Notes under the pieces: model-generated
Told to the model about the DNA's origin: nothing
The model's database searches: none
The model's input: the letters and a program-made list of their open reading frames with translations, nothing else
Shown here: positions 1 through 64,000 of the stretch, in pieces
Numbering within the stretch: position 1 is the stretch's first letter
How the letters are laid out: each line of letters starts with the position of its first letter
Assembly: GCA_038087875.1 (NCBI GenBank)
Contig: CM075990.1
Location: forward strand, 11,100,001-11,164,000
Length of the DNA stretch: 64,000 bases
DNA from: Malacoraja senta
Taxonomy: Eukaryota
Reading direction: 5' to 3'
Made by a program: the position numbers and the translations under genes

Positions 1-442
1 CTGGTAGTAGAAAAACTCCTTCCCTCTGTATCCATCCCTTCTGCACTGATGGTCCATGTTCTATTTGCCTTTCTCATTCCTTGCTCTATGTTCATGCTTT
101 ATGCTCTGTTCATGCTTCATTTCAAATGCCAGGACCTACAGATACCTCTGCGTAGGAACATACTGTAGTCATTCTTTGTTAAAACAATATTCCCCTTTTC
201 TATTCTTCTGAATAGATAACCTCACAGTGCTCTGTCTGATTGAACTATAGCTTTGTGTTGGAGCCCTCTGGATATGTGCATTTGCTGACAAATTGCTGTG
301 CTGCTTATGACATCTTAACGATCTATGTACATAACCTTAAATCTCTTTGGATCTTTGCTGCTCCTAATTTCCACAGCCTTATGTGTACCAGCAACGGAAC
401 AGTGAAATTCTTGCTGCAGCCTAATAGGTCTGTAAACACAAT

Positions 443-640
443 TCTGGGTTCAATCCTGACTTCGGGTGCTATCTGTACAGAGTTTGTACGTTCTCCCCGT
501 GACCTGCATGGGTTTTTTCCAGGAGCTCCGGTTTCCTCCCACACTCCAAAGACATACAGGTTTGTAGACTAATTGGCTAAATTGTCCCTAGTGTGTGTAG
601 CGTTAGTGTGTGGGGATCGCTAGTCACTAACACAAAACAA
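443..640 (+). mobile_element. HE1/V-SINE-type tRNA-derived SINE, 5'-truncated
   Basis: B-box GGGTTCAATCC followed by the family body (gggtgctatctgtacagagtttgtacgttctccccgtgacc...cacactccaaagac) seen many times in the window. Confidence 0.8.
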
Positions 641-815
641 CCTATAATAAATAAAAAATAAAAATAAATGAATAACCCAATATTAGTGCACAGAAAATCT
701 GAAGCAATCAAGATAATCTGTAGTTGTAGTTTAATTAGTGTTGTGTAGTCTTCAAGAGTTTGATTGTTGTTGGAAAGATGCTATCCTTGAACCTAGAGGT
801 CACGGTTTTCACTCA

Positions 816-1122
816 ATAGAAACATAGAAAATTCGATGCAGGAGTAGGCCATTCGGCCCTTCGAGCCAGCACCACCATTCAATATGATCATGGCTGATCA
901 TCCTAAATAAGTACCCCGTTCCTGCTTACTCCCCATATCCCATGATTCTGTTAGCCCCAAGAGCTATGTTTAACTCTCTCTTGAAAACCTCCAGTGAATT
1001 GGCCTCCACTGCCTTCTGCTGCAGAGAATTCCACAGATTCACAACTCTCTGGGTGAAAAAGTGTTTCCTCATCCCAGTCCTAAATGGCCTCCCCCTTATT
1101 CTGAAACTGTGATCCTTGGTTC
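816..1122 (-). mobile_element. CR1 LINE 3' fragment
   Basis: Minus ORF HSFRIRGRPFRTGMRKHFFTQRVVNLWNSL (CR1 ORF2 C-terminus), CR1 3' UTR and short tandem tail. Confidence 0.9.
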
Positions 1123-1529
1123 CGAATACCTTCTTCCTTCTTATACCTTCTTCCCAATGGTAGAAGTGAAATGAGAGCATGGCCAGGATGGTGTGGGTCT
1201 TTGATGACTGACATTTGATGATGTGGAATTTTGCCACAGTTTTATCCATTCTATTAATTTCTTGTGCAATTTAAAGCTTCCAGTCCCAATGCTTATGGTG
1301 CTGTCTGTCTTTCTTTGTCTTTAGAAAATGGATGCGTAATTTTCATGCTCACCATCATTTGCAGAAAGCAGATGATGGTTGAGGTTCCAACACAGGTCTT
1401 GTCAGGAAGCCGTTAGCAATGATTATGAGCATCTGCCCGTTATCTCTACTCGGACCTCTCCCACTCCATCAAATTAGACCCTAGCTATATCTCAAACCAT
1501 TCAGTTAGCCAAACAGGCCCTTCAGGACA

Positions 1530-1820
1530 TCATAAACAGACAACATAACATAACAGCTCACATGAGACGCAGAAATTACATATGAAATACAACAATAAAT
1601 TAAAAGACATAAACCATGAGTACAAATAATAGCCACACAATAAAAGCAATCAAAAAGAAATTAAATCAAGTAAATAAAGTCAACATCTTACTGGGTATCA
1701 GAGGCCACGGAGAAGAGATGGGTTTTAAGAAGTGATTTAAAAACAGACAGAGAAGAAGCCTGTTTAATGTGGAGAGGCAGATCATTCCATAATTTGGGTG
1801 CCGACACAGCAAAGGCATGT
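1530..1820 (-). mobile_element. L2 LINE 3' fragment
   Basis: AFAVSAPKLWNDLPLHIKQASSLSVFKSLLKTHLFSVA* is the typical L2 ORF2 C-terminus. Confidence 0.85.
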
Positions 1821-2454
1821 GATGCTGGAAGAAACCTGAGCAAACTAACATGATCAAAGGAAGAAGAGTAAACTCTACACAAACAGTGCCCAAGGACAGG
1901 ACTGAACCTGGGTTGCTGCAGCCACGTAAATGAGTAAATTATTTCTTAGTATTTGTTCAATAATTTTAAAGGTGTCAATTTGTATACTTTGCAGTCCTCA
2001 GTGTTTAACTTCTGTTGAAGTTGAATTTGAAGGGTTGAACATGTCTCCGTTGTATGTGGTTCTGACCAGCAGATGGCAGTACCACTGGTGGGATTTGTGT
2101 CGACTTCTGTAACATAACCAGAATGCCAGGATTTCAAAACAATTATATTTTTAAGTTCTGGTTCGATTCATAAATGGTTATATATTTATTAGTGTCTTGG
2201 TATTAACATAGTCATCAGCCCATGTTCTTAATACAAGATTTATTAACTTAAATAATCTTGTAGTTGCCTTGTTAAGTTTAAATAACTATTTCATCAACAC
2301 TATTATATTCATTGCTACTTTTAATGCATCCTAAGGAGACAAAAATACACACGAAACATATGAGGTCAGGTCATCAAAAAATGGTCAAACAGGCTCTCAG
2401 TCTTAAAAGAGAGGTTTCATTAGGGAATCGCAGAACACAGGGCCTTGGCAATTG

Positions 2455-3130
2455 AAGGTTTAGGTTTGGGTTTATTACTGTCATGTGTGCCCAGGGTCAG
2501 CAAAAAACGTTATTTGCATGCTATTCATTCAAATCAGATAATACTACACAAAAAATACAATCAAGCTAAACTTAACTACAATCGGAAGGTCAAAGGGCAA
2601 TATGCAGAGTGCAGAGTGCAGTTTTTTCTCAGCATTGGAGCACACCAGATCCCAAGACAAAGTCTACTGTTCGCAATGGGGCAGAGATGAAACAGACAAG
2701 ATAATAGCTTATGGAAGGACCGTTCAGAAGCCTGATCTTCTTATCGAGTCCACACACAAGATTAGAAGTTGTTCAGCCAGAGCTGAACACACGTCTCGGC
2801 ATCTGCATACAATGGTGTCTGTCTTGTCGCTTCTTGTGCTTGGTAGTGGAAAGATTGGTGGAAACAGGGCCGCGACGTGAACGCTCTTTCCTTGACCCCA
2901 GAAGCCTGATACCAGAGATGAAGAAGCTGTTCCTGACTCTGGTGGTGCATGCTCTCAAATGCCAGTAACTTCTGCCCGATGGGAGCAGGGAGAAGAAGAA
3001 ATGACCGGGGTTGGCCAAGTCTTTGATTTCTGTTGGCTGCTTTTCCGAGACAGCGTGGTGTAGATGGAGTCAATGGTGGGGAGTCTGGTCTGTGTGATGG
3101 ACAGGGCTACATCCACAACCCTCTGCAAGT
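2455..3130 (-). mobile_element. Rex1/Babar-like LINE 3' fragment, interrupted by a younger insertion
   Basis: Antisense frames give ITQTRLPTIDSIYT..RC..KAA and SLLPSGRSYWHLRACTTRVRNSFF; 3' UTR ends in ...catgacagtaataaa. Confidence 0.75.
2737..2898 (-). mobile_element. 162-bp non-LTR retroelement 3' end (Vingi/Ingi- or RTE-like)
   Basis: 12-bp direct repeat cagaagcctgat at 2725-2736 and 2899-2910; minus frame ends YADAETCVQLWLNNF*, then a short UTR and aagaag tail. Confidence 0.6.
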
Positions 3131-3225
3131 ACTTGAAGCCATGGCTGCTAGTGAAAGAGTGGTTCAGTTATGCCCGAGAGAGCTGGAGAGATTACAGAGA
3201 TGGGGGAGGTGCAATACCACATGCA

Positions 3226-3532
3226 CTGTGGCGCAGCGGTAGAGTTGCTGCGGCACGTACAGCGCCAGAGCCTTGGGTTCGATCCTGACTACGGGTGCTG
3301 CCTGCATGGAGTTTGTACGTTCTCACCGTGGCCTGCACGGGTTTTCTCCAAGATCTTCGGTTTCCTCCTACACTCTAAAGACGTACACGTTTGTAGGTTA
3401 AATGGCTTGGTATGAATGTAAAATTGTTACTAGTGTGTGATGGATGGTATTAATGTGTGTGGATCACTGGTCGGTGTGGATTCAATGGGCTGAAGGGCCT
3501 GTTTCTGCGCTATTTCTCTAAACTAAACCAAA
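3226..3532 (+). mobile_element. HE1/V-SINE-type SINE, full length
   Basis: A-box tggcgcagcggtag, B-box ggttcgatcc, CR1-like 3' end gggctgaagggcctgtttc, (ctaaa)n tail. Confidence 0.9.
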
Positions 3533-3869
3533 CAATAGTCAACACTAATATTCACGCCTCCCAATTCTGAGGCCATTTCTTCCCTCCTTTGTAATATCTC
3601 AACTCCCTCCTGTGTTTAATGAATCGTCCTAAAGCTCTGCCTCTCCCTCTTCATTCTGAAACGCCCCAGTGAATTCTATTTCATCTCTTTTTCTTCAAGA
3701 AGTTGTTGTGCGCCGTATCAAACATAAAGATGATTTGAAATGTCGCACCACGCTATTTAAGAGCGAATGACCAAGGATTTAATAATGCGATGTGATCCAT
3801 TGAGATTCACAGAACTGTATGAGCCCGTAGGTATCTCCCATGGATCAGCATTTTACTGGAACAATCCCA

Positions 3870-4157
3870 TGTCCCTGTCACTACTTCAAGTATTTCTTAT
3901 CAGGCAACTGAACCATCCTACTGCAACTAGAGAGCAGTCCTGAACTACTATCTACCTCATTGGTGACTCTGGGACTATCTTTGATTGGAGTTTGCTGGTT
4001 TTACCTTGCACCAAATGTTATTCCCGTATCATGTATTGATACACTGTGAATGGCTCGATTGTAATCATGTATTGTATTTCCACTGGCTGGATAGCAGGCA
4101 ACAACAAAGTTTTTCACTGTACCTCGGTACACGTGACAATAAACTAAACTGAACTGA
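3870..4157 (+). mobile_element. Rex1/Babar-like 3' UTR fragment
   Basis: Ends ...ttttcactgtacctcggtacacgtgacaataaa(ctaaa/ctgaa)n; same tail recurs antisense near 28810, 49670 and 51995. Confidence 0.7.
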
Positions 4158-4556
4158 AGGATTTCTCCATTTTCCTGTGTGTTTGTTTTTGAGAAAGTGC
4201 AATGTCTTTCCTGGCTCAATTGCTCCCCATGGCAAACATGTCTGCGCTCTGACAACAGTCATTCAGCCATTATATCTTTGTCAGAGGACAGAAACACTGA
4301 GCTAACTGAGAGAGGGAATTAGCCACAGCATATTACTGTCCAGGAATTGACACACAGGGACGTTAACACCATTTAACTGGGCAAAAGATGCAGGAGTGAA
4401 TCATGCCTTGTGCCCATCAGGTTATGTGTGTTGATTAATGCATTAAATCCAGTCATGGGTTGTGTGTACAACTGCTGGTAAAGGCAACATTTATTGCACT
4501 GAGTGAATGTCTGGGCCTTTTCAGGGACATTTTAACCACTGAATACATTGTTCTAG

Positions 4557-4852
4557 GGTGGTGCAGTGATAGAGTTGCTGCCAGAGACCCGGGTTCAATC
4601 CTGACCACGGGTGCTTGTCTGTACGGAGTTTGTACTGTACGATCTCCCCGTGACCCGAGTGGGTTTTCTCCAGGACGCTCTGGTTTCCTCTCACACTCGA
4701 AAGATGTACAGGTTCGTCGGTTAATTGGCTTGGCATGAAATGTGAATTGTCCCTGGTGTGTGTAGGACAGTGTTAGTGTGCAGGGATTGCTGGCCGACAC
4801 GGACTCGGTGGGCCGAAGGGCCTGTTTCCGCGCTGTATCTCTAAACGGAACT
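4557..4852 (+). mobile_element. HE1/V-SINE-type SINE
   Basis: A/B boxes, family body and CR1-like tail. Confidence 0.9.
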
Positions 4853-5099
4853 AATGTAAAAAGTGTGGTTGTTTATAGTCGGGGCGGGAAGGATCTAGTC
4901 CACGTTTGTGAAAAGGATAGAACTTTATTGATAGTTGATGACAAATTGATAGTTCCATTGTCATCATCAGTGAGGTTGGCTTTTTGTTCTAGATTGATGT
5001 GATTAGGTGAATCCAAGTTATCCCACTGTCGTGGTGGGATTTAAGCCCGTTGCATTGATAGTCTCGTGAAGGCCTCAAGATGACCAGTCAAATAGTATG

Positions 5100-5665
5100 A
5101 AGATGGACACAAAATGCTGGAGGCACTCAGCGGGACAGGCAGCATCTGTGGAGAGAAGGAGTGGGGGATGTTTTGGGTCAAGACCCTTCTTCAGACTGAT
5201 AGTCGGGGGGGGGGGGAGGGGAGATACAGAGATAAGAAAGTGTAATGTGTGTGAATGAGACATCAAAGGGGATGGAGATCAAGAAAATGTAGAATAGATC
5301 ATTGTTAGCTAGCAGAAGGTAACAACAAGGCACTCAGAGATAAAATGTGATCAGGGACAGTCGGACATGTCGGAGAACTGGGAAGGGGAGGGATGGAGAG
5401 AGTGGGAAAGCAAGGGTTACTTGAAGTTAAATAAGTCAATATTCATACCACTGGGGTGTAAGCTGCCCAAGGATTATGTGAGGTGCTGTTCCTCCCATTT
5501 GCACTGGGCCTCACTCTGACAATGGAGGAGGCCCAGGACAGAAAGGTCAGAGTGGGAATGGAGGGGGAGTTAAAGTGTTTTGCAACCGGGAGATCAGGTA
5601 GGTTTAGGCGGACTGAGAGGATGTGTCAGCAAAGTGATCATCGATCCTGCGCTTGGTCTCACCTG
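5100..5665 (-). mobile_element. Penelope-like element 3' part (GIY-YIG end, pLTR, decayed hammerhead)
   Basis: Reverse complement of the GIY-YIG/pLTR sequence at 25420-26010. Confidence 0.85.
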
Positions 5666-5763
5666 CTATGATTTGATATAGAAAAAAATTCCCATAAACC
5701 TGGTTCTCATGCTCTGTGCTTTTTGTTGTTTAGGCTGTCAGGCTGCCAGGAACTGGACCTCAC

Positions 5764-5901
5764 CACTTCCAGTTGCAGGTTGGTGATATCCAATAGCTTC
5801 TGCCCACAGTCCATGCTCACTCGATGTCTAAGTTCCACTAAAAAAAAAGACATGGCTGTCTGCTGCAACATTTCCTCTAAGACATTAGAAAGATTGTGAA
5901 T
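5764..5901 (-). CDS. Candidate internal exon (phase 0-0, 46 aa) of an unidentified gene
   Basis: ttgccttttctgctccag acceptor, open frame IHNLSNVLEEMLQQTAMSFFLVELRHRVSMDCGQKLLDITNLQLEV, GTG|gtgagg donor; no homolog recognised. Confidence 0.25.
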
Positions 5902-6044
5902 CTGGAGCAGAAAAGGCAACATGACTTCTCATCAACTAAACTGTGTAAAAGACTGATCAGCGTTTTTGGGACGTCTTGTACGATTGTAAGAGTCCCACAA
6001 TGGTTGGTGGAATAGATCAAGATCTTCTATCCAATCTGAATCCA

Positions 6045-6235
6045 AGACCTTTTCATAGCTCTCATTCCTCATTCTTCATAGCCCTCGTTCCTTGTACCTT
6101 TTCGTACCTCTAGTTTCCCTCTCCCCTGACTCCAAGTCTGAAGAAGGATCTCGACCCAAAACGTCAACTACTCCTTCTCTCCAGAGATGCTGCCTGACCC
6201 GCTGAGTTACTCCAGCATTTTGCGTCTACCTCCGA
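6045..6235 (+). mobile_element. Penelope-like pLTR fragment with mutated hammerhead
   Basis: ctgaagaaggatctcgacccaaaacgtc at 6138-6165 followed by the family body. Confidence 0.8.
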
Positions 6236-6349
6236 TCCAAGTTGTCAATTGATCCATTGCCCGAATGGCCATTTCGTTGCCAGTCACGAGAAATAATGAA
6301 CAGAATACAATGTCAAATCTTGAGGTTATTGATTGCAATTACTCTGTGC

Positions 6350-6622
6350 CTGGGGTTGGTCAGGTCGGGGGGGGGAGTTCCCCCCCCCCGCCACGGGGAC
6401 CATGTAATCCCGTGCTACCGGCTCAATGGTCAGATAGTCGGTGACTAAACCGTCTCCCTCACCTGGTTTGCCAGGTGAGGAGGGGGCTGTGGACCCCCAG
6501 CAGGACAAAAACAAGACCTGTCAAAGGGCGGATGAGCTCCAAGCGAGCAAACGGTCATCCAAGCTTCAGTAGAAGTTGCGATCACTGTCGTACATTGCGT
6601 TGTAAGGAGTGAAGAAAAACAT
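6350..6622 (+). other. GC-rich multi-hairpin element, possibly the 5' UTR of a non-LTR retrotransposon (RTE-like)
   Basis: At least six consecutive stem-loops, including perfect cctcacctgg/ccaggtgagg, in AT-rich surroundings; family assignment is inference. Confidence 0.5.
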
Positions 6623-8035
6623 GAAATGTAATTCTTCCCTCTCCTTGCTTCTCAAAAGAGAAGTTGTTAATTAAATTAATTAATTAATGGGTTTGATCTT
6701 CAACATTCAGAGTCCAAGGTATTACCACCCAGGAGAATGGGTCTCAGAATTTAGACAGTGGTGGTGAATAAATAGGAACTCATTTCCAAGCCAGAATAGT
6801 ATGTGCGTGGAGGGGAATATAGAGGTGGTGTGTGTGGATTTTGCACGTCTGGGAGGAGCTGCCAGAGTAGACCAGGCAAGTAAACTGAGTGCATTATAGA
6901 GATGTAGACACTGCAACCACTGTACTCCCCACTGTGTATTGGACAGGAGAAGAGTTTGTTTATTGAGAGTTTGCCTTTTGGCACACACTTCCCACTAGTT
7001 CTTGCCACTGTGTTTGATGCACATTGACATCCCCACTAAAGCATTTCCACTTCTGGCATGATCTCTGCAGGTTTCTAGCATGATTAATTAAACGTGATTG
7101 CCGGGATGCAATGCAGTCAGTACACGTTAAAGTAATTCAAATTACGCATTTGTGTGTATTCTGTGATGCATGGCACACATGAGTAGATTCTTTGAGTGAA
7201 TTGTTATTCGCTCCCCAATGCCGGGAAGTAAATGCTAACATTGGAAAGTCAAGAGTTGTAACTTAAATCACTGCAGTGAATATTAGCATCTCTGCACAGG
7301 AGAGTTATCAGTCACTAAAACTTCAACCGATGATGTTTTGTACAATTCTTGCTCTAAGCTTCTATGTAACTTCTTTACCCTCCCAACATTTAAGGAACTG
7401 TTTGACAGGTACATGGATAGGACAGGTATGGAGGGATATGGACCAAACCCGGGTAGGCAGGACTAGTGCAGCTGGGATGTTAATTGAAGAATGTCGAGGG
7501 GCCTAGAAAAAATGATTAGAGGTTCTAATTCCCTCAGCCAAAAACCAAGGGACATAATTTGAAAGGAATTGATGGAAGGATTAGAGGGGGAAAATGAAGA
7601 AAAGTATTTTAATTCAGAGATCAAGGAACCGGGAATCTGCTGCCTGAAAATGGCGGTGAGGGCAACATATTTTAAACTTTACTTGAATAAGAAATCTTTT
7701 CAACTTGTACATTCCTCTGAGGTTAGAGGAAATGGCTACTGTTTTTCGACAAGCAAGTTCTGTTATCAGAGAGGGACACAAGGAACTGCAGAAGCTGGTT
7801 TATAAAAAAAGACACAAAGTGCTGGAGTAATTCAGTGGGTTTGGCAACATCTCTGGAAAACATAGATAGGTAACATTTCAGGTCAGGATTATTTGTGGAT
7901 GAGTTAATGTAGGAATGTGTAGGGAGGTTTGGTAGGTGGCCAGCCAGTCATTGTGTGAGTGTGTTGGCTGATACTGTAACTGATTAGTTTCTTCTGGATC
8001 AGTGGTTGTGGTCGAAGACTCGCTTGTCCAAATCT

Positions 8036-8360
8036 GATTTCTGTCCTGGGCCTCCTCCATTGTCAGAGTGAGGCCCAGCGCAAATTGGAGGAACAGCACC
8101 TCGTATTTCGCTTGGGTAGTTTGCACCCCAGCATTATGAACATTGACTTCTCTAACTTCAGATAGCCCTTGCTTTCTCTCTCCATCCCCTCCCCTTTCCA
8201 AGTTCTCCCACTAGTTTTATGTCACTGCCTACATTTTTTCTCTGTGCTGCCCCCACCCCTGACATCAGTCTGAAGAAGGGTCTCGAAATGTCGCCAATTC
8301 CTTCTCTCCATAGATGCTGCCTCAACCGCTGAGTTACTCCAGCATTTTGAGTCTACCTTG
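8036..8360 (+). mobile_element. Penelope-like element 3' end (GIY-YIG C-terminus plus pLTR)
   Basis: gaggaacagcacctcgtatttcgcttgggtagtttgcacccc (LEEQHLVFRLGSLHP) then pLTR. Confidence 0.85.
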
Positions 8361-8604
8361 ATACATTGGGATTTTGATTGCTGCTCTCAAGGATGCAGAG
8401 GGCATTGTTATTTAACAGATTTTCTCAGGATTTTTATTTTGGGCTTTGAATTATCGGGGTGGGGGGGGGGGGGAAGGGGTGGCGGAGGGGCGGACAGAGG
8501 ACTGAATATCACTGGCATTGCGAGAGTTCCACTGTTTCGCTTTGAGAAAAGATCTGCCCATTGTTTCACCAGGCCGGGAACATTCCCAACTTTAGTCTTC
8601 CTGA

Positions 8605-8830
8605 AAATAGACACAAAAAGCTGGAGTAACATCAGCGGGACAGGCAGCATCTCTGGAGAGAAGGAATGGGTGACGTTTTGGGTCGAGACCCTTCTTCTTC
8701 CTGAGTCTGAGGAAGGGTTTCGACCCGAATCGTCACCCATTCTTTCTCTCCAGAGACTCTGTCTGTCCCGCTGAGCTACTCCAGCATTTTGTGTCTATCT
8801 TCAGTGTAAACCAGCATCTGCAGTTCATAC
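8605..8830. mobile_element. Palindromic Penelope-derived mini-element
   Basis: Two inverted pLTR arms meeting at the hammerhead region (~8700). Confidence 0.85.
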
Positions 8831-10481
8831 CTGACTTTAATGAGTTAGTGTTGCTTTTCCTATTGCACTGTCACATTAGATGTAAACTGCTGGCGAGACT
8901 GCAATCCAAAAAGACTCTATGTCTGTTCCACTAGACGCTGTTAATGCGCGATGTCCTTTTATCGGGGATCTGACTGCTTAGTTTGATGTTCAGGCTGTTT
9001 AAAGGAATGTAATGCAATTGACCGTATTTTGAAAAATTATATTGTGTTTCTGGGAATTTTAAAGCAGGCAGTAGGTCCTGGACCAGTTTGGAATCTGTAT
9101 GCAAAACACCCAGGGATGTTGAAGCTGAGCATGTAGAACAACTTTATGGAGCCTGGGTGGCCAACACCCACAATTTGGTTTGAATTCTGACCATGCTGCA
9201 GATACTATTGTTGCATGGCAGGAAATGTGTTGCCTGCGTTACTGCATGTGTGTATAAAACCAATTAGGAGTTCTCTGTTTGAGATTGGATTCAGAACTCG
9301 TATATCTAATACTATGCTAGTCCACGCAAACGTCTCCTTTGGGAACAAGAGGGCAGTCACTGAGCTGTGCTGGCAACTTACCACCTTTTCCTTTGACCCC
9401 ATCCTCGTGCTTGCTCCCTAGTCATACAGTATATGATCGGGTCCTTCAGCCCACCAAATCAACCTCAATAATCAACGACTTATTGACACTAATCCACAGT
9501 ATATGGATACACGATAAAGGGAATGATGTTCAGTGCAAGATGAAGTGCAGTAAAGTCGGGTTAAAGAAAGTCCGTGGGTCTCCAGTGAGGTAGACAATAG
9601 CTCAGGACCATTCTCTAGTTAATTGGCTTGGTTTAATTGTAAATTGTCCGTACTGTGCGTTAGTGTGCGGGGAACGCTGGTCGGCACGGACTCGGTGGGC
9701 CGAAGGGCCTGTTTCCGCACTATCTCTAGACTAAACTAAAAAGCACTGCCTATTGATCCACGGCTGACACTGGATCCCCGAGACAGGAACAGCCGTGACT
9801 AGCGGAAAACTGAACATCACTGAGATATTGGATGCTGCACTCGGATCAAGTTGCTTTTGCTGCAGACTTTGTTTCAAACATAATACATAACTCAGATGCA
9901 TTCATTGCCACGTGCCATCGTGTTGGCCTATTTTAAAAAATGCACTGTAAGTTGAATGTTGGCATCGTCTGCAAATTTCCACTGCGCTCCCTGTGCACCT
10001 CAAGAAGAACTATTAAAATAGCGAGCAAGTTGCCCCAATGATATGGGATCCCAATGCACAATAACAACCTTTCCAAAAAAAAAAAGCTGCCCTCAACCAT
10101 TTTCCTTTCTAATAACGCACTTTTAAATCTAATTTATTATTTTTGCCCTGTTTCTCTTTGCTGTAATAATCTCTGCTGGGCATGGATCAAGTGCATTAGC
10201 AAGAGATTTTGACAATTTTTACTCGAGCTAATTCAAAACCTGGAGACTCAGCCGTATAATCAGATAAAGTGACTATGCATCATTTTAATTATTTAAGCAC
10301 AAACATTTCAGAACAAATCTGCATGGCTGTCCACAATTAGTCTGGAAATCCACAATGCTTAAAAGGATGACTGCATTAGTTTGCTCCGTTAAATATATGA
10401 CAAAATTAAGCTTTCGGAATGACATTGTTAGTTACACTCTAGGCTCGTGGCACCTAATCAAACCACCTTCCTTTTAAGTAA

Positions 10482-10673
10482 TGTGTAGGAAGGAACTGCA
10501 GATGCTGGTTTAAACCAGATAGACACGAAAAGCTGGAGTAACTCAGGCAGTATGTCTGGAGAGAAGGAATAGATGAAGCGTCTGACGAAGGGACTCGACC
10601 CGAAACGTCACCCATTCCTTCTCTCCAGAGAGGCAGCCTGTCCTGCTGAGTTACTCCAGCATTTTGTGTCTTT
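10482..10673. mobile_element. Palindromic Penelope-derived mini-element with 15-bp TSD
   Basis: cttccttttaagtaa at 10467-10481 and 10674-10688; inverted arms. Confidence 0.88.
10582..10609 (+). ncRNA. Minimal hammerhead ribozyme core (one mismatch in helix II)
   Basis: CTGACGA-A-GGGAC-TC-GACCC-GAAAC-GTC. Confidence 0.6.
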
Positions 10674-11649
10674 CTTCCTTTTAAGTAACTTTTATTGGCT
10701 TCTGTATAAACTGTGCATAATCCTACGAAGGTTTCTGGTTCGTGTTCTCTGCACATATTTTTAGTGAATATTTTAGAACCAAGATATTTGAATTTATGAT
10801 GGCATTTGAACGAGGGGGAGATTGAAAATGTGATTTCAAGAATGGGAGGCCAGTGAATATAAAATAACTCTCTTTACGAGAGGTGGGAATGTTATCATTC
10901 AAACTTGATGAGTTTAATAAGAAAGAAGTAGTTAGAGGAATACTGGTTAAGCATGTAAGGCGTGGCACAATAGCACAGATGGTAGAGCTGCTGCCTCAAA
11001 GCTAAAGAACCCCTTCCAATCATAAACTTGGGTGCTTTCTATGTGGAGTTTGCACAATCTTCCCTTGGATTTCTTCCCACATCTCAGACATGCAGGTTGG
11101 CAGGCTAGTTGGGCACTGAAAATCCCCCCTAGTGTCTGGATGAGTAAAACGGGATGAATGTGGGATTATTGAAACTTCTTGAACTTCTTGCGTAGTACGG
11201 GTGTCGGGGGTTATGGGGAGAAGGCAGGAGAATGGGGTTAGGAGGGAGAGATAACTCAGCCATGATTGAATGGCAGAGTAGACTTGATGGGCCGACTGGC
11301 CTAATTCTGCTCCTGTCACTTATGACATTATTATAAATGTACGGTTAATGGTCAGCATGGACTTGATGGGCCAAAAGGCCTGTTTCCGAGATGAATAATT
11401 CTATCGTCATTCTACATATGGATGGAAGGGATGCAAAATATAAGGTGGTCTAGATGCTGACGGAGCTTAAACACTGGACGCATATAGAAAACGATTTACT
11501 CCTCATCACCCCATTTACTCATCCTGCTTGCAAATCCTTCTTGATAACGTTTCTTCCAACTATCCAAGAATCTTTTTTTTACTCCACTTAGCAACCGGAC
11601 TGCCAAGTCCTATTGTGTCTGTGAGTGACCCACTCCACTGTGTTGCTTC

Positions 11650-12000
11650 ATGCCGAGGAAGTCCTGGTTGGGTTGCCCCTGGGCCTGGCCAAGCTGGCCA
11701 TCCGTGAGTCACGGCGCCAGGCAGAAGAGGGCTCTGCCCGAGCCGGCTGCCTGCCCCTTTTCCGGTGTTTACGTCCACGCCCGGGTGGTGTTAGAGAGAG
11801 ACTACCCGCTGTCCACGGGCACCCTGGGAGATTTCCGGGACCGCTGAGCACCACGGGGGGTTGAATGCATCCTTGACAAGGAGTGTAAGATAATTGTATA
11901 GTAACTTATCGTTTGTCGTGTATTATGGGTTCTGTTTTGTTTTTCACTGTATTCTATATATTATTTTTATATTTGAATAAATATTTTCGATTAAAAAAAA
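11650..12000 (+). mobile_element. Tx1-clade (L1 group) LINE, 5'-truncated
   Basis: VLVGLPLGLAKLAIRESRRQ...ARVVLERDY resembles Tx1 ORF2 C-terminus; AATAAA and A tail; TSD ctgtgttgcttc at 11638-11649 and 12001-12012. Confidence 0.8.
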
Positions 12001-12364
12001 CTGTGTTGCTTCTTACAACTAAATAATTCTAATAAAATAAAATACTTCTAATAAACTAAACTGATAACTATATTGGAGGGTGCCAGGCATCAAAAACTTT
12101 GAATGCTCCCAAACCATAATGTCACCTTTCTGTTCCCTCCAGAGATGCTGCCTGATCTGCTGAGTTACTCCAGCACTTTGTGTTTTGCTCATGATTCCAG
12201 CATCTGCAGTTCTTCGTGTCTCCAAAAACATTTGTGTGTTTGTTGGGGGTATGACTCTGGCCCTGGGACCAGTGTTCACCGATCACCTGCCATGCTTTGT
12301 CCTGTCCCTCCTAGCTTTCAAAAAAAAATCTTTCTTCCAACCCCATTCCCCGGACCTCCACACA

Positions 12365-12690
12365 ATTAGAGATTCCTTTATTTGTCATTCAGACCTTTCG
12401 GTCTGAACGAAATTTCGTTGCCTGCAGTCATACATATAATAATAAATAACAAAACACACAATAAACACAAATTAACATCCACCACAGTGAGTTCACCAGG
12501 CACCTCCTCACTGTGATGGAGGCAAAAGTCTTAAAGTCTCTGTCTCTTCCCTCTTTGTTCTCCCTCTGCGCTGAGGCGATCCAGGCTTCTGATGTTGTGG
12601 CCCCGCCGGGTGATGGTTAGTCAATTCCGCGGCTGAATCCGTGCTCCGCGACGGGCCGGTTCAAACTCCGCAGCCCGGGGTGGCCGAAGC
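12365..12690 (-). mobile_element. 5'-truncated copy of the CpG-rich retroposon at 37177-38030
   Basis: Near-identical reverse complement of ~37690-38025, including the GAAA-tetraloop hairpin. Confidence 0.9.
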
Positions 12691-12717
12691 TGAAGAAGGG
12701 TCCTGACCCGAAACGTC
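12690..12717 (+). ncRNA. Minimal hammerhead ribozyme core, intact
   Basis: CTGAAGA-A-GGGTC-CT-GACCC-GAAAC-GTC at the start of a pLTR arm. Confidence 0.7.
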
Positions 12718-13179
12718 ACCTATCCATGCTCTCCAGGGTGCTACCTGACCCACTGAGTTACTCCAGCACTTGGTGTATATTTGGCATCTGCACTTCTGTG
12801 TTTCTACATGGGGTTACATTCTCTTTGCTCTGTCTATAGGAGTCACCCTGAGCTTCCACTTGCCTGCCACTTTAGCTTATTGCCCCGCTGCCACTCTGAC
12901 CTCTCCTGTGTATGGCCTCCTGCAGTGTTATAACAGAGCTCAACGCGAGCTCAAGGAGCGGGATTATCTTTTGCCTGGGCAGCACTCCGAACTGAATATC
13001 GAATTCTCCAACAGTAGGTAGCTCACCATTTCATCCTATCTGTATCAGAACCTCTGCCTGTCATGACTTTGGCTCTGTTTTTCTACTTCTATCCGTATTT
13101 TCTGCCCTGTTAGGCATATCCCACAGCCTGACTATTTACAGCACATTACGCCAACACAGAAACATCATGTGGTTGTGAT

Positions 13180-13400
13180 GAACACAGAATGCTGGATTAA
13201 CTCTGCGGGTCAGGCAGCATCTCTGGAGAGTAGGAATAGGTGACGTTTTGGGTCGGAACCTTTCTTCAGAAGGTCAAGCAGGGTTCCGACCCGAAACGTC
13301 ACCTATTCCTTTTCTCCAGTGATACTGCCTGACCCGCAGAGTTATTCCAGCACTTTGTGTCGACAGTATAAGCCAGCATCTGCAGAACTTCCTACGCATA
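13180..13400. mobile_element. Palindromic Penelope-derived mini-element
   Basis: Inverted arms meeting near 13270. Confidence 0.85.
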
Positions 13401-13499
13401 ATGTCCTTGTGCCAGCCTCCATGAATTCTCTTGGTCTCTCTCCATCAAAGATATTACCTTTCTTCCTCCCATCCTTCCCCCACCTACTGTCGACTGAAA

Positions 13500-13610
13500 A
13501 CTAATGTTTTACTCCCTTTTCAAGCTCAGACGAAGGGTCAGGGACCTGAAACGTTAACCGTTTCTCTTTCCACAGATGCTGCCTGACCTGCGGTGAGTTT
13601 CCTGCGTTGT
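13500..13610 (+). mobile_element. Older Penelope pLTR subfamily with decayed hammerhead
   Basis: cagacgaagggtc...gacctgaaacgtta then cacagatgctgcctgacctgc. Confidence 0.6.
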
Positions 13611-14161
13611 CTGTCATTATGACATTTCCTTCTGTGGCATCACTTGTCTGTCATTATGACACTTCCTTCCTGAGCATCAATGCTGATTGTCACCTTTGAA
13701 AACAATGTAGAGGCGAATCATCTATTAGCCTCTTTGCCACAAACAGCAACTTGCTGCCAATATGTATTTAAACGGGTGACTTTACACAGCATGCCCTGCT
13801 TTCCTTTCACTTTATTATAGATTTTAATGAAAATTTGAAATCTCCACTGATGCAAAAACCCAAATCCTACACTGGCAAACTACATCTTGACAGTTTGTGT
13901 TCAACTGTGCTAATGAACTGAATGTTTGAATAATCGAGGACTAAGGAGGGGGTTTAAGAGGAAGGTGTTGGAAAAAATGATATTATTTCTGCACTTGTTT
14001 GGGTAATATTTTATTAACATGCCATTTGATATATAAGAGTATGGAAAGTGCAGCGATGATGAATAGTTTTTCTTGATCTGTGACAGATCTTATTTTGCAA
14101 ATGTTTGACTGAAAATGAAATTTAATGTGTGCTGACTAAGTGGAATATTTAAGCAGTGTTT

Positions 14162-14337
14162 TGTAGGAAGGAACTGCAGATGCTGGTTTAAACCGAAGAT
14201 AGACGCAAAATGCTGGAGTAACTCAGCGGCACAGGCAGCATCTCTGGTGAGACGGAATGGGTGACGTTTTGGGTCGAGACCCTTCTTCAGACTGATGTCA
14301 GGCGAGAGGGATATACTTAGGTAAGGAAGTGTAAGGT
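14162..14337 (-). mobile_element. Penelope-like pLTR
   Basis: Full arm with antisense hammerhead gacgttttgggtcgagacccttcttcag (G12-to-A change). Confidence 0.85.
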
Positions 14338-14585
14338 TATCAGTCTCAAATGACTCAGTGATTGGAATCTACACAGGATACTTTAGAATCATTATCGGAA
14401 GTGAACTGGTGTAAAGATGGCAAGGCAATATCAAACACTTGGCTTTATTTTTAATTTTGTTATTGTCTTGTCGGTAGTTCCAAAAAGTGGTTGTAATTAA
14501 TATATTTAAAATTAGAAATTAACAAGCATTCCAAAACTGAGGCGTTATACTTGTCAGGAAAGATTGAATAGTCTTTGCGGAGTTT

Positions 14586-14797
14586 GTGCTGTCTGTACGG
14601 AGTTTGTACGTTTTCCCCGTGACCGCGTGGGTTTTCACCGAGATCTTCGGTTTCCTCACACACTCCGAAGACGTACAGGTTTGTAGGTTAATTGGCTCGG
14701 TATAAGTGTAAATTGTCCCTAGTAGGATAGTGTTAATCTGCAGGATCGCCGGTTGGTGTGGACTTGGTGGGCCGATATAACTCTAAACGAAACTAAA
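14586..14797 (+). mobile_element. HE1/V-SINE-type SINE, 5'-truncated
   Basis: Family body and tail. Confidence 0.85.
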
Positions 14798-15214
14798 TCT
14801 AGGACTCTTTTCAATGCAAAAGAAAAAGGGGTCTTTAAAATAGCGAAAGGATTTAATCGGTCAGATTGCAGAGAATATTTCATATTTGCAGGCCAGACCA
14901 ATACTAGGACCATGAATGATAAGAAATTCTAATGAATCCAAAGGGGGTAGGATGATTTATTCAATGAAAAAAAAACTGCTGGAGGAACTCAACAGGTCAA
15001 GTAACATCAGTGCAGGGAAAGGGATGGTCGAGGTTTTGGATCGAGACCCTGCATCAGGATTGATGAATATTATTGTTTATTCATTTCATCATATGTGGGT
15101 GAACTAGTGAACTAGTTTAACGTTCAATTCTTAAATGATGTCAGTGCTTCAATTTAAAAATTCTTTTCTTATGTTAAAATTCCTCGACAGCCCTACCCTT
15201 CCCCATCACAGGTC

Positions 15215-15501
15215 ATCTTACAACACTCAGCATGCTCAGAGAAATCTGACTGTCTGATCATCCCCAAATTAAACAGCTCCCTCATAGGAGTCTACATCTT
15301 CAGCTGCATAGCCCAATCTCTGTATTTCCCTCACTTCAGCTCCTTTCACATGCTCTTTCTTTGGCTAAGCTATTCGTTGTCTGATTTTCACCTCCCCTCA
15401 CCTTGTTCGATGTCAGGTTCTGTTTGACCATGCCCCTGTGAAGTGCCTTAGGAGGTTTTACCACTTTGAAGTAGCCACATAAATGCAAGTTGTTGTTGTT
15501 G
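15215..15501 (+). mobile_element. Old L2 3' end
   Basis: tgtgaagtgccttaggaggttttaccac...ataaatgcaag(ttg)n tail. Confidence 0.55.
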
Positions 15502-16061
15502 GGAGGAAGTCAGGTCATGGCTTCATGCTGAGCCATTGATTCAAGATGTGCTGTGCCCATCTGAACTCCCATTCCTTGTAAATCTCAGGAAGAATGAAAA
15601 ACCTTATTAGGCCTCTCTACCTTCCAGTCCCTAATTCCATCCTGAGACAGGATATACAGTAGTGGCTCACAACTTACCATCTCATTGTACCCTGCGTGTG
15701 CCTCCCATTCTGGGACCTGGTACCTCCGACAGAACTGCACTCAATCAATCCTTGAGTGGGACTGAGCCAAAAGTTGAGTTTGTACTTTCTGGGGAAACAA
15801 TGAAGTGGAAGCTGTGGGATCAGGTGTTTCAATAATAAGATCACAGTTTGATAGTATAGGATGCGAGTTTGAGGGCTGAATGGCATTCATTGTCCTTTCT
15901 AATGTTGTTACTTAAATAGAATAAGAGAATGTGCAGCATGAAAACTGTTCCACTCCGTGTGTACATTTGTGCTTCACTCGCCTAAATCTATCGGCAGAAC
16001 TCTCTTTCTCCTGCATTTACTCCAGTAAATCCATTAGTATGTCCCTGCTACCAGCCACAAC

Positions 16062-16460
16062 CAAAGATCCTATATCAAGCAAGATAGGTCACTCGACGAA
16101 AAAGACGTAGTACGGTCATGGGCAGATTCATGGGTAATTTTCGGCCCCAATTCCGTAACCGGCTTCCGTCTCCGCACCAAAGATCCCATAGCGGAGCAAA
16201 GATACTAGTGCGGAGAAGGAAACCGGTTACGGAAACATCCTCGTAAAAATAAAAGTTCTTTGGTAAAAATCTTCTCCTCATTTTAAGAATTATAATTTAT
16301 TAACACAAACTGTTTCCCCGCAACGTTGATTACACTGCGAGTCGGGTCGGGTTAATGAAATGGATGAGAAAAAGGCCCACGTTCCGCTCCGTTGATTACT
16401 ACACGTCAGCCTATTGCATTTAGCAAAAGTGGTCTATCTTGCTCCGATATAGGATCTTTG
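16062..16460. mobile_element. MITE with ~32-bp TIRs and 8-bp TSD, probably P-element superfamily
   Basis: TIR caaagatcctatatc(a/gg)agcaagatag..cact at both ends; TSD gccacaac at 16054-16061 and 16461-16468. Confidence 0.85.
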
Positions 16461-16734
16461 GCCACAACCACCACTGCCTTTGTTAGCAAGTTCTGCATTC
16501 TCCCATTCTATGAGTCAAGAAGTTGGTCCTAAATTGCACATTGGCCATCTTGTATTCACAGGCACTTTTTTTGATCTTGCTGGCAAAAGGAAACATCTTC
16601 TCTGCATGATCCTTTCATAATTTCAAAAAACGATTTCCATTTTTCTGGAAATTTTTGGTTTATTTTTGCCACTTGTCCTAGCTGTTTGCATTGAATTTTG
16701 GATGCAGTGAACAACACAAAGAGGATGCTATGTC

Positions 16735-16950
16735 AGACAATAGACAATAGACAATAGGTGCAGGAGTAGGCCATTTGGCCCTTTGAGCCATTCAATGTGA
16801 TCATGGCTGATCATCCCCAATCAGTACCCCATTCCTGCCTTCTCCCCATATCCCCTGACTCTGCTAGCTTTAAGAGCCCTATTTAGCTCCCTCTTGAAAA
16901 TATCCGGAGAACCGGCCTCCACCGCCCTCTGAGGCAGAGAATTGCACAGA
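16735..16950 (-). mobile_element. CR1 3' fragment
   Basis: (agacaat)n tail and CR1 3' UTR, antisense. Confidence 0.85.
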
Positions 16951-17261
16951 CTTCTTCCACAAGACAGGTGCTTCTTGTATCTCACTTAGGACAAACATCT
17001 TGTTCAATAAGCGATCTGGTGGTTTTAATTTTTTGAATCTTTGTCAAGATTTTGCTCTGCTAACAATTTCACAGAAAAGTTGTCCCTTCTGTGAATGGAA
17101 TATGCATTGGAAAAATGTCGCATTGTTCACATTTTTTTTCCTTTGGGTTGCCTGAAGCACATATCCTCAGTGCAAGAATAGCAACAAAAAAATACAGCTG
17201 TTGCAAATCTGAAGTGAACAAGGTACTCAACATGTCAGGCAGCTTCTGTGGAGAGAAAAAG

Positions 17262-17458
17262 TTCACAAAGTGCTGGAGTAACTCAGCAGGTCAGGCAGCA
17301 TCTCTGGTAAACACAGATAGGTGACCTTTTGGATCAAGACCCTTTTGAGACATCACCTGTCCATGTTCTTCAGAGATGCTGAGTGACCCGCTGAGTTATT
17401 CCAGCACTTTGTGTCCTTTTGTGCATTAACCAGCATCTGCAGTTCTTTGTTTCTACAT
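17262..17458. mobile_element. Palindromic Penelope-derived mini-element
   Basis: Inverted arms; flanked by ctg(t)ggagagaaa inside an older pLTR. Confidence 0.75.
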
Positions 17459-18477
17459 CTCTGGAGAGAAACAAGCTTCATGTTTCATGTCAATGATACT
17501 TCATCTGATCACCTGAAACCCTCTCCACAGATTCTCCCTGACTGGTTATTTCCAGCATTTTACTTTTGTGTTCATGCAATAACCTGATGAAGCTGTTTAT
17601 CAAATGTCTGGTTACGTCTTCAAGTGCAGACTAGTGAATGAATGGTTATTGTGTGCTTTGCTGATGTAAAACATCAAATAACTAGACAAGGAACTTGATC
17701 AGAGCAGGCAGCTGGGCTATATCTTCCTATTGTTTGAGTCAATGAATGACAGGAATTATTATAAAAAGGAAAACATTATTTTAAACACAGGGCTATGCTG
17801 CATGGAAATGTGTCTGACGAGTCTGTGCAAGCCTACAAGCACCATTAATACTAAACTTTTGTGAAGTGTTTTATTTAGAATAATATTTAGAATAATCCAA
17901 TTTTATTTCCCCCACATTGCAATTATCTCTTCCCAGATTCTACCACCTCACCTATGTGTCGTGGGCAACCTTCAACTGGCAAATGCACCTTCCAATTCAC
18001 ACTTCTTCAGGATGTGCAAAGAAATTAGAGCACCTTGAGGAAATGCACAAAGAGAATGTGCAAATCCAACACAGACTGACTCCATGACTCTGCACAGGTA
18101 CAGGTACATGGATAGGACAGGTTTAGAGGGATATGGGCCAAACACCGTCAAATGGGAGTAGTGTAGATGGGACATGTTGGTCGGTGTGGGCAAGTTGGGT
18201 CGAAGGGTCTGTTTAATAAGTTAATGAGTGATAGGAGCAGAATTAAGCCATTGGGCCCATCAAGTCTACTCCGCCATTCAATCTATCTCTCCATCCTAAC
18301 CCCATTCTCCTGCCTTCTCTCCATAATCCCAGACACCCGTACTAATCCTGTTTCCACACTGTATGACTGTATGATTCTCAGACAACACTGAGGGTCAGGA
18401 TTGATCTTTGTTTGCTGGAACTGTGAGGAAGCAGCTTTGTAGCTGCACCACTGTGCTTGCAACATAACAGGTGGCAA

Positions 18478-18692
18478 AAAGCTCCTTCCTTCCAAGTACT
18501 ATAAGTTCTCACAATAGGCAACATGAATGAGCTAATACCCTTTATTTCTAAGTTCTGTTATTGGCAGTGGGGAGAACTGACTGTATTTTTCTGCAACTCC
18601 ACGGGATCCTTTGTATCCGAGAGAGTGGACAGGGATCTGATTAAAGTCCCATTCAAAAATCGTCACCTTTGCAACGTAGCACTCCCGCGGGA
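18478..18692 (-). mobile_element. Decayed DeuSINE/SacSINE-like element
   Basis: Reverse complement of 19147-19472; Deu-domain-like ttaa.c.gag.ccc...aaagatccc. Confidence 0.5.
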
Positions 18693-19146
18693 GTGTCTGT
18701 ATGGAGTTTGTACGTCCTCCCCCTGACCTTCACCGGTAGCTCAAGTTTCCTCCCACACTCCAGAGACGTACAGGTTTGTATGTTAATTGGCTTGGTATAA
18801 TTGTAAATTGCCCATAGTGTGTGTAGGATGATGTTAGTGTGTGGGGATCGCTGGTCGGCATGGACCGAAGTGCCTGTTTCCACGATGTATCTCTAAATTA
18901 AACAAAACAAACATAATTAATATATATTTTTTGCATGCATGACATTCATTGCTGACATTATTAGGTAGCACAAGATTCATTTTCGCTTTAGAGTTTTTCT
19001 TGAGTTGTTAATGGGATAAAACCCCCCCCCCCAAAAAATCCCAAGTATAAATAATTTAATGTAAATAATCTGTTTATTATTGGTCACCAACGAGACTGTT
19101 TACAGTGACCCGGGCAGCAAAATTAATGCTGACGCTCCTAATGTAG

Positions 19147-19472
19147 CCCTGTGGAAGTGCAACATTGCAGCGGTGGCAACTTTTTGATGGGGCTTTAACC
19201 AGAGCCCTTTCCACTCCCTTGGATACAAAAGATCCCATAAAGCTGCATAAAAATATAGTAGTCTGCACAATAACTTAGCTCTCAGCTCGGAGAACTTTCC
19301 CGAAACGTTGCCTATTTCCTTTGCTCCATAGATGCTGTCTCACCCGCTGACTATCTCCAGCATTTTTGTCTACCTTCGATTTTCCAGCATCTGCAGTTCC
19401 TTTTTAAACATCAGCTCATTCATGTTGTTTTTCTGTGAGAATATATGGTACTTGAAAGGAAGGAGTTTTTTG
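19147..19472 (+). mobile_element. Decayed DeuSINE/SacSINE-like element interrupted by a pLTR (~19298-19410)
   Basis: gtgcaacattgcagcggtggcaactttttgatggggctttaaccagagccc...aaaagatcccat. Confidence 0.5.
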
Positions 19473-19823
19473 ACAATTTGAAATATCTGGAAAATAAGTC
19501 TAGCAGAATTTATTCAAGTTATTTGTAAGAAATCATTTTTATTCGGGCAACATGCATGTGGAAGTTAAAACAATTGGTGTAAATTATATATAAAATTATT
19601 AATAATGCGTCTTAATGAATGCCTGAGGGTTATTATAATCTTAATGTACCAGGCATCATCTTCATAAAATAGATATTCTTCACCATGTCATTCAGCTTCA
19701 GACTAAAATGGTGTTAGCTGAGAAAAATATATTAAGAAATTTGCAACTTTCAGATGTAAACTGTAAATAATCATAAAAAGCTGATAGTGAATTGAAAGCA
19801 ATAATCCAGTCTTGGAGGCTCAC

Positions 19824-19997
19824 TCAATTTCATCCCGAGGTTTATATCGTAGAAACTCCTCTATAAAATTGTGGTTTAGAAATTCACAGGAATCTATCTG
19901 TTCTCCATCATGCAGAACAGTTGGAAATACACAGAACTGCGGAACATTAACAAATTCATTATATCTTGATAATTTAAAAATTTCCAATATGTTCTGG
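19824..19997 (-). CDS. Candidate internal exon (174 bp, phase 2-2) of an unidentified gene
   Basis: ttcatttaccacag acceptor, open frame QNILEIFKLSRYNEFVNVPQFCVFPTVLHDGEQIDSCEFLNHNFIEEFLRYKPRDEI, GA|gtgagc donor; in unique DNA; no homolog recognised. Confidence 0.42.
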
Positions 19998-20444
19998 CTG
20001 TGGTAAATGAACATCCATATTAGACTATAAATTGACGTTTAATCACTTCATGATTACTAATGCTTTAGTGTGAATGCTATTACAAATGCATCAGTGCAAT
20101 GGACCGACCACCTGCCAAAGCTGCTGCTTTAGCAGAGAGGTGATTTAACTGCTTGTAAATCACTTATTTTGTGATCTTGGTAAGGTGGTGGTGATATTTG
20201 TCAAATGGGAAAGTGGACTTTAGTCCTTGGAGTTGTACTCACTCCAAGACTGCGAGTAATTGCAGAGATAGACACAAAAAGCTGGAGCAACTCAGCATCT
20301 CTGGGGAGAAGGAATGCTTGACGTTCGAGTTGAGACCCTTCTTTAGAATCTGTTGCAGATGCTGCCTGTCCTGCTGAGTAACTATAGCTTTTTTTTGTCT
20401 ATCTTCAGTTATAACCAGCATTTGCAGTTCCTTCCTACACATAC

Positions 20445-20950
20445 AGCAATTGCAGAGAATTGTGGATGTAGCCCAGACCATCACACAGACCAGACTCCCC
20501 ACCATTGACTCCATCTCCACATCTCGCTGCCTCAGGAAAACAGCCGAGATTATTAAGGACCATTTTCACCCCAGTCATTCCCTCTTCCCCGCTCCCAACA
20601 GTGAGAAGATACAAAAGCTTAAAAACACAAACCACCAGACTCGGGAACAGTTTCTTCCCCTCTTCATCAGACTTGTGGATGGTCCTTCCATACGGTGGAG
20701 TCCGATCTTCCAACCTACCATATTGAGGACATTGCACTTTTTCTCTGTACCTGTAATACTACAATGCAGAAAAACTATATTCTGTACTCTGGCATTTTTC
20801 TCTTTGCTCTCCCTGTCATGTATGGCTTGATTGTACTCATATATAGAATGATATACAATATGATCTTCACATGATCTGATTTAATTGAATAGCACACAAA
20901 CAAAAGCTTTTCACTGTGTCTCAGTACACATGACAATAATAAATCAATAC
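20445..20950 (+). mobile_element. Rex1/Babar-like LINE 3' fragment
   Basis: QRIVDVAQTITQTRLPTIDSISTSRCLRKTAEIIKDHFHPSHSLF plus ...catgacaataataaa tail. Confidence 0.85.
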
Positions 20951-21677
20951 CAATGGCAATCATTGAATCAAAGAATCATATATCGTGGTGCCTTCAGCCC
21001 ATTTGCCCACGCTGACCAACATGCCCCATCTACACTAGTTCCATCTGCCCATATCCCTCTAAACCTATCATTTCCATGTACTTGTCCAAATTCTCTTAAA
21101 TTTTATGATAGTACCTGCCTTAACTGCCTCCTCTGGCAGCTTGTTACACACACCTCCCACACTTTGTGTAAAAAAAGGTTTCCCTTCAGGTTTCCATTAC
21201 ATCTTTCCTCTTTACCGTAAAACGATGCCCTTATGTTATCGATTCCCCTAATCTGGGCAAAAGACCCTGTGCATTTACTGCTGTGCATTCCTATCTAGGC
21301 TGTTGCTTTGATCTTTTTTCATTTTCTCACTCTGCACTGTGTACTTTTGGCTACACCTCTTGCTCCTGACTGTCACCCTTTGTTTGCCTATTTCCCCTCT
21401 CACTATCCTGTGCCTCTGCTTTGTCTTCTCCTCTTGATTTATAAACCAACTTGCGCTTGGAGCTCTCCTCCTTCCAATTTAACTTGAAGTCCTGTCTACG
21501 ACCCTAATTGTGCGATTGGCCAGGCTCTTGTCTCAGCTTGATTCAGCTGGAGCTTTATAGCACTCTTGCCAAAAAAGTTGAGCGTTGAAGCTTCCACCCA
21601 GAAACCTGAGCAAACAAAATCTCTGCTAATGCTCCATTGTGGTTGAGTTGAGTTGCGTTTAGTTTATCGTCACGTAA

Positions 21678-22206
21678 TATTGTGAGCAATTTTGGGCACC
21701 ATATCTGAGGAAGGACGTGCTGGCTCTGGACAGGGTCCAGAGGAGGTTTACTAGAATGATCCCAGGAATGAGTAGGTCAACCTATGATGAGCCTATGTTT
21801 GTCGGCACTGGGCCTGTACTCGCTGGAGTTTAGAAGAATGAAGGGAGACCTCATTGAAACGTACAGAATAGTGAAAGGCTTGGATAGAGTGAATGTGGAG
21901 AGGATGTTTCCACTAGTGGGAGAGTCTAGGACTAGAGGTCGAGGACATAGCCTCAGAATTAAAGGGCATTCTTTTTGGAAGGAGATGAGGAGAAATGTCT
22001 TTAGTCAGGGTGATGAACCCTTGGAATTCTTTGGCACTGAAGGCTGTGGAGGCCAAGTCAGTGGATATTTGTAAGGCAGAGATGGATAGATTCTTGATTA
22101 GTACAGGTGTCAGAGGTTGTGGGTAGAAGGCAGGACAATGAACTGAGGAGGGAGAGATAGATCTGCCATGATTGAATGGAGGAGTAGACTTGATGGGCCG
22201 AATGGC
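21678..22206 (+). mobile_element. CR1 LINE 3' fragment
   Basis: LGLYSLEFRRMKGDLIETYRIVKGLDRV...TRG(RG)HSLRIKG. Confidence 0.9.
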
Positions 22207-23524
22207 TTCGTGGAATCCGATGCTAGCCAGTCAGCGAAATGACAATGCATGACTACAATACAATACATGATTACAATCGAGTCATCCATAATGTACAGAT
22301 GCACGATAAAGGGGCTAACGTGAATAACGTTTTGTGGAAGATAAAGTCAGTGAAGTCTGATCAAAGATAGCCTGAGGGTTTCCAATGAGGTAGACTGCTC
22401 TCATGTTGTTGGTAGGATGGTTCAGCTGCCTGATAACAGTTGGGGAAAAAACTGCCCCTGAACCTGGAGGTGTGCATTTTCATACTTCTAAACTACCAGA
22501 AATGAGGTGCTGAACTGCCAGAGGTGCTGAGTTTCAGATGAGCTATTGGACGAGCTCTCACAGTTTTTTCCAGTACGTGGTATCACTTGGTACTATTTCT
22601 AAGGCCAGCTTGGGAGTTCTCCCTGTTGTCTTTCTCAATACCTACCTCTATCGGTATCACAAAATGACACACGGAAATGCAGCTACTTGTTACAAAAAAA
22701 GTCACAAAGTGTTGGAGAAACTCCGTGGGTCAGGCCGCATCTCTGGATGTTTTTGGGTTGGGAACCTTCTTCAGACATCAGACTGAAGAAGGGTGTCGAC
22801 TCTAAATGTCACCTGTCCATGTTGATTATCTCTATATTTTCACATTGCTGCCTGTGGGGCGTTGCGAGGTGCAAATTGATTGCTGCATTACTCATATTGA
22901 CTAATGACTATACAACAAAAAGTACTTAACTGTGCAGCAATTTCCAGATAATGAGAAAAGTTCAGGGCTTTCTGCATGTGACCTTCATGGGTTGGGATGT
23001 TGAACCCATAGTCAATGTATAAACACGGCTCTTGCTCGAGGTTTGGGCAGAGGCAACTCGGGCAGTGGCTCCTGCATCCATTCATGTCGTTTCTGTGATT
23101 GATTATGTAAAGAAATACCAGGATATGAAAATATTAGCACCTTTAATGTTTAATATTCCGATTGAAAAGTAAGTTTGGCAAACTTAACTGGCTGACAGAA
23201 AGACTTATTTGCATCTGGCAGTGGAGATTAGCCACTTCAAATATCCAAACTCCACCTTTTGAGTTTGAAGATAATTGCAACGCAGGAGGGGGACATTTAG
23301 ATCAGTGGAGAGCAGAGGAGCGAGAGAGTTGCAGCACTTCACAGCTTGCAGAGATGAATTTCTTCAGTGAGATGAGCCATATGGTTTGGGTGCTGTATAG
23401 GTGGAACTGGTGCAGCCAGTCATTTAGAATCAAGGTTATGAATCAACAAAGTGACAGACTCCAGCTGTGCTTCATCTGTCTCGGATTCCAAGGTGTCTTG
23501 CAATCTATGAAACATGAACATAGG

Positions 23525-23797
23525 GGTGTGTGTGTGTGTGTGTGTGTGTCCATGTGTGTGTGAATGTGCATGAGTGTGTGCTCATGTATGTGTGTTTACG
23601 TGTGTGTGTCTGTGTGCGTGTGAGTGCTTGTGGTGCATGTACGTGTGTCTGACTGCGCGTGTGAGCTCGTGTGTGAGCATGTTTGTGTGTGTGTGTTCAT
23701 GTGTGTGTGCATGCACGTGTGTGTTTGTGTCAGTGTGCGCGTGTGTGCTCATGTGTGTGTGCATGCATGCGTGTGTGTGTGTCTGTGTGTGCGCACA
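23525..23797. repeat. Degenerate (TG)n microsatellite
   Basis: About 270 bp of alternating purine-pyrimidine. Confidence 0.95.
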
Positions 23798-24074
23798 CTC
23801 CCAGATGCACAGACACACACATTTTCTCATATTGCAAGTGTACGGATACAAGGCACACACAGTAAAACCTGATCTGATGGGAATATCAGAAGTAATTAAT
23901 CATTCCCACCGGTGCATTTCCTCTTGAAAACACTTATGTAAATCAACAAGTTTGCATTTGGAGGTTAATGAAAAGTCAAATACTATTTTGTTCTTACCTG
24001 TCCCTGCATCTACTCCCACAGCACTATCCAGGGAACTAAACGGCCCTCCAGGTGTGGCAGAGATTCACATCCAA

Positions 24075-24378
24075 CCTTGCCGGTTGCATTCGGTGCTGTT
24101 GATGTGGCCTCCAACATTGCCCCGCGCAACGCACAGCTCTCGGTTCACTCTGTGCCGATTCCAGCCTTGTCATCAAACCCGCAGGCAATGACGGTGCCGT
24201 TGTGGTCTCTCGGACGGACCTCGGCTTTGCAGGGGCTAGAAGGCAACAATTGGACATCTTCTCATACTTGTCCAACCATTGATCACCAGGCCACTGTCTC
24301 CCATCCCATCACAGATCCCATAACTCCAGGAGATTTCCCCTCCGCAACCTTCAACCTGACAGTTCCCCAACTCTAACA
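24075..24378 (+). mobile_element. Penelope-like ORF relic (region N-terminal to the RT core)
   Basis: Frameshifted QRTALGSLCADSSLVIKPAGNDGAVVVSRTDL..ARRQ and HQATVSHPITDPITPGDFPSATFNLTVPQ match the IKPADKG region of PLE proteins. Confidence 0.75.
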
Positions 24379-24539
24379 CTAGTACTCCCCAACTCTATGT
24401 TGCTCATTTCTATCATTGAATATGCTTTTGGCAAAATCATTGAATATGCTTTTCTGCAAACAATTTATTAAGGCCAGAATAGGCCTGCTGAATTAATTGA
24501 TAATCTAATAACTTGCATGTTCGCCCATGGATTTCTTAC

Positions 24540-24692
24540 GGTTTAAGTCTACCTCTGATCAAAAATGTATGCGATCTAAAGCAGCCAGTATTGGAAATGA
24601 ACGGCAGTAAGGGACAAATTGGATAAAAATGGTTCAGGGCCTGAGGGGGTGAAAAATAATCTGAATAATACCTGATGTTAGAGGTTTGAACC
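24540..24692 (-). CDS. Candidate internal exon (153 bp, phase 2-2) of an unidentified gene
   Basis: cattatttctccaacag acceptor, open frame VQTSNIRYYSDYFSPPQALNHFYPICPLLPFISNTGCFRSHTFLIRGRLK, CC|gtaaga donor; phase-compatible with 19824-19997. Confidence 0.3.
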
Positions 24693-25419
24693 CTGTTGGA
24701 GAAATAATGAGTGAATGACACGAGGTATTTTTATTGCATAAAGCTGCCAGGGAATCAAGGCTGAGGAATTTGTCACGGGCTGCAGATCCCGCTGTATGAG
24801 CGTCATCACGTTATTGATAAGAACCTGCTGGATTTGCACATTAATTGTCCATTAAAATGCTGCAGGAAGTTCGGGCTGGTAATTAATGACATGGATAACG
24901 TTATAACATTGTGATAGATGCTTCTGTGATGCTAATGGATCACATGGTCCCAAAAATGCAGACCAAACTGTGGCACTCATTCATGGGCAAATTTTGCTGA
25001 ATGATTTTATTTAAAAGGTTTAGCTTCTTCTTTACTTCACTTTCTAACACCTGATTTCATTCCTTTTATTCCCTGTCTGGCTTTCACCTTATTTGATTTA
25101 AACCCTTGTATTGCGTTAGTTAGAAAGTCACCATTGGCCCTGGTTCTGTCCCAGAGGTTTTGTTTCATTCATTGCCTTATTATTAAGATGTATTCCCATT
25201 ATATAACAATGCAAAATTATTTTCAAGCTGAAAGGTGCAGAATAAAGTTTTAACTAACATTGTGTGCTGCGCAATGCCCCAAAGGTCCAATCCATCAAGA
25301 AACGTGCATGGTTGGTTTCCTATTCGAGTGTTCAGGTATGTAATTTCAAATCATTTTAACAGTGTTTCCTCACTGAGAATAGAATATTCTTCTTCTCTTC
25401 TCCATGTTGAACCAAACAC

Positions 25420-26010
25420 CCAGGTTGTGCGTTGTTCCAGGTGTGGACTCCTGTACATCGGCGAGACCAAGCGCAGGCTCGGCGATTGTTTCGCTGAACA
25501 CCTCCGCTCAGTCCACCTTAACCTACCTGATCTCCCGGTTGCTAAACACTTTAACTCCCCCTCCATTCCCACACTGACTTTCTGTCCTGTGACTCCTCCA
25601 TTGTCAGAGTGAGGCACAACACTCATTGGAGGAACAGCACCTCACATTTCGCTTGGGCAGCTTACACCCCAACGGTATGAACATTGACTTCTCTAACTTC
25701 AAGTAACCCTTGCTTTCCCTCTCTCTCCATCCCTCTCCCTTCCCAGTTCTCCGGCCGGTTCTACTGTCTTCGATACATTTTATCTCTGTTTGCTTTGTTG
25801 TTACCTTCTCCCAGCTAACAATGATCTATTCTACATTTTCCTTGATTTCCATTCCCTTTGCCCTGTTTTCAGTCCTTCACACTTCATTATCTATGTATCT
25901 CCCTCTCCATTGACGTCAGTCTGAAGAAGGGTCTTGACCCGAAACGTCACCCATTCCTTTTCTCCAGAGATGCTGCCTGTCCCGCTGAGTTACTCCAGCA
26001 TTTTGTGTCT
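25420..26010 (+). mobile_element. Penelope-like element 3' end: GIY-YIG endonuclease remnant plus pLTR
   Basis: VRCSRCGLLYIGETKRRLGDCFAEHLRSV...PVAKHFN; then EEQHLTFRLGSLHPNGMN; then pLTR. Confidence 0.92.
25921..25948 (+). ncRNA. Minimal hammerhead ribozyme core, intact, in a PLE pLTR
   Basis: CTGAAGA-A-GGGTC-TT-GACCC-GAAAC-GTC. Confidence 0.75.
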
Positions 26011-26219
26011 CCCCAGGTTGATTTGTTGCTGTGATATCATTTCCACAGAGAAACTCGTCTGCACCAGCACATAAGTAGCAATGTTGCAGGATTGGGTCAG
26101 CGCCTATGTATCCTGTGGCAAATGATTTCCCTTCTGATGCTGCAAAACCTTTTCTCCCTGCACAAGGTACTTGAATACCTTCAGCTTGCCAGGATGAGAA
26201 CAGTTGCAACAGCACCAGA

Positions 26220-26751
26220 GGGCAGCACGGTGGCGCAGTGGTTGAGTAGCTGCCTTACAGTGCCAGAGACCCGGGTTCGTTTCTGACCACGGGTGCTGTC
26301 TGTACGGAGTTTGCATGTTCTCCCGCGACCTCGTGGGTTTTCCCCGGGTGCTCCAGTTGCCTCCCATGCTCCAAAGATATACAGGATTGTATGTTCATTT
26401 GGCTTCAGTAAAAATTGTAAATTGTCCCTCTTGTGTAGGATAGCTCTACTCCAACAGCATCTCCCAAATGGCACATTGGCATAGCGGTAGAGTTGCTACT
26501 TTACAGCACCAGAGACCCGGGTTCGATCCTGACTCTGGGTGCTGTCTGTATGGAGTTTGTATGGTCTCCCCATCAACGTTTGGGACTTCCGGTTTCTTCC
26601 CACATTCCAAAGACATAGAGGTTTGTAGGCTAATTGGCTTGGTATAATTATTCCTAGTGTGTGTACGATGGTGCTAGTGTGCGTGGATCGCTGGTCGGCA
26701 CGGACTCAGTGAGCTGAAGGGCCTATTTCTGTGCTGTATCTATAAACTAAA
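26220..26751 (+). mobile_element. Two tandem HE1/V-SINE-type SINEs
   Basis: tRNA-like heads at ~26221 and ~26470. Confidence 0.85.
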
Positions 26752-26929
26752 GTACATTCTGGACCAATACCATGAAGAAGGACAATGGCAGAAGATGCAT
26801 TGGAACACCACCTCCAGCAGGTTCTGTGTCATAAGAATTTAACAATTTGGAATAGGCCAATTGTTCTTTTGAGCATTAATCAAGATAATGGTTCATCTTC
26901 TAACACAGTACCATGCACCAAATGAATAT

Positions 26930-27278
26930 AGAACATAGGAGCTGAATTAGGCCATTTGGTCCATCAAGTCCACACTGCCATATGATCATGGCTGATCTAT
27001 TTTTCCCTCTCAACCCTGTTCTCCTGGCTTCTCCCTGTAACGTTTGACCCTTTTACTAATCAGGAACCCTTCAACCTCCCATTTTAAAATACCAGATGAC
27101 TTGGCTTCCACAGATATCTGTAGCAATGAACTCTACAGATTCACCACCCACTGGCTAAAGAAATTCTTCCTCACCTCCAGTCTTAAAACTTGTCCTTTTA
27201 TTCTGAGGCTGTGTCCTCTGGTTCTAGTCTCTCCCATCACTGGAACCATCTTCTCCATGTCCACTCTATCTAGGCCTT
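26930..27278 (-). mobile_element. CR1 3' fragment
   Basis: Antisense CR1 3' UTR and ORF2 end. Confidence 0.85.
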
Positions 27279-27465
27279 TTATCCCCTTATCCCTTTATTC
27301 ATTTAACATCCAGCTATCTATCCATTTCTGCTTTGGACATGTGATGGCCAATGTTTGCAGAGTAGGCTTTCATAAATAGTTGCACAGTAATGACTGGTTA
27401 ATCTGTTGTTTAAGTGATTTTGGAGTCTGAGACAAATGCTGTTTCTGAATGTTGGTTTGAAGAAG

Positions 27466-27784
27466 GGCGGCACGGTGGCACAGTGGTAGAGTTGCTGCCT
27501 AGAGTTGGAGACCCTGGTTCGATCCCGACTACGGGTGCTGTCTGTACGGAGTTTGTACGTTTTTCCCTTGACCGTGTGGGTTTTCTCCGAGATCTTCGGT
27601 AGCCTCCCACACTCCAAAGACGTGCAGGTATGTAGGTTAGTTGGCTTGGTGTATGTGTAAATCGTCCCTAGTGTGTGTAGGATAGTGTTAATGTGCGGGG
27701 ATCGCTGGACGGCACGGACTTGGTGGACCGAAGGGCCTGTTTCCGTGCTGTATCTTTAAACTAAACTAAACTAAACTAACCTAA
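27466..27784 (+). mobile_element. HE1/V-SINE-type SINE
   Basis: A/B boxes, body, (aacta)n tail. Confidence 0.9.
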
Positions 27785-30757
27785 AGGGTCCTGACCCACA
27801 ATGTCATCCATTCCCTCCACGGATGTTGCCAGACCCTCTGAGTTCTTCCAGCACTGTGTTTTGCTCATGAATGATGGTTCAATTCCTTTGAAACAGTCAT
27901 GGGATTTTTTGTATCAATTTTACCAAGCATCATGTCTCATCCGAAAAACAGAATCAGAACAATTTTGAGAGTTGGTTCTCAAATTAGATTAAAACTCACT
28001 TGACTAGTGTTGATTGAGCAGCAAACAATGCTGTTTGGACAGTGGATGTCCTTGGTACTGATCGGCAATGTGTCGGCATGGGAAGATACATTTTAATCCC
28101 ATTGTTCCAGGTTGGATTAAATATCGGAGGAGAAAGCATTATGGTTCTGCTCCATTTGACCAGCCACTCTGTCTTAAGAGCATGTTGTTGCATCTTTTTA
28201 AACGCCACTGCCTTGTGTGTCAGCACAAGAACATATTTGAATAATTAAATAGGCACAATCAAAAATACACAGGGATTCATTTAATTTGTTTCATGAATAT
28301 ATTAATAAATGCATTAGTTGTGATTATTTATTAAACATATTAACACTGCAGAAATAGGGAAACGTGCAATAAACAAGTGTGACCACAGGCAGGAATTTCC
28401 AGAAGTATCGACTTGACTCGTTGGGGTAACAACATTCCTTCTGTGATTAAGTTGTAATTTTCAATGTGCAATTTACCATGTATTGAACCATGAGTGGTTT
28501 AATTTAACGTGAGCGTAGATTAAATCCGTTCTGAGCATAGTGCTGTGGTGCAATGTGCAGCTTTTAAAAGTACAGATGGGGAGTTAATGTAAGCATTGAA
28601 CTGTGACTGATGAGACAATTACTTTTTCCTCAGTAGAACACAGATGATTCAGGCCCTACACGACACATTGAAAACAGCCAAGCAGATAGCAGCCAATGTT
28701 CCTATTGTGCGGCAACAATCTCTTCTCCACGTTCAGTTGTTTGTGAAGCAGGCTTAAAGGTATCTGGTTTAATTCGGAAAACCCACCCTACATCTAACTT
28801 GGTTTCTTAGCTTGAGTGTAGTTTATTGTCGCGTGTACCGAGGTACAGTGAAAAGTTGTTGTCACATGCTAGCCAGTCAGCAGAAAGGCAATATATGATT
28901 TCAATCATGCCATCCACAGTGTACAGACACATGATAAAGGGATAAATGCAAGATAAAGTCCGATCAAAGATAATCCGAGGGTCTCCTGACCCTCTTAGTC
29001 TGACTCTCAATCTGAAGAAGAGTCTTGACCCGAAACATCACCTGTTCCTTTTCTCCAGAGAACCTGCCTGACCCGCTGAGTTACTCCAGCATCTTGTGTC
29101 TATCTTTGGGGTAAACCAGCATCTGCAGTTCCTTTCTACACTCATCATTAGATCAGTCAGGATCTCATCGAATGGCAGTGCAGGCTTGTGAGGTCGAACA
29201 CTCCAAAAAATCTCTGAATTTTTATGTTTGTTTTGTATCTTGTCCATTAATATTTTCTAAGGACAGAGAATGTACCATATGTAATAAATAATTCTCCATC
29301 TCATCTTCGAAATAGTGTCAGGAATTTTTTTATATTTATCTGAGAGAGCAGAGAGGGACTCGGATTTAATTCTCAGCTGGAAGACAGAAAAATATATATT
29401 TTATGCAGAGCATCAAAAACTAACTCTAAAACTGGTTTTCTTGTATGGTTTGAATTCTATGAATTTTTAATTATGAGGATCACAGAGTGTCAAAGGTAAA
29501 GTTGGATATCCCATTATTTTCATCTAGAATCGAGAGGCCACATTTGTTTTGCATCTTGGATAAGGAGATATTGGAAATAGAACTCTTTTCTTCTTTAAAA
29601 CAATAGGCATGTATCTCTCTAACGTCTTTTCATAATCTTGGATCTTTCAAAATACTACACAGTACATTTTAAGTGCTGTTATTGTTATAAAGCTGGAAAC
29701 ATGACAGACAATTTGTGTCGAGCAAGATCTCATAAACAAGAGATTATAAACATATTGTTTTTGGTGATGTTGGTTCATATAGGCTTAAGTTTAATATTGT
29801 TACTTGTACGAGGCACAGTGAAAAGCGTTGTTTGGCATGTCAAACAGATCAGATGTACCATACATATACACAATCAGTTCAAACTAATATACAATAGATA
29901 GAGCAAAGGGGAAGATACAAAGTGCAGAAACTTTGTAATGCATCAGTTCTTGTAACGCATCAGTTCTTTTGACCAATTCCAATGTCCTCAATGGGGTAGA
30001 GATGAATCCTAGTTTAAGGAAGGATCGTTTATGGAAGCCTGATACTGAAGGAGAAGAAACTGTTCCTGAATCTGGTCGTGCGCACGTTCAGGCTTCTGTA
30101 CCTCTGCCAGACAGGAGCAGGGAGAAGAAGGAATGACGGTATGGGACAAGTCTTTGATTATGTTGGCTGCTTTTCTGAGGCAGTGTGAAATATTGATGGA
30201 TTTAATGGTGGGTAGTCTGGTCTGTGTGATGGGTCTAGTATTGGTAAGAACGCCACGACAGATGGGGGCAGGGGTGGGCCACATGGCTCCTCACATACTC
30301 AATGTTCATGGCTGATCTACCCCAGCCCACAAATCATTTTCTGAGCCAGTTCCCCATAGCACTGAATTCCCTGATCTTTCTTTTAAAACAATACCTCTGC
30401 AGGTACCTCCTTTTAAAATGCCAGAACTAAATCCCCAACTCTTATCTGATGTCCAGACTTCAATAAAATCCTCAAAAGTGGATTGCCTGTTTATTGTGGG
30501 AGCTTGCTGTGTATAAATTGTCAGAGGTTTCCTACACGTGATTGCACTTCAAAAGTATTTTCCTAGTCGTAAAGCACATAGTGAAAGCTGCCTTGCAGAT
30601 ACAAGCCATCCATGAAGAAGCTCAGAGAATACTTAAGATGTGATGGATTACTGTATATGTTCCTCATGGGTATATTGAGAGTTAGAACAAAATCCTATGC
30701 GTGACTTTCTTTGCCCCAGCTGATCCATTCTTAGATGAGAGATGACTTCATAAGTTC

Positions 30758-31332
30758 TAATTGAAACATATAAGATTGTTAAGGGTTTGGACACGCTAGA
30801 GGCAGGAAACATGTTCCCGATGTTGGGGGAGTCCAGAACCAGGGGCCACAGTTTAAGAATAAGAGGTAAACCATTTAGAACGGAGATGAGAAAACACTTT
30901 TTCTCACAGAGAGTTGTGAGTCTGTGGAATTCTCTGCCTCAGAGGGCGGTGGAGGCCGTTTCTCTGGATACTTTCAAGAGAGAGCTAGATAGGGCTCTTA
31001 AAGATGGGGATATGGGGAGAAGGCAGGAACGGGGTACTGATTGGGGATGATAGATTAGCTGTGATTGAATGACGGAGAAGTCTTGATGGGCCGAATGGCC
31101 TACTCATGCCCCTATTGTCTATTGTGTATTGTCTATTCATAAGTTGTAGGAGCAGAATTAGGCCATTCGGCCCATCAAGTCATCTCCGTCATTAAATCAC
31201 AGCTAATCTATCATTCCCTCTCAACCCCATTTCCTGCCTTCTCCCGTAACCCTTGACACCCATACTAATCAAGAATCTATCAATCTCCACCTTAAAAATA
31301 TCCATTGACCTGGCCTCCACTGTCTTCTGTGG
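30758..31332. mobile_element. Two CR1 3' fragments, tail to tail
   Basis: Plus copy MFPMLGESRTRGHSLRIRGKPFRTEMRKHFFSQRVV to ~31136, then an antisense CR1 3' UTR. Confidence 0.88.
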
Positions 31333-31634
31333 ACTGTTCCCTCTGCCCTTGCCTCTTATGTTACTTTAGCATCAAGAGCACAGTGGACCCCTACCTGTGT
31401 CTTTATTTTTGAGTGTCCTGTCCCCACATGAAATGTCGGCAGGTTGCCATGGGTATTATTTAGCCTGCACTGGAGGTCATTCACCACGAGTTGTATCAGC
31501 CAGGAACATATTCATCACTGGTTGAACAATCTCCTCATGGAAACAAGTATAAGGGAGGGATGAGAAATGAGATTACCAGCCTCAACATATTATTGTGTCA
31601 AATCAAGATGCATCCGTGATATTCAACCTTCTTC

Positions 31635-31944
31635 TAGATTAGATTAGATGAGAGATACTTCGGCACACCGAGTCCACACCAACCAGCAATCCCCGCACAT
31701 TAACACAAACCTGCACACACTAGGGACAATTTACATCTATACGAAGTATACAAACCCAAGCCAATTAACCTACAAACCTGTATGTCTTTGCAGTGTGGGA
31801 GGAAACCAAAGATCTCAGAGAAAACACACGCAGTCACAGGAAGAACCTACAAACTCCATACAGACAGCACCCGTAGTCGGGTTCGAACTTGGGTCGCAGG
31901 CGCTGTAAGGCTGCAACTCTACCGCTGCGCCACCGTGCCGCCCC
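31635..31944 (-). mobile_element. HE1/V-SINE-type SINE
   Basis: Reverse complement of the family consensus. Confidence 0.88.
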
Positions 31945-34379
31945 ACGTTTCTGTGGTAACTAATCCCTGCATTGAAATATCCAATAAAATTCATAAAGTC
32001 CTCAAAGAAAATGTAGTTGTGTTTCAGGTTATGAAAAGCACTGTAATATAATATTCTTAATAAAACTAATAATAATTTAAAGAATTGTACTGGCAGGGAT
32101 GTTGGTGAATCTCAGTTGCTATAATATGTTCATTTGCTGGATATAGATCTGAATTGCTCAGAGAATAGAAATGTGAACTGAAATGCATGGCAAATAATTC
32201 AAAAATAAAGCATAATCTGATAATTTAGCTGCCTGCATCATTAAATGTTCCCCATGGATAATTCAAGAGGTAGCCTGGAATTAATATTTTCTTCCATTCT
32301 TTCTGTGGAGAGTCTAATATCAAGGCTGAAAAACTGTGCATAATTATTTCACTGGTCCAATCTCTTTAATGGTAGATGCAGTGTTTTGAAGCATTCCCAA
32401 TAAGGCTGAGTGTGGCGAGCAGACCCTGTGGTATAATGCAACAACATATTAAATGTCTGGGGCACGGCCATTACATTTCAAGAGTGGATGCTGAGTCTGG
32501 GGAAAAGGTTGGAGATGAAAGCACATAATCTTATATTTTCATGGCATCACAAATTGCTCCCGGTAGATGATGTGCAGAGTTGTACTGAGTAAACAAGACG
32601 TCTGCTTTCTGTGATTAAAACCAAGACCACGAGTTATATTCTGCACTGATAAAAACGGGGGAATTGGTGAATGGTAAGTGTAAAGCTCCGAGGGAATTTT
32701 CTTGATTCCAGGTCCAACAATATTCATAAGATCATAAGATCATAAGGTCATAAGGGATAGTAGAATTAGGCCATTCAGCCCATCACGTCTACTCCGCCAT
32801 TCAATCGTGGCTGATCTACCTTAACCCTCCTAATCCCACTTCTCCCCATAACCTCTGCCTCCTGTACTAATCAAGAATCTATCTATCACTGCCTTAAATA
32901 TATCCACTGACTTTGCCTCCACAGCCTTCTGTGGCAAAGAATTCCACAGATTCACCACCCTCTGTCTAAAGAATGACAAGATTCAAAATGATCACAACCG
33001 TTCAAGCATCTACCCTGAAGGTACATCCCTTCCTCCACTTGACAGTGACAGCAAGGTTCTCTGTACTAATTCAAAAATATATGCTTGACAGCATCTCCCC
33101 CCAATGTACCCTGAAGCCCTGATTTTTTATCATTTAGGACAGTTGACATTTGAGTTTAGAATTTAGAGAGACAACATGGAAACAAGCACATTCAATCCAT
33201 ATCAACTATCGAGCACGTGTTCACATTTGTTCTATGTTATCCCACATTATCATTCACTCTGTACACACTGGGGGCAATTTTACTTGGGTCAATCAACCTA
33301 CAAACCCGCACATCTTTATGAATGTGAGCGGAAACCATAGCATTCGGAGAAAGCCCAATGTGGTCATAATGAACAAACTCCACAGAACAAACTCCACACA
33401 GACAGCACCCGAGGTCAGGATCGAACCTGGGTCTTTAGCCGTGTGAGGTAGCAGCTCAACAAGCAGCCCCACTGTGCTGCCCTCAGATGCCCTCTGTCAC
33501 ACCAAGATTTGAAGTTATCCTGTCGTTCCCAGTTGGTTAGCCATTGGTGGTACAATGGCGCAGTTTGTGGTGCCCCAACCTCACAGTGCCCTAAACCTGG
33601 TTTCAAACCAGATGTAGGTGTTGTGTGTGTGTGTGTGTGGCGTCTGAATTTTTTCACCGTGACCGTACGCCTTTCCTCTGGTTGCTCCAGATTCCCCCCT
33701 CATCCCATGGATGTTTTATGGCAGATGGATTTGTCACTTTAAATTGACCCTGGTGTGTTGGTGAGTGGTAGAATCATGAGGAAGTTGATGAGAATGTTAT
33801 AGACTCACGGAGTCTTGCAGTGATACAGCATGGAAACAGGCCCAACTTGCCAACACCCACACTAGTCCCACCTGCCTGCATTTGCACCATATCCCTCTAA
33901 ACCTGTCCTGTAATGTTAGAGAATAAAAAATGTAGGATTCGTGTAAATATGTGGTTGATGCACAGGGTGGATTTTGATGGGCTGGGATGAGTTTGATGGG
34001 ATGAGTTTTTGTGCCGTACCTTTTTAAAACAGTGGAATTTTATGACAGAGAAACTCTCTACTGTTGAAGCACCTTCACCACCATCTTTTCAAACGGATTG
34101 GCCTTTTGCAGTGATGCTCCCAATCCACAATTAATTCTCATCAGTATACACTGTAAGCAAATGTTGTGTATTTAATAAATTGTATATTGTTTCGTCAAAA
34201 AAAATGCAATGAGTTCAATCGTCTTCCACTCTGTGGACCTGCATTATCCCACACCCAATAATTATCTCTAAATGCACTTCTTCAGAAGATCTTTAATGTC
34301 CATCTGAACAGCACAGCCTCTGTGTCATACCTTATCCATCCTTTAGCACTACATATTTTATATTTGGATGAGAATACTT

Positions 34380-35482
34380 GATACCAGACCAGTCTAGGTT
34401 TTCAAACTGACAATGAGATAGAGCAATACTTTCAAAGAAGCACTGGTCAGACTAATCAAACAGAGGACGACAAATCTCTTGGACCAGACAATCTGGTTTT
34501 ATAAATGAGGTGGTTGCAGAGGTAGTGCATTCAATGGTTGTCATCTTTTAATATTTCCAGATTCTGGAAAGGTTCTGGCCGATTGGAAAGCAGCAAATGT
34601 AATACTACCATTCAGAAGAAGGGGTGATAAAGAAAACGGAGAGGTATAACCTGTTAGCTTAACATTGTCAGTTGAAATCCGTCATTAATTGATGACAGAC
34701 CATCCAGTTTTGTGTCACCAGCAAACTATGAAATACCATGTTGGTTCCTTCAGGTATTTACAATATATATCAGCGTTTTGGGTGAGGCCTAACATTGATC
34801 CTAGCCATGCCCCACTTGTCATAGAAACATAGAAACATAAGAACCATAGAAAATAGGTGCAGGAGTAGGCCATTCAGCCCTTCGAGCCAGCAGCGCCATT
34901 CAATATGATCATGGGTGATCATCCAAAATCAGTACCCCGTTCCTGCTTTTTCCCCATATCCCTTGATTCTGTTAGCCCTGTCATCACTTGCCACCCTGAA
35001 AAGGATGATTTATTCCTACTCAACATTCTGTCTGTCAACCAGTTTGTAGTTCCTATTGAAACCTTCCCCTCAATGCCATGCTCTTTAATTGGCCACTCTA
35101 ATATTTCATGTGAGCCTTTATCAAAAGCATTTGAAAGTTCAAATAATTCACATTCACTCATTCTCCCACATCTTTTCAATCTGTCACATATTTAAAAAAA
35201 AACTCCAGTAGGTTTCTCAACTACAAATTCCCTTTCAAAAACACCGCATTGATTTTTGTCTAACCCCATTAATATTTCTCTCACCAGTTGCTTTGTTCTT
35301 TATTGTAGTCTCTAGCATTCTCCCTTCTACTGATGTCAGGCTTACTGGTCTGCAGTTTCCAGTTTCTCCCTCCCACTTATATTCCAGTCTGCAGGAACTG
35401 TTCGATATTCCATAGATTTCTGGAAATTGATAACCAGTGCTTCCATTGTTTCCTCAGCGACTTCCTTTCGTAGTCTGGGATG
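34380..35482. mobile_element. Decayed CR1 RT fragments in both orientations plus a young CR1 tail
   Basis: gattggaaagcagcaaatgtaatac (DWKAANV), tataacctgttagcttaac (PVSLT), antisense AFDK motif. Confidence 0.65.
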
Positions 35483-36046
35483 TAAGAATTGAGTTTTGTT
35501 ACGTTTGCAATGTGGTTAATATACTGGATTAATATTTAAAGGCCTGGACCACTGATCTGAAGACATGTTTAAATCTCAGACATATGAGATATGAAATTCA
35601 ATTAAATAACATTGTAATTAAAAGTTAGCATTAGTGATGAAGACTTTGACACTAAAAGATTATTGTAAAACTCATCTGATTCACTGCCGTTTTACAGGGA
35701 TGGAAATGGAAACATAGACACAGCAAGCACCTAGACCCACTACAATTGGGCAACTGCCACATTAGGTCATCGGAGGATTTAATCTCAAAGAAACATAGTA
35801 ACATAGAAAATAGGTGCGGGAGTAGGCCATTTGGCCCTTCGACCCAGCACCGCTATTCAATAGGATCATGGCTGATCATCCAAAATCAGTGCCCCATTCC
35901 TGCTTTCTCCCCATATCCCTTGATTCCATTAGCCCTGAGAGCTAAATCTAACCAGCAGCTTTAGGTTTTTGAGACTCTTTTCCTCTGGTTTCTCCATTTC
36001 AGCTTCCTCAGAGGTCCCTCAGAACTTCCTAACTTCCTCAAAACAC

Positions 36047-36354
36047 AGGGTGGCACAGTGACGCTGCGGTAGAGTTACTGCCTTACAGCGCCAGAGACCT
36101 GGGGTCGATCCTGACTATGGGTGCTTGTCTGTATGGAGTTTGTACGTTCTCTCCATGCATGGGTTTTCTCCGAGATCTTCGGTTTCCTCCCACACTCCAA
36201 AGACGTACAGGTTTGTAGGTTAATTGGCTTCGTATAACTGTAAAAAATGTTTTTAATGTGGTAGTTTTAATGTGCGGGGATCACTGGTCGGTGCCGACTC
36301 GGTGGGCCGAAGGGCCTGTTTCCGCGCTGTATCTCTAAACTGTTCTAAACTAAA
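36047..36354 (+). mobile_element. HE1/V-SINE-type SINE
   Basis: A/B boxes, body, tail. Confidence 0.9.
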
Positions 36355-36514
36355 TCACTTACGAAGGGACTTGGTTCCTCACAGGGCACAATCTCAAACC
36401 CAATATTACAAGAGATTATATTAACAAGTAAATGCTGGATGATTATTTTATAATTTAGGCTATCCATTTTAGGCTACTCCAGAGAACTGTGTCATCGGGA
36501 ACCACTCTAATTCA

Positions 36515-36850
36515 GGTCCTCCAATTTCCTGAGGTCTTGGATAGAGCTGTTCCCAAACCAGGCTGTGATGCATCCCGATAGAATGCTTTCTACGGCGCAT
36601 CTGTAGCAGTTGGTGAAGGTTGTTTGGGACATGCTGAACTTCCTGGCCCTTCTAAGGAAGTAGAGGCTTTTGTGTGTGTTCTTGGGCATAACTTCGACGT
36701 GGCTGGTCAAATAAATATTCCGAGGAACTAGGAACCTGAAGCTTTCGACCATCTCTACCTCAGTGCCATAAATGTATACCTGAGTGTGTGTCTTGCTTTG
36801 CTTCCTGAAGACAATCACAAATTCCTTTGTCTTGCTGACATTGAGAGAGA
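36515..36850 (-). mobile_element. Rex1/Babar-like RT fragment
   Basis: EVEMVESFRFL...LYFLRRARKFSM...YRCAVESILSGCITAWFGN. Confidence 0.85.
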
Positions 36851-37176
36851 ATACTCATTTGTAATTGCCCTTTGAAAGTGGTGGTGAGCCATCTATTTGA
36901 ACCGACGCAGTCCATTTGTAAAGGTACTCATCATTGTCGCTGTGTGGAAAGCTCCTTATTTAGACCCAGTATTGATAAGGGAGCTTTGACCATGAGGAGG
37001 GGGACTTGCAGATGATGGCATTCCCTCTCGTCCTGGATGTGGAGAGATTGCTGTGGGGAGATTCAGGTGTAAAAGAGCATTAACTCCTTCATCTCAAATT
37101 CATCTGTTGATTTACTTAAATGAGTTAATGGTGGTGTTGAACTCAGAGAGCAGCACTAGAGTATCACTAGATGTTC

Positions 37177-38030
37177 CGGAAGTGGCGGCGCTGTCGAACA
37201 GCAGCGGCTCGCCTGCAGTCCGTCTGTTTTTACTTTTTTTGTTGTTTTCTTTTGTCATGTTTTAGTTAAATTTTGGTTTATTGGGTTGTGTATGTGTGGG
37301 GTGGGGGGGTGGGGGGTGAAACATGATTTTTGTCTCTTGCCTCGGGGGAATGCGACTTTTTCTTGTCGTATCCCCCTTCTCTGCCTCCGTCTGCACCGAG
37401 GCCAAAATGGCGGAGCTGCCGGCCTCCAACTCCAACTGCGACCGACCGACCGACCTCGAGGCTCCGGAGGCAGAGCCAGGACTTACCAGCGCGGGGCTGG
37501 CCAACTTCGGGGCTGCGGTGGCGTTCCGGCGGTGGCGACCGAGGACACTGGTGGCGACCTGAATCTGGAGGCTCGGCCGCGGGCCCGGTGGACGACATCG
37601 TCGGGAGCGCGCAGGTCACAGGTGGGTGACCTGTTTTTCTGGGGCTCCCGCAACTACAGCTGCGTCCGCTGGACTGGAGGACGGCAGCTTCGGCAGCTTC
37701 GACCACCCCGGGCCGCGGAGTTTGAACCGGCCCGTCGCGGACGGAGCACGGATTCAGCCGCGGGACTGACTTACCATCACCCGGCGGGGTCACAGCGTCA
37801 GAAGCCTGGATCGCCTCAGCGCAGAGGGAGAACAAAGAGGGAAGAGACAGAGACTTTAAGACTTTTGCCTCCATCACAGTGAGGAGGCGCCTGGTGAACT
37901 CACTGTGGTGGATGTTAATTTGTGTTTATTGTGTGTTTTGTTATTTATTATTATATGTATGACTGCAGGCAACGAAATTTCGTTCAGACCGAAAGGTCTG
38001 AATGACAAATAAAGGAATCTCTAATCTCTA
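37177..38030 (+). mobile_element. CpG-rich non-autonomous retroposon (854 bp), apparently full length
   Basis: TSD atgttc at 37171-37176 and 38031-38036; 3' hairpin ttcagacc-GAAA-ggtctgaa, AATAAA, (aatctct)n tail; second copy at 12365-12690. Confidence 0.82.
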
Positions 38031-38454
38031 ATGTTCAGCTACCAGTTTGAGTAATGGGCCGTTGTAGACCAAAATGATCAGCAATTAATGTTATCTTACA
38101 ACAGCATATTAAATGTTATGTTGATCAAACTGGAATCAATATATCAGTGAGCTACATGTTTGTTTAATTTTCTTGGTTGTAACCAGATGCATTTGAAGAA
38201 AGGTCAACATTTTAGTTACAGACCTGTGGATGTTAGCTTTAATACTAAACTATTTTAATAATGATTAATGCAAGAGTCATCAGCTAACACAAAATATAAC
38301 ATTAATCTAATCCGCTAAAGTCAAAGATCAACAAGCAAAGGAACAGAAGTTCCTTATATTTGAACAGATTAATAATCACTGCTGTTGTGAAAGTGCCTGC
38401 AGTTTTGGAATCTTAAATTTTCGCTGTAATCAGATCCAGATTGAACTAAGAAAA

Positions 38455-38905
38455 AAGACACAAACGCTGGAGTAACTCAGCCGGTCCAGCAGCATCTCTG
38501 GAGAGAAGGAATGGGTGAAGTTTCGGGTCGAGACCCTACTTCAGACTGATGTCAGGGGAGTGGGCAGGACAAAGATAAAATGTAGTCGGAGACGGTAAGA
38601 CTGCTGGGAGAACTGGGAAGGGGGAGGGGATGAGTGATAGGTGGATACCTGTGATGGGGGATAGGCAGATGATTGGACAAAGGCCAGAGGTGAAATGTGA
38701 GACAATGATAGAAGTGGTGAAAATTGTGAGACCAGAGGAAGGAACATAGGTGGAAGGGGAGAAATGGGTGCAAGTCCAGGTGGGCCACAGGGAAAAGAGG
38801 GGAGAAAAAGGTGGGGGTAGAAGTGGGTATGATTTCTCCAGAGATGCTGCTTGATCGGCTGAGTTACTCCAGCACTTTGTGTCTTTTTTTGTAAACCAGT
38901 TCCTT
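38455..38905. mobile_element. Penelope-derived element with inverted arms
   Basis: Antisense pLTR plus purine-rich spacer, then a short sense arm. Confidence 0.8.
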
Positions 38906-39079
38906 TTGTCCTGTCTGAACTCCTGCAGATTTCCTTGCAAAAATTAACTTATAAGAGTCATAGTCACGGAGACAAACAGCATGGAAACAGGCCCTTCAAC
39001 TCAATGTGTTAATGTTGACAAAGATGCCCCTGTAAACGAATCCAATTTGCTAGTGTTTGTCCAATATCCCTCTTATTCT

Positions 39080-39447
39080 TATGGGGTTGGACAGGCTAGA
39101 TGCAGGAAGATTGTTCCCGATGTTGGGGAAGTCCAGGACAAGGGGTCACAGCTTAAGGATAAGGGGGAAATCCTTTAAGACAGAGATGAGGAAAAACTTT
39201 TTCACACAGAGAGTGGTGAATCTCTGGAACTCTCTGCCACAGAGGGTAGTTGAGGCCAGTTCATTGGCTATATTTAAGAGGGAGTTAGATGTGGCCCTTG
39301 TGGCTAAGGGGATCAGGGGGTATGGAGAGAAGGCAGGTACGGGATACTGAGTTGGATGATCAGCCATGATCATATTGAATGGCGGTGCAGGCTCGAAGGG
39401 CCGAATGGACTACTCCTGCACCTATTTTCTATGTATCTATGTATCTA
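39080..39447 (+). mobile_element. Young CR1 3' fragment
   Basis: GLDRLDAGRLFPMLGKSRTRGHSLRIRGKSFKTEMRKNFFTQRVV; nearly identical to 47920-48318. Confidence 0.92.
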
Positions 39448-39560
39448 TAAACCTTTCCTATCTACGTACCTGTCTAAATGTCTGTTAAATGTTTCTGTTA
39501 GTTTAGTTTACTTTAGAGAATACGCCGAGTCCGCCCCGACCACCGATCCACGCAAATTAA

Positions 39561-39815
39561 AGGGCCTGTCCCACTTGGGTGTCACGCAGGTGGCGCGCGA
39601 AGATTTTGTGAATCTCAAAATCCTGGGGCGCCGCGCGCGACCGCGCGTCATTGCCTACGTCACCACGCACCATGCTCGCGTAATGCACGCCATGCACGCG
39701 TAATGCAAGCTATGCGCGCATCATGTGCGTGTCACGATGCGTGCGTCGTGCGTCGTGATGCATAAATGATGTCGCGTAAATGATGTACAAATGACGCCCA
39801 AGTGGGACAGGCCCT
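39561..39815. mobile_element. PIF/Harbinger-like MITE inserted in an antisense SINE (39498-40035)
   Basis: 19-bp TIR agggcctgtcccacttggg; flanks taa/caa; the host SINE resumes after it. Confidence 0.82.
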
Positions 39816-41899
39816 CAACACTACCCCACACACACTAGCATCTTATGTTTATACCAAGCCCATTAACCTACAAACCTGTACGTCTTTGGGGCATGGGAGA
39901 AAACAGAAGATCTCGGAGAAAATCCACGCAGGTCACAGGGAGTACGTACAAACTCCGTACAGACAAGCACCCGTAGCCAGGATCGAACTCCGGTCTCTGG
40001 TGCCGTAAGGCGGAGGCTCTACCACTGCGCCACCATGGTTCTCACACTACCTGTCTCACCACTTCCATAAGCCCACCACCCTCTGTGTGAAGATGTTGCC
40101 CCTTATTGGAGCCCCTCGGTGGAGGCAGGTTTCTCTGGATGCTTTCAAGAGAGAGCTAGATAGGGCTCTTAAAGATAGTGGAGTCAGGGGATATGGGGAG
40201 AAGGCAGGAACGGGGTACTGATTGGGGATGATCAGCCATGATCACATTGAATGGCGGTGCTGGCTCGAAGGGCCGAATGGCCTACTCCTGCACCTATTGT
40301 CTATTGTCTATTGTCTATTCTCTATTGTCTATTGAAACCCTTCAAGGAAATAGGCAATGTTTCAGGCCAAAACCATTCTTTAGACTGGAGGAAATAGGTA
40401 ACGTTTTGGGCCGAAACCCTTTGGGTTTCGGCCCAAAACGTTGCCTATTTCCTTCGCTCCATAGATAGAAACATAGAAACATAGAAAATAGGTGCAGGCG
40501 TAGGCCATTCGGCCCTTCGAGCCTGAACGGGGTACTGATTGGGGATGATCAGCCATGATCACATTGAATGGCGGTGCTGGCCCGAAGGGCCAAATGGCCT
40601 GCTCCTGCACCTATTGTCTATTGTTTATTGTCTTATGTCCTGTTTAAATCTTTCACCTCTCACATTAAACCTATGCTTTCCAGATTTTGAGCCACTTTTC
40701 TGGGGAAAAAGGCTGTGCATTGAAGCATATTTAGGCCTCTCATAATTTTATTTAACCTCTGTAAGATCACCTCTCCGTCTCCTATCCTCCAAAGAATAAA
40801 GTCCTTGTCTGCTCAAAGTCTCCCTATAACTCAGGCCCTTCGGTTCTGCTGAAAGCAAGGGTTTCTCATTGAACCTGTACCTCACCATTCTAGTGCACAT
40901 GACAATAAAGTTGACTTGATTTCTAATGCATTAACATTGACTAAACCATGGCCATCAGATGGAAGATGAGACTCAGAAAGGCACCATCTATTTGACAAGC
41001 ATATACTAGGAGAGAGCAGCTAAAACAACAAACCTCCAGAAATTAGTGTGCCCACATTTCAGCACTCGGCAATGCCTTTGACTTGATAGATGATTTTTTA
41101 ATCGTGAGTCAGTTTAGGTAACGTCATTTTTAAATGGAGTGTTAACTTGTGGTTTAAGTGAAAAGATAAATCCAAGGTGAAACTTTTCAAACTTTGAACC
41201 TCATTTTTATTAAAGGAAAAAACAATTGACTTGTTGCAAACTGTGACACAACTACTGAATAAAAGTAAAAAAAAGAGAACAACAGTGGTTTGCTTGTTCA
41301 AGTTCAGGTTCAAGATCACATTAATTATCACATACACCAATTAAGGGACAGTGATATTTGAGTTGCCATACAGCTATACAAGTAAAAAGAACGCAACACA
41401 CAATAGAATTTAACATAAACATCCACCACAGTGGAATCAGCATTTTTCACTGTGATGGAAGGCAATAAAGGTCAGTCATCTTCATCCTTTGTTCACCCGT
41501 GGTCGGGGCCTTGAACCCTCCGCAGTCGCCGCTACAGATGTTCAGGCCCTCTCGTCGGGATGATCGAAACTCCGACGTTGGGATGGATCGGAACACACTC
41601 TTGGAGTTCCCAAATCGGCCGCTTTCTGACGATGTGATGCCGATTTTCCCGAGACAGCATTGGTGGTACCATTATCAATGGTTGAGGTATCCGTTGTAGG
41701 TAATCCATGTAACAAAAAAGCTTATCAATGTACTTCGGTACATGTGACAAACTTAACATAGAAAATAGGTGCAAGAGTAGGTCATTCGGCCCTTTGAGCC
41801 AAAATCAGTGCCCCGTTCCTGCCTTTTCCCCATTTCCCTAGATTCCGTTCCGAAACAAAACAAAATTAAACTGAACTAAACTGAACCTAAACTAAAATT

Positions 41900-42340
41900 T
41901 GTGTTGAGATGCAGTCTTGAGCTTCTAATGCTCTTTTGCTCAGATGGTTAAATACTGTGCTGGCACACTAGAGGTGATGGTGAATTTCATCATCGATGTC
42001 GGTCTTAGTTGAGAAATGGCTCCCGAGTTAGGGGAAGTGGTCCATGATATCTGGGAATTTGCGGACAGCTCAGGGATCGTGTTGTAACCCCAGGTTTGGA
42101 TGGTGGAGGTCTTATGTTCTGCATACGTTTGGTATAAGGTCTATTCTTCCATAAACTTTAGTGAAAAACGACTTGGAACTCAGCCTCAAGACGTATATAT
42201 ACATATACATAAGTGTTACCTGCTGCTGCAGCTCGATGACTGAGGTTGCAATGACCTTGGTTCTGGAGTGGAGACAACACAGGTTGAACAGTTTCCCATT
42301 TGTCCTTCAGATTAGCTCCACTCCAGCAGGAAGCTCACTT
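41900..42340 (-). mobile_element. RTE-clade LINE RT relic
   Basis: Antisense LPAGVELI*RTNGKLFNL..LHSRTKVIATSVIELQ and DHFP*LGSHFSTKTDIDDEIHH. Confidence 0.8.
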
Positions 42341-43093
42341 CAGGAAAGGGAATGCTCTGACTGATGTGCTATTAATAGCAACAAATGTGCCATTAGCAAC
42401 TCCCAGGGCTAATTAATCATCTCTTGGTGACACATATTGACCATTAAACAGTTTTCATTAGCATCTAGTGGTTAGGTTGCTTGGGTGAGTCCATCTATCT
42501 TCATTAGTCCAACGCTTCGAGCTATATCATGGGCAGACAAGCTTGGTTTCTCTGCTGTTACCTTCAGTGTTAAAGGTGTGTTGCTGATTGCTCTGTAACT
42601 GTGGTGGAGTTGATGTGGGGGTGGGAAGGCAATTAACACACTTTAACAGACTTGTTTTAAACCATCAAAAATGCCTACACTTGAACCGCACCCGTCCACC
42701 AGTCATCGTTCCCTTCCCAAGAATGTTTTGAGCGCACGGTGAATTAATTTCCTGTCACCACATCCCATGCTTTTATATGTCATACTCAGAATATTTTATT
42801 TTGTGTTTCAAGTCTTCCTTGTGACAGTAACTCTCAGTAGAAGAAACAGTGCTTCTAGCCAACATAAATGTGGCAATGACGAGTGTAAACTTGCACTGTA
42901 GATGCAATCGTTTATTAAGTCAAGCCGGCAGATGCGTTGTGTAGAAATTGCAAAGATTGCAGTTTGCGATATATGTGTGGAAATGATAAGTGCGCTGCTA
43001 ATAACGAGGGTGGATCCCAAGTGGGCTGTTTCTCCACTGAAAGAAAGAACTTGCATGTCTCTGCCGTCTTCTTGAGTCTTGGGATGTCCCATG

Positions 43094-43308
43094 TGTAGGA
43101 AGGAACTGCAGATGCTGGTTTACACCGAAGATAGACACAAAATGCTGGAGTAACTCAGGGGGACAGGCAGCATCTCTGGATAGAAGGAATGGGTGATGTT
43201 TCTGGTCGAGATCCTGAGTCTGAAGAAGTCTCAACCCGAAACGTCACCCGTTCCTTCTATCCAGAGAAGCTGCCTGTCCCCCTGAGTTACTCCAGCATTT
43301 TGTGTCTA
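43094..43308. mobile_element. Palindromic Penelope-derived mini-element with 17-bp TSD
   Basis: tcttgggatgtcccatg at 43077-43093 and 43309-43325. Confidence 0.9.
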
Positions 43309-45324
43309 TCTTGGGATGTCCCATGCTTCTCACACCAATGCAAGACACAGCTGCAAGGAAGGGAATGTGTTAGTTTGTGCGCTCAAGGTCCCACATATAG
43401 CAAGTTCACAAGTTACAGGAGTAGAATTAGGCCATTCAGCCCATCAAGTCCACTCCGCCATTCAACCATGGCTGATCTCTGCCTCCCATTTTCTTGCCTT
43501 CTCCCCATAACTTTTCACACCTGTTCTAATCAAGAGCTCGTCTATCTCTGCCTTAAAAATATATAAAGATAAAGCAAAACACAGCACATCTCTAAAAAAG
43601 GGGAAATGGAGATGGTTATCAAAATTAAATTAAGATATGTAAAACCGATCTTTGATATTTTTGCTGTTGAGGGAGAATGTTCTGTGATATCTTTAGTGAA
43701 AAGTTACAACAGCTTCTGCACCTTAATTAAAAGGGTTAAACAAACGCTCTGTTATAAATTGTAATCTGTGCAATTCCAAGTATTTTATTGACGTGGAAAC
43801 ATTAAAGGCTCAAGGATTGAGTACAGTTCTCAAATGAGCTGAGCGACAAGACTGAATACTTTATTAAATTCTTTATTAGTCGCTCAGATATTCTCCGGCT
43901 GACTTCAATTCAATCGGTTGTTATATTTAATGAAATTTGTTTCTTCTAATGTTAGTGCAAAGTTTCATGCACCAGAGAGGCTTGAACGAGATGTTGGGAG
44001 GAATGTGAACCTGAAATACATTAGTGGTGTTCCCTGCTCTGTCTTCACTCACTGGGTGCAGCAAAGGTCAGCTTCCTAGGACATCTGTCTCAGCAACAAG
44101 TTTAAGAGACAAGTACAAGCATTTAGTGAAATGAGTTCTGGCTGATTAATAACCTCATGGTGTTGTATTCGGTGGGAGGGGAGAGCTCAAATAGTGAGAC
44201 TTGTGGGTCGGAATTATATTTTCATTCTTGCACAGATTTCTTCGATGAAGTGAAGGTGGGGGGTAAAGTAAAAGTAGAGGTGAGGAAAGTCTGAATATAT
44301 GCTCTCGCCCCTCAAGACTTTAGTGGTTTGAGATAATGTGGAAGTTTCGGACACAGGTGGCAAGAGTGCAGCTAATTCTCAGCTTTAAAGTTCTCATTCT
44401 TGTGTCCACATCCTTCCAGTTCTAATTGCCTCCTGCAACCTCCTCTTGTCCACTGAGTGTGTTCTGGTCATTAATTATTTAGTTCTGGTCATCGACTTTG
44501 CTCCAAGGACTGATTACAACTCATCTTGGATGTGAAGACTTGAGGTATAGATTCTGACCACCCACTTGGTCCTCAACAGAAGTCCATCATAGGACCCAGG
44601 AGGTAACAGGAGTTTGGAAAACATGGACAACATCTCATATCCATGGAGCCACCTCTCTGCGAAGGCAGATTTTGAGGATAAAATTCATCTTCAGTGTGAG
44701 GGGATTCATTTCCTTCAGCTCTGAGTAAAAGGGTATTTGAAGATAGCATCCCCTAGCCCCAAACATGCCCCAGTCCTCCAGTAAAAGTTGCTCTTCCCTT
44801 GGGATGTTCTGAAGTAGCCAAAGATGCAAACATTCCACAAACTATCTTGAGTCGGAAGGAACTGCCAGAGTAACACAGCAGGTCAGGCAGCATCTCTGGG
44901 GAAAGGGAATAGGTGACGTTTTGGGTCGGGACCCTTCTTCAGATGAAAAGTCCCAACCCAAAACAGCCTCGACCCGAAACATCACCTATTGCCTGACTCG
45001 CTGAGTTACTCCAGCTTTTTGTGTCTGTCCACAAACTGTCTTGTTGGTTATCTTTGGGATGTTCCAAAGACATGAAGATTCGTTATTGCTGAGCTAGGAT
45101 GGATCTGCAAATCCCCTGGCCGAAAATAATGAGCTAAAACAATGAGCTATCCTCTGCAGGGCAAGTTCCAATTCTTGGTTTGTTAGCGAGCCTAATTTCA
45201 ATTCCCTTTCCTCAATTGTTAGAAGCGCTGCAGTTTAATGTTCCCACTGTGAGAAGCTTGATCCCTGCCTCCTTTATGTATACTCTGCTTTCGCATGAAT
45301 AATGCACTCTGTTAAATGCTCCGG

Positions 45325-45620
45325 CTCCATTATTAGCACTCCTGCCTCTGAATCAAACGCAGTGGGTTTAAGTCCTATTGCAGTGATCCCAGTGCAGTGT
45401 GGAGGAAATCCTGCACTACACAAGGTGCAGTCGTTTGGATGGGGGGTTTAAAACAGAATCTGCTCTCCCAGGTGCACATAAGAGGCACCTATTTAACAAG
45501 TGAGTTATCCCACTGCCCTGTACGATATTTAACCAGTCAAAGCCATCAAAGCAGGTTCTCCACTGTCTGATGAAACTTGCTGAGTACAATTTGGCGGCCT
45601 TTCCTACATTACAATAATAA
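45325..45620 (+). mobile_element. DeuSINE/SacSINE-like element
   Basis: gcctctgaatca...gggtttaagtcc head, Deu-like middle, aatttggcggcctttcctacattacaa end. Confidence 0.65.
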
Positions 45621-46988
45621 CTGTGCCTTCTCACCCCTTTACTATATTTCCTATGCACTCATGACAGTGTGGCCAAATTCTGCTCTAACTCCATTTACAA
45701 GTTTGCAGTACAGTGGGCCGCATCTCAAACAACTATGAGATGGAATACAGGAAGGAAATAGAGAGCTTAGTAACACAGTGTCAAGACAACAGCACCTCAT
45801 ATTTCACTTGGGCTGCTTACAACCCAGCGGTCTTAATATTGATTTCTCTAACTTCAAGTAACCCTTGCAACCCCTCTCTCTCCGTCCCTCCCCCACTCAA
45901 GTCATTGTACGAGCTACAAAGACGTCTTGTTGAGTCTCTTTGTCTGTAGCTCGTTTTCACCTAGGCCACAGCTAACAATGGCCTGCTCCCATTGTTATTG
46001 TTATGTTTTTGCATATCTTTCATTCATTTGTTCTATATCTCTCTACATCACCGTCTTTGTCTCTATTTCCCTTTCCCCTGACTCTCAGTCTGCTGAAGGG
46101 TCTTGACCCAAAACATCACCTATTCATTTTCTTCAGAGATGCCGTCTGACCCGCTGAGTTACTCCAGCTTTTCGTGTCTACCTCCCCCTCAATGTCAGAA
46201 AGATGAACGAGCTAGCTACTGACTTCAGAAACAGGCTCCGATCCTCTGAAGTGGAGATGGTTGAGAGCTACAAGTTCCAGAGCATTAATAAAACAAGGAA
46301 TGTGTTGTGGATCAGCCACAGATGCACAGTAAAAAGCATCTACTGTATTAGGATGCATCACAGCTTAATTTGGCTACTGCTCTGCTCAAAACCACATTGT
46401 AGAGAGTTGTGGATGTAACCCAGTCCATCACACAAACCAACATTCCCATTCATCACCTCCATCTACACTTCATGCTGCCTCAGGAATTCACCCACCATGA
46501 TCAATGATCATTTACACTCCAGCCATGCTTCTTCTCCCCTCTATTACCAGGCAGAAGATACAGAGAGGTGAATGCAACTTGCCATGAGTTAGGAAGAGAT
46601 TTGGATTAAGAATTTAAGCATGCTGCGAGATGATGCATCTACACAGTGGGTAGAGTTGCAACATCGCCAGAGACCCGGGTTTGATCCTGACCTCGGGTGC
46701 TGTCTGTGTGGTGTTTGTACATTGTCCTCATGATCACGTGGGTTTCCGCCCACTGCTACGATTTCCTGCCACATCCCAAAGACATGCGGGTTTAGCCTCT
46801 AGAAAATTGCCCCTAATGTGCAGGGAATGGATGAGAAAGTAGGATAACAGAACTCGTGTGAACGGGTGATCAATGGTCAGCATGGACTCGGTGGGCTAAG
46901 GGGCCTGTTTCCATCTCTTAATCTAAAAAACTAAAACTAAAGTCTTGGGTGGGGTTTTAACCACAGCTCAGCTGATATATGACTGGAA

Positions 46989-47495
46989 AAGTAAGTAAGT
47001 AAGTTTATTGGCCAAGTATTCACATACAAGGAACTTGCCTTGGTGCTCCGCCCACAAGTAACAACATGACATACAGTGACAGTTACAAATGACTCAGAAA
47101 ATACAAAACATGAATAATAATAAAACATTAATGATAAAACACCATTGATCAAGCATGTGAACCAACAAAATACAAGATCAAAGGGAGGCTACAGATTTTT
47201 GGCTGTTGAGTAGAGCAACTACTCGTGGATAAAAACTGTTTTTATGTCTGGCTGTGGCAGCTTTGACAATCCGGAGTCGCCTTCCAGAGGGAAGTGATTC
47301 AAAGAGTTTGTGGCCAGGGTGAGAGGGGTCAGAGATGATCTTGCCCGCTCGCTTCCTGGCCCTTGCAGTGTACAGTTCATCAATGGAGGGAAGGTTGCAG
47401 CCAATAACCTTCTCTGCCGATCGGACGATTCGCTGCAGCCTCCAGGTGTCGTGCTTGGTGGCTGAGCCAAACCAGACCATGATGGAGAAGGTGAG
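46989..47495 (-). mobile_element. Young Rex1-type LINE 3' fragment
   Basis: Uninterrupted VWFGSATKHDTWRLQRIVRSAEKVIGCNLPSIDELYTARARKRAGKIISDPSHPGHKLFESLPSGRR; AATAAA and (ctta)n tail. Confidence 0.92.
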
Positions 47496-47849
47496 AAATG
47501 GTGTAAGTGGGGTTATGATATTAGAGTAGGAAGGAACTGCATATGCTGGTTTATACTGAAGATAGACACAGAATGCTGGACTAACTCTGCGGGTCAGGCA
47601 ACATCTCTGGAGGAAAGGAATAGTTCTTGATTAATACTGGTGTCAGAGGTTATGGGGAGAAGGCAGGAGAATAGGGTTAGGAGGGAGAGATAGATCAGCC
47701 ATGATTGAATGGCAGAGTGGACTTGATGGGCCAAATGGTCTAATTCTACCCCTATCACTTATGACCTTATGATCTTATGAACATGCTGCCTGACCCAGTG
47801 AGTTGCTCCAGCTTTTTGTGTCTGATGTTGGAGACTGCAACAAGGGGCA

Positions 47850-48318
47850 TGAACTTGGCTTGTACATGCTAGAATTTAGAAGATTGAGGGGGGATCTTAT
47901 AGAAACTTACAAAATTCTTAAGGGGTTGGACAGGCTAGATGCAGGAAGATTGTTCCCGATATTGGGGAAGTCCAGAACAAGGGGTCACAGTTTAAGGATA
48001 TGGGGGAAATCTTTTAGGACCGAGATGAGGAAAACATTTTTCACACAGAGAGTGGTGAATCTCTGGAATTCTCTGCCACAGAAGGTAGTTGGGGCCAGTT
48101 CATTGGCTATATTTAAGAGGGAGTTAGATGTGGCCCTTGTGGCTAAAGGGATCAGGGGGTATGGAGAGAAGGCAGGTACAGGATACTGAGTTGGATGATC
48201 AGCCATGATCACATTGAATGATCATGGCTGATCATTGAATTCAACCATTGTCGACGGTATCCTTGAAGGGCCAAATGGCCTACTCCTGCACCTATTTTCT
48301 ATGTTTCTATGTTTCTAT
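47850..48318 (+). mobile_element. Young CR1 3' fragment
   Basis: LGLYMLEFRRLRGDLIETYKILKGLDRL...; (ttctatgt)n tail. Confidence 0.92.
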
Positions 48319-50207
48319 GAACTGAAATTGTAAAAAGGGAAGAGGTGAGCCACGATTTGGATGTAAGACAGAAGGGGGGAAATGAATGGAACAAACTGCC
48401 TAGTCAAGCTGGCGGTGTTGGCAAATTGAACACCTGCATTGGGCTTTGGTGCACAAAATGAGGAAGGGTTTAGTACAACAGGCTGCTTCCCTCCAGAGAG
48501 GGAGAGGTGTGGGGACTGGAGACAGAGCATTATGTGACAGAAAACCAAAACGTTGTTCAATTGAGTGAAATATATTCTGCTCATTATCTCTGTTTGACCT
48601 CACTTACACAGTGTAACAGGTCCGACAATCATTTACATTCAGAAAATGGTACAATTCACACTTTCAGCCTATTTCATCAACAGTCTTCATGAATTATTAC
48701 TGCAGTTTCCCCTCAAGCATTGTTTAAGAACCAATTACTTTTAATAGTATTTCCTGTAATGCACCATTTTTGATGCTACAAATGTGCAGATTGAAGCAGG
48801 CATTTATTGATTGCTTCAGAGGGACAAGAAAAGTATTCAACGCACACACTCTGCCTTCCCTGAACTCACTGTCTCATCGCAGCCACAGTATAAATGATTT
48901 ATATCGGGATTAATTGGAAACATGATTAAAGTAACATTTCATATCCTCAGTGTAAATAACATTACAAGAAATCATTCATGATATAATTTCAGATATCTAT
49001 TTGTCGGAACGTATTGAACGCAACAGGAACAAGGTTCTATGGGCTATTAATTTTGCAGAGACTTTACCTGTCCTCTTAAATAATAGTGGTCGATACAAAG
49101 ACACTTGTGTTGAAGGTAGGCTGAGAAACAGAGTTGTAGCTCGGGTTGCCGTGTGTATGGTGACACAATGGATAAAGGCCACTGACTTCAATCACTCAAC
49201 CATTGTCGATGGTATTCTCAGCTGCCAGGAACTTAAACTCTGGAACTTGCTCAGCCCTCTAAAAGCTACTTCTCATATAGATAGAAGATGGACACAAAAC
49301 GCTGGAGAGAAGGGCCTGGTGACGTTTCTGGTCGAGGCCCTTATAATGTCATCCATTCCTTCTCTCCAGAGATGCTGCCTGTCCTGCTGAGTTACTCCAG
49401 CATTTTGTGTCCATCTTTGATTTAAACCAGCACCTGCAGTTCCTTCCTACACATCTCATATAGGCTGTGGGGGTAGTGCATCTCCTTACCTCTATGGAAG
49501 GGTGTCATTCAGCCCATTGGCTTTGCGCTGGCCATAAATCACATTTCCCCCACTTATTTCCCTGTGATCTATTAACTTCAGGGAGGGTTACAGCAAGGAA
49601 AAAGGCCCTTCAGCCCACTCTGTACGTGCCATCCATCAAGCACCTCTTTTTTTTACATATAATTTTGAGTTTGAGTTTAGTTTATTGTCACGTGTACCGA
49701 GGTACAGTGAAAAGCTTTTGTTGTGTGCTAACCAGTCAGCGGAAAGACAATACATAATTCCAATCCAGCCGTCCACAGTGTACAGATACATGATAAAGGG
49801 ATCATGTATCTGTATACTGATCACCCATTCAAACTAGTTCTATGTTATCCCACTTTCTTAGCTACTCCATTCATACTTTTTTTTCTTGCACAGGCCAATT
49901 GACCTGCAAAGCTACAGGTCTTTGGGATGTGGGAAAGAGAATGTGCAGCCGGAGGAAATTCACAAGGTAAATGTGCAAACTCCACATAGAAAGCATCTGA
50001 TGGTCATGGTCCAACTCGGGTCTTTGGTGCTATGAGGCAGCAGCACTAGGGGCTGTGCCACTATGCCACTCTCATTACTGTGTTTCTCACCCTACCTCAT
50101 TTTATTCTCCCCACTTCTCCCCAAATACTACCACTCGCGTGAAGCAATTTACAGTCGATCAATTAACATGTGGGAGGAAACAAGAGCAACCAGAGGAAAT
50201 CTACATG

Positions 50208-50478
50208 GGGCGGCACAGTGGCGCAGCGGTAAAGCTGCCGCCTTACAGTGCCTGAGACCCGAGTCTTGTCTGTGCGGAGTTTGTACATTCTCCCTGTGGG
50301 TTTTCTCGAGGTGTTCTGGTTTCCTCTCACATTTCAAAGACATGCAGGTTTGTAGGTTAATTGGCTTCTGTAAAATTGTTCCTGGTGTGCAGGATAGAAC
50401 TGGTGTACGTGTGAGCACTGGTCAGCGCAGACTCGGTCGGCCAAAGGGCCTGTTTGCAAGCTGTACCTATAAACTAAA
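50208..50478 (+). mobile_element. HE1/V-SINE-type SINE within a cluster of SINE relics (49580-50770)
   Basis: Head ggcacagtggcgcagcggt, body, tail. Confidence 0.8.
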
Positions 50479-52081
50479 CATATTGTGAGAATGCGCAAAT
50501 TCCACGTAGAAAACACTGGAGGTCAGGATTGAACCACTTTGAGGCAGCGGCTCTACTAGATGTACCATTGTGCTGTCCTTCACACATGCCCATCAACATC
50601 TCTATCACTCTCCCACCAACCACATGCAGGTAACTTTCAATAACCTACAAACCAGCATGTCTTTGGGATGTCGGAGGAAGTCCATGTGGCCACAGTGAGA
50701 ACGTGAAAACTCCATACAGATAGCATCTGAGTTCAGAATTGAACCCAGGTTCCTGGTGCTGAGAGACAGCTTCAGGGCCGATAGAGTGCCGAGCTTTTGC
50801 TTGCCGGTCCTAACATCATCTCTTGTGACTCGGTCGCACTTTTTGTTCAATGGTTGCTCCTTTGCGATACTACACTATCTTCACGATGTGTGTTAGAAAC
50901 ACAACTTCCTGTTGTTGAAATGGGGATGGAGAATCAACATCCCTCCACATTGGTTCTGACATACGCCATATCCGAACCAGTGAAACAGCAAACAGTTCAA
51001 ACATGGGATGACTTTTCCGGTCAAACACACTTTGTCATCTGCACTGCTTACCATCTATTGCCTTGATAAGTACTCTGCAGTTATTTCCAACTCTGTAATA
51101 AATGTTCCTTCAGCTTGTTCTATCAATCTCTTGAAAATATCCAAATAGTGCTCCACAAGATTTGGTGTTAAATACATGCCTAAGCCAGAAGGATTAGAAG
51201 GCAAAGATCGACACAAAAAGCAGGAGTAAATCAGCAGGACAGGCAGCATCTCTGGAGAGAAGGAATGGGTGACATTTTGGGTCGAGACCCTTCTTCAGAA
51301 TGACCCTTCTTCAGCCTGTCCCGCTGAGTTACTCCAGGTTTTTGTGTCTATCTTCGGTTTAAACCAGCATCTGCAGTTCTTTCATACACAGAAGGCAGCT
51401 ATGAAGGCACATAGGAAGAGATTATTTAACTCCTGACGTTGTTTTATGGCTGACCTCCATGTATATTTTTCTTCCTCAAGTCCTTAACACAGTCAATGAA
51501 CACAATCTGTCAATTTCAGATTTACAACTAAGGATTGAGCCAGCCATGCTTGCCATTTTGTGGAAGAGAATTCCAACCTTTGATCCCCAATGCGCGCTGA
51601 TTAATTTGGAAACCACTCCGGAAAGGCCTGATGCAGATATTTGGATCACATTCCTGCTCCTCGAATCCAGCCGGACTGTGTAACGTTACTGAAAGATTCA
51701 GATGGCAAAACTAATGAATGAAGGATGATTTATTTACAACTGCTGCACGACCCCAGGATAAGTGTGAATTTGTCATCATTCAGAACATTTCCAGACGATT
51801 TATTATTTCATGGTGTTATGAGATCGGATTGGTAAAGTGTGGTCCAAGCTGATGACCAATGGTTTTCACAGCAACGACTACAGTGCACAATTATAGATGT
51901 GGATGGGCCAGGTAAGAACATGTGATTTCCTTCTCTCAGAGGCTTTAATTGGGTTTTTTCTGATAACCCAAAAGTTCCATGATCATTGATACTGAGTTTA
52001 GTTTGGTACGGTACTTTATTTGTCACGTGTACCGAGGTACAGTGAAATTCATTTTTGTTTACAGTTCAGTATAAGTGTCAC

Positions 52082-52727
52082 CAGCGGCGGAAAACCCGGG
52101 GGGGGGAGCAGAGGGGACATGTCCCCCCCATGTTTTGAGTGGTGGGGGACACCCCCCCCCAAGTTTTTGTGATCCGTATTATAAAATCTCCGCTTTCCGC
52201 GGGACAGTGGGGGTGGGACTGATGATCGAGGGCGCGATGATTGGAGGAGGGAGGAGCGGGGGGGGGGGGGGGGGGGGGTGGGACTGAGGATAGAGTGCGG
52301 CGATTGGAGGAGGGACACAGACCTGCGCCTCATCCGTAGGCAGGATCGATCCCGGCCGGGTCTCCGGCGCTGTCCCAAGTGCCCCCCCCCCCCACGGGTG
52401 GCCAGAGAGGTCGGGAGTCAGACATGAGCTGTGCCCCCAGGCCCACAGCCAGCGCAGAGAAACAGCACTAAACCCAGCTCAACTCTGCCTGTCCCGCCAC
52501 GTTAACCTGCCTGGACTTGCGGGAAATATGGCCAGCGCGGAGAAGCAGCGCTGGTGTCCCGTCAGTCCAGGCAGGGCTGTAGTTAACCTGGTGAGACAGG
52601 CAGTGTTGAGCTGGGTTGAGCCTCCGAAGCCTCGCGCACGTGTGAGTGAGTGTGCGAATGAGCGCGCGGCCGCCAAAAAATTGTGTCCCCCGTCCCCTCC
52701 ATGTTTTGATAGCGAGTTCCACTCTTG
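52082..52727. mobile_element. hAT-like MITE, GC-rich
   Basis: 8-bp TSD agtgtcac at 52074-52081 and 52728-52735; imperfect TIR cagcggcggaa/ttccactcttg; repeated subterminal tcccc.ccatgttttga. Confidence 0.75.
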
Positions 52728-53301
52728 AGTGTCACTATACATAAGCACTTAGATAAGATAGACATATTGGATAAGCATCTCAGATATAGTACAAGTGTCC
52801 AACAGTTGTACACCGAGACAGTATACAGAGTCGCCAGTTTGGCACCATTTTCAAGTCCCAGTTGTTGTAAGTGCAGGGATCTTGATCAGACCATGAAGGT
52901 CTGTTGTTCTGGCGGCGTTGCAGGGTCAGCCTGGCCAAGCGTAGCCATGTTGTCCTCCGCCACTACTCCTTTATTCTCACGTGCACTGAGATACAGTGAA
53001 AGGCTTTTGTTGCCTGTTAACCAGCCAGCAGAAAGACAATACATGATTGCTGATGCTGTTTTCTTGAATAATTTTGGATTAATTAGTCAAATTTGATTAC
53101 CCGAATCATGGTTGGGTTTGAATTAGTCTCAGATCATTACGCTAGCATTACTAGGTTGGCGATGCAGCCATTACAGGAACCTACTATTCCAGAGCTCTTG
53201 CTACTGCACTTTTAAACTCGCATATTTGCTAATTGATATCCTATATTACCTGTACTTGGATTTTCAAGAAGGCTCTCATCCCAAAATGTCACCCATTTCT
53301 T

Positions 53302-53329
53302 CTGAAGAAGGGTTTCGGCCCGAAACGTT
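53302..53329 (+). ncRNA. Minimal hammerhead ribozyme core, second subfamily
   Basis: CTGAAGA-A-GGGTT-TC-GGCCC-GAAAC-GTT; helix II retained through G-U pairs. Confidence 0.68.
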
Positions 53330-53499
53330 GCCTATTTCCTTCGCTCCATAGATGCTGCCGCACCCGCTGAGTTTCTCCAGCACTTTTGTCTATCTTCGAT
53401 TTTCCAGCATCTGCAGTTCCTTCTTGAACAACCCATTCCTTCTCTCCAGGGATGCTGCCTGTCCCACTGAGTTACTCCAGCTTTTAGTGTCTATCTTTG

Positions 53500-56400
53500 G
53501 ATTCCATTTGCTGTTGTATCCTTACATTTAGTAGTTTCACCCTACTGAAATAATTTTCTCTTTCATTCTTCCATCCAAAGTGAATAAATACCCCCAATAC
53601 TTTCCCTTTCTCTACCTGACAACTTTGTATCCATTCTTTTACTCTTTCTATATCTCTCTACAGACTCTTTGTGAGCTCACCCACGTCTTTTTGTATCATT
53701 AATAAATATAGACTCTCCATCTAATATTGATTGTGAATGATTGAGCCTAGCACGGTTACTGATTGCCAATCTGAAAAGAACCCTTTTGAACCTACTCTTA
53801 TTTTTCAATTATTTAACCACTACTGCTCCTTGCCAATAATACAATTTTCTCTTCACTTGACTATTAACATTTAATGTGGCACTTTATACCTTATGGAAAT
53901 TCTAATACCCTACAACTACTGATTCCCCTATATTGATTCTGTTTTCAAAGAATTCAATCAAATTTATCAAATGATTCTCTTTCTGAAAACCATGCAACTC
54001 TGGTTGGTTTTCTAAAGATCCTATACCTATCTACTCACATATAGATTCCTGCAATTTGCCAGTGAGTGATATTGGGCTGTCTGGCCTATTGTTTCCTTCT
54101 TTTTGTTTCCCTCCGTTCTTGAATTATGGCATTAATATTTGCAATTTTGCAATCCTTTGTGACCTCTCCAGAATTCAGACAAATTCAGTAGATTAAAACC
54201 AAGGCATCCACTGTCTCTGCAACATTTCCTTTCTCACTCCAGGGTTCACACCATCAGATCCGGAAACTTGTAAGAAGGAACTGCAGATGCTGGTTTAAAC
54301 TGTAGATAGACACAAAAAGCTGGAGTAACTCAGCGGGTCAGGCAGCATCTCTGGAGAAAAGGAACAGGTGACCTTTCGGGTCGAGACCCTTCTTCAGACT
54401 GTCAGGGGAAAGGGAAACAAGATATATAGATGGTGATGTAGAGAGATCTAGAACAAATTAATGAAAGGTCTGCAAAAAAGTATTGATGATAAAGGAAACA
54501 GGCCATTGTTAGATGTCTGTTAGATGAGAATGAGTACAGTCAATGAGACTCAACAAGACAACTTTGAAGCTGCTACGACTTGGTTGGGGGAGGGATGGAG
54601 AGAGAGAGGGAATGCAGGAGTTACTGCATTTAAGAATGAAAGAGAAATCAACATTCATAACACTGGGTAAGATACCCAGCCTTTATGGACTTTAGCCCCG
54701 TTAATTTGCCAGGCATCCTTTCTCTAGCGGTGGTGATTTGTTTTAAGTTTCTTCCCCCCTTTATCACCCGAATGAGCTATTATTTTTTTGGATGGTATAG
54801 GTGTCTTCTATCATGAGGACCCATCAAAAATAATTGTTTGGAATCTTTGCCACTCCTCTATTTCCTATTCAACCATTTCCAATCTTATTCATTAAGGATC
54901 CAATGATTACCTTACCGACTCTCATGTTTTATATACCCATAGAATTTCTTAATGTCTGTTCTTGCAAATTGCTGGAATGTATTGGTTAATTATAGGAGTT
55001 AATTCTAGGATCTTTAGAAAATCATAGCACAATCAAGCAGAGTTGTGCAGTGTTATTAAAAAGAATCATTTGCTAGTTTACTATCTTGTTTTGCATTAAA
55101 TTTCTTTTCATCTTTTGTTTATTGCTAAAAAAACTCATTTACTTTACAATACTGTATGTCTTTTCTTACTTTAGGTGCCATCCGTCATTTCCTTGAATAT
55201 CCACAGACGGTACACTCTTCTCATTGAAATGTACCTTGACTGAGATTTCTGAAATATCTCCTTAAAGACTCTACCACTCTGATCCTCTCTGTCCAAGGTC
55301 TCCTCCATTGGCAGTGCTGCTGGAAGCAAATTGGAGGAACAGCATCTCATATTTCGCTTGGGCAGCTTACAACCCAGTGGTAGGACTATTGATTTCTCTA
55401 ACTTCAAGTAACCCCAGCATTCCATCTCTCTCCATCCCTCCACCACCCAAGCCTCACCAGCTTCTCGTTTTCACCCAACAAGCAGCTAACAATGGCCTGA
55501 CCCCTCTATCATCATTACTTTTTTGCATATCTTTCATTCATTGTTCTATATCACTCTTTTGCACCGTCTATATCTCTCGTTTCCCTTTCCCATGACTTTC
55601 AGTCTGAAGAAGGGTCTCGACCTGAAAGGTCACCCATTCCTTCTCTCCAGAGATGCTGCCTGCCCCGCTGAATTGCTCCAGCTTTTTGTGTCTATCTTCG
55701 CCTTATCCGTTAATCTATCTTCCCAATCCACTTTAGCCATATCTGTTGTCATACCATTGTAATCCTCTTTAATTAAATTTAGTTCCCAAGTTTCTTTCCC
55801 TTAAACAATATTTGAAATTGTATCATTCTAGGATCACCCTTTCCTTAAGATTTTTTAAAAACACTAATTTAAGATGAGGAGGAATTTCTTTAGTCAGAGA
55901 GTGGTGAATCTGTGAAATTCATTGCCACAGAAGGCTGTGGAGGTCAAGCCAATGGATATTTTTAAGGCGGAGATTGACAGATTCTGGATCAGCAAGAGTG
56001 TCAGGGGCTATGGGGCGAAGGCAGGAGAATGGGGTGAGAGGGAAAGATAGATCAGCCATGATGGAATGGCAGAGTAAACTTGATTGGCTGAATGGCCTAA
56101 TTCTGCTCCTCGAACTTATGAACTTAATCTTAATAGACAATAGCAGATCTTAAATATCCTGCTCCTGGGTTGATTCCTCAATGTGTTACTCCAAGAAACC
56201 ATCTCTAATCCAATCTTTGAAACACCACTAAGTCACCTTTGCCAATTTGATTTGCCCAAGTTATATGATAAATAAAACAACCCTTGATTATTGCAGTATT
56301 TTTATAAATCCCCATTATTTGTTGCTGCATGCTCTTGCCCTTGTGTATAGTGTCTGCGAGATGACTAATCTCTGCAACCAGACACTTCCTGAAACTGAGA
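53500..56400 (-). mobile_element. Long, heavily decayed CR1-like LINE broken by PLE (54273-54670, 55270-55700) and CR1 insertions
   Basis: Antisense RT-like motifs (aaaaccatgcaactc, ggctgtctggcctattgtttcc, ccagaattcagacaaattc) spread over the interval. Confidence 0.5.
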
Positions 56401-57734
56401 GCGCGATGGAGGTCGCACCTCAAAATAAGATGTTAACATCAGCTGCTGATGTTTCGACTTAACTGGAACTGACACAAAATATGTCAGATGGATTGAACTT
56501 ATAAACAGGGAGTTGTTAATTTAGATAGAGACACAATGCTGGAGCATTACTCCATCATTTTTTGTCTATCTTCAATGTAAATCAGCATCTGCAGTTCCTT
56601 CCTACACGAGTTGTTAATTTAGTTTTGTCTTAAGCAATGTACATTTTTGACTGTATTTTGTGCATGTATGAATGTTCTCATGCAAATTAAAGGAAGGAGA
56701 GATGTGATAACCTTGGGGTACTTGGGACCTTGTGAATAACTTTTGTTAGCCTAGTCTTATCATTGCACTCCCGTGGTGAGGTGGAAAAGAAGATAAACTG
56801 CTCCCAGTGGCTGGCACATGGTTGTTGAACCCACAGTGATGAACTCGTGTTTTATGCAATTTATCCTCAATACATGGATCCATTGAGAGATGCTGTTATG
56901 ATGGATTGTGTTTATATTTTGTGAGTGTAACAGGGTGTAACATTTTAACATGTACATTGGAAATGTGTTTTTTTCCCCATCATTGCCTCAGCAAAACGCA
57001 ACGTATCTGGTTTATTTATTCTTCTGCAGGGACATTAACCTACTTTGAGAAAGTTAATGTCGATGCTGGATAAAAAAGGCACCAGGGTATTTTTTGAATG
57101 AATATTTAACAATTTAGCACATTAATATTCAATGATTCTAAACTCAAAAGTTTCAAAGTCAAATCTGTCCACATTCAATTCCCATTAAAAACCAAGGGCA
57201 ATCTGGAAAGTTTTGATTGGCAAAAAGCAGCACGCTAGGTTTTCTGGATGCTTTCATTAGTCAAAGAGGCACAAGCAAGGTAGATGTAGATATAGAATAA
57301 GGGACCAATCCTTTAAAACTGAGGTGCATAAAAATGCCATCTCTGAAGGTCGTGAATCATCAAAATTCTTTGGTCCCGAACGTGTTCAACAGCAAAGCAG
57401 AAGGTATATATTTAAGGTGGAGATTGATAAATAGTTGAAAGATTAAAACATTGAGGATTATGGGGAACTGGGACATGAGGAGTTGAGGCCAGCATAGATC
57501 GGCCATCATCATATTGGACAGATAGGGTAGACAGTCAGAATCTTTTTCCCAGGATGGAACTCAAACACTGGAGGGCATAGTTTGGAGGTGAGTGGGGCAA
57601 AGTTCACGGGGCAAGTTTTTTACGCAGAGGGTGGTAGGTGCCTGGAAGGCACTGCAGAGATGCTGGTGGAGGCAAATACAATAGTGGCCTTTAAGAGGTT
57701 TTAGTATAGGCACATAGGCATATGGAGGGACAAA

Positions 57735-57945
57735 ATGTGTATGAAGGAACTGCAGATGCTGGTTTAAACCGAAGATAGACACAAAATGCTGGAGTAGCTC
57801 AGCGGGACGGGCAGCATCTCTGGAGAGAAGGAATGGGTGACGATTCGGGTCGAAGAAGAGTCTCGACCCGAAACGCCACCCATTCCTTCAGTCCAGAGAT
57901 GCTGCCTGTCCTGCTGAGTTACTTCAGCATTTTGTGTCTATCTTT
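57735..57945. mobile_element. Palindromic Penelope-derived mini-element inside a CR1 tail
   Basis: Inverted arms; atatggaggga duplicated on both sides. Confidence 0.85.
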
Positions 57946-58730
57946 GGATATGGAGGGATATGGATTATGTGCAGGCAAATAAGAGGTTGACATAAAGTGT
58001 TGGAGTAACTCAGCGGGACAGGCAACATCTCTGGACAACATGGATAGATGATGGTCAATAAGTCTGAAGAAGGGTCCTGACCCAAAACATCACCTAACCA
58101 CGTCCTCTAGAGACTTACTCCAGTGTTTTGTGTAATTTTTTGTAAATAAGCATGTGCAGTTCTTGTATTTCCAGATAAGTGGTTGTCTTGACATCATGTT
58201 CTGCACAGTCATTGTGGGCCGAAGGGACTGTTCCTGTGTTGCACTGTTTTATGTTACATATTCTTTAAATGGTGGGCCAGGCATGAGGGGCTGATTTGTC
58301 TACTCCTGCTCCTGTATTCTCGTGACTGTGTCCCCTCTAGATAAAGTAGTCTAGTTGGGTACGTGTGCCTGTATTTGAAGTTGCAGAATGGCGCAGACCT
58401 AAGTTAGGCAACTGTCTTTGTGAATCTCATCTGCAGAGATGCTACTCCTATGATAAGTCTACTTTTAAACCATGAGTGGATGGGCACCTGGATGATTTGC
58501 CCTCCCATGCCTTGTTCCACCTGGTCCTGTACCTATTTGTCTGTCTGTGATGTTCTTGATGCCTGTGGTATCCAATGCAGCAGGAGAAATGCAATGTGAA
58601 GCCAACATGTCCATTGAAAGTCAGTGCATAGTGCAGAAACCTTGGCAATGCAAGCTAGACTCAGTGTTAATTGAGACTAATTTATAAAGCTATGAGACTG
58701 GATCAGTGCAGCAGAAAAAAAGCTATCGGG

Positions 58731-58758
58731 CTGCCGAGCAAAGATCTTTGCTGCCGAG
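58731..58758. mobile_element. Probable excision footprint of the 16062-16460 MITE family
   Basis: ctgccgag-CAAAGATCTTTG-ctgccgag: fused left and right TIR ends between 8-bp direct repeats. Confidence 0.8.
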
Positions 58759-61194
58759 TGCCATGGAACAGCAAGGCAGATAATGGAATATGAGTGTGGG
58801 CTATTTAAATAGAATGAAATTGGGGGGGGGGGGAGGGGGGGGGAAGCAGATCAAGTGAAGGCTGATTATTTTGTGAGAGATTGAAACCTTTTATTCTGTA
58901 TTTTCTGAAATAACTGAACATTGGCTATTCCACTGTTTAAAAATTTGGGGAGAATTTTATGTTGGAGCATTCTTTCTAGCACTTTCCTAAATTTCTACTG
59001 GAAATTCGGATTAGCTCAACTGCAGTGTTTTAAGATACATGAAAATGAGTGCAAAATCATTCAAGTCAACCTTAATTTCAATCATAATTTTTTGCCGAGA
59101 GTTGTGAGCGGACATTTCTGGGTCGAGTTATCCTTCAGTTGAGGTGATCTACACCTTCAGATGCATGTAGAGGAACAATTGCTCGACTTTAAGGAAAATA
59201 ACGGGATGTGTCCCCATCACCCGACTATAAAAAAATGTTCCTCACTCAGTATGAAAGAATGTTGTCACATTGCTGTTTGTTGGAGTTTCCTGTGTAATAC
59301 CACTCCAACAACTATAAAGTACTGATTCAGATGCAAAGTATTTGTTCTTGTGCAACATCTTAAGCTGATGCGGTAAAAGTTCAAGTTGTTGTTTTCTGTC
59401 TGTGTACTTTGGCACAAAAGTAGATTCTCTGAAGCTATGGAATATATGAGAGAGACTTGGTGTTCTTTACCCACAAATGAAAATATAATGTGAAGGAAGA
59501 TTTATTACAGCTCCAAAAGCTTGGGTGAAATTAACCCATCGGACCATTCTTACCCTGCGTTTCGTGACATTAATCTTCTGAAGCCCAGCAGGTGTGAATC
59601 CTGCCAACATTTTATTGTCTGTGCATTAGTTTGCACTTAATCACACTCTGCTAGAGGTACTGTAATAGGTATGTCTTTTGAATTGTCAAGATAGTGAGTC
59701 TTTAGGTGCACCAGTGAGTGAAAAGCATCCAGTTCAATAACATCAACAATTGTATTTACCTAGTGTTCTGGAAATGCCTTCATAAATCTTTCCATCTCTC
59801 CTTCTGTAAGACCCATCTGTCACCTGTTCTAATTTTGCTTGGTATTACATTTTGTTTCACTATGCTCAGAAAGGCATTTTGGAATGCTTCAAAGGTTAAA
59901 AAAATGCCCAAAAAAGCTCTGAAGCTGGTGAATGATTTGGGTTAGGATCAGTCTTAATCAAACAGAGGTTGAAAATGTTTAATTCACTTGCTGTAATCTT
60001 CTGGCACATAATCAACAGTAACATGCTTATAATGTAAGTGTTTTAGTGCATAATATAGCCAAATAATGTTTAGCTGCGATAATAAAGGCATTAATAAAGT
60101 CCAGAGATATGGAGGGGTAAGGAGTGAAAACGATAGATCAAAGCAGATGCTGGTAAGGAAATGTAGAATGGTTTGTTGATAGCTGAGGGTTAGTTGTATG
60201 CCTTTTTGTCATCTTCCCCTCAGCTAACAATGAGCCGTTCTAAAGTCTAGTATAAAGGAAAGAGTTTCAGCACAGATGAGGCAATGCAGTGGGAGAGTTG
60301 GGTGAAATGGACACAAAATGCTGAAGTAACTCAGCGGGACAGCTAGCATCTCTGGATAGAAGGACTGGATGATGTTTCGGGTCGAGACTCTCCTTCAGAT
60401 GACCCGACCGACTCGTCTTGACCCGAAACGCCACCCATTCCTTCTATCCAGAGATGCTGCCTGCCCCGCTGTGTTACTCCAGCATTTTGTGTCTACCTTC
60501 AGTGCAAACCAGCATCTGCAGTTCCTTCCGACACATTATTGTGATGGAGATGGGTGGTATTATTGAGCTAGGCTTAGTGATTCCAGGGATACGTGTTCTG
60601 AAATTCCACTCTGGGTCAGCTGTGACATAAATGTTACAAATGGACTGTCTCAAGTTGAGACAACTGCCGAAGAGAAGGATGAAGCTGGTGATGCTAAATG
60701 AAGGCAATGGCCCTGCGAATTACAACCCCCACATAAATGCAAATCTTAGTTTTCAGCCCGGAATGGAATTTTCCTCTCAATCTTCATGATTTAAACTGCA
60801 GCCAAGAAGTCTGTTTTCGGCAAATACTTCATCTCAGCTCTTTTTACTTGGTTTGCTTAAAATTGTTGGCGTTGAGAATGAAGGTCACGATAGCGGGTGC
60901 ACAATTCACTGATCAACAGCTGCAATGGTTTCTAATGTGCCGTGGGAAGCCACACAACTTCCCTGCAGGTAGTTTGAATTCCCACTGCTTTACCTTATGC
61001 ACCAGTACTTAAAAAGCAAGGGAGTATCATTCTGGAAATGACAAGGACCAAGGAGTCATCTTCACAGTTTCCTGCTGGATGCATGATCAGCCGTGAGGAA
61101 TGCCTCAGTCTGTGGTCCTCTCCTCTCTTGAGTTTGAAGGTTATACATTTCTACATCGTACTTCAGCAACTTGTGCATTAAATCGGGGACTCAC

Positions 61195-61840
61195 CGTGCA
61201 TGGTAGTGCTGTGGGAATGGTGCGCTATTGAAGATACCTCCCTTCAGATGGGATATTAAGGCAAGCCCCATATACCCTCTTGATAATGTAAAAGACCACA
61301 CAATGCTATTTCAGTGAGGAGTTTGGGAGACCTCACATATCCTGGGACTGACATGTATCATTCACCCAACATCACAGCACAGGCCACCACTAGTAGAACT
61401 GCTGCCTCACAGAGCCAGACCCAGGCTCGATCCTGCCTCTGGTGCTGTCTGTGTGGAGTTTGCACATTCCCCCATGGGCTTCCTCCTAGTGCTCAAATTT
61501 CCTCCCACATCCAAAAGATGTACACATATGTATGTTAATTAGCATCTGTAAAATTGCCCCTAGTGTGTAGGGAGTGGATAATGTAGAACCAGTGTGAATG
61601 AGTGATAGATGGTTGGCATGGACTCAGTGGGCCGAAGGGCCTGATTCCATGCTGTATCTCTAAACTAAGCATCACCAAGTTGGATTATCAGTCTGTTTTC
61701 ACAATGGTGACAAGGGGGAGTTTTAGTTGTGCAAAACAGCCCACTTTATTCCAACATCAGTAGTGACTACACTTCAACAACTATTTCAGTAGCTGCAAAG
61801 TTTTCTGGCACAACCTAAGGTTATGGAAGAAGCTGTAGAA
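61195..61840 (+). mobile_element. DeuSINE-like relic interrupted by a V-SINE (~61378-61668)
   Basis: Deu-like segment resumes after the SINE tail with cagtagtgactacacttcaa. Confidence 0.6.
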
Positions 61841-62469
61841 ACCTCTCTTTTCCTGCTTCTTCCCCCTGCTACTACCATCTGAAGAATGGTCCCGACCCGA
61901 AATGTTGTCCATTTCCTCTATCAATGCTCCATCCGCTGAGTTCCTCCAGCACTTTCAGATAGTTAAATAAACCATGTAAGCTTTTCTTTCAGGATGTTAT
62001 TAGTCAGTAACGTGCGAGGTGAACACTTTCCTGAGTCAAGTTCCCTGAGCAAAGATAGATACAGCTGGGTGAGGCAGCATCTCTGGAGAAAAGGAATAGG
62101 TTTCAGGTGTAGACCCTTCTGCAGACTGAGAGTCAGGAGAGAGAGAAACTAGAGGTCAGACAAGGTGCAAAGATCAAATGAGCTCTGGTATCAAGATTGG
62201 GGGTCTGAATATGAAGTATTTACACTACATGTAGCGATGAGAGCAGGAATTTATTCTAATTTCTTACATTCACACTTACTAAATCCCGTTTTTTCTATTT
62301 ACTGCAAAGTTTTGTTTCACTCTCGGCAGATGCCTTCTGATCCACAATCCCGTTCCAACATTTTCAATGTTAAACTCATATTTACTATATGGAAATTGCT
62401 CAAAAGTTTAAGCTGGTTTAATAAACTTTAGATCATGTTATAGAGTAATGTGACTTGGTAGCAGACCAA

Positions 62470-62797
62470 GGGTGGCATGGTGGCGCAGCGGCAGAGTTGC
62501 TGCCTTACAGAGCTTGCAGCGCGAGAGACCCGGGTTCGATCCCGACTACAGGTGCTGTCTATACGGAGTTTGTATATTCTCCCCGTGACCGTGTGAGTTT
62601 TCGCAGAGATCTTCGGCTTCCTCCCACACTCCAAAGATGTACAGGTTTGTCGGTTAATTGACTTGGTATTAGTGTAAATTGTCCCTAGCGTGTGTAGGAT
62701 AGTGTTAATGTGTGGGGATCGCCAGTTGCCGTGGACTAGGTGGGCCGAAGGGCCTGTTTTTGCGCTGTATCTCTAAACTAAATAAACTAAACTAAAC
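62470..62797 (+). mobile_element. HE1/V-SINE-type SINE, full length
   Basis: A/B boxes, body, (aacta)n tail. Confidence 0.92.
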
Positions 62798-63385
62798 CTA
62801 GAAGGAAACAAGAATACAGATATATAAATTTATTGCAGGCTGGCAACAAATAAAAATATTTTATAAAGCTGAGACACTGCCAAGTGTAAGATTGCCAAGT
62901 GTTAAGATTCTCTCTATTTTATTTGCTAAAGAATTAATAGTGTGCGGCTGGTTTGAGATTGTAATAGGACGATATGCAAATACATTCATTACTGTTCCCA
63001 TGAGAATGAAGCTGTATTAACCCTGAGGTAAAACAACTCATTTCTACATTTCTCGCAGTATCACCCAGCTCATTAATCAGAATTTCAGGTGACTGGAAGT
63101 GGTGTCAGGCAAGATTTCATCTGAATGCTGAAAATTTTGCACATTAAATGTTGAAGCTCGTAACAGAATTCAAATAGGTCCACTGTATACCTTTTCATGG
63201 TGAAGTCTTAAACCATTGAACCATTCCAGCACAATCACCTCTTAGGCTGAAAATACCACCAAAAAAGGCTGCCTCAATGTGGAAATCATTTCACCTCGTA
63301 TATTCTTTTTAACATTTTGACATTTTTCCACGTGTCTATTCAGAGAGAATATTTCTCGTACAAAAAATTAAATGAAACGTCTTAC

Positions 63386-63494
63386 TGGAAAGATTTTTTC
63401 CATGTGTACAAATATTTGGTGACATTTTTTCCAGACCCTTCAATTGACTTTGTATTTACAATAGACATTGGGTTCATATCTGATTCTGTTGATC
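63386..63494 (-). CDS. Candidate internal exon (109 bp, phase 1-2) of an unidentified gene
   Basis: cactattttccag acceptor, one open frame STESDMNPMSIVNTKSIEGSGKNVTKYLYTWKKSF, CA|gtaaga donor. Confidence 0.28.
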
Positions 63495-63551
63495 CTGGAA
63501 AATAGTGCACAGACTCAGAATTCCCGATGACATCCAGGGGGATATTTAGTA

Positions 63552-63845
63552 GTTTAATTTTATTTTGAGATACAGCGCAGAAACAGGCCCTTTGGCCCAC
63601 CGAGTCTGCTATCCCCGCACACCAATATCCTACACTAAGGACAATTTTTTTACATTTAGACCTACAAACCTGTACGTCTTTGGATTGTGGGAGGAAATCG
63701 AAGTTCTCGGATAAAACCCACGCAGGTCACAGGGAGAACGTACAAACAGTGCGCAGACAAGCACCCGTAGCCAGGAGCAAACCCGGGTCTCTGGCGCTGT
63801 AATTGCTGTAAGGCAGCAGCTCAACCTCTGTGCCACCGGGCCGCC
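63552..63845 (-). mobile_element. HE1/V-SINE-type SINE
   Basis: Reverse complement of the family consensus. Confidence 0.88.
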
Positions 63846-64000
63846 CAGTTGAAGAGGGAGCCCATGTTGCTCTTTTGCTCTACCGTTTATCATCTCGTGT
63901 AAGAGATGATTATTGTTGTAAGTACAGTCCAACATTATAACAGAGCATAGTGGGGAAGGGAGGGTGGGAGGTGGGGGTGGGGATGATGGTGGGGGAACTG

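Follow-up and report, generated by a model that had tools for sequence, protein, structure and literature searches.

Short hammerhead-bearing copies in a skate genome are probably dead-on-arrival ends of a Penelope-like element

The 64-kb stretch of Malacoraja senta DNA analysed here (the window) carries many short copies of a hammerhead-like motif, which raises the question of what these copies are and whether they still act as ribozymes. A first-pass annotation had derived them from Penelope-like elements (PLEs) and had suggested that they are latent ribozymes in host pre-mRNAs and may behave as retrozyme-like parasites. We favor, with a probability of roughly 0.8, an account in which they are dead-on-arrival ends of an EN+ PLE, produced by internal priming and fold-back insertion and followed by neutral decay.

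A 5′-truncated PLE insertion at 25428-26011, with an identical 9-letter target word at either end, provides the reference for the family. It has the following parts outside the ribozyme:

25419..25427, + strand: left target-site duplication, 9 bp, identical letters flanking both insertion ends
25428..25706, + strand: 3′ end of the PLE ORF (found by tblastn), a GIY-YIG endonuclease remnant with CxxC, YIG and His residues, the stop codon last
25707..25917, + strand: pyrimidine-rich spacer (3′ UTR or upstream pLTR), differing between subfamilies
25951..26011, + strand: remaining pLTR to the common 3′ end; 3′ ends at 26008-26010, this copy being without tail
26012..26020, + strand: right target-site duplication, identical letters flanking both insertion ends

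The GIY-YIG remnant is frameshifted near 25565-25600, and tblastn with the homologue P0010 matched it in two frames with 74% and 56% identity (E 2e-24), the 74% stretch corresponding to P0010 residues 359-404. Among the 29 homologues, those with names belong to Leucoraja (skate), Hypanus (stingray), Rhincodon (whale shark) and Mobula (devil ray). P0010 consists of RVT_1, a C-x4-C-xx-C linker and GIY-YIG; it passes the Pfam cut-off for GIY-YIG, its RVT_1 match is weak (E 9e-5, below the Pfam cut-off), and the 58-aa window piece alone matches no Pfam family. No RT portion of the PLE was found in the window, where tblastn of P0010 matches residues 359-451 only. The proposed PLE origin of the motif-bearing copies is borne out by the linkage of the motif downstream of this remnant and by the shark and ray protein homologues, and on its GIY-YIG C-terminus and insertion anatomy the element is classed as an EN+ PLE.

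It is probably a Neptune-type PLE of cartilaginous fishes, a clade assignment taken from the linker motif in homologues. The CX2-5CxxC linker between RT and EN is present in the homologues P0005, P0010, P0014 and P0019, and this region is truncated away in the window. RT, this linker and GIY-YIG at the C-terminus make up the layout given for Neptune in the accessible part of Craig et al. (2021, PMC8557442), where the linker is also common to Nematis. As a separate observation, a GT word resembling a donor site overlaps the ORF stop codon at 25698-25710, and a pyrimidine tract with AG closes the spacer, compatible with a possible intron; no supporting skip across the spacer was seen in the best 15 of 1263 contig joints.

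The ribozyme itself is arranged as follows:

25919..25950, + strand: minimal type I hammerhead, fitting the consensus in the accessible supplement of PMC4209133; sole copy with everything intact; covariation in relatives
25919-20 with 25949-50, + strand: helix I of this hammerhead, 2 bp
25921-27, + strand: hammerhead core, followed by the extra A at 25928
25929-32 with 25937-40, + strand: helix II, 4 bp, 4-nt loop
25941, + strand: G12; the palindromic ACGT of helix III lies at 25944-47
after C25948, + strand: predicted scissile bond

Helix III is the bare palindrome ACGT and helix I is about 2 bp, both as previously described. Helix II had been drawn as 5 bp with a 2-nt loop; because the steric minimum of a hairpin loop is 3 nt, we read it as 4 bp with a 4-nt loop. 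The assignment as a minimal type I hammerhead in which A9 is followed by an additional A agrees with the published PLE consensus. Like the minimal hammerheads of PLEs (Cervera and de la Pena, PMC4209133, seen in part), the copy has the CUGANGA core, the extra nucleotide after A9 that is a conserved trait there, GAAA, G10.1-C11.1, a palindromic 15.2-16.2 and NUH; thousands of dispersed truncated copies and opposite-strand pairs are likewise known for that group. A 2-bp helix I is shared with the rows for Culex, D. virilis and Oikopleura in Fig. S3 of that paper, the U-A and G-C pairs of the window being weaker than the two G-C pairs of those rows. An Rfam scan of the window gave no hammerhead match at E up to 1.

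As an independent test, public contigs were scanned with a relaxed pattern that left helix I and position 17 free, yielding at least 128 matches, at least 121 of them with flanks; the stretches came from metagenome contigs (at least 121) and genome contigs (1). These loci represent related PLE families and not the window family (best blastn match 32 nt), and a PLE protein was matched by tblastn in 24 of 122 loci among the matches listed. Among the matches listed, 121 of 121 had C, U or A at position 17. Across 30 family representatives, the first three helix I pairs were paired in 83 of 90 cells (30, 29 and 24 of 30 individually) compared to a shuffled mean of 44, with 0 of 10,000 shuffles reaching 83 and slid registers giving 5-13 of 30 per position, figures that are not probabilities, as the rows are related and some near-identical families were left apart by clustering. 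An alignment of 21 rows, made up of two window copies and a hand-picked set of 19 from the 30 representatives, was 89.8% paired versus 68.3% when shuffled and held 33 double changes versus 15.3, again not to be read as probabilities. A-U/U-A and G-C/C-G swaps are plain in the helix I register of the window; three helix II pairs were fixed by the search pattern and are uninformative on covariation, and in the window family itself helix I has only 2 bp. Because helix I, unconstrained by the pattern, covaries in these metagenome-contig relatives, the hammerhead fold is genuine at the family level, and the motif is a real structured RNA within this PLE lineage.

The strict skate-type pattern had 0 matches in viral and 0 in metagenome contigs, and a protein search with the frame across the ribozyme gave 4 matches and no cross-species reading of helix I. 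Divergent PLE hammerhead pairs, as in the window, occur in the metagenome loci L008, L021 (760-920), L052 and L064, with the cores 25 nt apart in L008 and L021. Another PLE-type hammerhead, L122, lies in a contig assigned to a bacterial MAG; it is similar to an animal-type family of other loci and probably represents host DNA in a bacterial bin.

How often does the motif occur in the window? Allowing up to 3 mismatches, it was found 19 times, with 0 matches expected from 100 shuffles, which confirms that it is real. Thirteen of the 14 decayed copies named previously lie within 1 base among these matches, and the fourteenth (22783) was recovered too. A profile search built from eight window copies extended the set to 55 matches covering 5,545 bases, about one per 1.2 kb, in keeping with the high density reported before. 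The mean divergence from the consensus is 12% (49 of 55 matches long enough). There are 32 matches on the plus and 23 on the minus strand. Copies are thus present on both strands as stated, but this largely reflects the two arms of single head-to-head insertions, since 32 of the 55 matches are arms of 16 such pairs. Examples are listed below; pairs are given without strand:

5100..5684, - strand: second long truncated copy, GIY-YIG remnant, G12>A
8599..8831: head-to-head pair, tail on + arm
10484..10672: head-to-head pair, - arm tailed, flank duplication of 15 letters, near-intact core at 10582
12690..12799, + strand: solo stub with C3 as its first letter and an intact core, but no helix I
13177..13389: head-to-head pair, + arm tailed
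14162..14410, - strand: truncated copy with spacer, G12>A, full ~40-nt tail
43094..43308: head-to-head pair, - arm tailed, flank duplication of 17 letters
49272..49451: head-to-head pair, + arm tailed, flank duplication of 10 letters
51202..51390: head-to-head pair, + arm tailed, flank duplication of 8 letters
53301..53430, + strand: tailed stub of subfamily B, inserted into an older copy of subfamily A (53264-53504)
57738..57940: head-to-head pair, - arm tailed, flank duplication of 11 letters
60304..60533: head-to-head pair, + arm tailed

A decayed head-to-head pair at 40346-40466 belongs to subfamily B; both subfamilies thus make fold-back inserts. Older, more divergent hammerhead stubs at 13526-13618 and 14973-15057 have C or U at N7 and differ in the letters after the cleavage triplet, and are probably further subfamilies.

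The 40-nt tail is present on exactly one arm in 13 of the 16 pairs and on both arms in 0. Flank words of 7-17 letters are shared in 11 of 18 inserts examined, the 7-letter cases being weak. Non-consensus letters are shared more often by the two arms within a pair (0.041 per site) than by other arms (0.015 per site; p 0.0003, for the 15 of 16 pairs of sufficient length), and this excess of shared rare letters therefore points to one source per insertion. Scoring by eye placed the stronger truncation on the tailed arm in 10 of 13 pairs (p 0.09). Rfam miRNA matches in the window fall on fold-back inserts or simple repeats, all below the gathering score.

An adjacent inverted truncated copy, 5′ truncation, a tail of 30-40 bp at one end and target duplications have been described for EN+ PLEs including Neptune (PMC8557442; Arkhipova et al. 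2013, PMC3846280; both in their accessible parts), and by these features (inverted arm, one-sided tail, target duplication) the short copies carry the PLE insertion signature. Unlike described EN+ PLEs, most window insertions comprise only the last 90-135 nt, with 5′ ends clustered at the ribozyme start; such clustering was not found stated in the accessible parts of PMC8557442 and PMC3846280.

This clustering concerns positions 25918-25921, the first four bases of the ribozyme, where 12 of the 55 matches have their 5′ ends, a count inflated because alignments tend to stop at the variable spacer start and including 2-3 doubtful ends (29011, 15057, 17351). Under uniform ends the simulated maximum was ~6 (P 0.00005-0.0007). 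At 25947-51 there are 4 of 55 ends, one of them the nested break at 53431 and two from decayed alignments. The scissile bond is spanned by 45 of 55 matches, so the templates were mostly uncleaved, and the 3′ ends in the window lie at ~26010 or at the tail end. In contigs of four public runs, the top loose ends among the best rows are at 25916 (pyrimidine-rich, other subfamilies), 25918-25919 (unrelated flanks) and 26007-26010 (tail); at 25949 there were none among the matches listed. The terminal 90 nt are ~5-18 times deeper than the EN part in runs X6 and X8, a depth that does not equal copy number. In the metagenome families the 5′ boundaries are more spread out, as judged by eye. One sequence element coincides with the pile-up:

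25916..25922, + strand: initiator-like TCAGTCT; 5′ ends of short copies pile up at 25918-25921

We take this word to resemble the Inr consensus. An internal TATA-less promoter has been reported for Penelope of D. virilis (PMC2377424, seen in part). We tentatively propose, as a possibility somewhat short of even odds, that PLE transcription begins three bases upstream of the core of the ribozyme and that the 90-135 nt stubs are the equivalent of strong-stop cDNA, inserted singly or as twin-primed pairs. With such a start the RNA's 5′ end would be the hammerhead itself, so that helix I could not exceed 2-3 bp.

With the same PLE origin, the pile-up could instead mark a 3′ splice site (pyrimidine tract and AG before 25920) or a point at which the cDNA folds back, which we consider rather unlikely. 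Six of the 12 piled ends are at 25920, directly after AG, and a D. virilis intron ends at helix I (PMC4209133, seen in part), but copies starting at 25920 share no upstream exon letters, and no GT..AG skip was seen in the best 15 of 1263 joints, from runs only guessed to be RNA. Folding back would agree with the predicted minimum-energy fold, which pairs 25920-23 with ~25965-68, with opposite-strand joints that, among the matches listed, link 25916-19 to 25954-60, and with self-priming as proposed in PMC3846280 (seen in part); however, the solo stubs 12690, 53301 and 61878 start at the same place without fold-back.

Returning to dead-on-arrival ends of an EN+ PLE, we envisage the following course. 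The hammerhead would belong to active master elements and be kept there by selection, as the covariation indicates at the family level, and its job would most likely be protein- or dimer-assisted processing of the element's own RNA. Reverse transcription would use uncleaved RNA and initiate within the pLTR, downstream of the ribozyme, at either boundary of the 40-nt tail. The majority of cDNAs would reach a length of just 90-135 nt and go no further than the ribozyme's first bases, a stop that probably marks the RNA's 5′ end, and the stubs would be run-off cDNAs from the internal priming site to this end. Either both target strands would be primed or the cDNA would fold back, and two arms of the same source would become joined head to head, with the tail on one arm. 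The inserted stubs would then decay neutrally, catalytic G12 fastest because it lies within a CpG.

Several of these steps have counterparts in an anole PLE (Frangieh et al. 2024, PMC11167929, seen in part), where two internal RT starts bound the tail, both target strands are extended, uncleaved RNA is used and the hammerhead cleaves only with protein. The window copies resemble this Anolis Poseidon element in RT starts that lie downstream of the hammerhead and delimit the tail, in an uncleaved template and in the extension of both strands, and they agree with the internal-initiation model because the scissile bond is mostly spanned and the 3′ ends lie at ~26010 or at the tail end. In contrast to Poseidon, whose ORF starts inside the ribozyme, the window lacks any 5′ part of the ORF, and the element belongs to another clade, probably Neptune.

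Could the short copies instead form a self-propagating non-autonomous family, either a circular-RNA retrozyme or a MITE-like palindrome? We consider this improbable. Short copies far outnumber long ones, at least 251 contigs in run X6 lead from 26009-26010 back to 25916-21 and possibly represent head-to-tail units, and PLE-derived retrozymes have been reported in one chondrichthyan (bioRxiv 10.64898/2026.07.22.740005, seen in part). The X6 joints, however, contain intervening letters of no known identity and make up a small share of 318,387 contig pieces (best 15 of 1263 joints). Palindrome centers and flank duplication lengths vary between inserts, the tail is one-sided, and the units do not start at the cleavage site, as circle-derived monomers might. 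In the accessible part of the same preprint, a non-LTR retrozyme is a tandem of units each with a complete hammerhead. Derivation from PLEs, lack of coding capacity, a type I hammerhead and many monomers are features in common, whereas none of the 16 tandem-repeat rows of the window has a hammerhead-bearing unit; the copies in the window fall outside the retrozyme definition because no tandem unit with the motif is present. The suggested retrozyme-like behavior is accordingly not supported, the short copies showing the PLE insertion signature. A MITE was rejected, as the centers differ, the tail is one-sided and the duplications range over 7-17 letters, versus a uniform unit with symmetric terminal inverted repeats and a fixed-length duplication.

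The remaining question is whether the dispersed stubs can still cut. Gap-free coverage from C3 to C17 was found in 24 of 55 matches, 8 of which keep all 11 core letters, and the core together with helices I, II and III is kept in 1 of 55, the 25921 copy. Three cores had been described as intact, at 25921, 12690 and 53302. All three have the core letters, but the native helix I 5′ strand is missing at 12690 and 53302 because both begin at or next to C3, and their flanks do not restore both helix I pairs.

G12, inside a CpG, is changed in 17 of 43 arms, 16 of these being G>A. The remaining CpG letters show changes in 52 of 216 cases inside the ribozyme and 21 of 90 downstream (23-24%); G12 is therefore not protected, as its change rate is at least that of other CpG letters. 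Non-CpG core letters are changed less often than downstream ones (18 of 352, 5.1%, versus 310 of 2689, 11.5%, p 0.0001), a difference that shrinks when sites with ≥20% variation are dropped (18 of 352 versus 171 of 2223, 7.7%, p 0.10). We read this as selection on master subfamilies; weak selection on copies is also compatible. The earlier impression that loop II varies while pairing is kept turned out to reflect for the most part decay at CpGs (C>T at 25935 in 11 of 42, G>A at 25936 in 5 of 43), the remaining subfamily-B change being one-sided, from U-A to U.G.

In ViennaRNA models, which ignore the tertiary core and protein help, the 25921 copy has probabilities of ≤0.05 for helix II and ≤0.001 for helix I in four contexts, and its hammerhead-compatible fold reaches -12.8 versus -18.3 kcal/mol, a cost of 5.5 kcal/mol. 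The ACGU duplex contributes -1.7 kcal/mol. All six head-to-head inserts that were folded form long hairpins (-95 to -169 kcal/mol). Pfam recognized no host exon over all 417 stop-to-stop frames of ≥55 aa, a length below which exons would escape; the single match above the cut-off was ALKBH8_N at 36510-36854.

That the stubs are latent ribozymes cutting host pre-mRNAs by dimer pairing is the least probable reading, very unlikely even though matches are dense, a third of the gap-free cores keep all their letters and a related PLE hammerhead cleaves given protein (PMC11167929, seen in part): a single copy is complete, its hammerhead fold is improbable, G12 decays at the CpG rate, ACGU pairing is weak, paired inserts fold into hairpins, core-intact same-strand neighbors are >2 kb apart, published metazoan minimal hammerheads are poor cleavers even as dimers (PMC4209133, seen in part), and no host exon was recognized among the frames searched. 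Because the stubs mutate freely, they are unlikely to work as ribozymes in host RNAs. After insertion their decay looks neutral, and few could cut a host transcript.

Other features of the window were noted in passing. The open frame at 36510-36854 (-) with the ALKBH8_N match and the ORFs at 47181-47630 (-), 47794-48186 (+) and 20378-20827 (+) look like 3′ fragments of LINE reverse transcriptase. The GC-rich region 52085-52720 has long stretches of G and of C and inverted ends that are alike, and by eye it looks like a non-autonomous DNA transposon. P0031, a RefSeq skate gene model (outer dynein arm-docking subunit 3-like), contains a translated PLE repeat end, likely an annotation artefact.

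On the minus strand, 2737-2899 is a single-copy insertion of 162-163 bp with an 11-12 letter flanking duplication (2910-2899, 2736-2725), in a host sequence that is presumably a LINE 3′ fragment. It starts with an HDV-like ribozyme (28.3 bits in the window scan, gathering 35, E 0.002), in which 18 letters of P3/L3/P1 are identical to the Rfam mammalian CPEB3 consensus. By eye, P1 has 6 bp, the 7-bp P2 is unlike the CPEB3 letters, and there is almost no P4. The insertion begins at the predicted cleavage site, as in ribozyme-capped non-LTR elements. No CPEB exon motif was found at the insertion, and all 8 viral matches of the 18-mer lack the helices, as judged by eye. In the literature searched, including the accessible part of PMC12415542, we found no report of a CPEB3-like ribozyme in a mobile element of cartilaginous fishes. 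Such a core could bear on the origin of the mammalian ribozyme, and this insertion is possibly more interesting than the PLE stubs.

For the hammerhead family of skates and sharks with solo or head-to-head pLTRs, no paper was found in a search that covered few subscription journals. The PLE family is probably already catalogued in Repbase/Dfam. Supplement file 2 of PMC4209133, as far as accessible, has 0 matches for shark, Callorhinchus or Leucoraja; its supplement file 1 and the supplements of the retrozyme preprint may list a chondrichthyan family. Extrapolated from the density in this one window, and under different criteria, the copy number would greatly exceed the 4,000-9,000 listed for coelacanth and Xenopus in the accessible part of PMC4209133.

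The analysis adds cartilaginous fishes, at very high copy number, to a ribozyme family described in 2014, and indicates that its dispersed copies enjoy no protection against loss of the catalytic base. It also carries a warning, as fold-back inserts score as microRNA precursors in Rfam scans and enter gene models. The stub ends match the in vitro internal-initiation model for PLEs and sharply predict a transcription start. If the start-site reading is true, shark and ray genomes would hold, by extrapolation, about a million stub events, and the stubs would be a natural record from which one could map where RT starts at its two sites, where transcription starts and in which order the two priming steps take place.

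What the first reader, a model, noticed from the sequence alone, without database searches (positions are those of the whole stretch)
58731..58758. P-element-style excision footprint: two TIR ends fused between 8-bp TSDs
Seen: CAAAGATCTTTG between perfect ctgccgag repeats. It equals the first 8 nt (caaagatc) and last 8 nt (gatctttg) of the MITE at 16062-16460, overlapped at the GATC microhomology. Known: Drosophila P transposase makes 17-nt staggered cuts that leave TIR sequence at the donor site, so end-joining leaves TIR remnants inside the TSD, whereas hAT excision goes through flanking hairpins and does not normally leave TIR ends. Inference: this family was moved by a P/THAP9-type transposase in the germ line of a cartilaginous fish; vertebrate P-type activity is sparsely documented.
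Basis: partly seen in the sequence, partly recalled or inferred. Interest (0 to 1): 0.72.

Follow-up and report, generated by a model that had tools for sequence, protein, structure and literature searches.

The report
Fused transposon ends, probable excision scar
A 12-base palindrome between two copies of an 8-base repeat is almost certainly all that is left of a small jumping gene at a spot it once occupied; its shape fits the unusual deep cut made by P-element enzymes, but one scar with no enzyme gene found cannot prove that.

Summary
CAAAGATCTTTG (58739-58750) lies between exact 8-bp repeats and equals the first and last 8 nt of a young 399-bp, 8-bp-TSD MITE (16062-16460), overlapped at GATC. 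The expectation is about 5e-7 per window. It is an end-fused remnant of that family (about 93%). The best mechanism (55%) is P-type deep staggered cutting followed by annealing of the two identical tails at GATC. For it: both repeats are intact, both arms are within 17 nt (only 0.3-1.4% of possible MITE deletions are), the TIR is 32-33 bp as in insect P elements, and no subterminal repeat array shows. The family is not proven. CAAAG also fits the hAT motif, Zisupton also makes 8-bp TSDs, no THAP site or transposase was found, and aborted gap repair or stem-base slippage can give the same product. The empty-site test could not be run: two relatives lack the whole 184-bp block around the site. 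No genome was held, so n = 1. Verdict: a new member of a known kind of scar, worth a cheap genome-wide test.

The parts
58731..58738 (.). left copy of the 8-bp direct repeat (inferred target-site duplication)
58739..58750 (.). 12-bp palindromic remnant = first 8 nt + last 8 nt of the MITE sharing 4 nt
58743..58746 (.). GATC, the self-complementary 4-mer at which the two ends overlap (inferred annealing register)
   Evidence: one of three 4-nt registers within the first 17 nt of the TIR
58751..58758 (.). right copy of the 8-bp direct repeat, identical to the left, CpG kept in both
58600..58783 (.). 183-184-bp block that holds the scar and is absent in two related organisms; insertion here or deletion there is not settled
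   Evidence: table 5: one contig each in runs X1 and X6 joins across it
16062..16460 (.). 399-bp non-coding MITE, the only full member of the family in the window; CpG-rich, so probably young
   Evidence: CpG o/e 1.28 vs 0.43
16054..16061 (.). left 8-bp TSD of the MITE
16461..16468 (.). right 8-bp TSD of the MITE
16062..16093 (+). left TIR, 32 bp
16428..16460 (-). right TIR, 33 bp
16178..16204 (+). third, internal TIR-like copy (89% to the right TIR over 27-28 nt)
16151..16234 (.). internal 27-bp inverted repeat (arms about 16151-16177 and 16208-16234) whose loop is the internal TIR-like copy

Best explanation
An element of the MITE's family inserted here and duplicated 8 bp of target (inferred). 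A P-superfamily-type transposase later excised it, cutting one strand at the element's end and the other well inside the TIR (17 nt in Drosophila). That left two identical 3' single-stranded TIR tails on the chromosome (inferred, by analogy). Identical tails can pair only at self-complementary words. They annealed at GATC, the flaps were trimmed and the gaps filled by end joining, which left both TSD copies and 8 nt of each end sharing 4 nt. Shown: the sequence, its match to the MITE ends, the intact repeats, and that GATC is one of the three longest registers available. Inferred: insertion, excision, cut depth and the family of the enzyme. The scar itself most likely has no function.
For: Non-random: 4.9e-7 per window. 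GATC, TATA and ATAT are the only 4-nt self-pairing registers within the first 17 nt, predicting scars of 12, 22 and 24 nt; the observed scar is the 12-nt one. Only 213 of 53,646 possible internal deletions of the MITE (0.4%), and 3 of 213 with microhomology of 4 nt or more (1.4%), keep both arms within 17 nt, and the one shortened copy in the window is of that class. Drosophila P cuts 17 bp inside its TIR (PMC7776569, passages). Its repair junctions mostly keep both TSD copies plus parts of the 17-nt tails, often joined at short microhomologies (PMC2895639, Tables 1-3 as far as shown, Rad51-mutant flies). hAT and MULE leave hairpins on flanking DNA instead. The TIR is 32-33 bp with an 8-bp TSD, like Drosophila P (31-32 bp) and Anopheles P (27-31 bp), against 12-16 bp for the lizard hAT rows shown and 11 bp for Ac/Ds. 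No array of short subterminal repeats shows in the k-mer counts; the enriched words are TIR words. The MITE looks young.
Against: n = 1 scar and n = 1 MITE. No transposase: 0 of 332 frames hit a transposase family; the 2 hits were unrelated. No Drosophila-type THAP site within 1 mismatch (0 observed, 0.94 expected) and no excess at 2 mismatches (9 vs 9.7). CAAAG plus an 8-bp TSD is also the hAT signature, and Zisupton makes 8-bp TSDs (PMC12730594). The best-described vertebrate P element, zebrafish Pdre2, has 13-bp TIRs of different sequence, so TIR length is only a loose guide. The uniform-deletion baseline is a weak rival: of the 8 joins with microhomology of 4 nt or more that stay inside both TIRs, 3 are within 17 nt, so a process acting at the stem base reaches this class easily. 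The empty site was not seen: runs X1 and X6 lack the whole surrounding block.
Confidence: 0.55

Rival explanations
1. A hAT (or Zisupton or other 8-bp-TSD) transposase cut the element out cleanly. Repair began copying it back from the sister chromatid, stopped after a few bases on each side, and the new ends were joined at GATC (aborted gap repair).
For: CAAAG fits YARNG and the TSD is 8 bp (PMC3014272). Aborted gap repair with microhomology is described for Ac, P, Tc1 and Mutator and in MITE birth (PMC3814204, passages). No P-specific feature (THAP site, transposase) was found.
Against: It needs both hairpinned flanks restored to perfect 8-bp copies and synthesis to stop very early on both sides. 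Arms this short are 0.3-1.4% of possible deletions under a uniform model. The TIR is longer than those of the hAT families in the passages read, and no subterminal repeat array was seen.
Confidence: 0.23
2. No transposase acted at removal. In single-stranded DNA the two TIRs paired into a stem, and replication slipped (or a break was repaired) between the two GATC copies, which are direct repeats at the stem base. This is like the 'nearly precise excision' of bacterial Tn10 (name and mechanism recalled, not checked in a call).
For: The MITE folds with its TIRs paired (-76.9 kcal/mol, z = -7.5 against 100 shuffles). GATC lies in the perfectly paired first 15 nt on both sides. This route leaves both TSDs intact by construction. 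Deletion derivatives can arise without transposition (PMC3814204, passage).
Against: The arms are short (15 nt perfect) and about 335 nt apart. Slippage between the 8-bp TSD copies, which removes everything, would be expected to compete (inference). It gives no reason for a cap near 17 nt: 5 of 8 registers inside the TIRs lie deeper.
Confidence: 0.15
3. It is not a transposon remnant: a templated insertion from break repair (short direct plus inverted repeat), or chance, that happens to match the MITE end.
For: The palindrome runs 2 nt into each repeat and the repeat can be read as 9 bp. 17 perfect palindromes of 12 bp or more occur in the window. The site lies in a block of unknown origin that two relatives lack, and no empty site was seen.
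Against: It would still need six bases (half the palindrome) to match the end of the MITE, the only short non-overlapping TIR element with an 8-bp TSD in the scan, and exactly that family's 8-bp repeat length; joint expectation about 5e-7.
Confidence: 0.07

Closest known systems
Drosophila P-element donor-site repair junctions (PMC2895639 Tables 1-3; mechanism in PMC7776569)
   Same: Both 8-bp TSD copies kept, with short pieces of both TIRs (each within 17 nt) between them, joined at a short microhomology.
   Different: Here it is a natural genomic fossil in what looks like a vertebrate; the TIR sequence is unrelated to CATG-type ends; the enzyme and its cut depth are unknown; there is one case.
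P-MITEs of Anopheles gambiae and BuT5 of Drosophila (PMC1562414, PMC3698922)
   Same: Non-coding element of a few hundred bp, 8-bp TSD, TIR near 30 bp (as in the Anopheles P masters).
   Different: Those were tied to P masters by shared ends and, for BuT5, THAP sites. No master and no such site was found here. The internal third TIR inside a hairpin did not appear in the passages read.
Zebrafish Pdre2 / zfTHAP9 (PMC10983969)
   Same: Vertebrate P-type element, CA...TG ends, 8-bp TSD, internally deleted copies, excision shown in cells.
   Different: 13-bp TIR plus a distant 12-bp subterminal repeat, against a 32-33-bp TIR here. The parts read do not map the depth of the vertebrate cut.
Non-autonomous hAT elements (lizard hAT families PMC3014272; maize Ds1 PMC3260210)
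   Same: 8-bp TSD, YARNG terminus, about 400 bp (Ds1).
   Different: Shorter TIRs in the rows seen (11-16 bp), subterminal repeats in Ac/Ds, and excision through flanking hairpins that leaves no TIR on the donor without gap repair.

Membership tests
P superfamily (P, 1360, Galileo, THAP9-type) | 7-8(9)-bp TSD | tested here: met
   exact 8-bp repeats at both the MITE and the scar; not diagnostic alone
P superfamily (P, 1360, Galileo, THAP9-type) | CA...TG ends, TIR commonly about 27-32 bp in insect P elements | tested here: met
   32/33-bp TIR starting CA vs PMC1562414 and PMC3698922; exceptions exist (Pdre2 13 bp, BuT5 3 bp). The motif CANRG is recalled; its source paper was not held
P superfamily (P, 1360, Galileo, THAP9-type) | internal THAP-domain binding sites near the TIRs | tested here: inconclusive
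   0 matches within 1 mismatch to the three Drosophila sites of PMC3698922 Table 1 (0.94 expected), 9 vs 9.7 at 2 mismatches; zebrafish THAP9 prefers other sites (abstract of PMC10983969), so absence does not exclude
P superfamily (P, 1360, Galileo, THAP9-type) | autonomous partner encoding THAP plus GTP-binding DDE transposase | not testable with these tools
   no genome held; no transposase hit in 332 window frames; TIR-pattern scans gave only unpaired short matches
P superfamily (P, 1360, Galileo, THAP9-type) | deep staggered donor cut, seen as a cap on retained TIR length | tested here: inconclusive
   the one scar keeps 8 + 8 nt at a register within 17 nt: compatible, but one case cannot show a cap
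hAT superfamily | 8-bp TSD and YARNG terminus | tested here: met
   CAAAG and 8-bp TSD
hAT superfamily | short TIR with arrays of subterminal repeats (typical, not absolute) | tested here: not met
   TIR 32-33 bp; enriched 5-7-mers are TIR or internal-hairpin words; compare PMC3260210, PMC3014272
hAT superfamily | end-joined footprint made of trimmed or inverted flank, with no TIR | tested here: not met
   both flanks intact and TIR kept; a hAT origin needs gap repair as an extra step
hAT superfamily | hAT transposase in the autonomous partner | not testable with these tools
   as for P
Zisupton (KDZ) | TIRs and 8-bp TSD | tested here: met
   PMC12730594 passage; its terminal motif and cut chemistry were not found in the passages read
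Transposon scar (any family) | single-copy empty site or full element at the orthologous position | tested here: inconclusive
   X1 and X6 lack the whole 183-184-bp block; the other two runs laid did not cover the site (4 of 10 listed runs laid)

The most novel reading that the evidence does not exclude
A recently active P-superfamily family with insect-like 32-bp TIRs, unlike zebrafish Pdre2, has been excising in the germ line of this (probably cartilaginous) fish. Its scars would be a natural record that the deep, roughly 17-nt staggered cut is conserved in vertebrates, and the genome-wide length spectrum (predicted peaks at 12, 22 and 24 nt and a hard cap) would measure the cut depth without any biochemistry.
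Probability: 0.42. Interest if true: 0.62.

Novelty: new member of a known kind. Interest (0 to 1): 0.4.

Why it matters
End-fused scars of P elements are well known from fly experiments, so the kind of object is not new. If the P assignment holds, it adds a vertebrate lineage with recent natural P-type excision and gives a sequence-only readout of how deep a vertebrate P/THAP9-type enzyme cuts; the parts of the zebrafish THAP9 paper that I read (2 of 7 parts plus passages) do not map this. It would also offer a way to classify non-coding MITEs by their scars when TIR and TSD fit both P and hAT. If a rival holds, it is an ordinary extreme deletion derivative. No paper on this family or on P scars in cartilaginous fish came up in searches (0, 2, 25 of 114, 0 and 2 papers listed, judged by title and abstract start except the two from one search, which I read in part). 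The library lacks most subscription journals and does not include Repbase or Dfam, where the family may already be named.

Tried and rejected
Whole-genome scan: no genome held. Empty site by contigs: 10 runs listed, 4 laid on 58350-59150. X10, labelled with the same organism as the best holder X9, is covered only up to 58707 and not over the scar or from 58863 on; only about 88% of the run was read, so the hole proves nothing. X8 (share 0.05) covered only the G-run. All are taken as chance. Pfam: 332 frames scanned (all 330 stop-free frames of 60 aa or more, plus 2 shorter ones over the scar); 2 hits, a sub-threshold phage domain and ALKBH8_N at 36510-36854; no transposase and no host-gene domain; shorter exons would be missed. 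Rfam: 0 matches. Other members of the family in the window: none beyond the MITE, its internal copy and the scar. The inverted pair 18580-18691 / 19148-19259 was checked and is unrelated. A coding reading of the scar was rejected: the two frames over it that were scanned are 57 and 31 aa, without hits. Target-site consensus cannot be judged from two sites. Earlier findings by place and by MITE sequence: none. Yuan and Wessler 2011 was not held. No supplementary files were read; TIR tables in supplements of the P-MITE papers might bear on the terminal motif.

Full report
Observation. The sequence is as described: an 8-bp repeat (58731-58738), a 12-bp palindrome (58739-58750) and the same 8-bp repeat (58751-58758). 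The element at 16062-16460 is a 399-bp non-coding MITE with an exact 8-bp TSD and TIRs of 32 and 33 bp, 88% alike, the first 15 nt perfect. The 12-mer is its first and last 8 nt overlapped at GATC. Of 266 non-low-complexity exact 8-bp repeats with spacers of 2-45 nt (122 of 388 dropped as low complexity), only this one has a spacer with 5 or more complementary end bases. The expected number of any left-end/right-end join of 12 nt or more between exact 8-bp repeats is 4.9e-7 per window. A loose version of the rule is met by chance 0.2 times per window (40 simulations), so the weight lies in the exact form. The locus can also be read as a 9-bp repeat or a 16-bp palindrome, but the 8 + 12 + 8 reading is the one that matches the MITE.

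Context. The window is repeat-rich and gave no host-gene or transposase domain in 332 frames and no Rfam match. The MITE is the only full member of its family here. It looks young: CpG observed/expected is 1.28 against 0.43 for the window, a value reached by 1 of 319 sliding windows. It also carries a third TIR-like copy (16178-16204) as the loop of an internal 27-bp inverted repeat. That the host is a cartilaginous fish is a recalled likeness of its repeats, not a result.

Orthologous site. Ten runs from four coded organisms hold part of the region; four were laid. In organisms A (X1) and B (X6) one contig each joins across 58600-58783, so both lack the entire 183-184-bp block that contains the scar. 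A and B share 17 of the 36 listed substitutions against the window, so they are not independent, and without an outgroup the block may be their deletion or an insertion in this lineage. The empty-site test is therefore neither passed nor failed. If the block is an insertion, the scar may have been copied in from elsewhere.

Mechanism. Drosophila P transposase cuts 17 bp inside its 31-bp TIR (PMC7776569, passages). Repair junctions in Rad51-mutant flies mostly keep both TSD copies and parts of the 17-nt tails, often joined at short microhomologies (PMC2895639, Tables 1-3 as far as shown). Two identical tails can anneal only at self-complementary words. In this TIR the longest such words within 17 nt are GATC, TATA and ATAT, predicting scars of 12, 22 and 24 nt; the observed scar is the first. 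Among all possible internal deletions of the MITE, 213 of 53,646 keep both arms within 17 nt, and 3 of 213 among those with microhomology of 4 nt or more. hAT and MULE enzymes instead leave hairpins on the flanks (PMC5499845, PMC4763223, passages). In rice, only 8 of 94 excisions left exactly two TSD copies, and 43 lost flanking sequence (PMC4423477, passages; mostly Mariner, Harbinger and Mutator). The TIR length matches Drosophila and Anopheles P elements (PMC3698922, PMC1562414, passages). I put P-type cutting plus microhomology joining at 0.55.

Against it. CAAAG with an 8-bp TSD is equally the hAT signature (PMC3014272, passages), and Zisupton also makes 8-bp TSDs (PMC12730594, passages). 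No Drosophila-type THAP site is present above chance. Zebrafish Pdre2 has 13-bp TIRs (PMC10983969, parts 1-2 of 7 and passages), so TIR length is a loose guide. Aborted gap repair shortens elements of several superfamilies at microhomologies, and deletion derivatives can arise with no transposition at all (PMC3814204, passages). The MITE folds with its TIRs paired (z = -7.5), and 3 of the 8 registers of 4 nt or more inside both TIRs lie within 17 nt, so slippage at the stem base reaches the same product without a deep cut. Scans for the TIR in metagenome and viral contigs gave only chance-like matches. Rivals: another 8-bp-TSD transposase with aborted gap repair 0.23; transposase-free stem-base deletion 0.15; not a transposon remnant 0.07.

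Works like versus member of. It works like a P-element scar in geometry. Membership of the P superfamily is untested on the defining feature, the transposase; the features met (8-bp TSD, CA...TG ends) are shared with hAT, and only TIR length, the lack of subterminal arrays and the scar itself lean to P.

Novelty. The kind of scar is known. Searches showed no paper on this family or on such scars in cartilaginous fish, within a library that lacks most subscription journals and the repeat databases. PMC4168063 and PMC3260210 were seen as passages.

Verdict. Observation confirmed; first reading partly supported; new member of a known kind; interest 0.40. The boldest reading, recent germ-line activity of a long-TIR P family with a conserved deep cut in a vertebrate, has probability 0.42 and would merit 0.62.

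Noticed in passing
window 16151-16234: Inside the MITE a 27-bp inverted repeat encloses a third TIR-like copy as its loop; it could be a template-switch product from repair or an internal binding array.
   Followed up: partly
window 58600-58783: 183-184-bp block missing in two related organisms, with 2-nt microhomology in one reading; it has no evident TIRs and no copy elsewhere in the window.
   Followed up: partly
window 43125-43315, 57769-57947, 13182-13360, 60310-60493: Abundant family of about 190-bp near-perfect palindromes (80-87-bp arms, 9-26-nt spacer) with many truncated copies, usually next to a second short repeat; unclassified here.
   Followed up: no
window 18580-18691 and 19148-19259: Old inverted pair, 112 nt at 78%, with a common repeat inserted between the arms; unrelated to the MITE.
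   Followed up: partly
window about 52000-53000: The most GC-rich stretch sampled (0.57), with a 144-aa open frame at 52294-52728 and no Pfam hit; possibly a promoter or first exon.
   Followed up: no
window 58801-58812: 12-bp AT-rich palindrome just outside the missing block that resembles a MEF2 binding site (motif recalled); contig X1 runs across it.
   Followed up: no
window 36510-36854 (-): Frame hits Pfam ALKBH8_N above its cut-off; probably the C-terminal part of a LINE ORF2 fragment (recalled association), not a host gene.
   Followed up: no
window 40406-40436: 31-bp hairpin with 14-bp arms between 6-bp repeats, apparently a collapsed centre of the palindromic repeat family.
   Followed up: no
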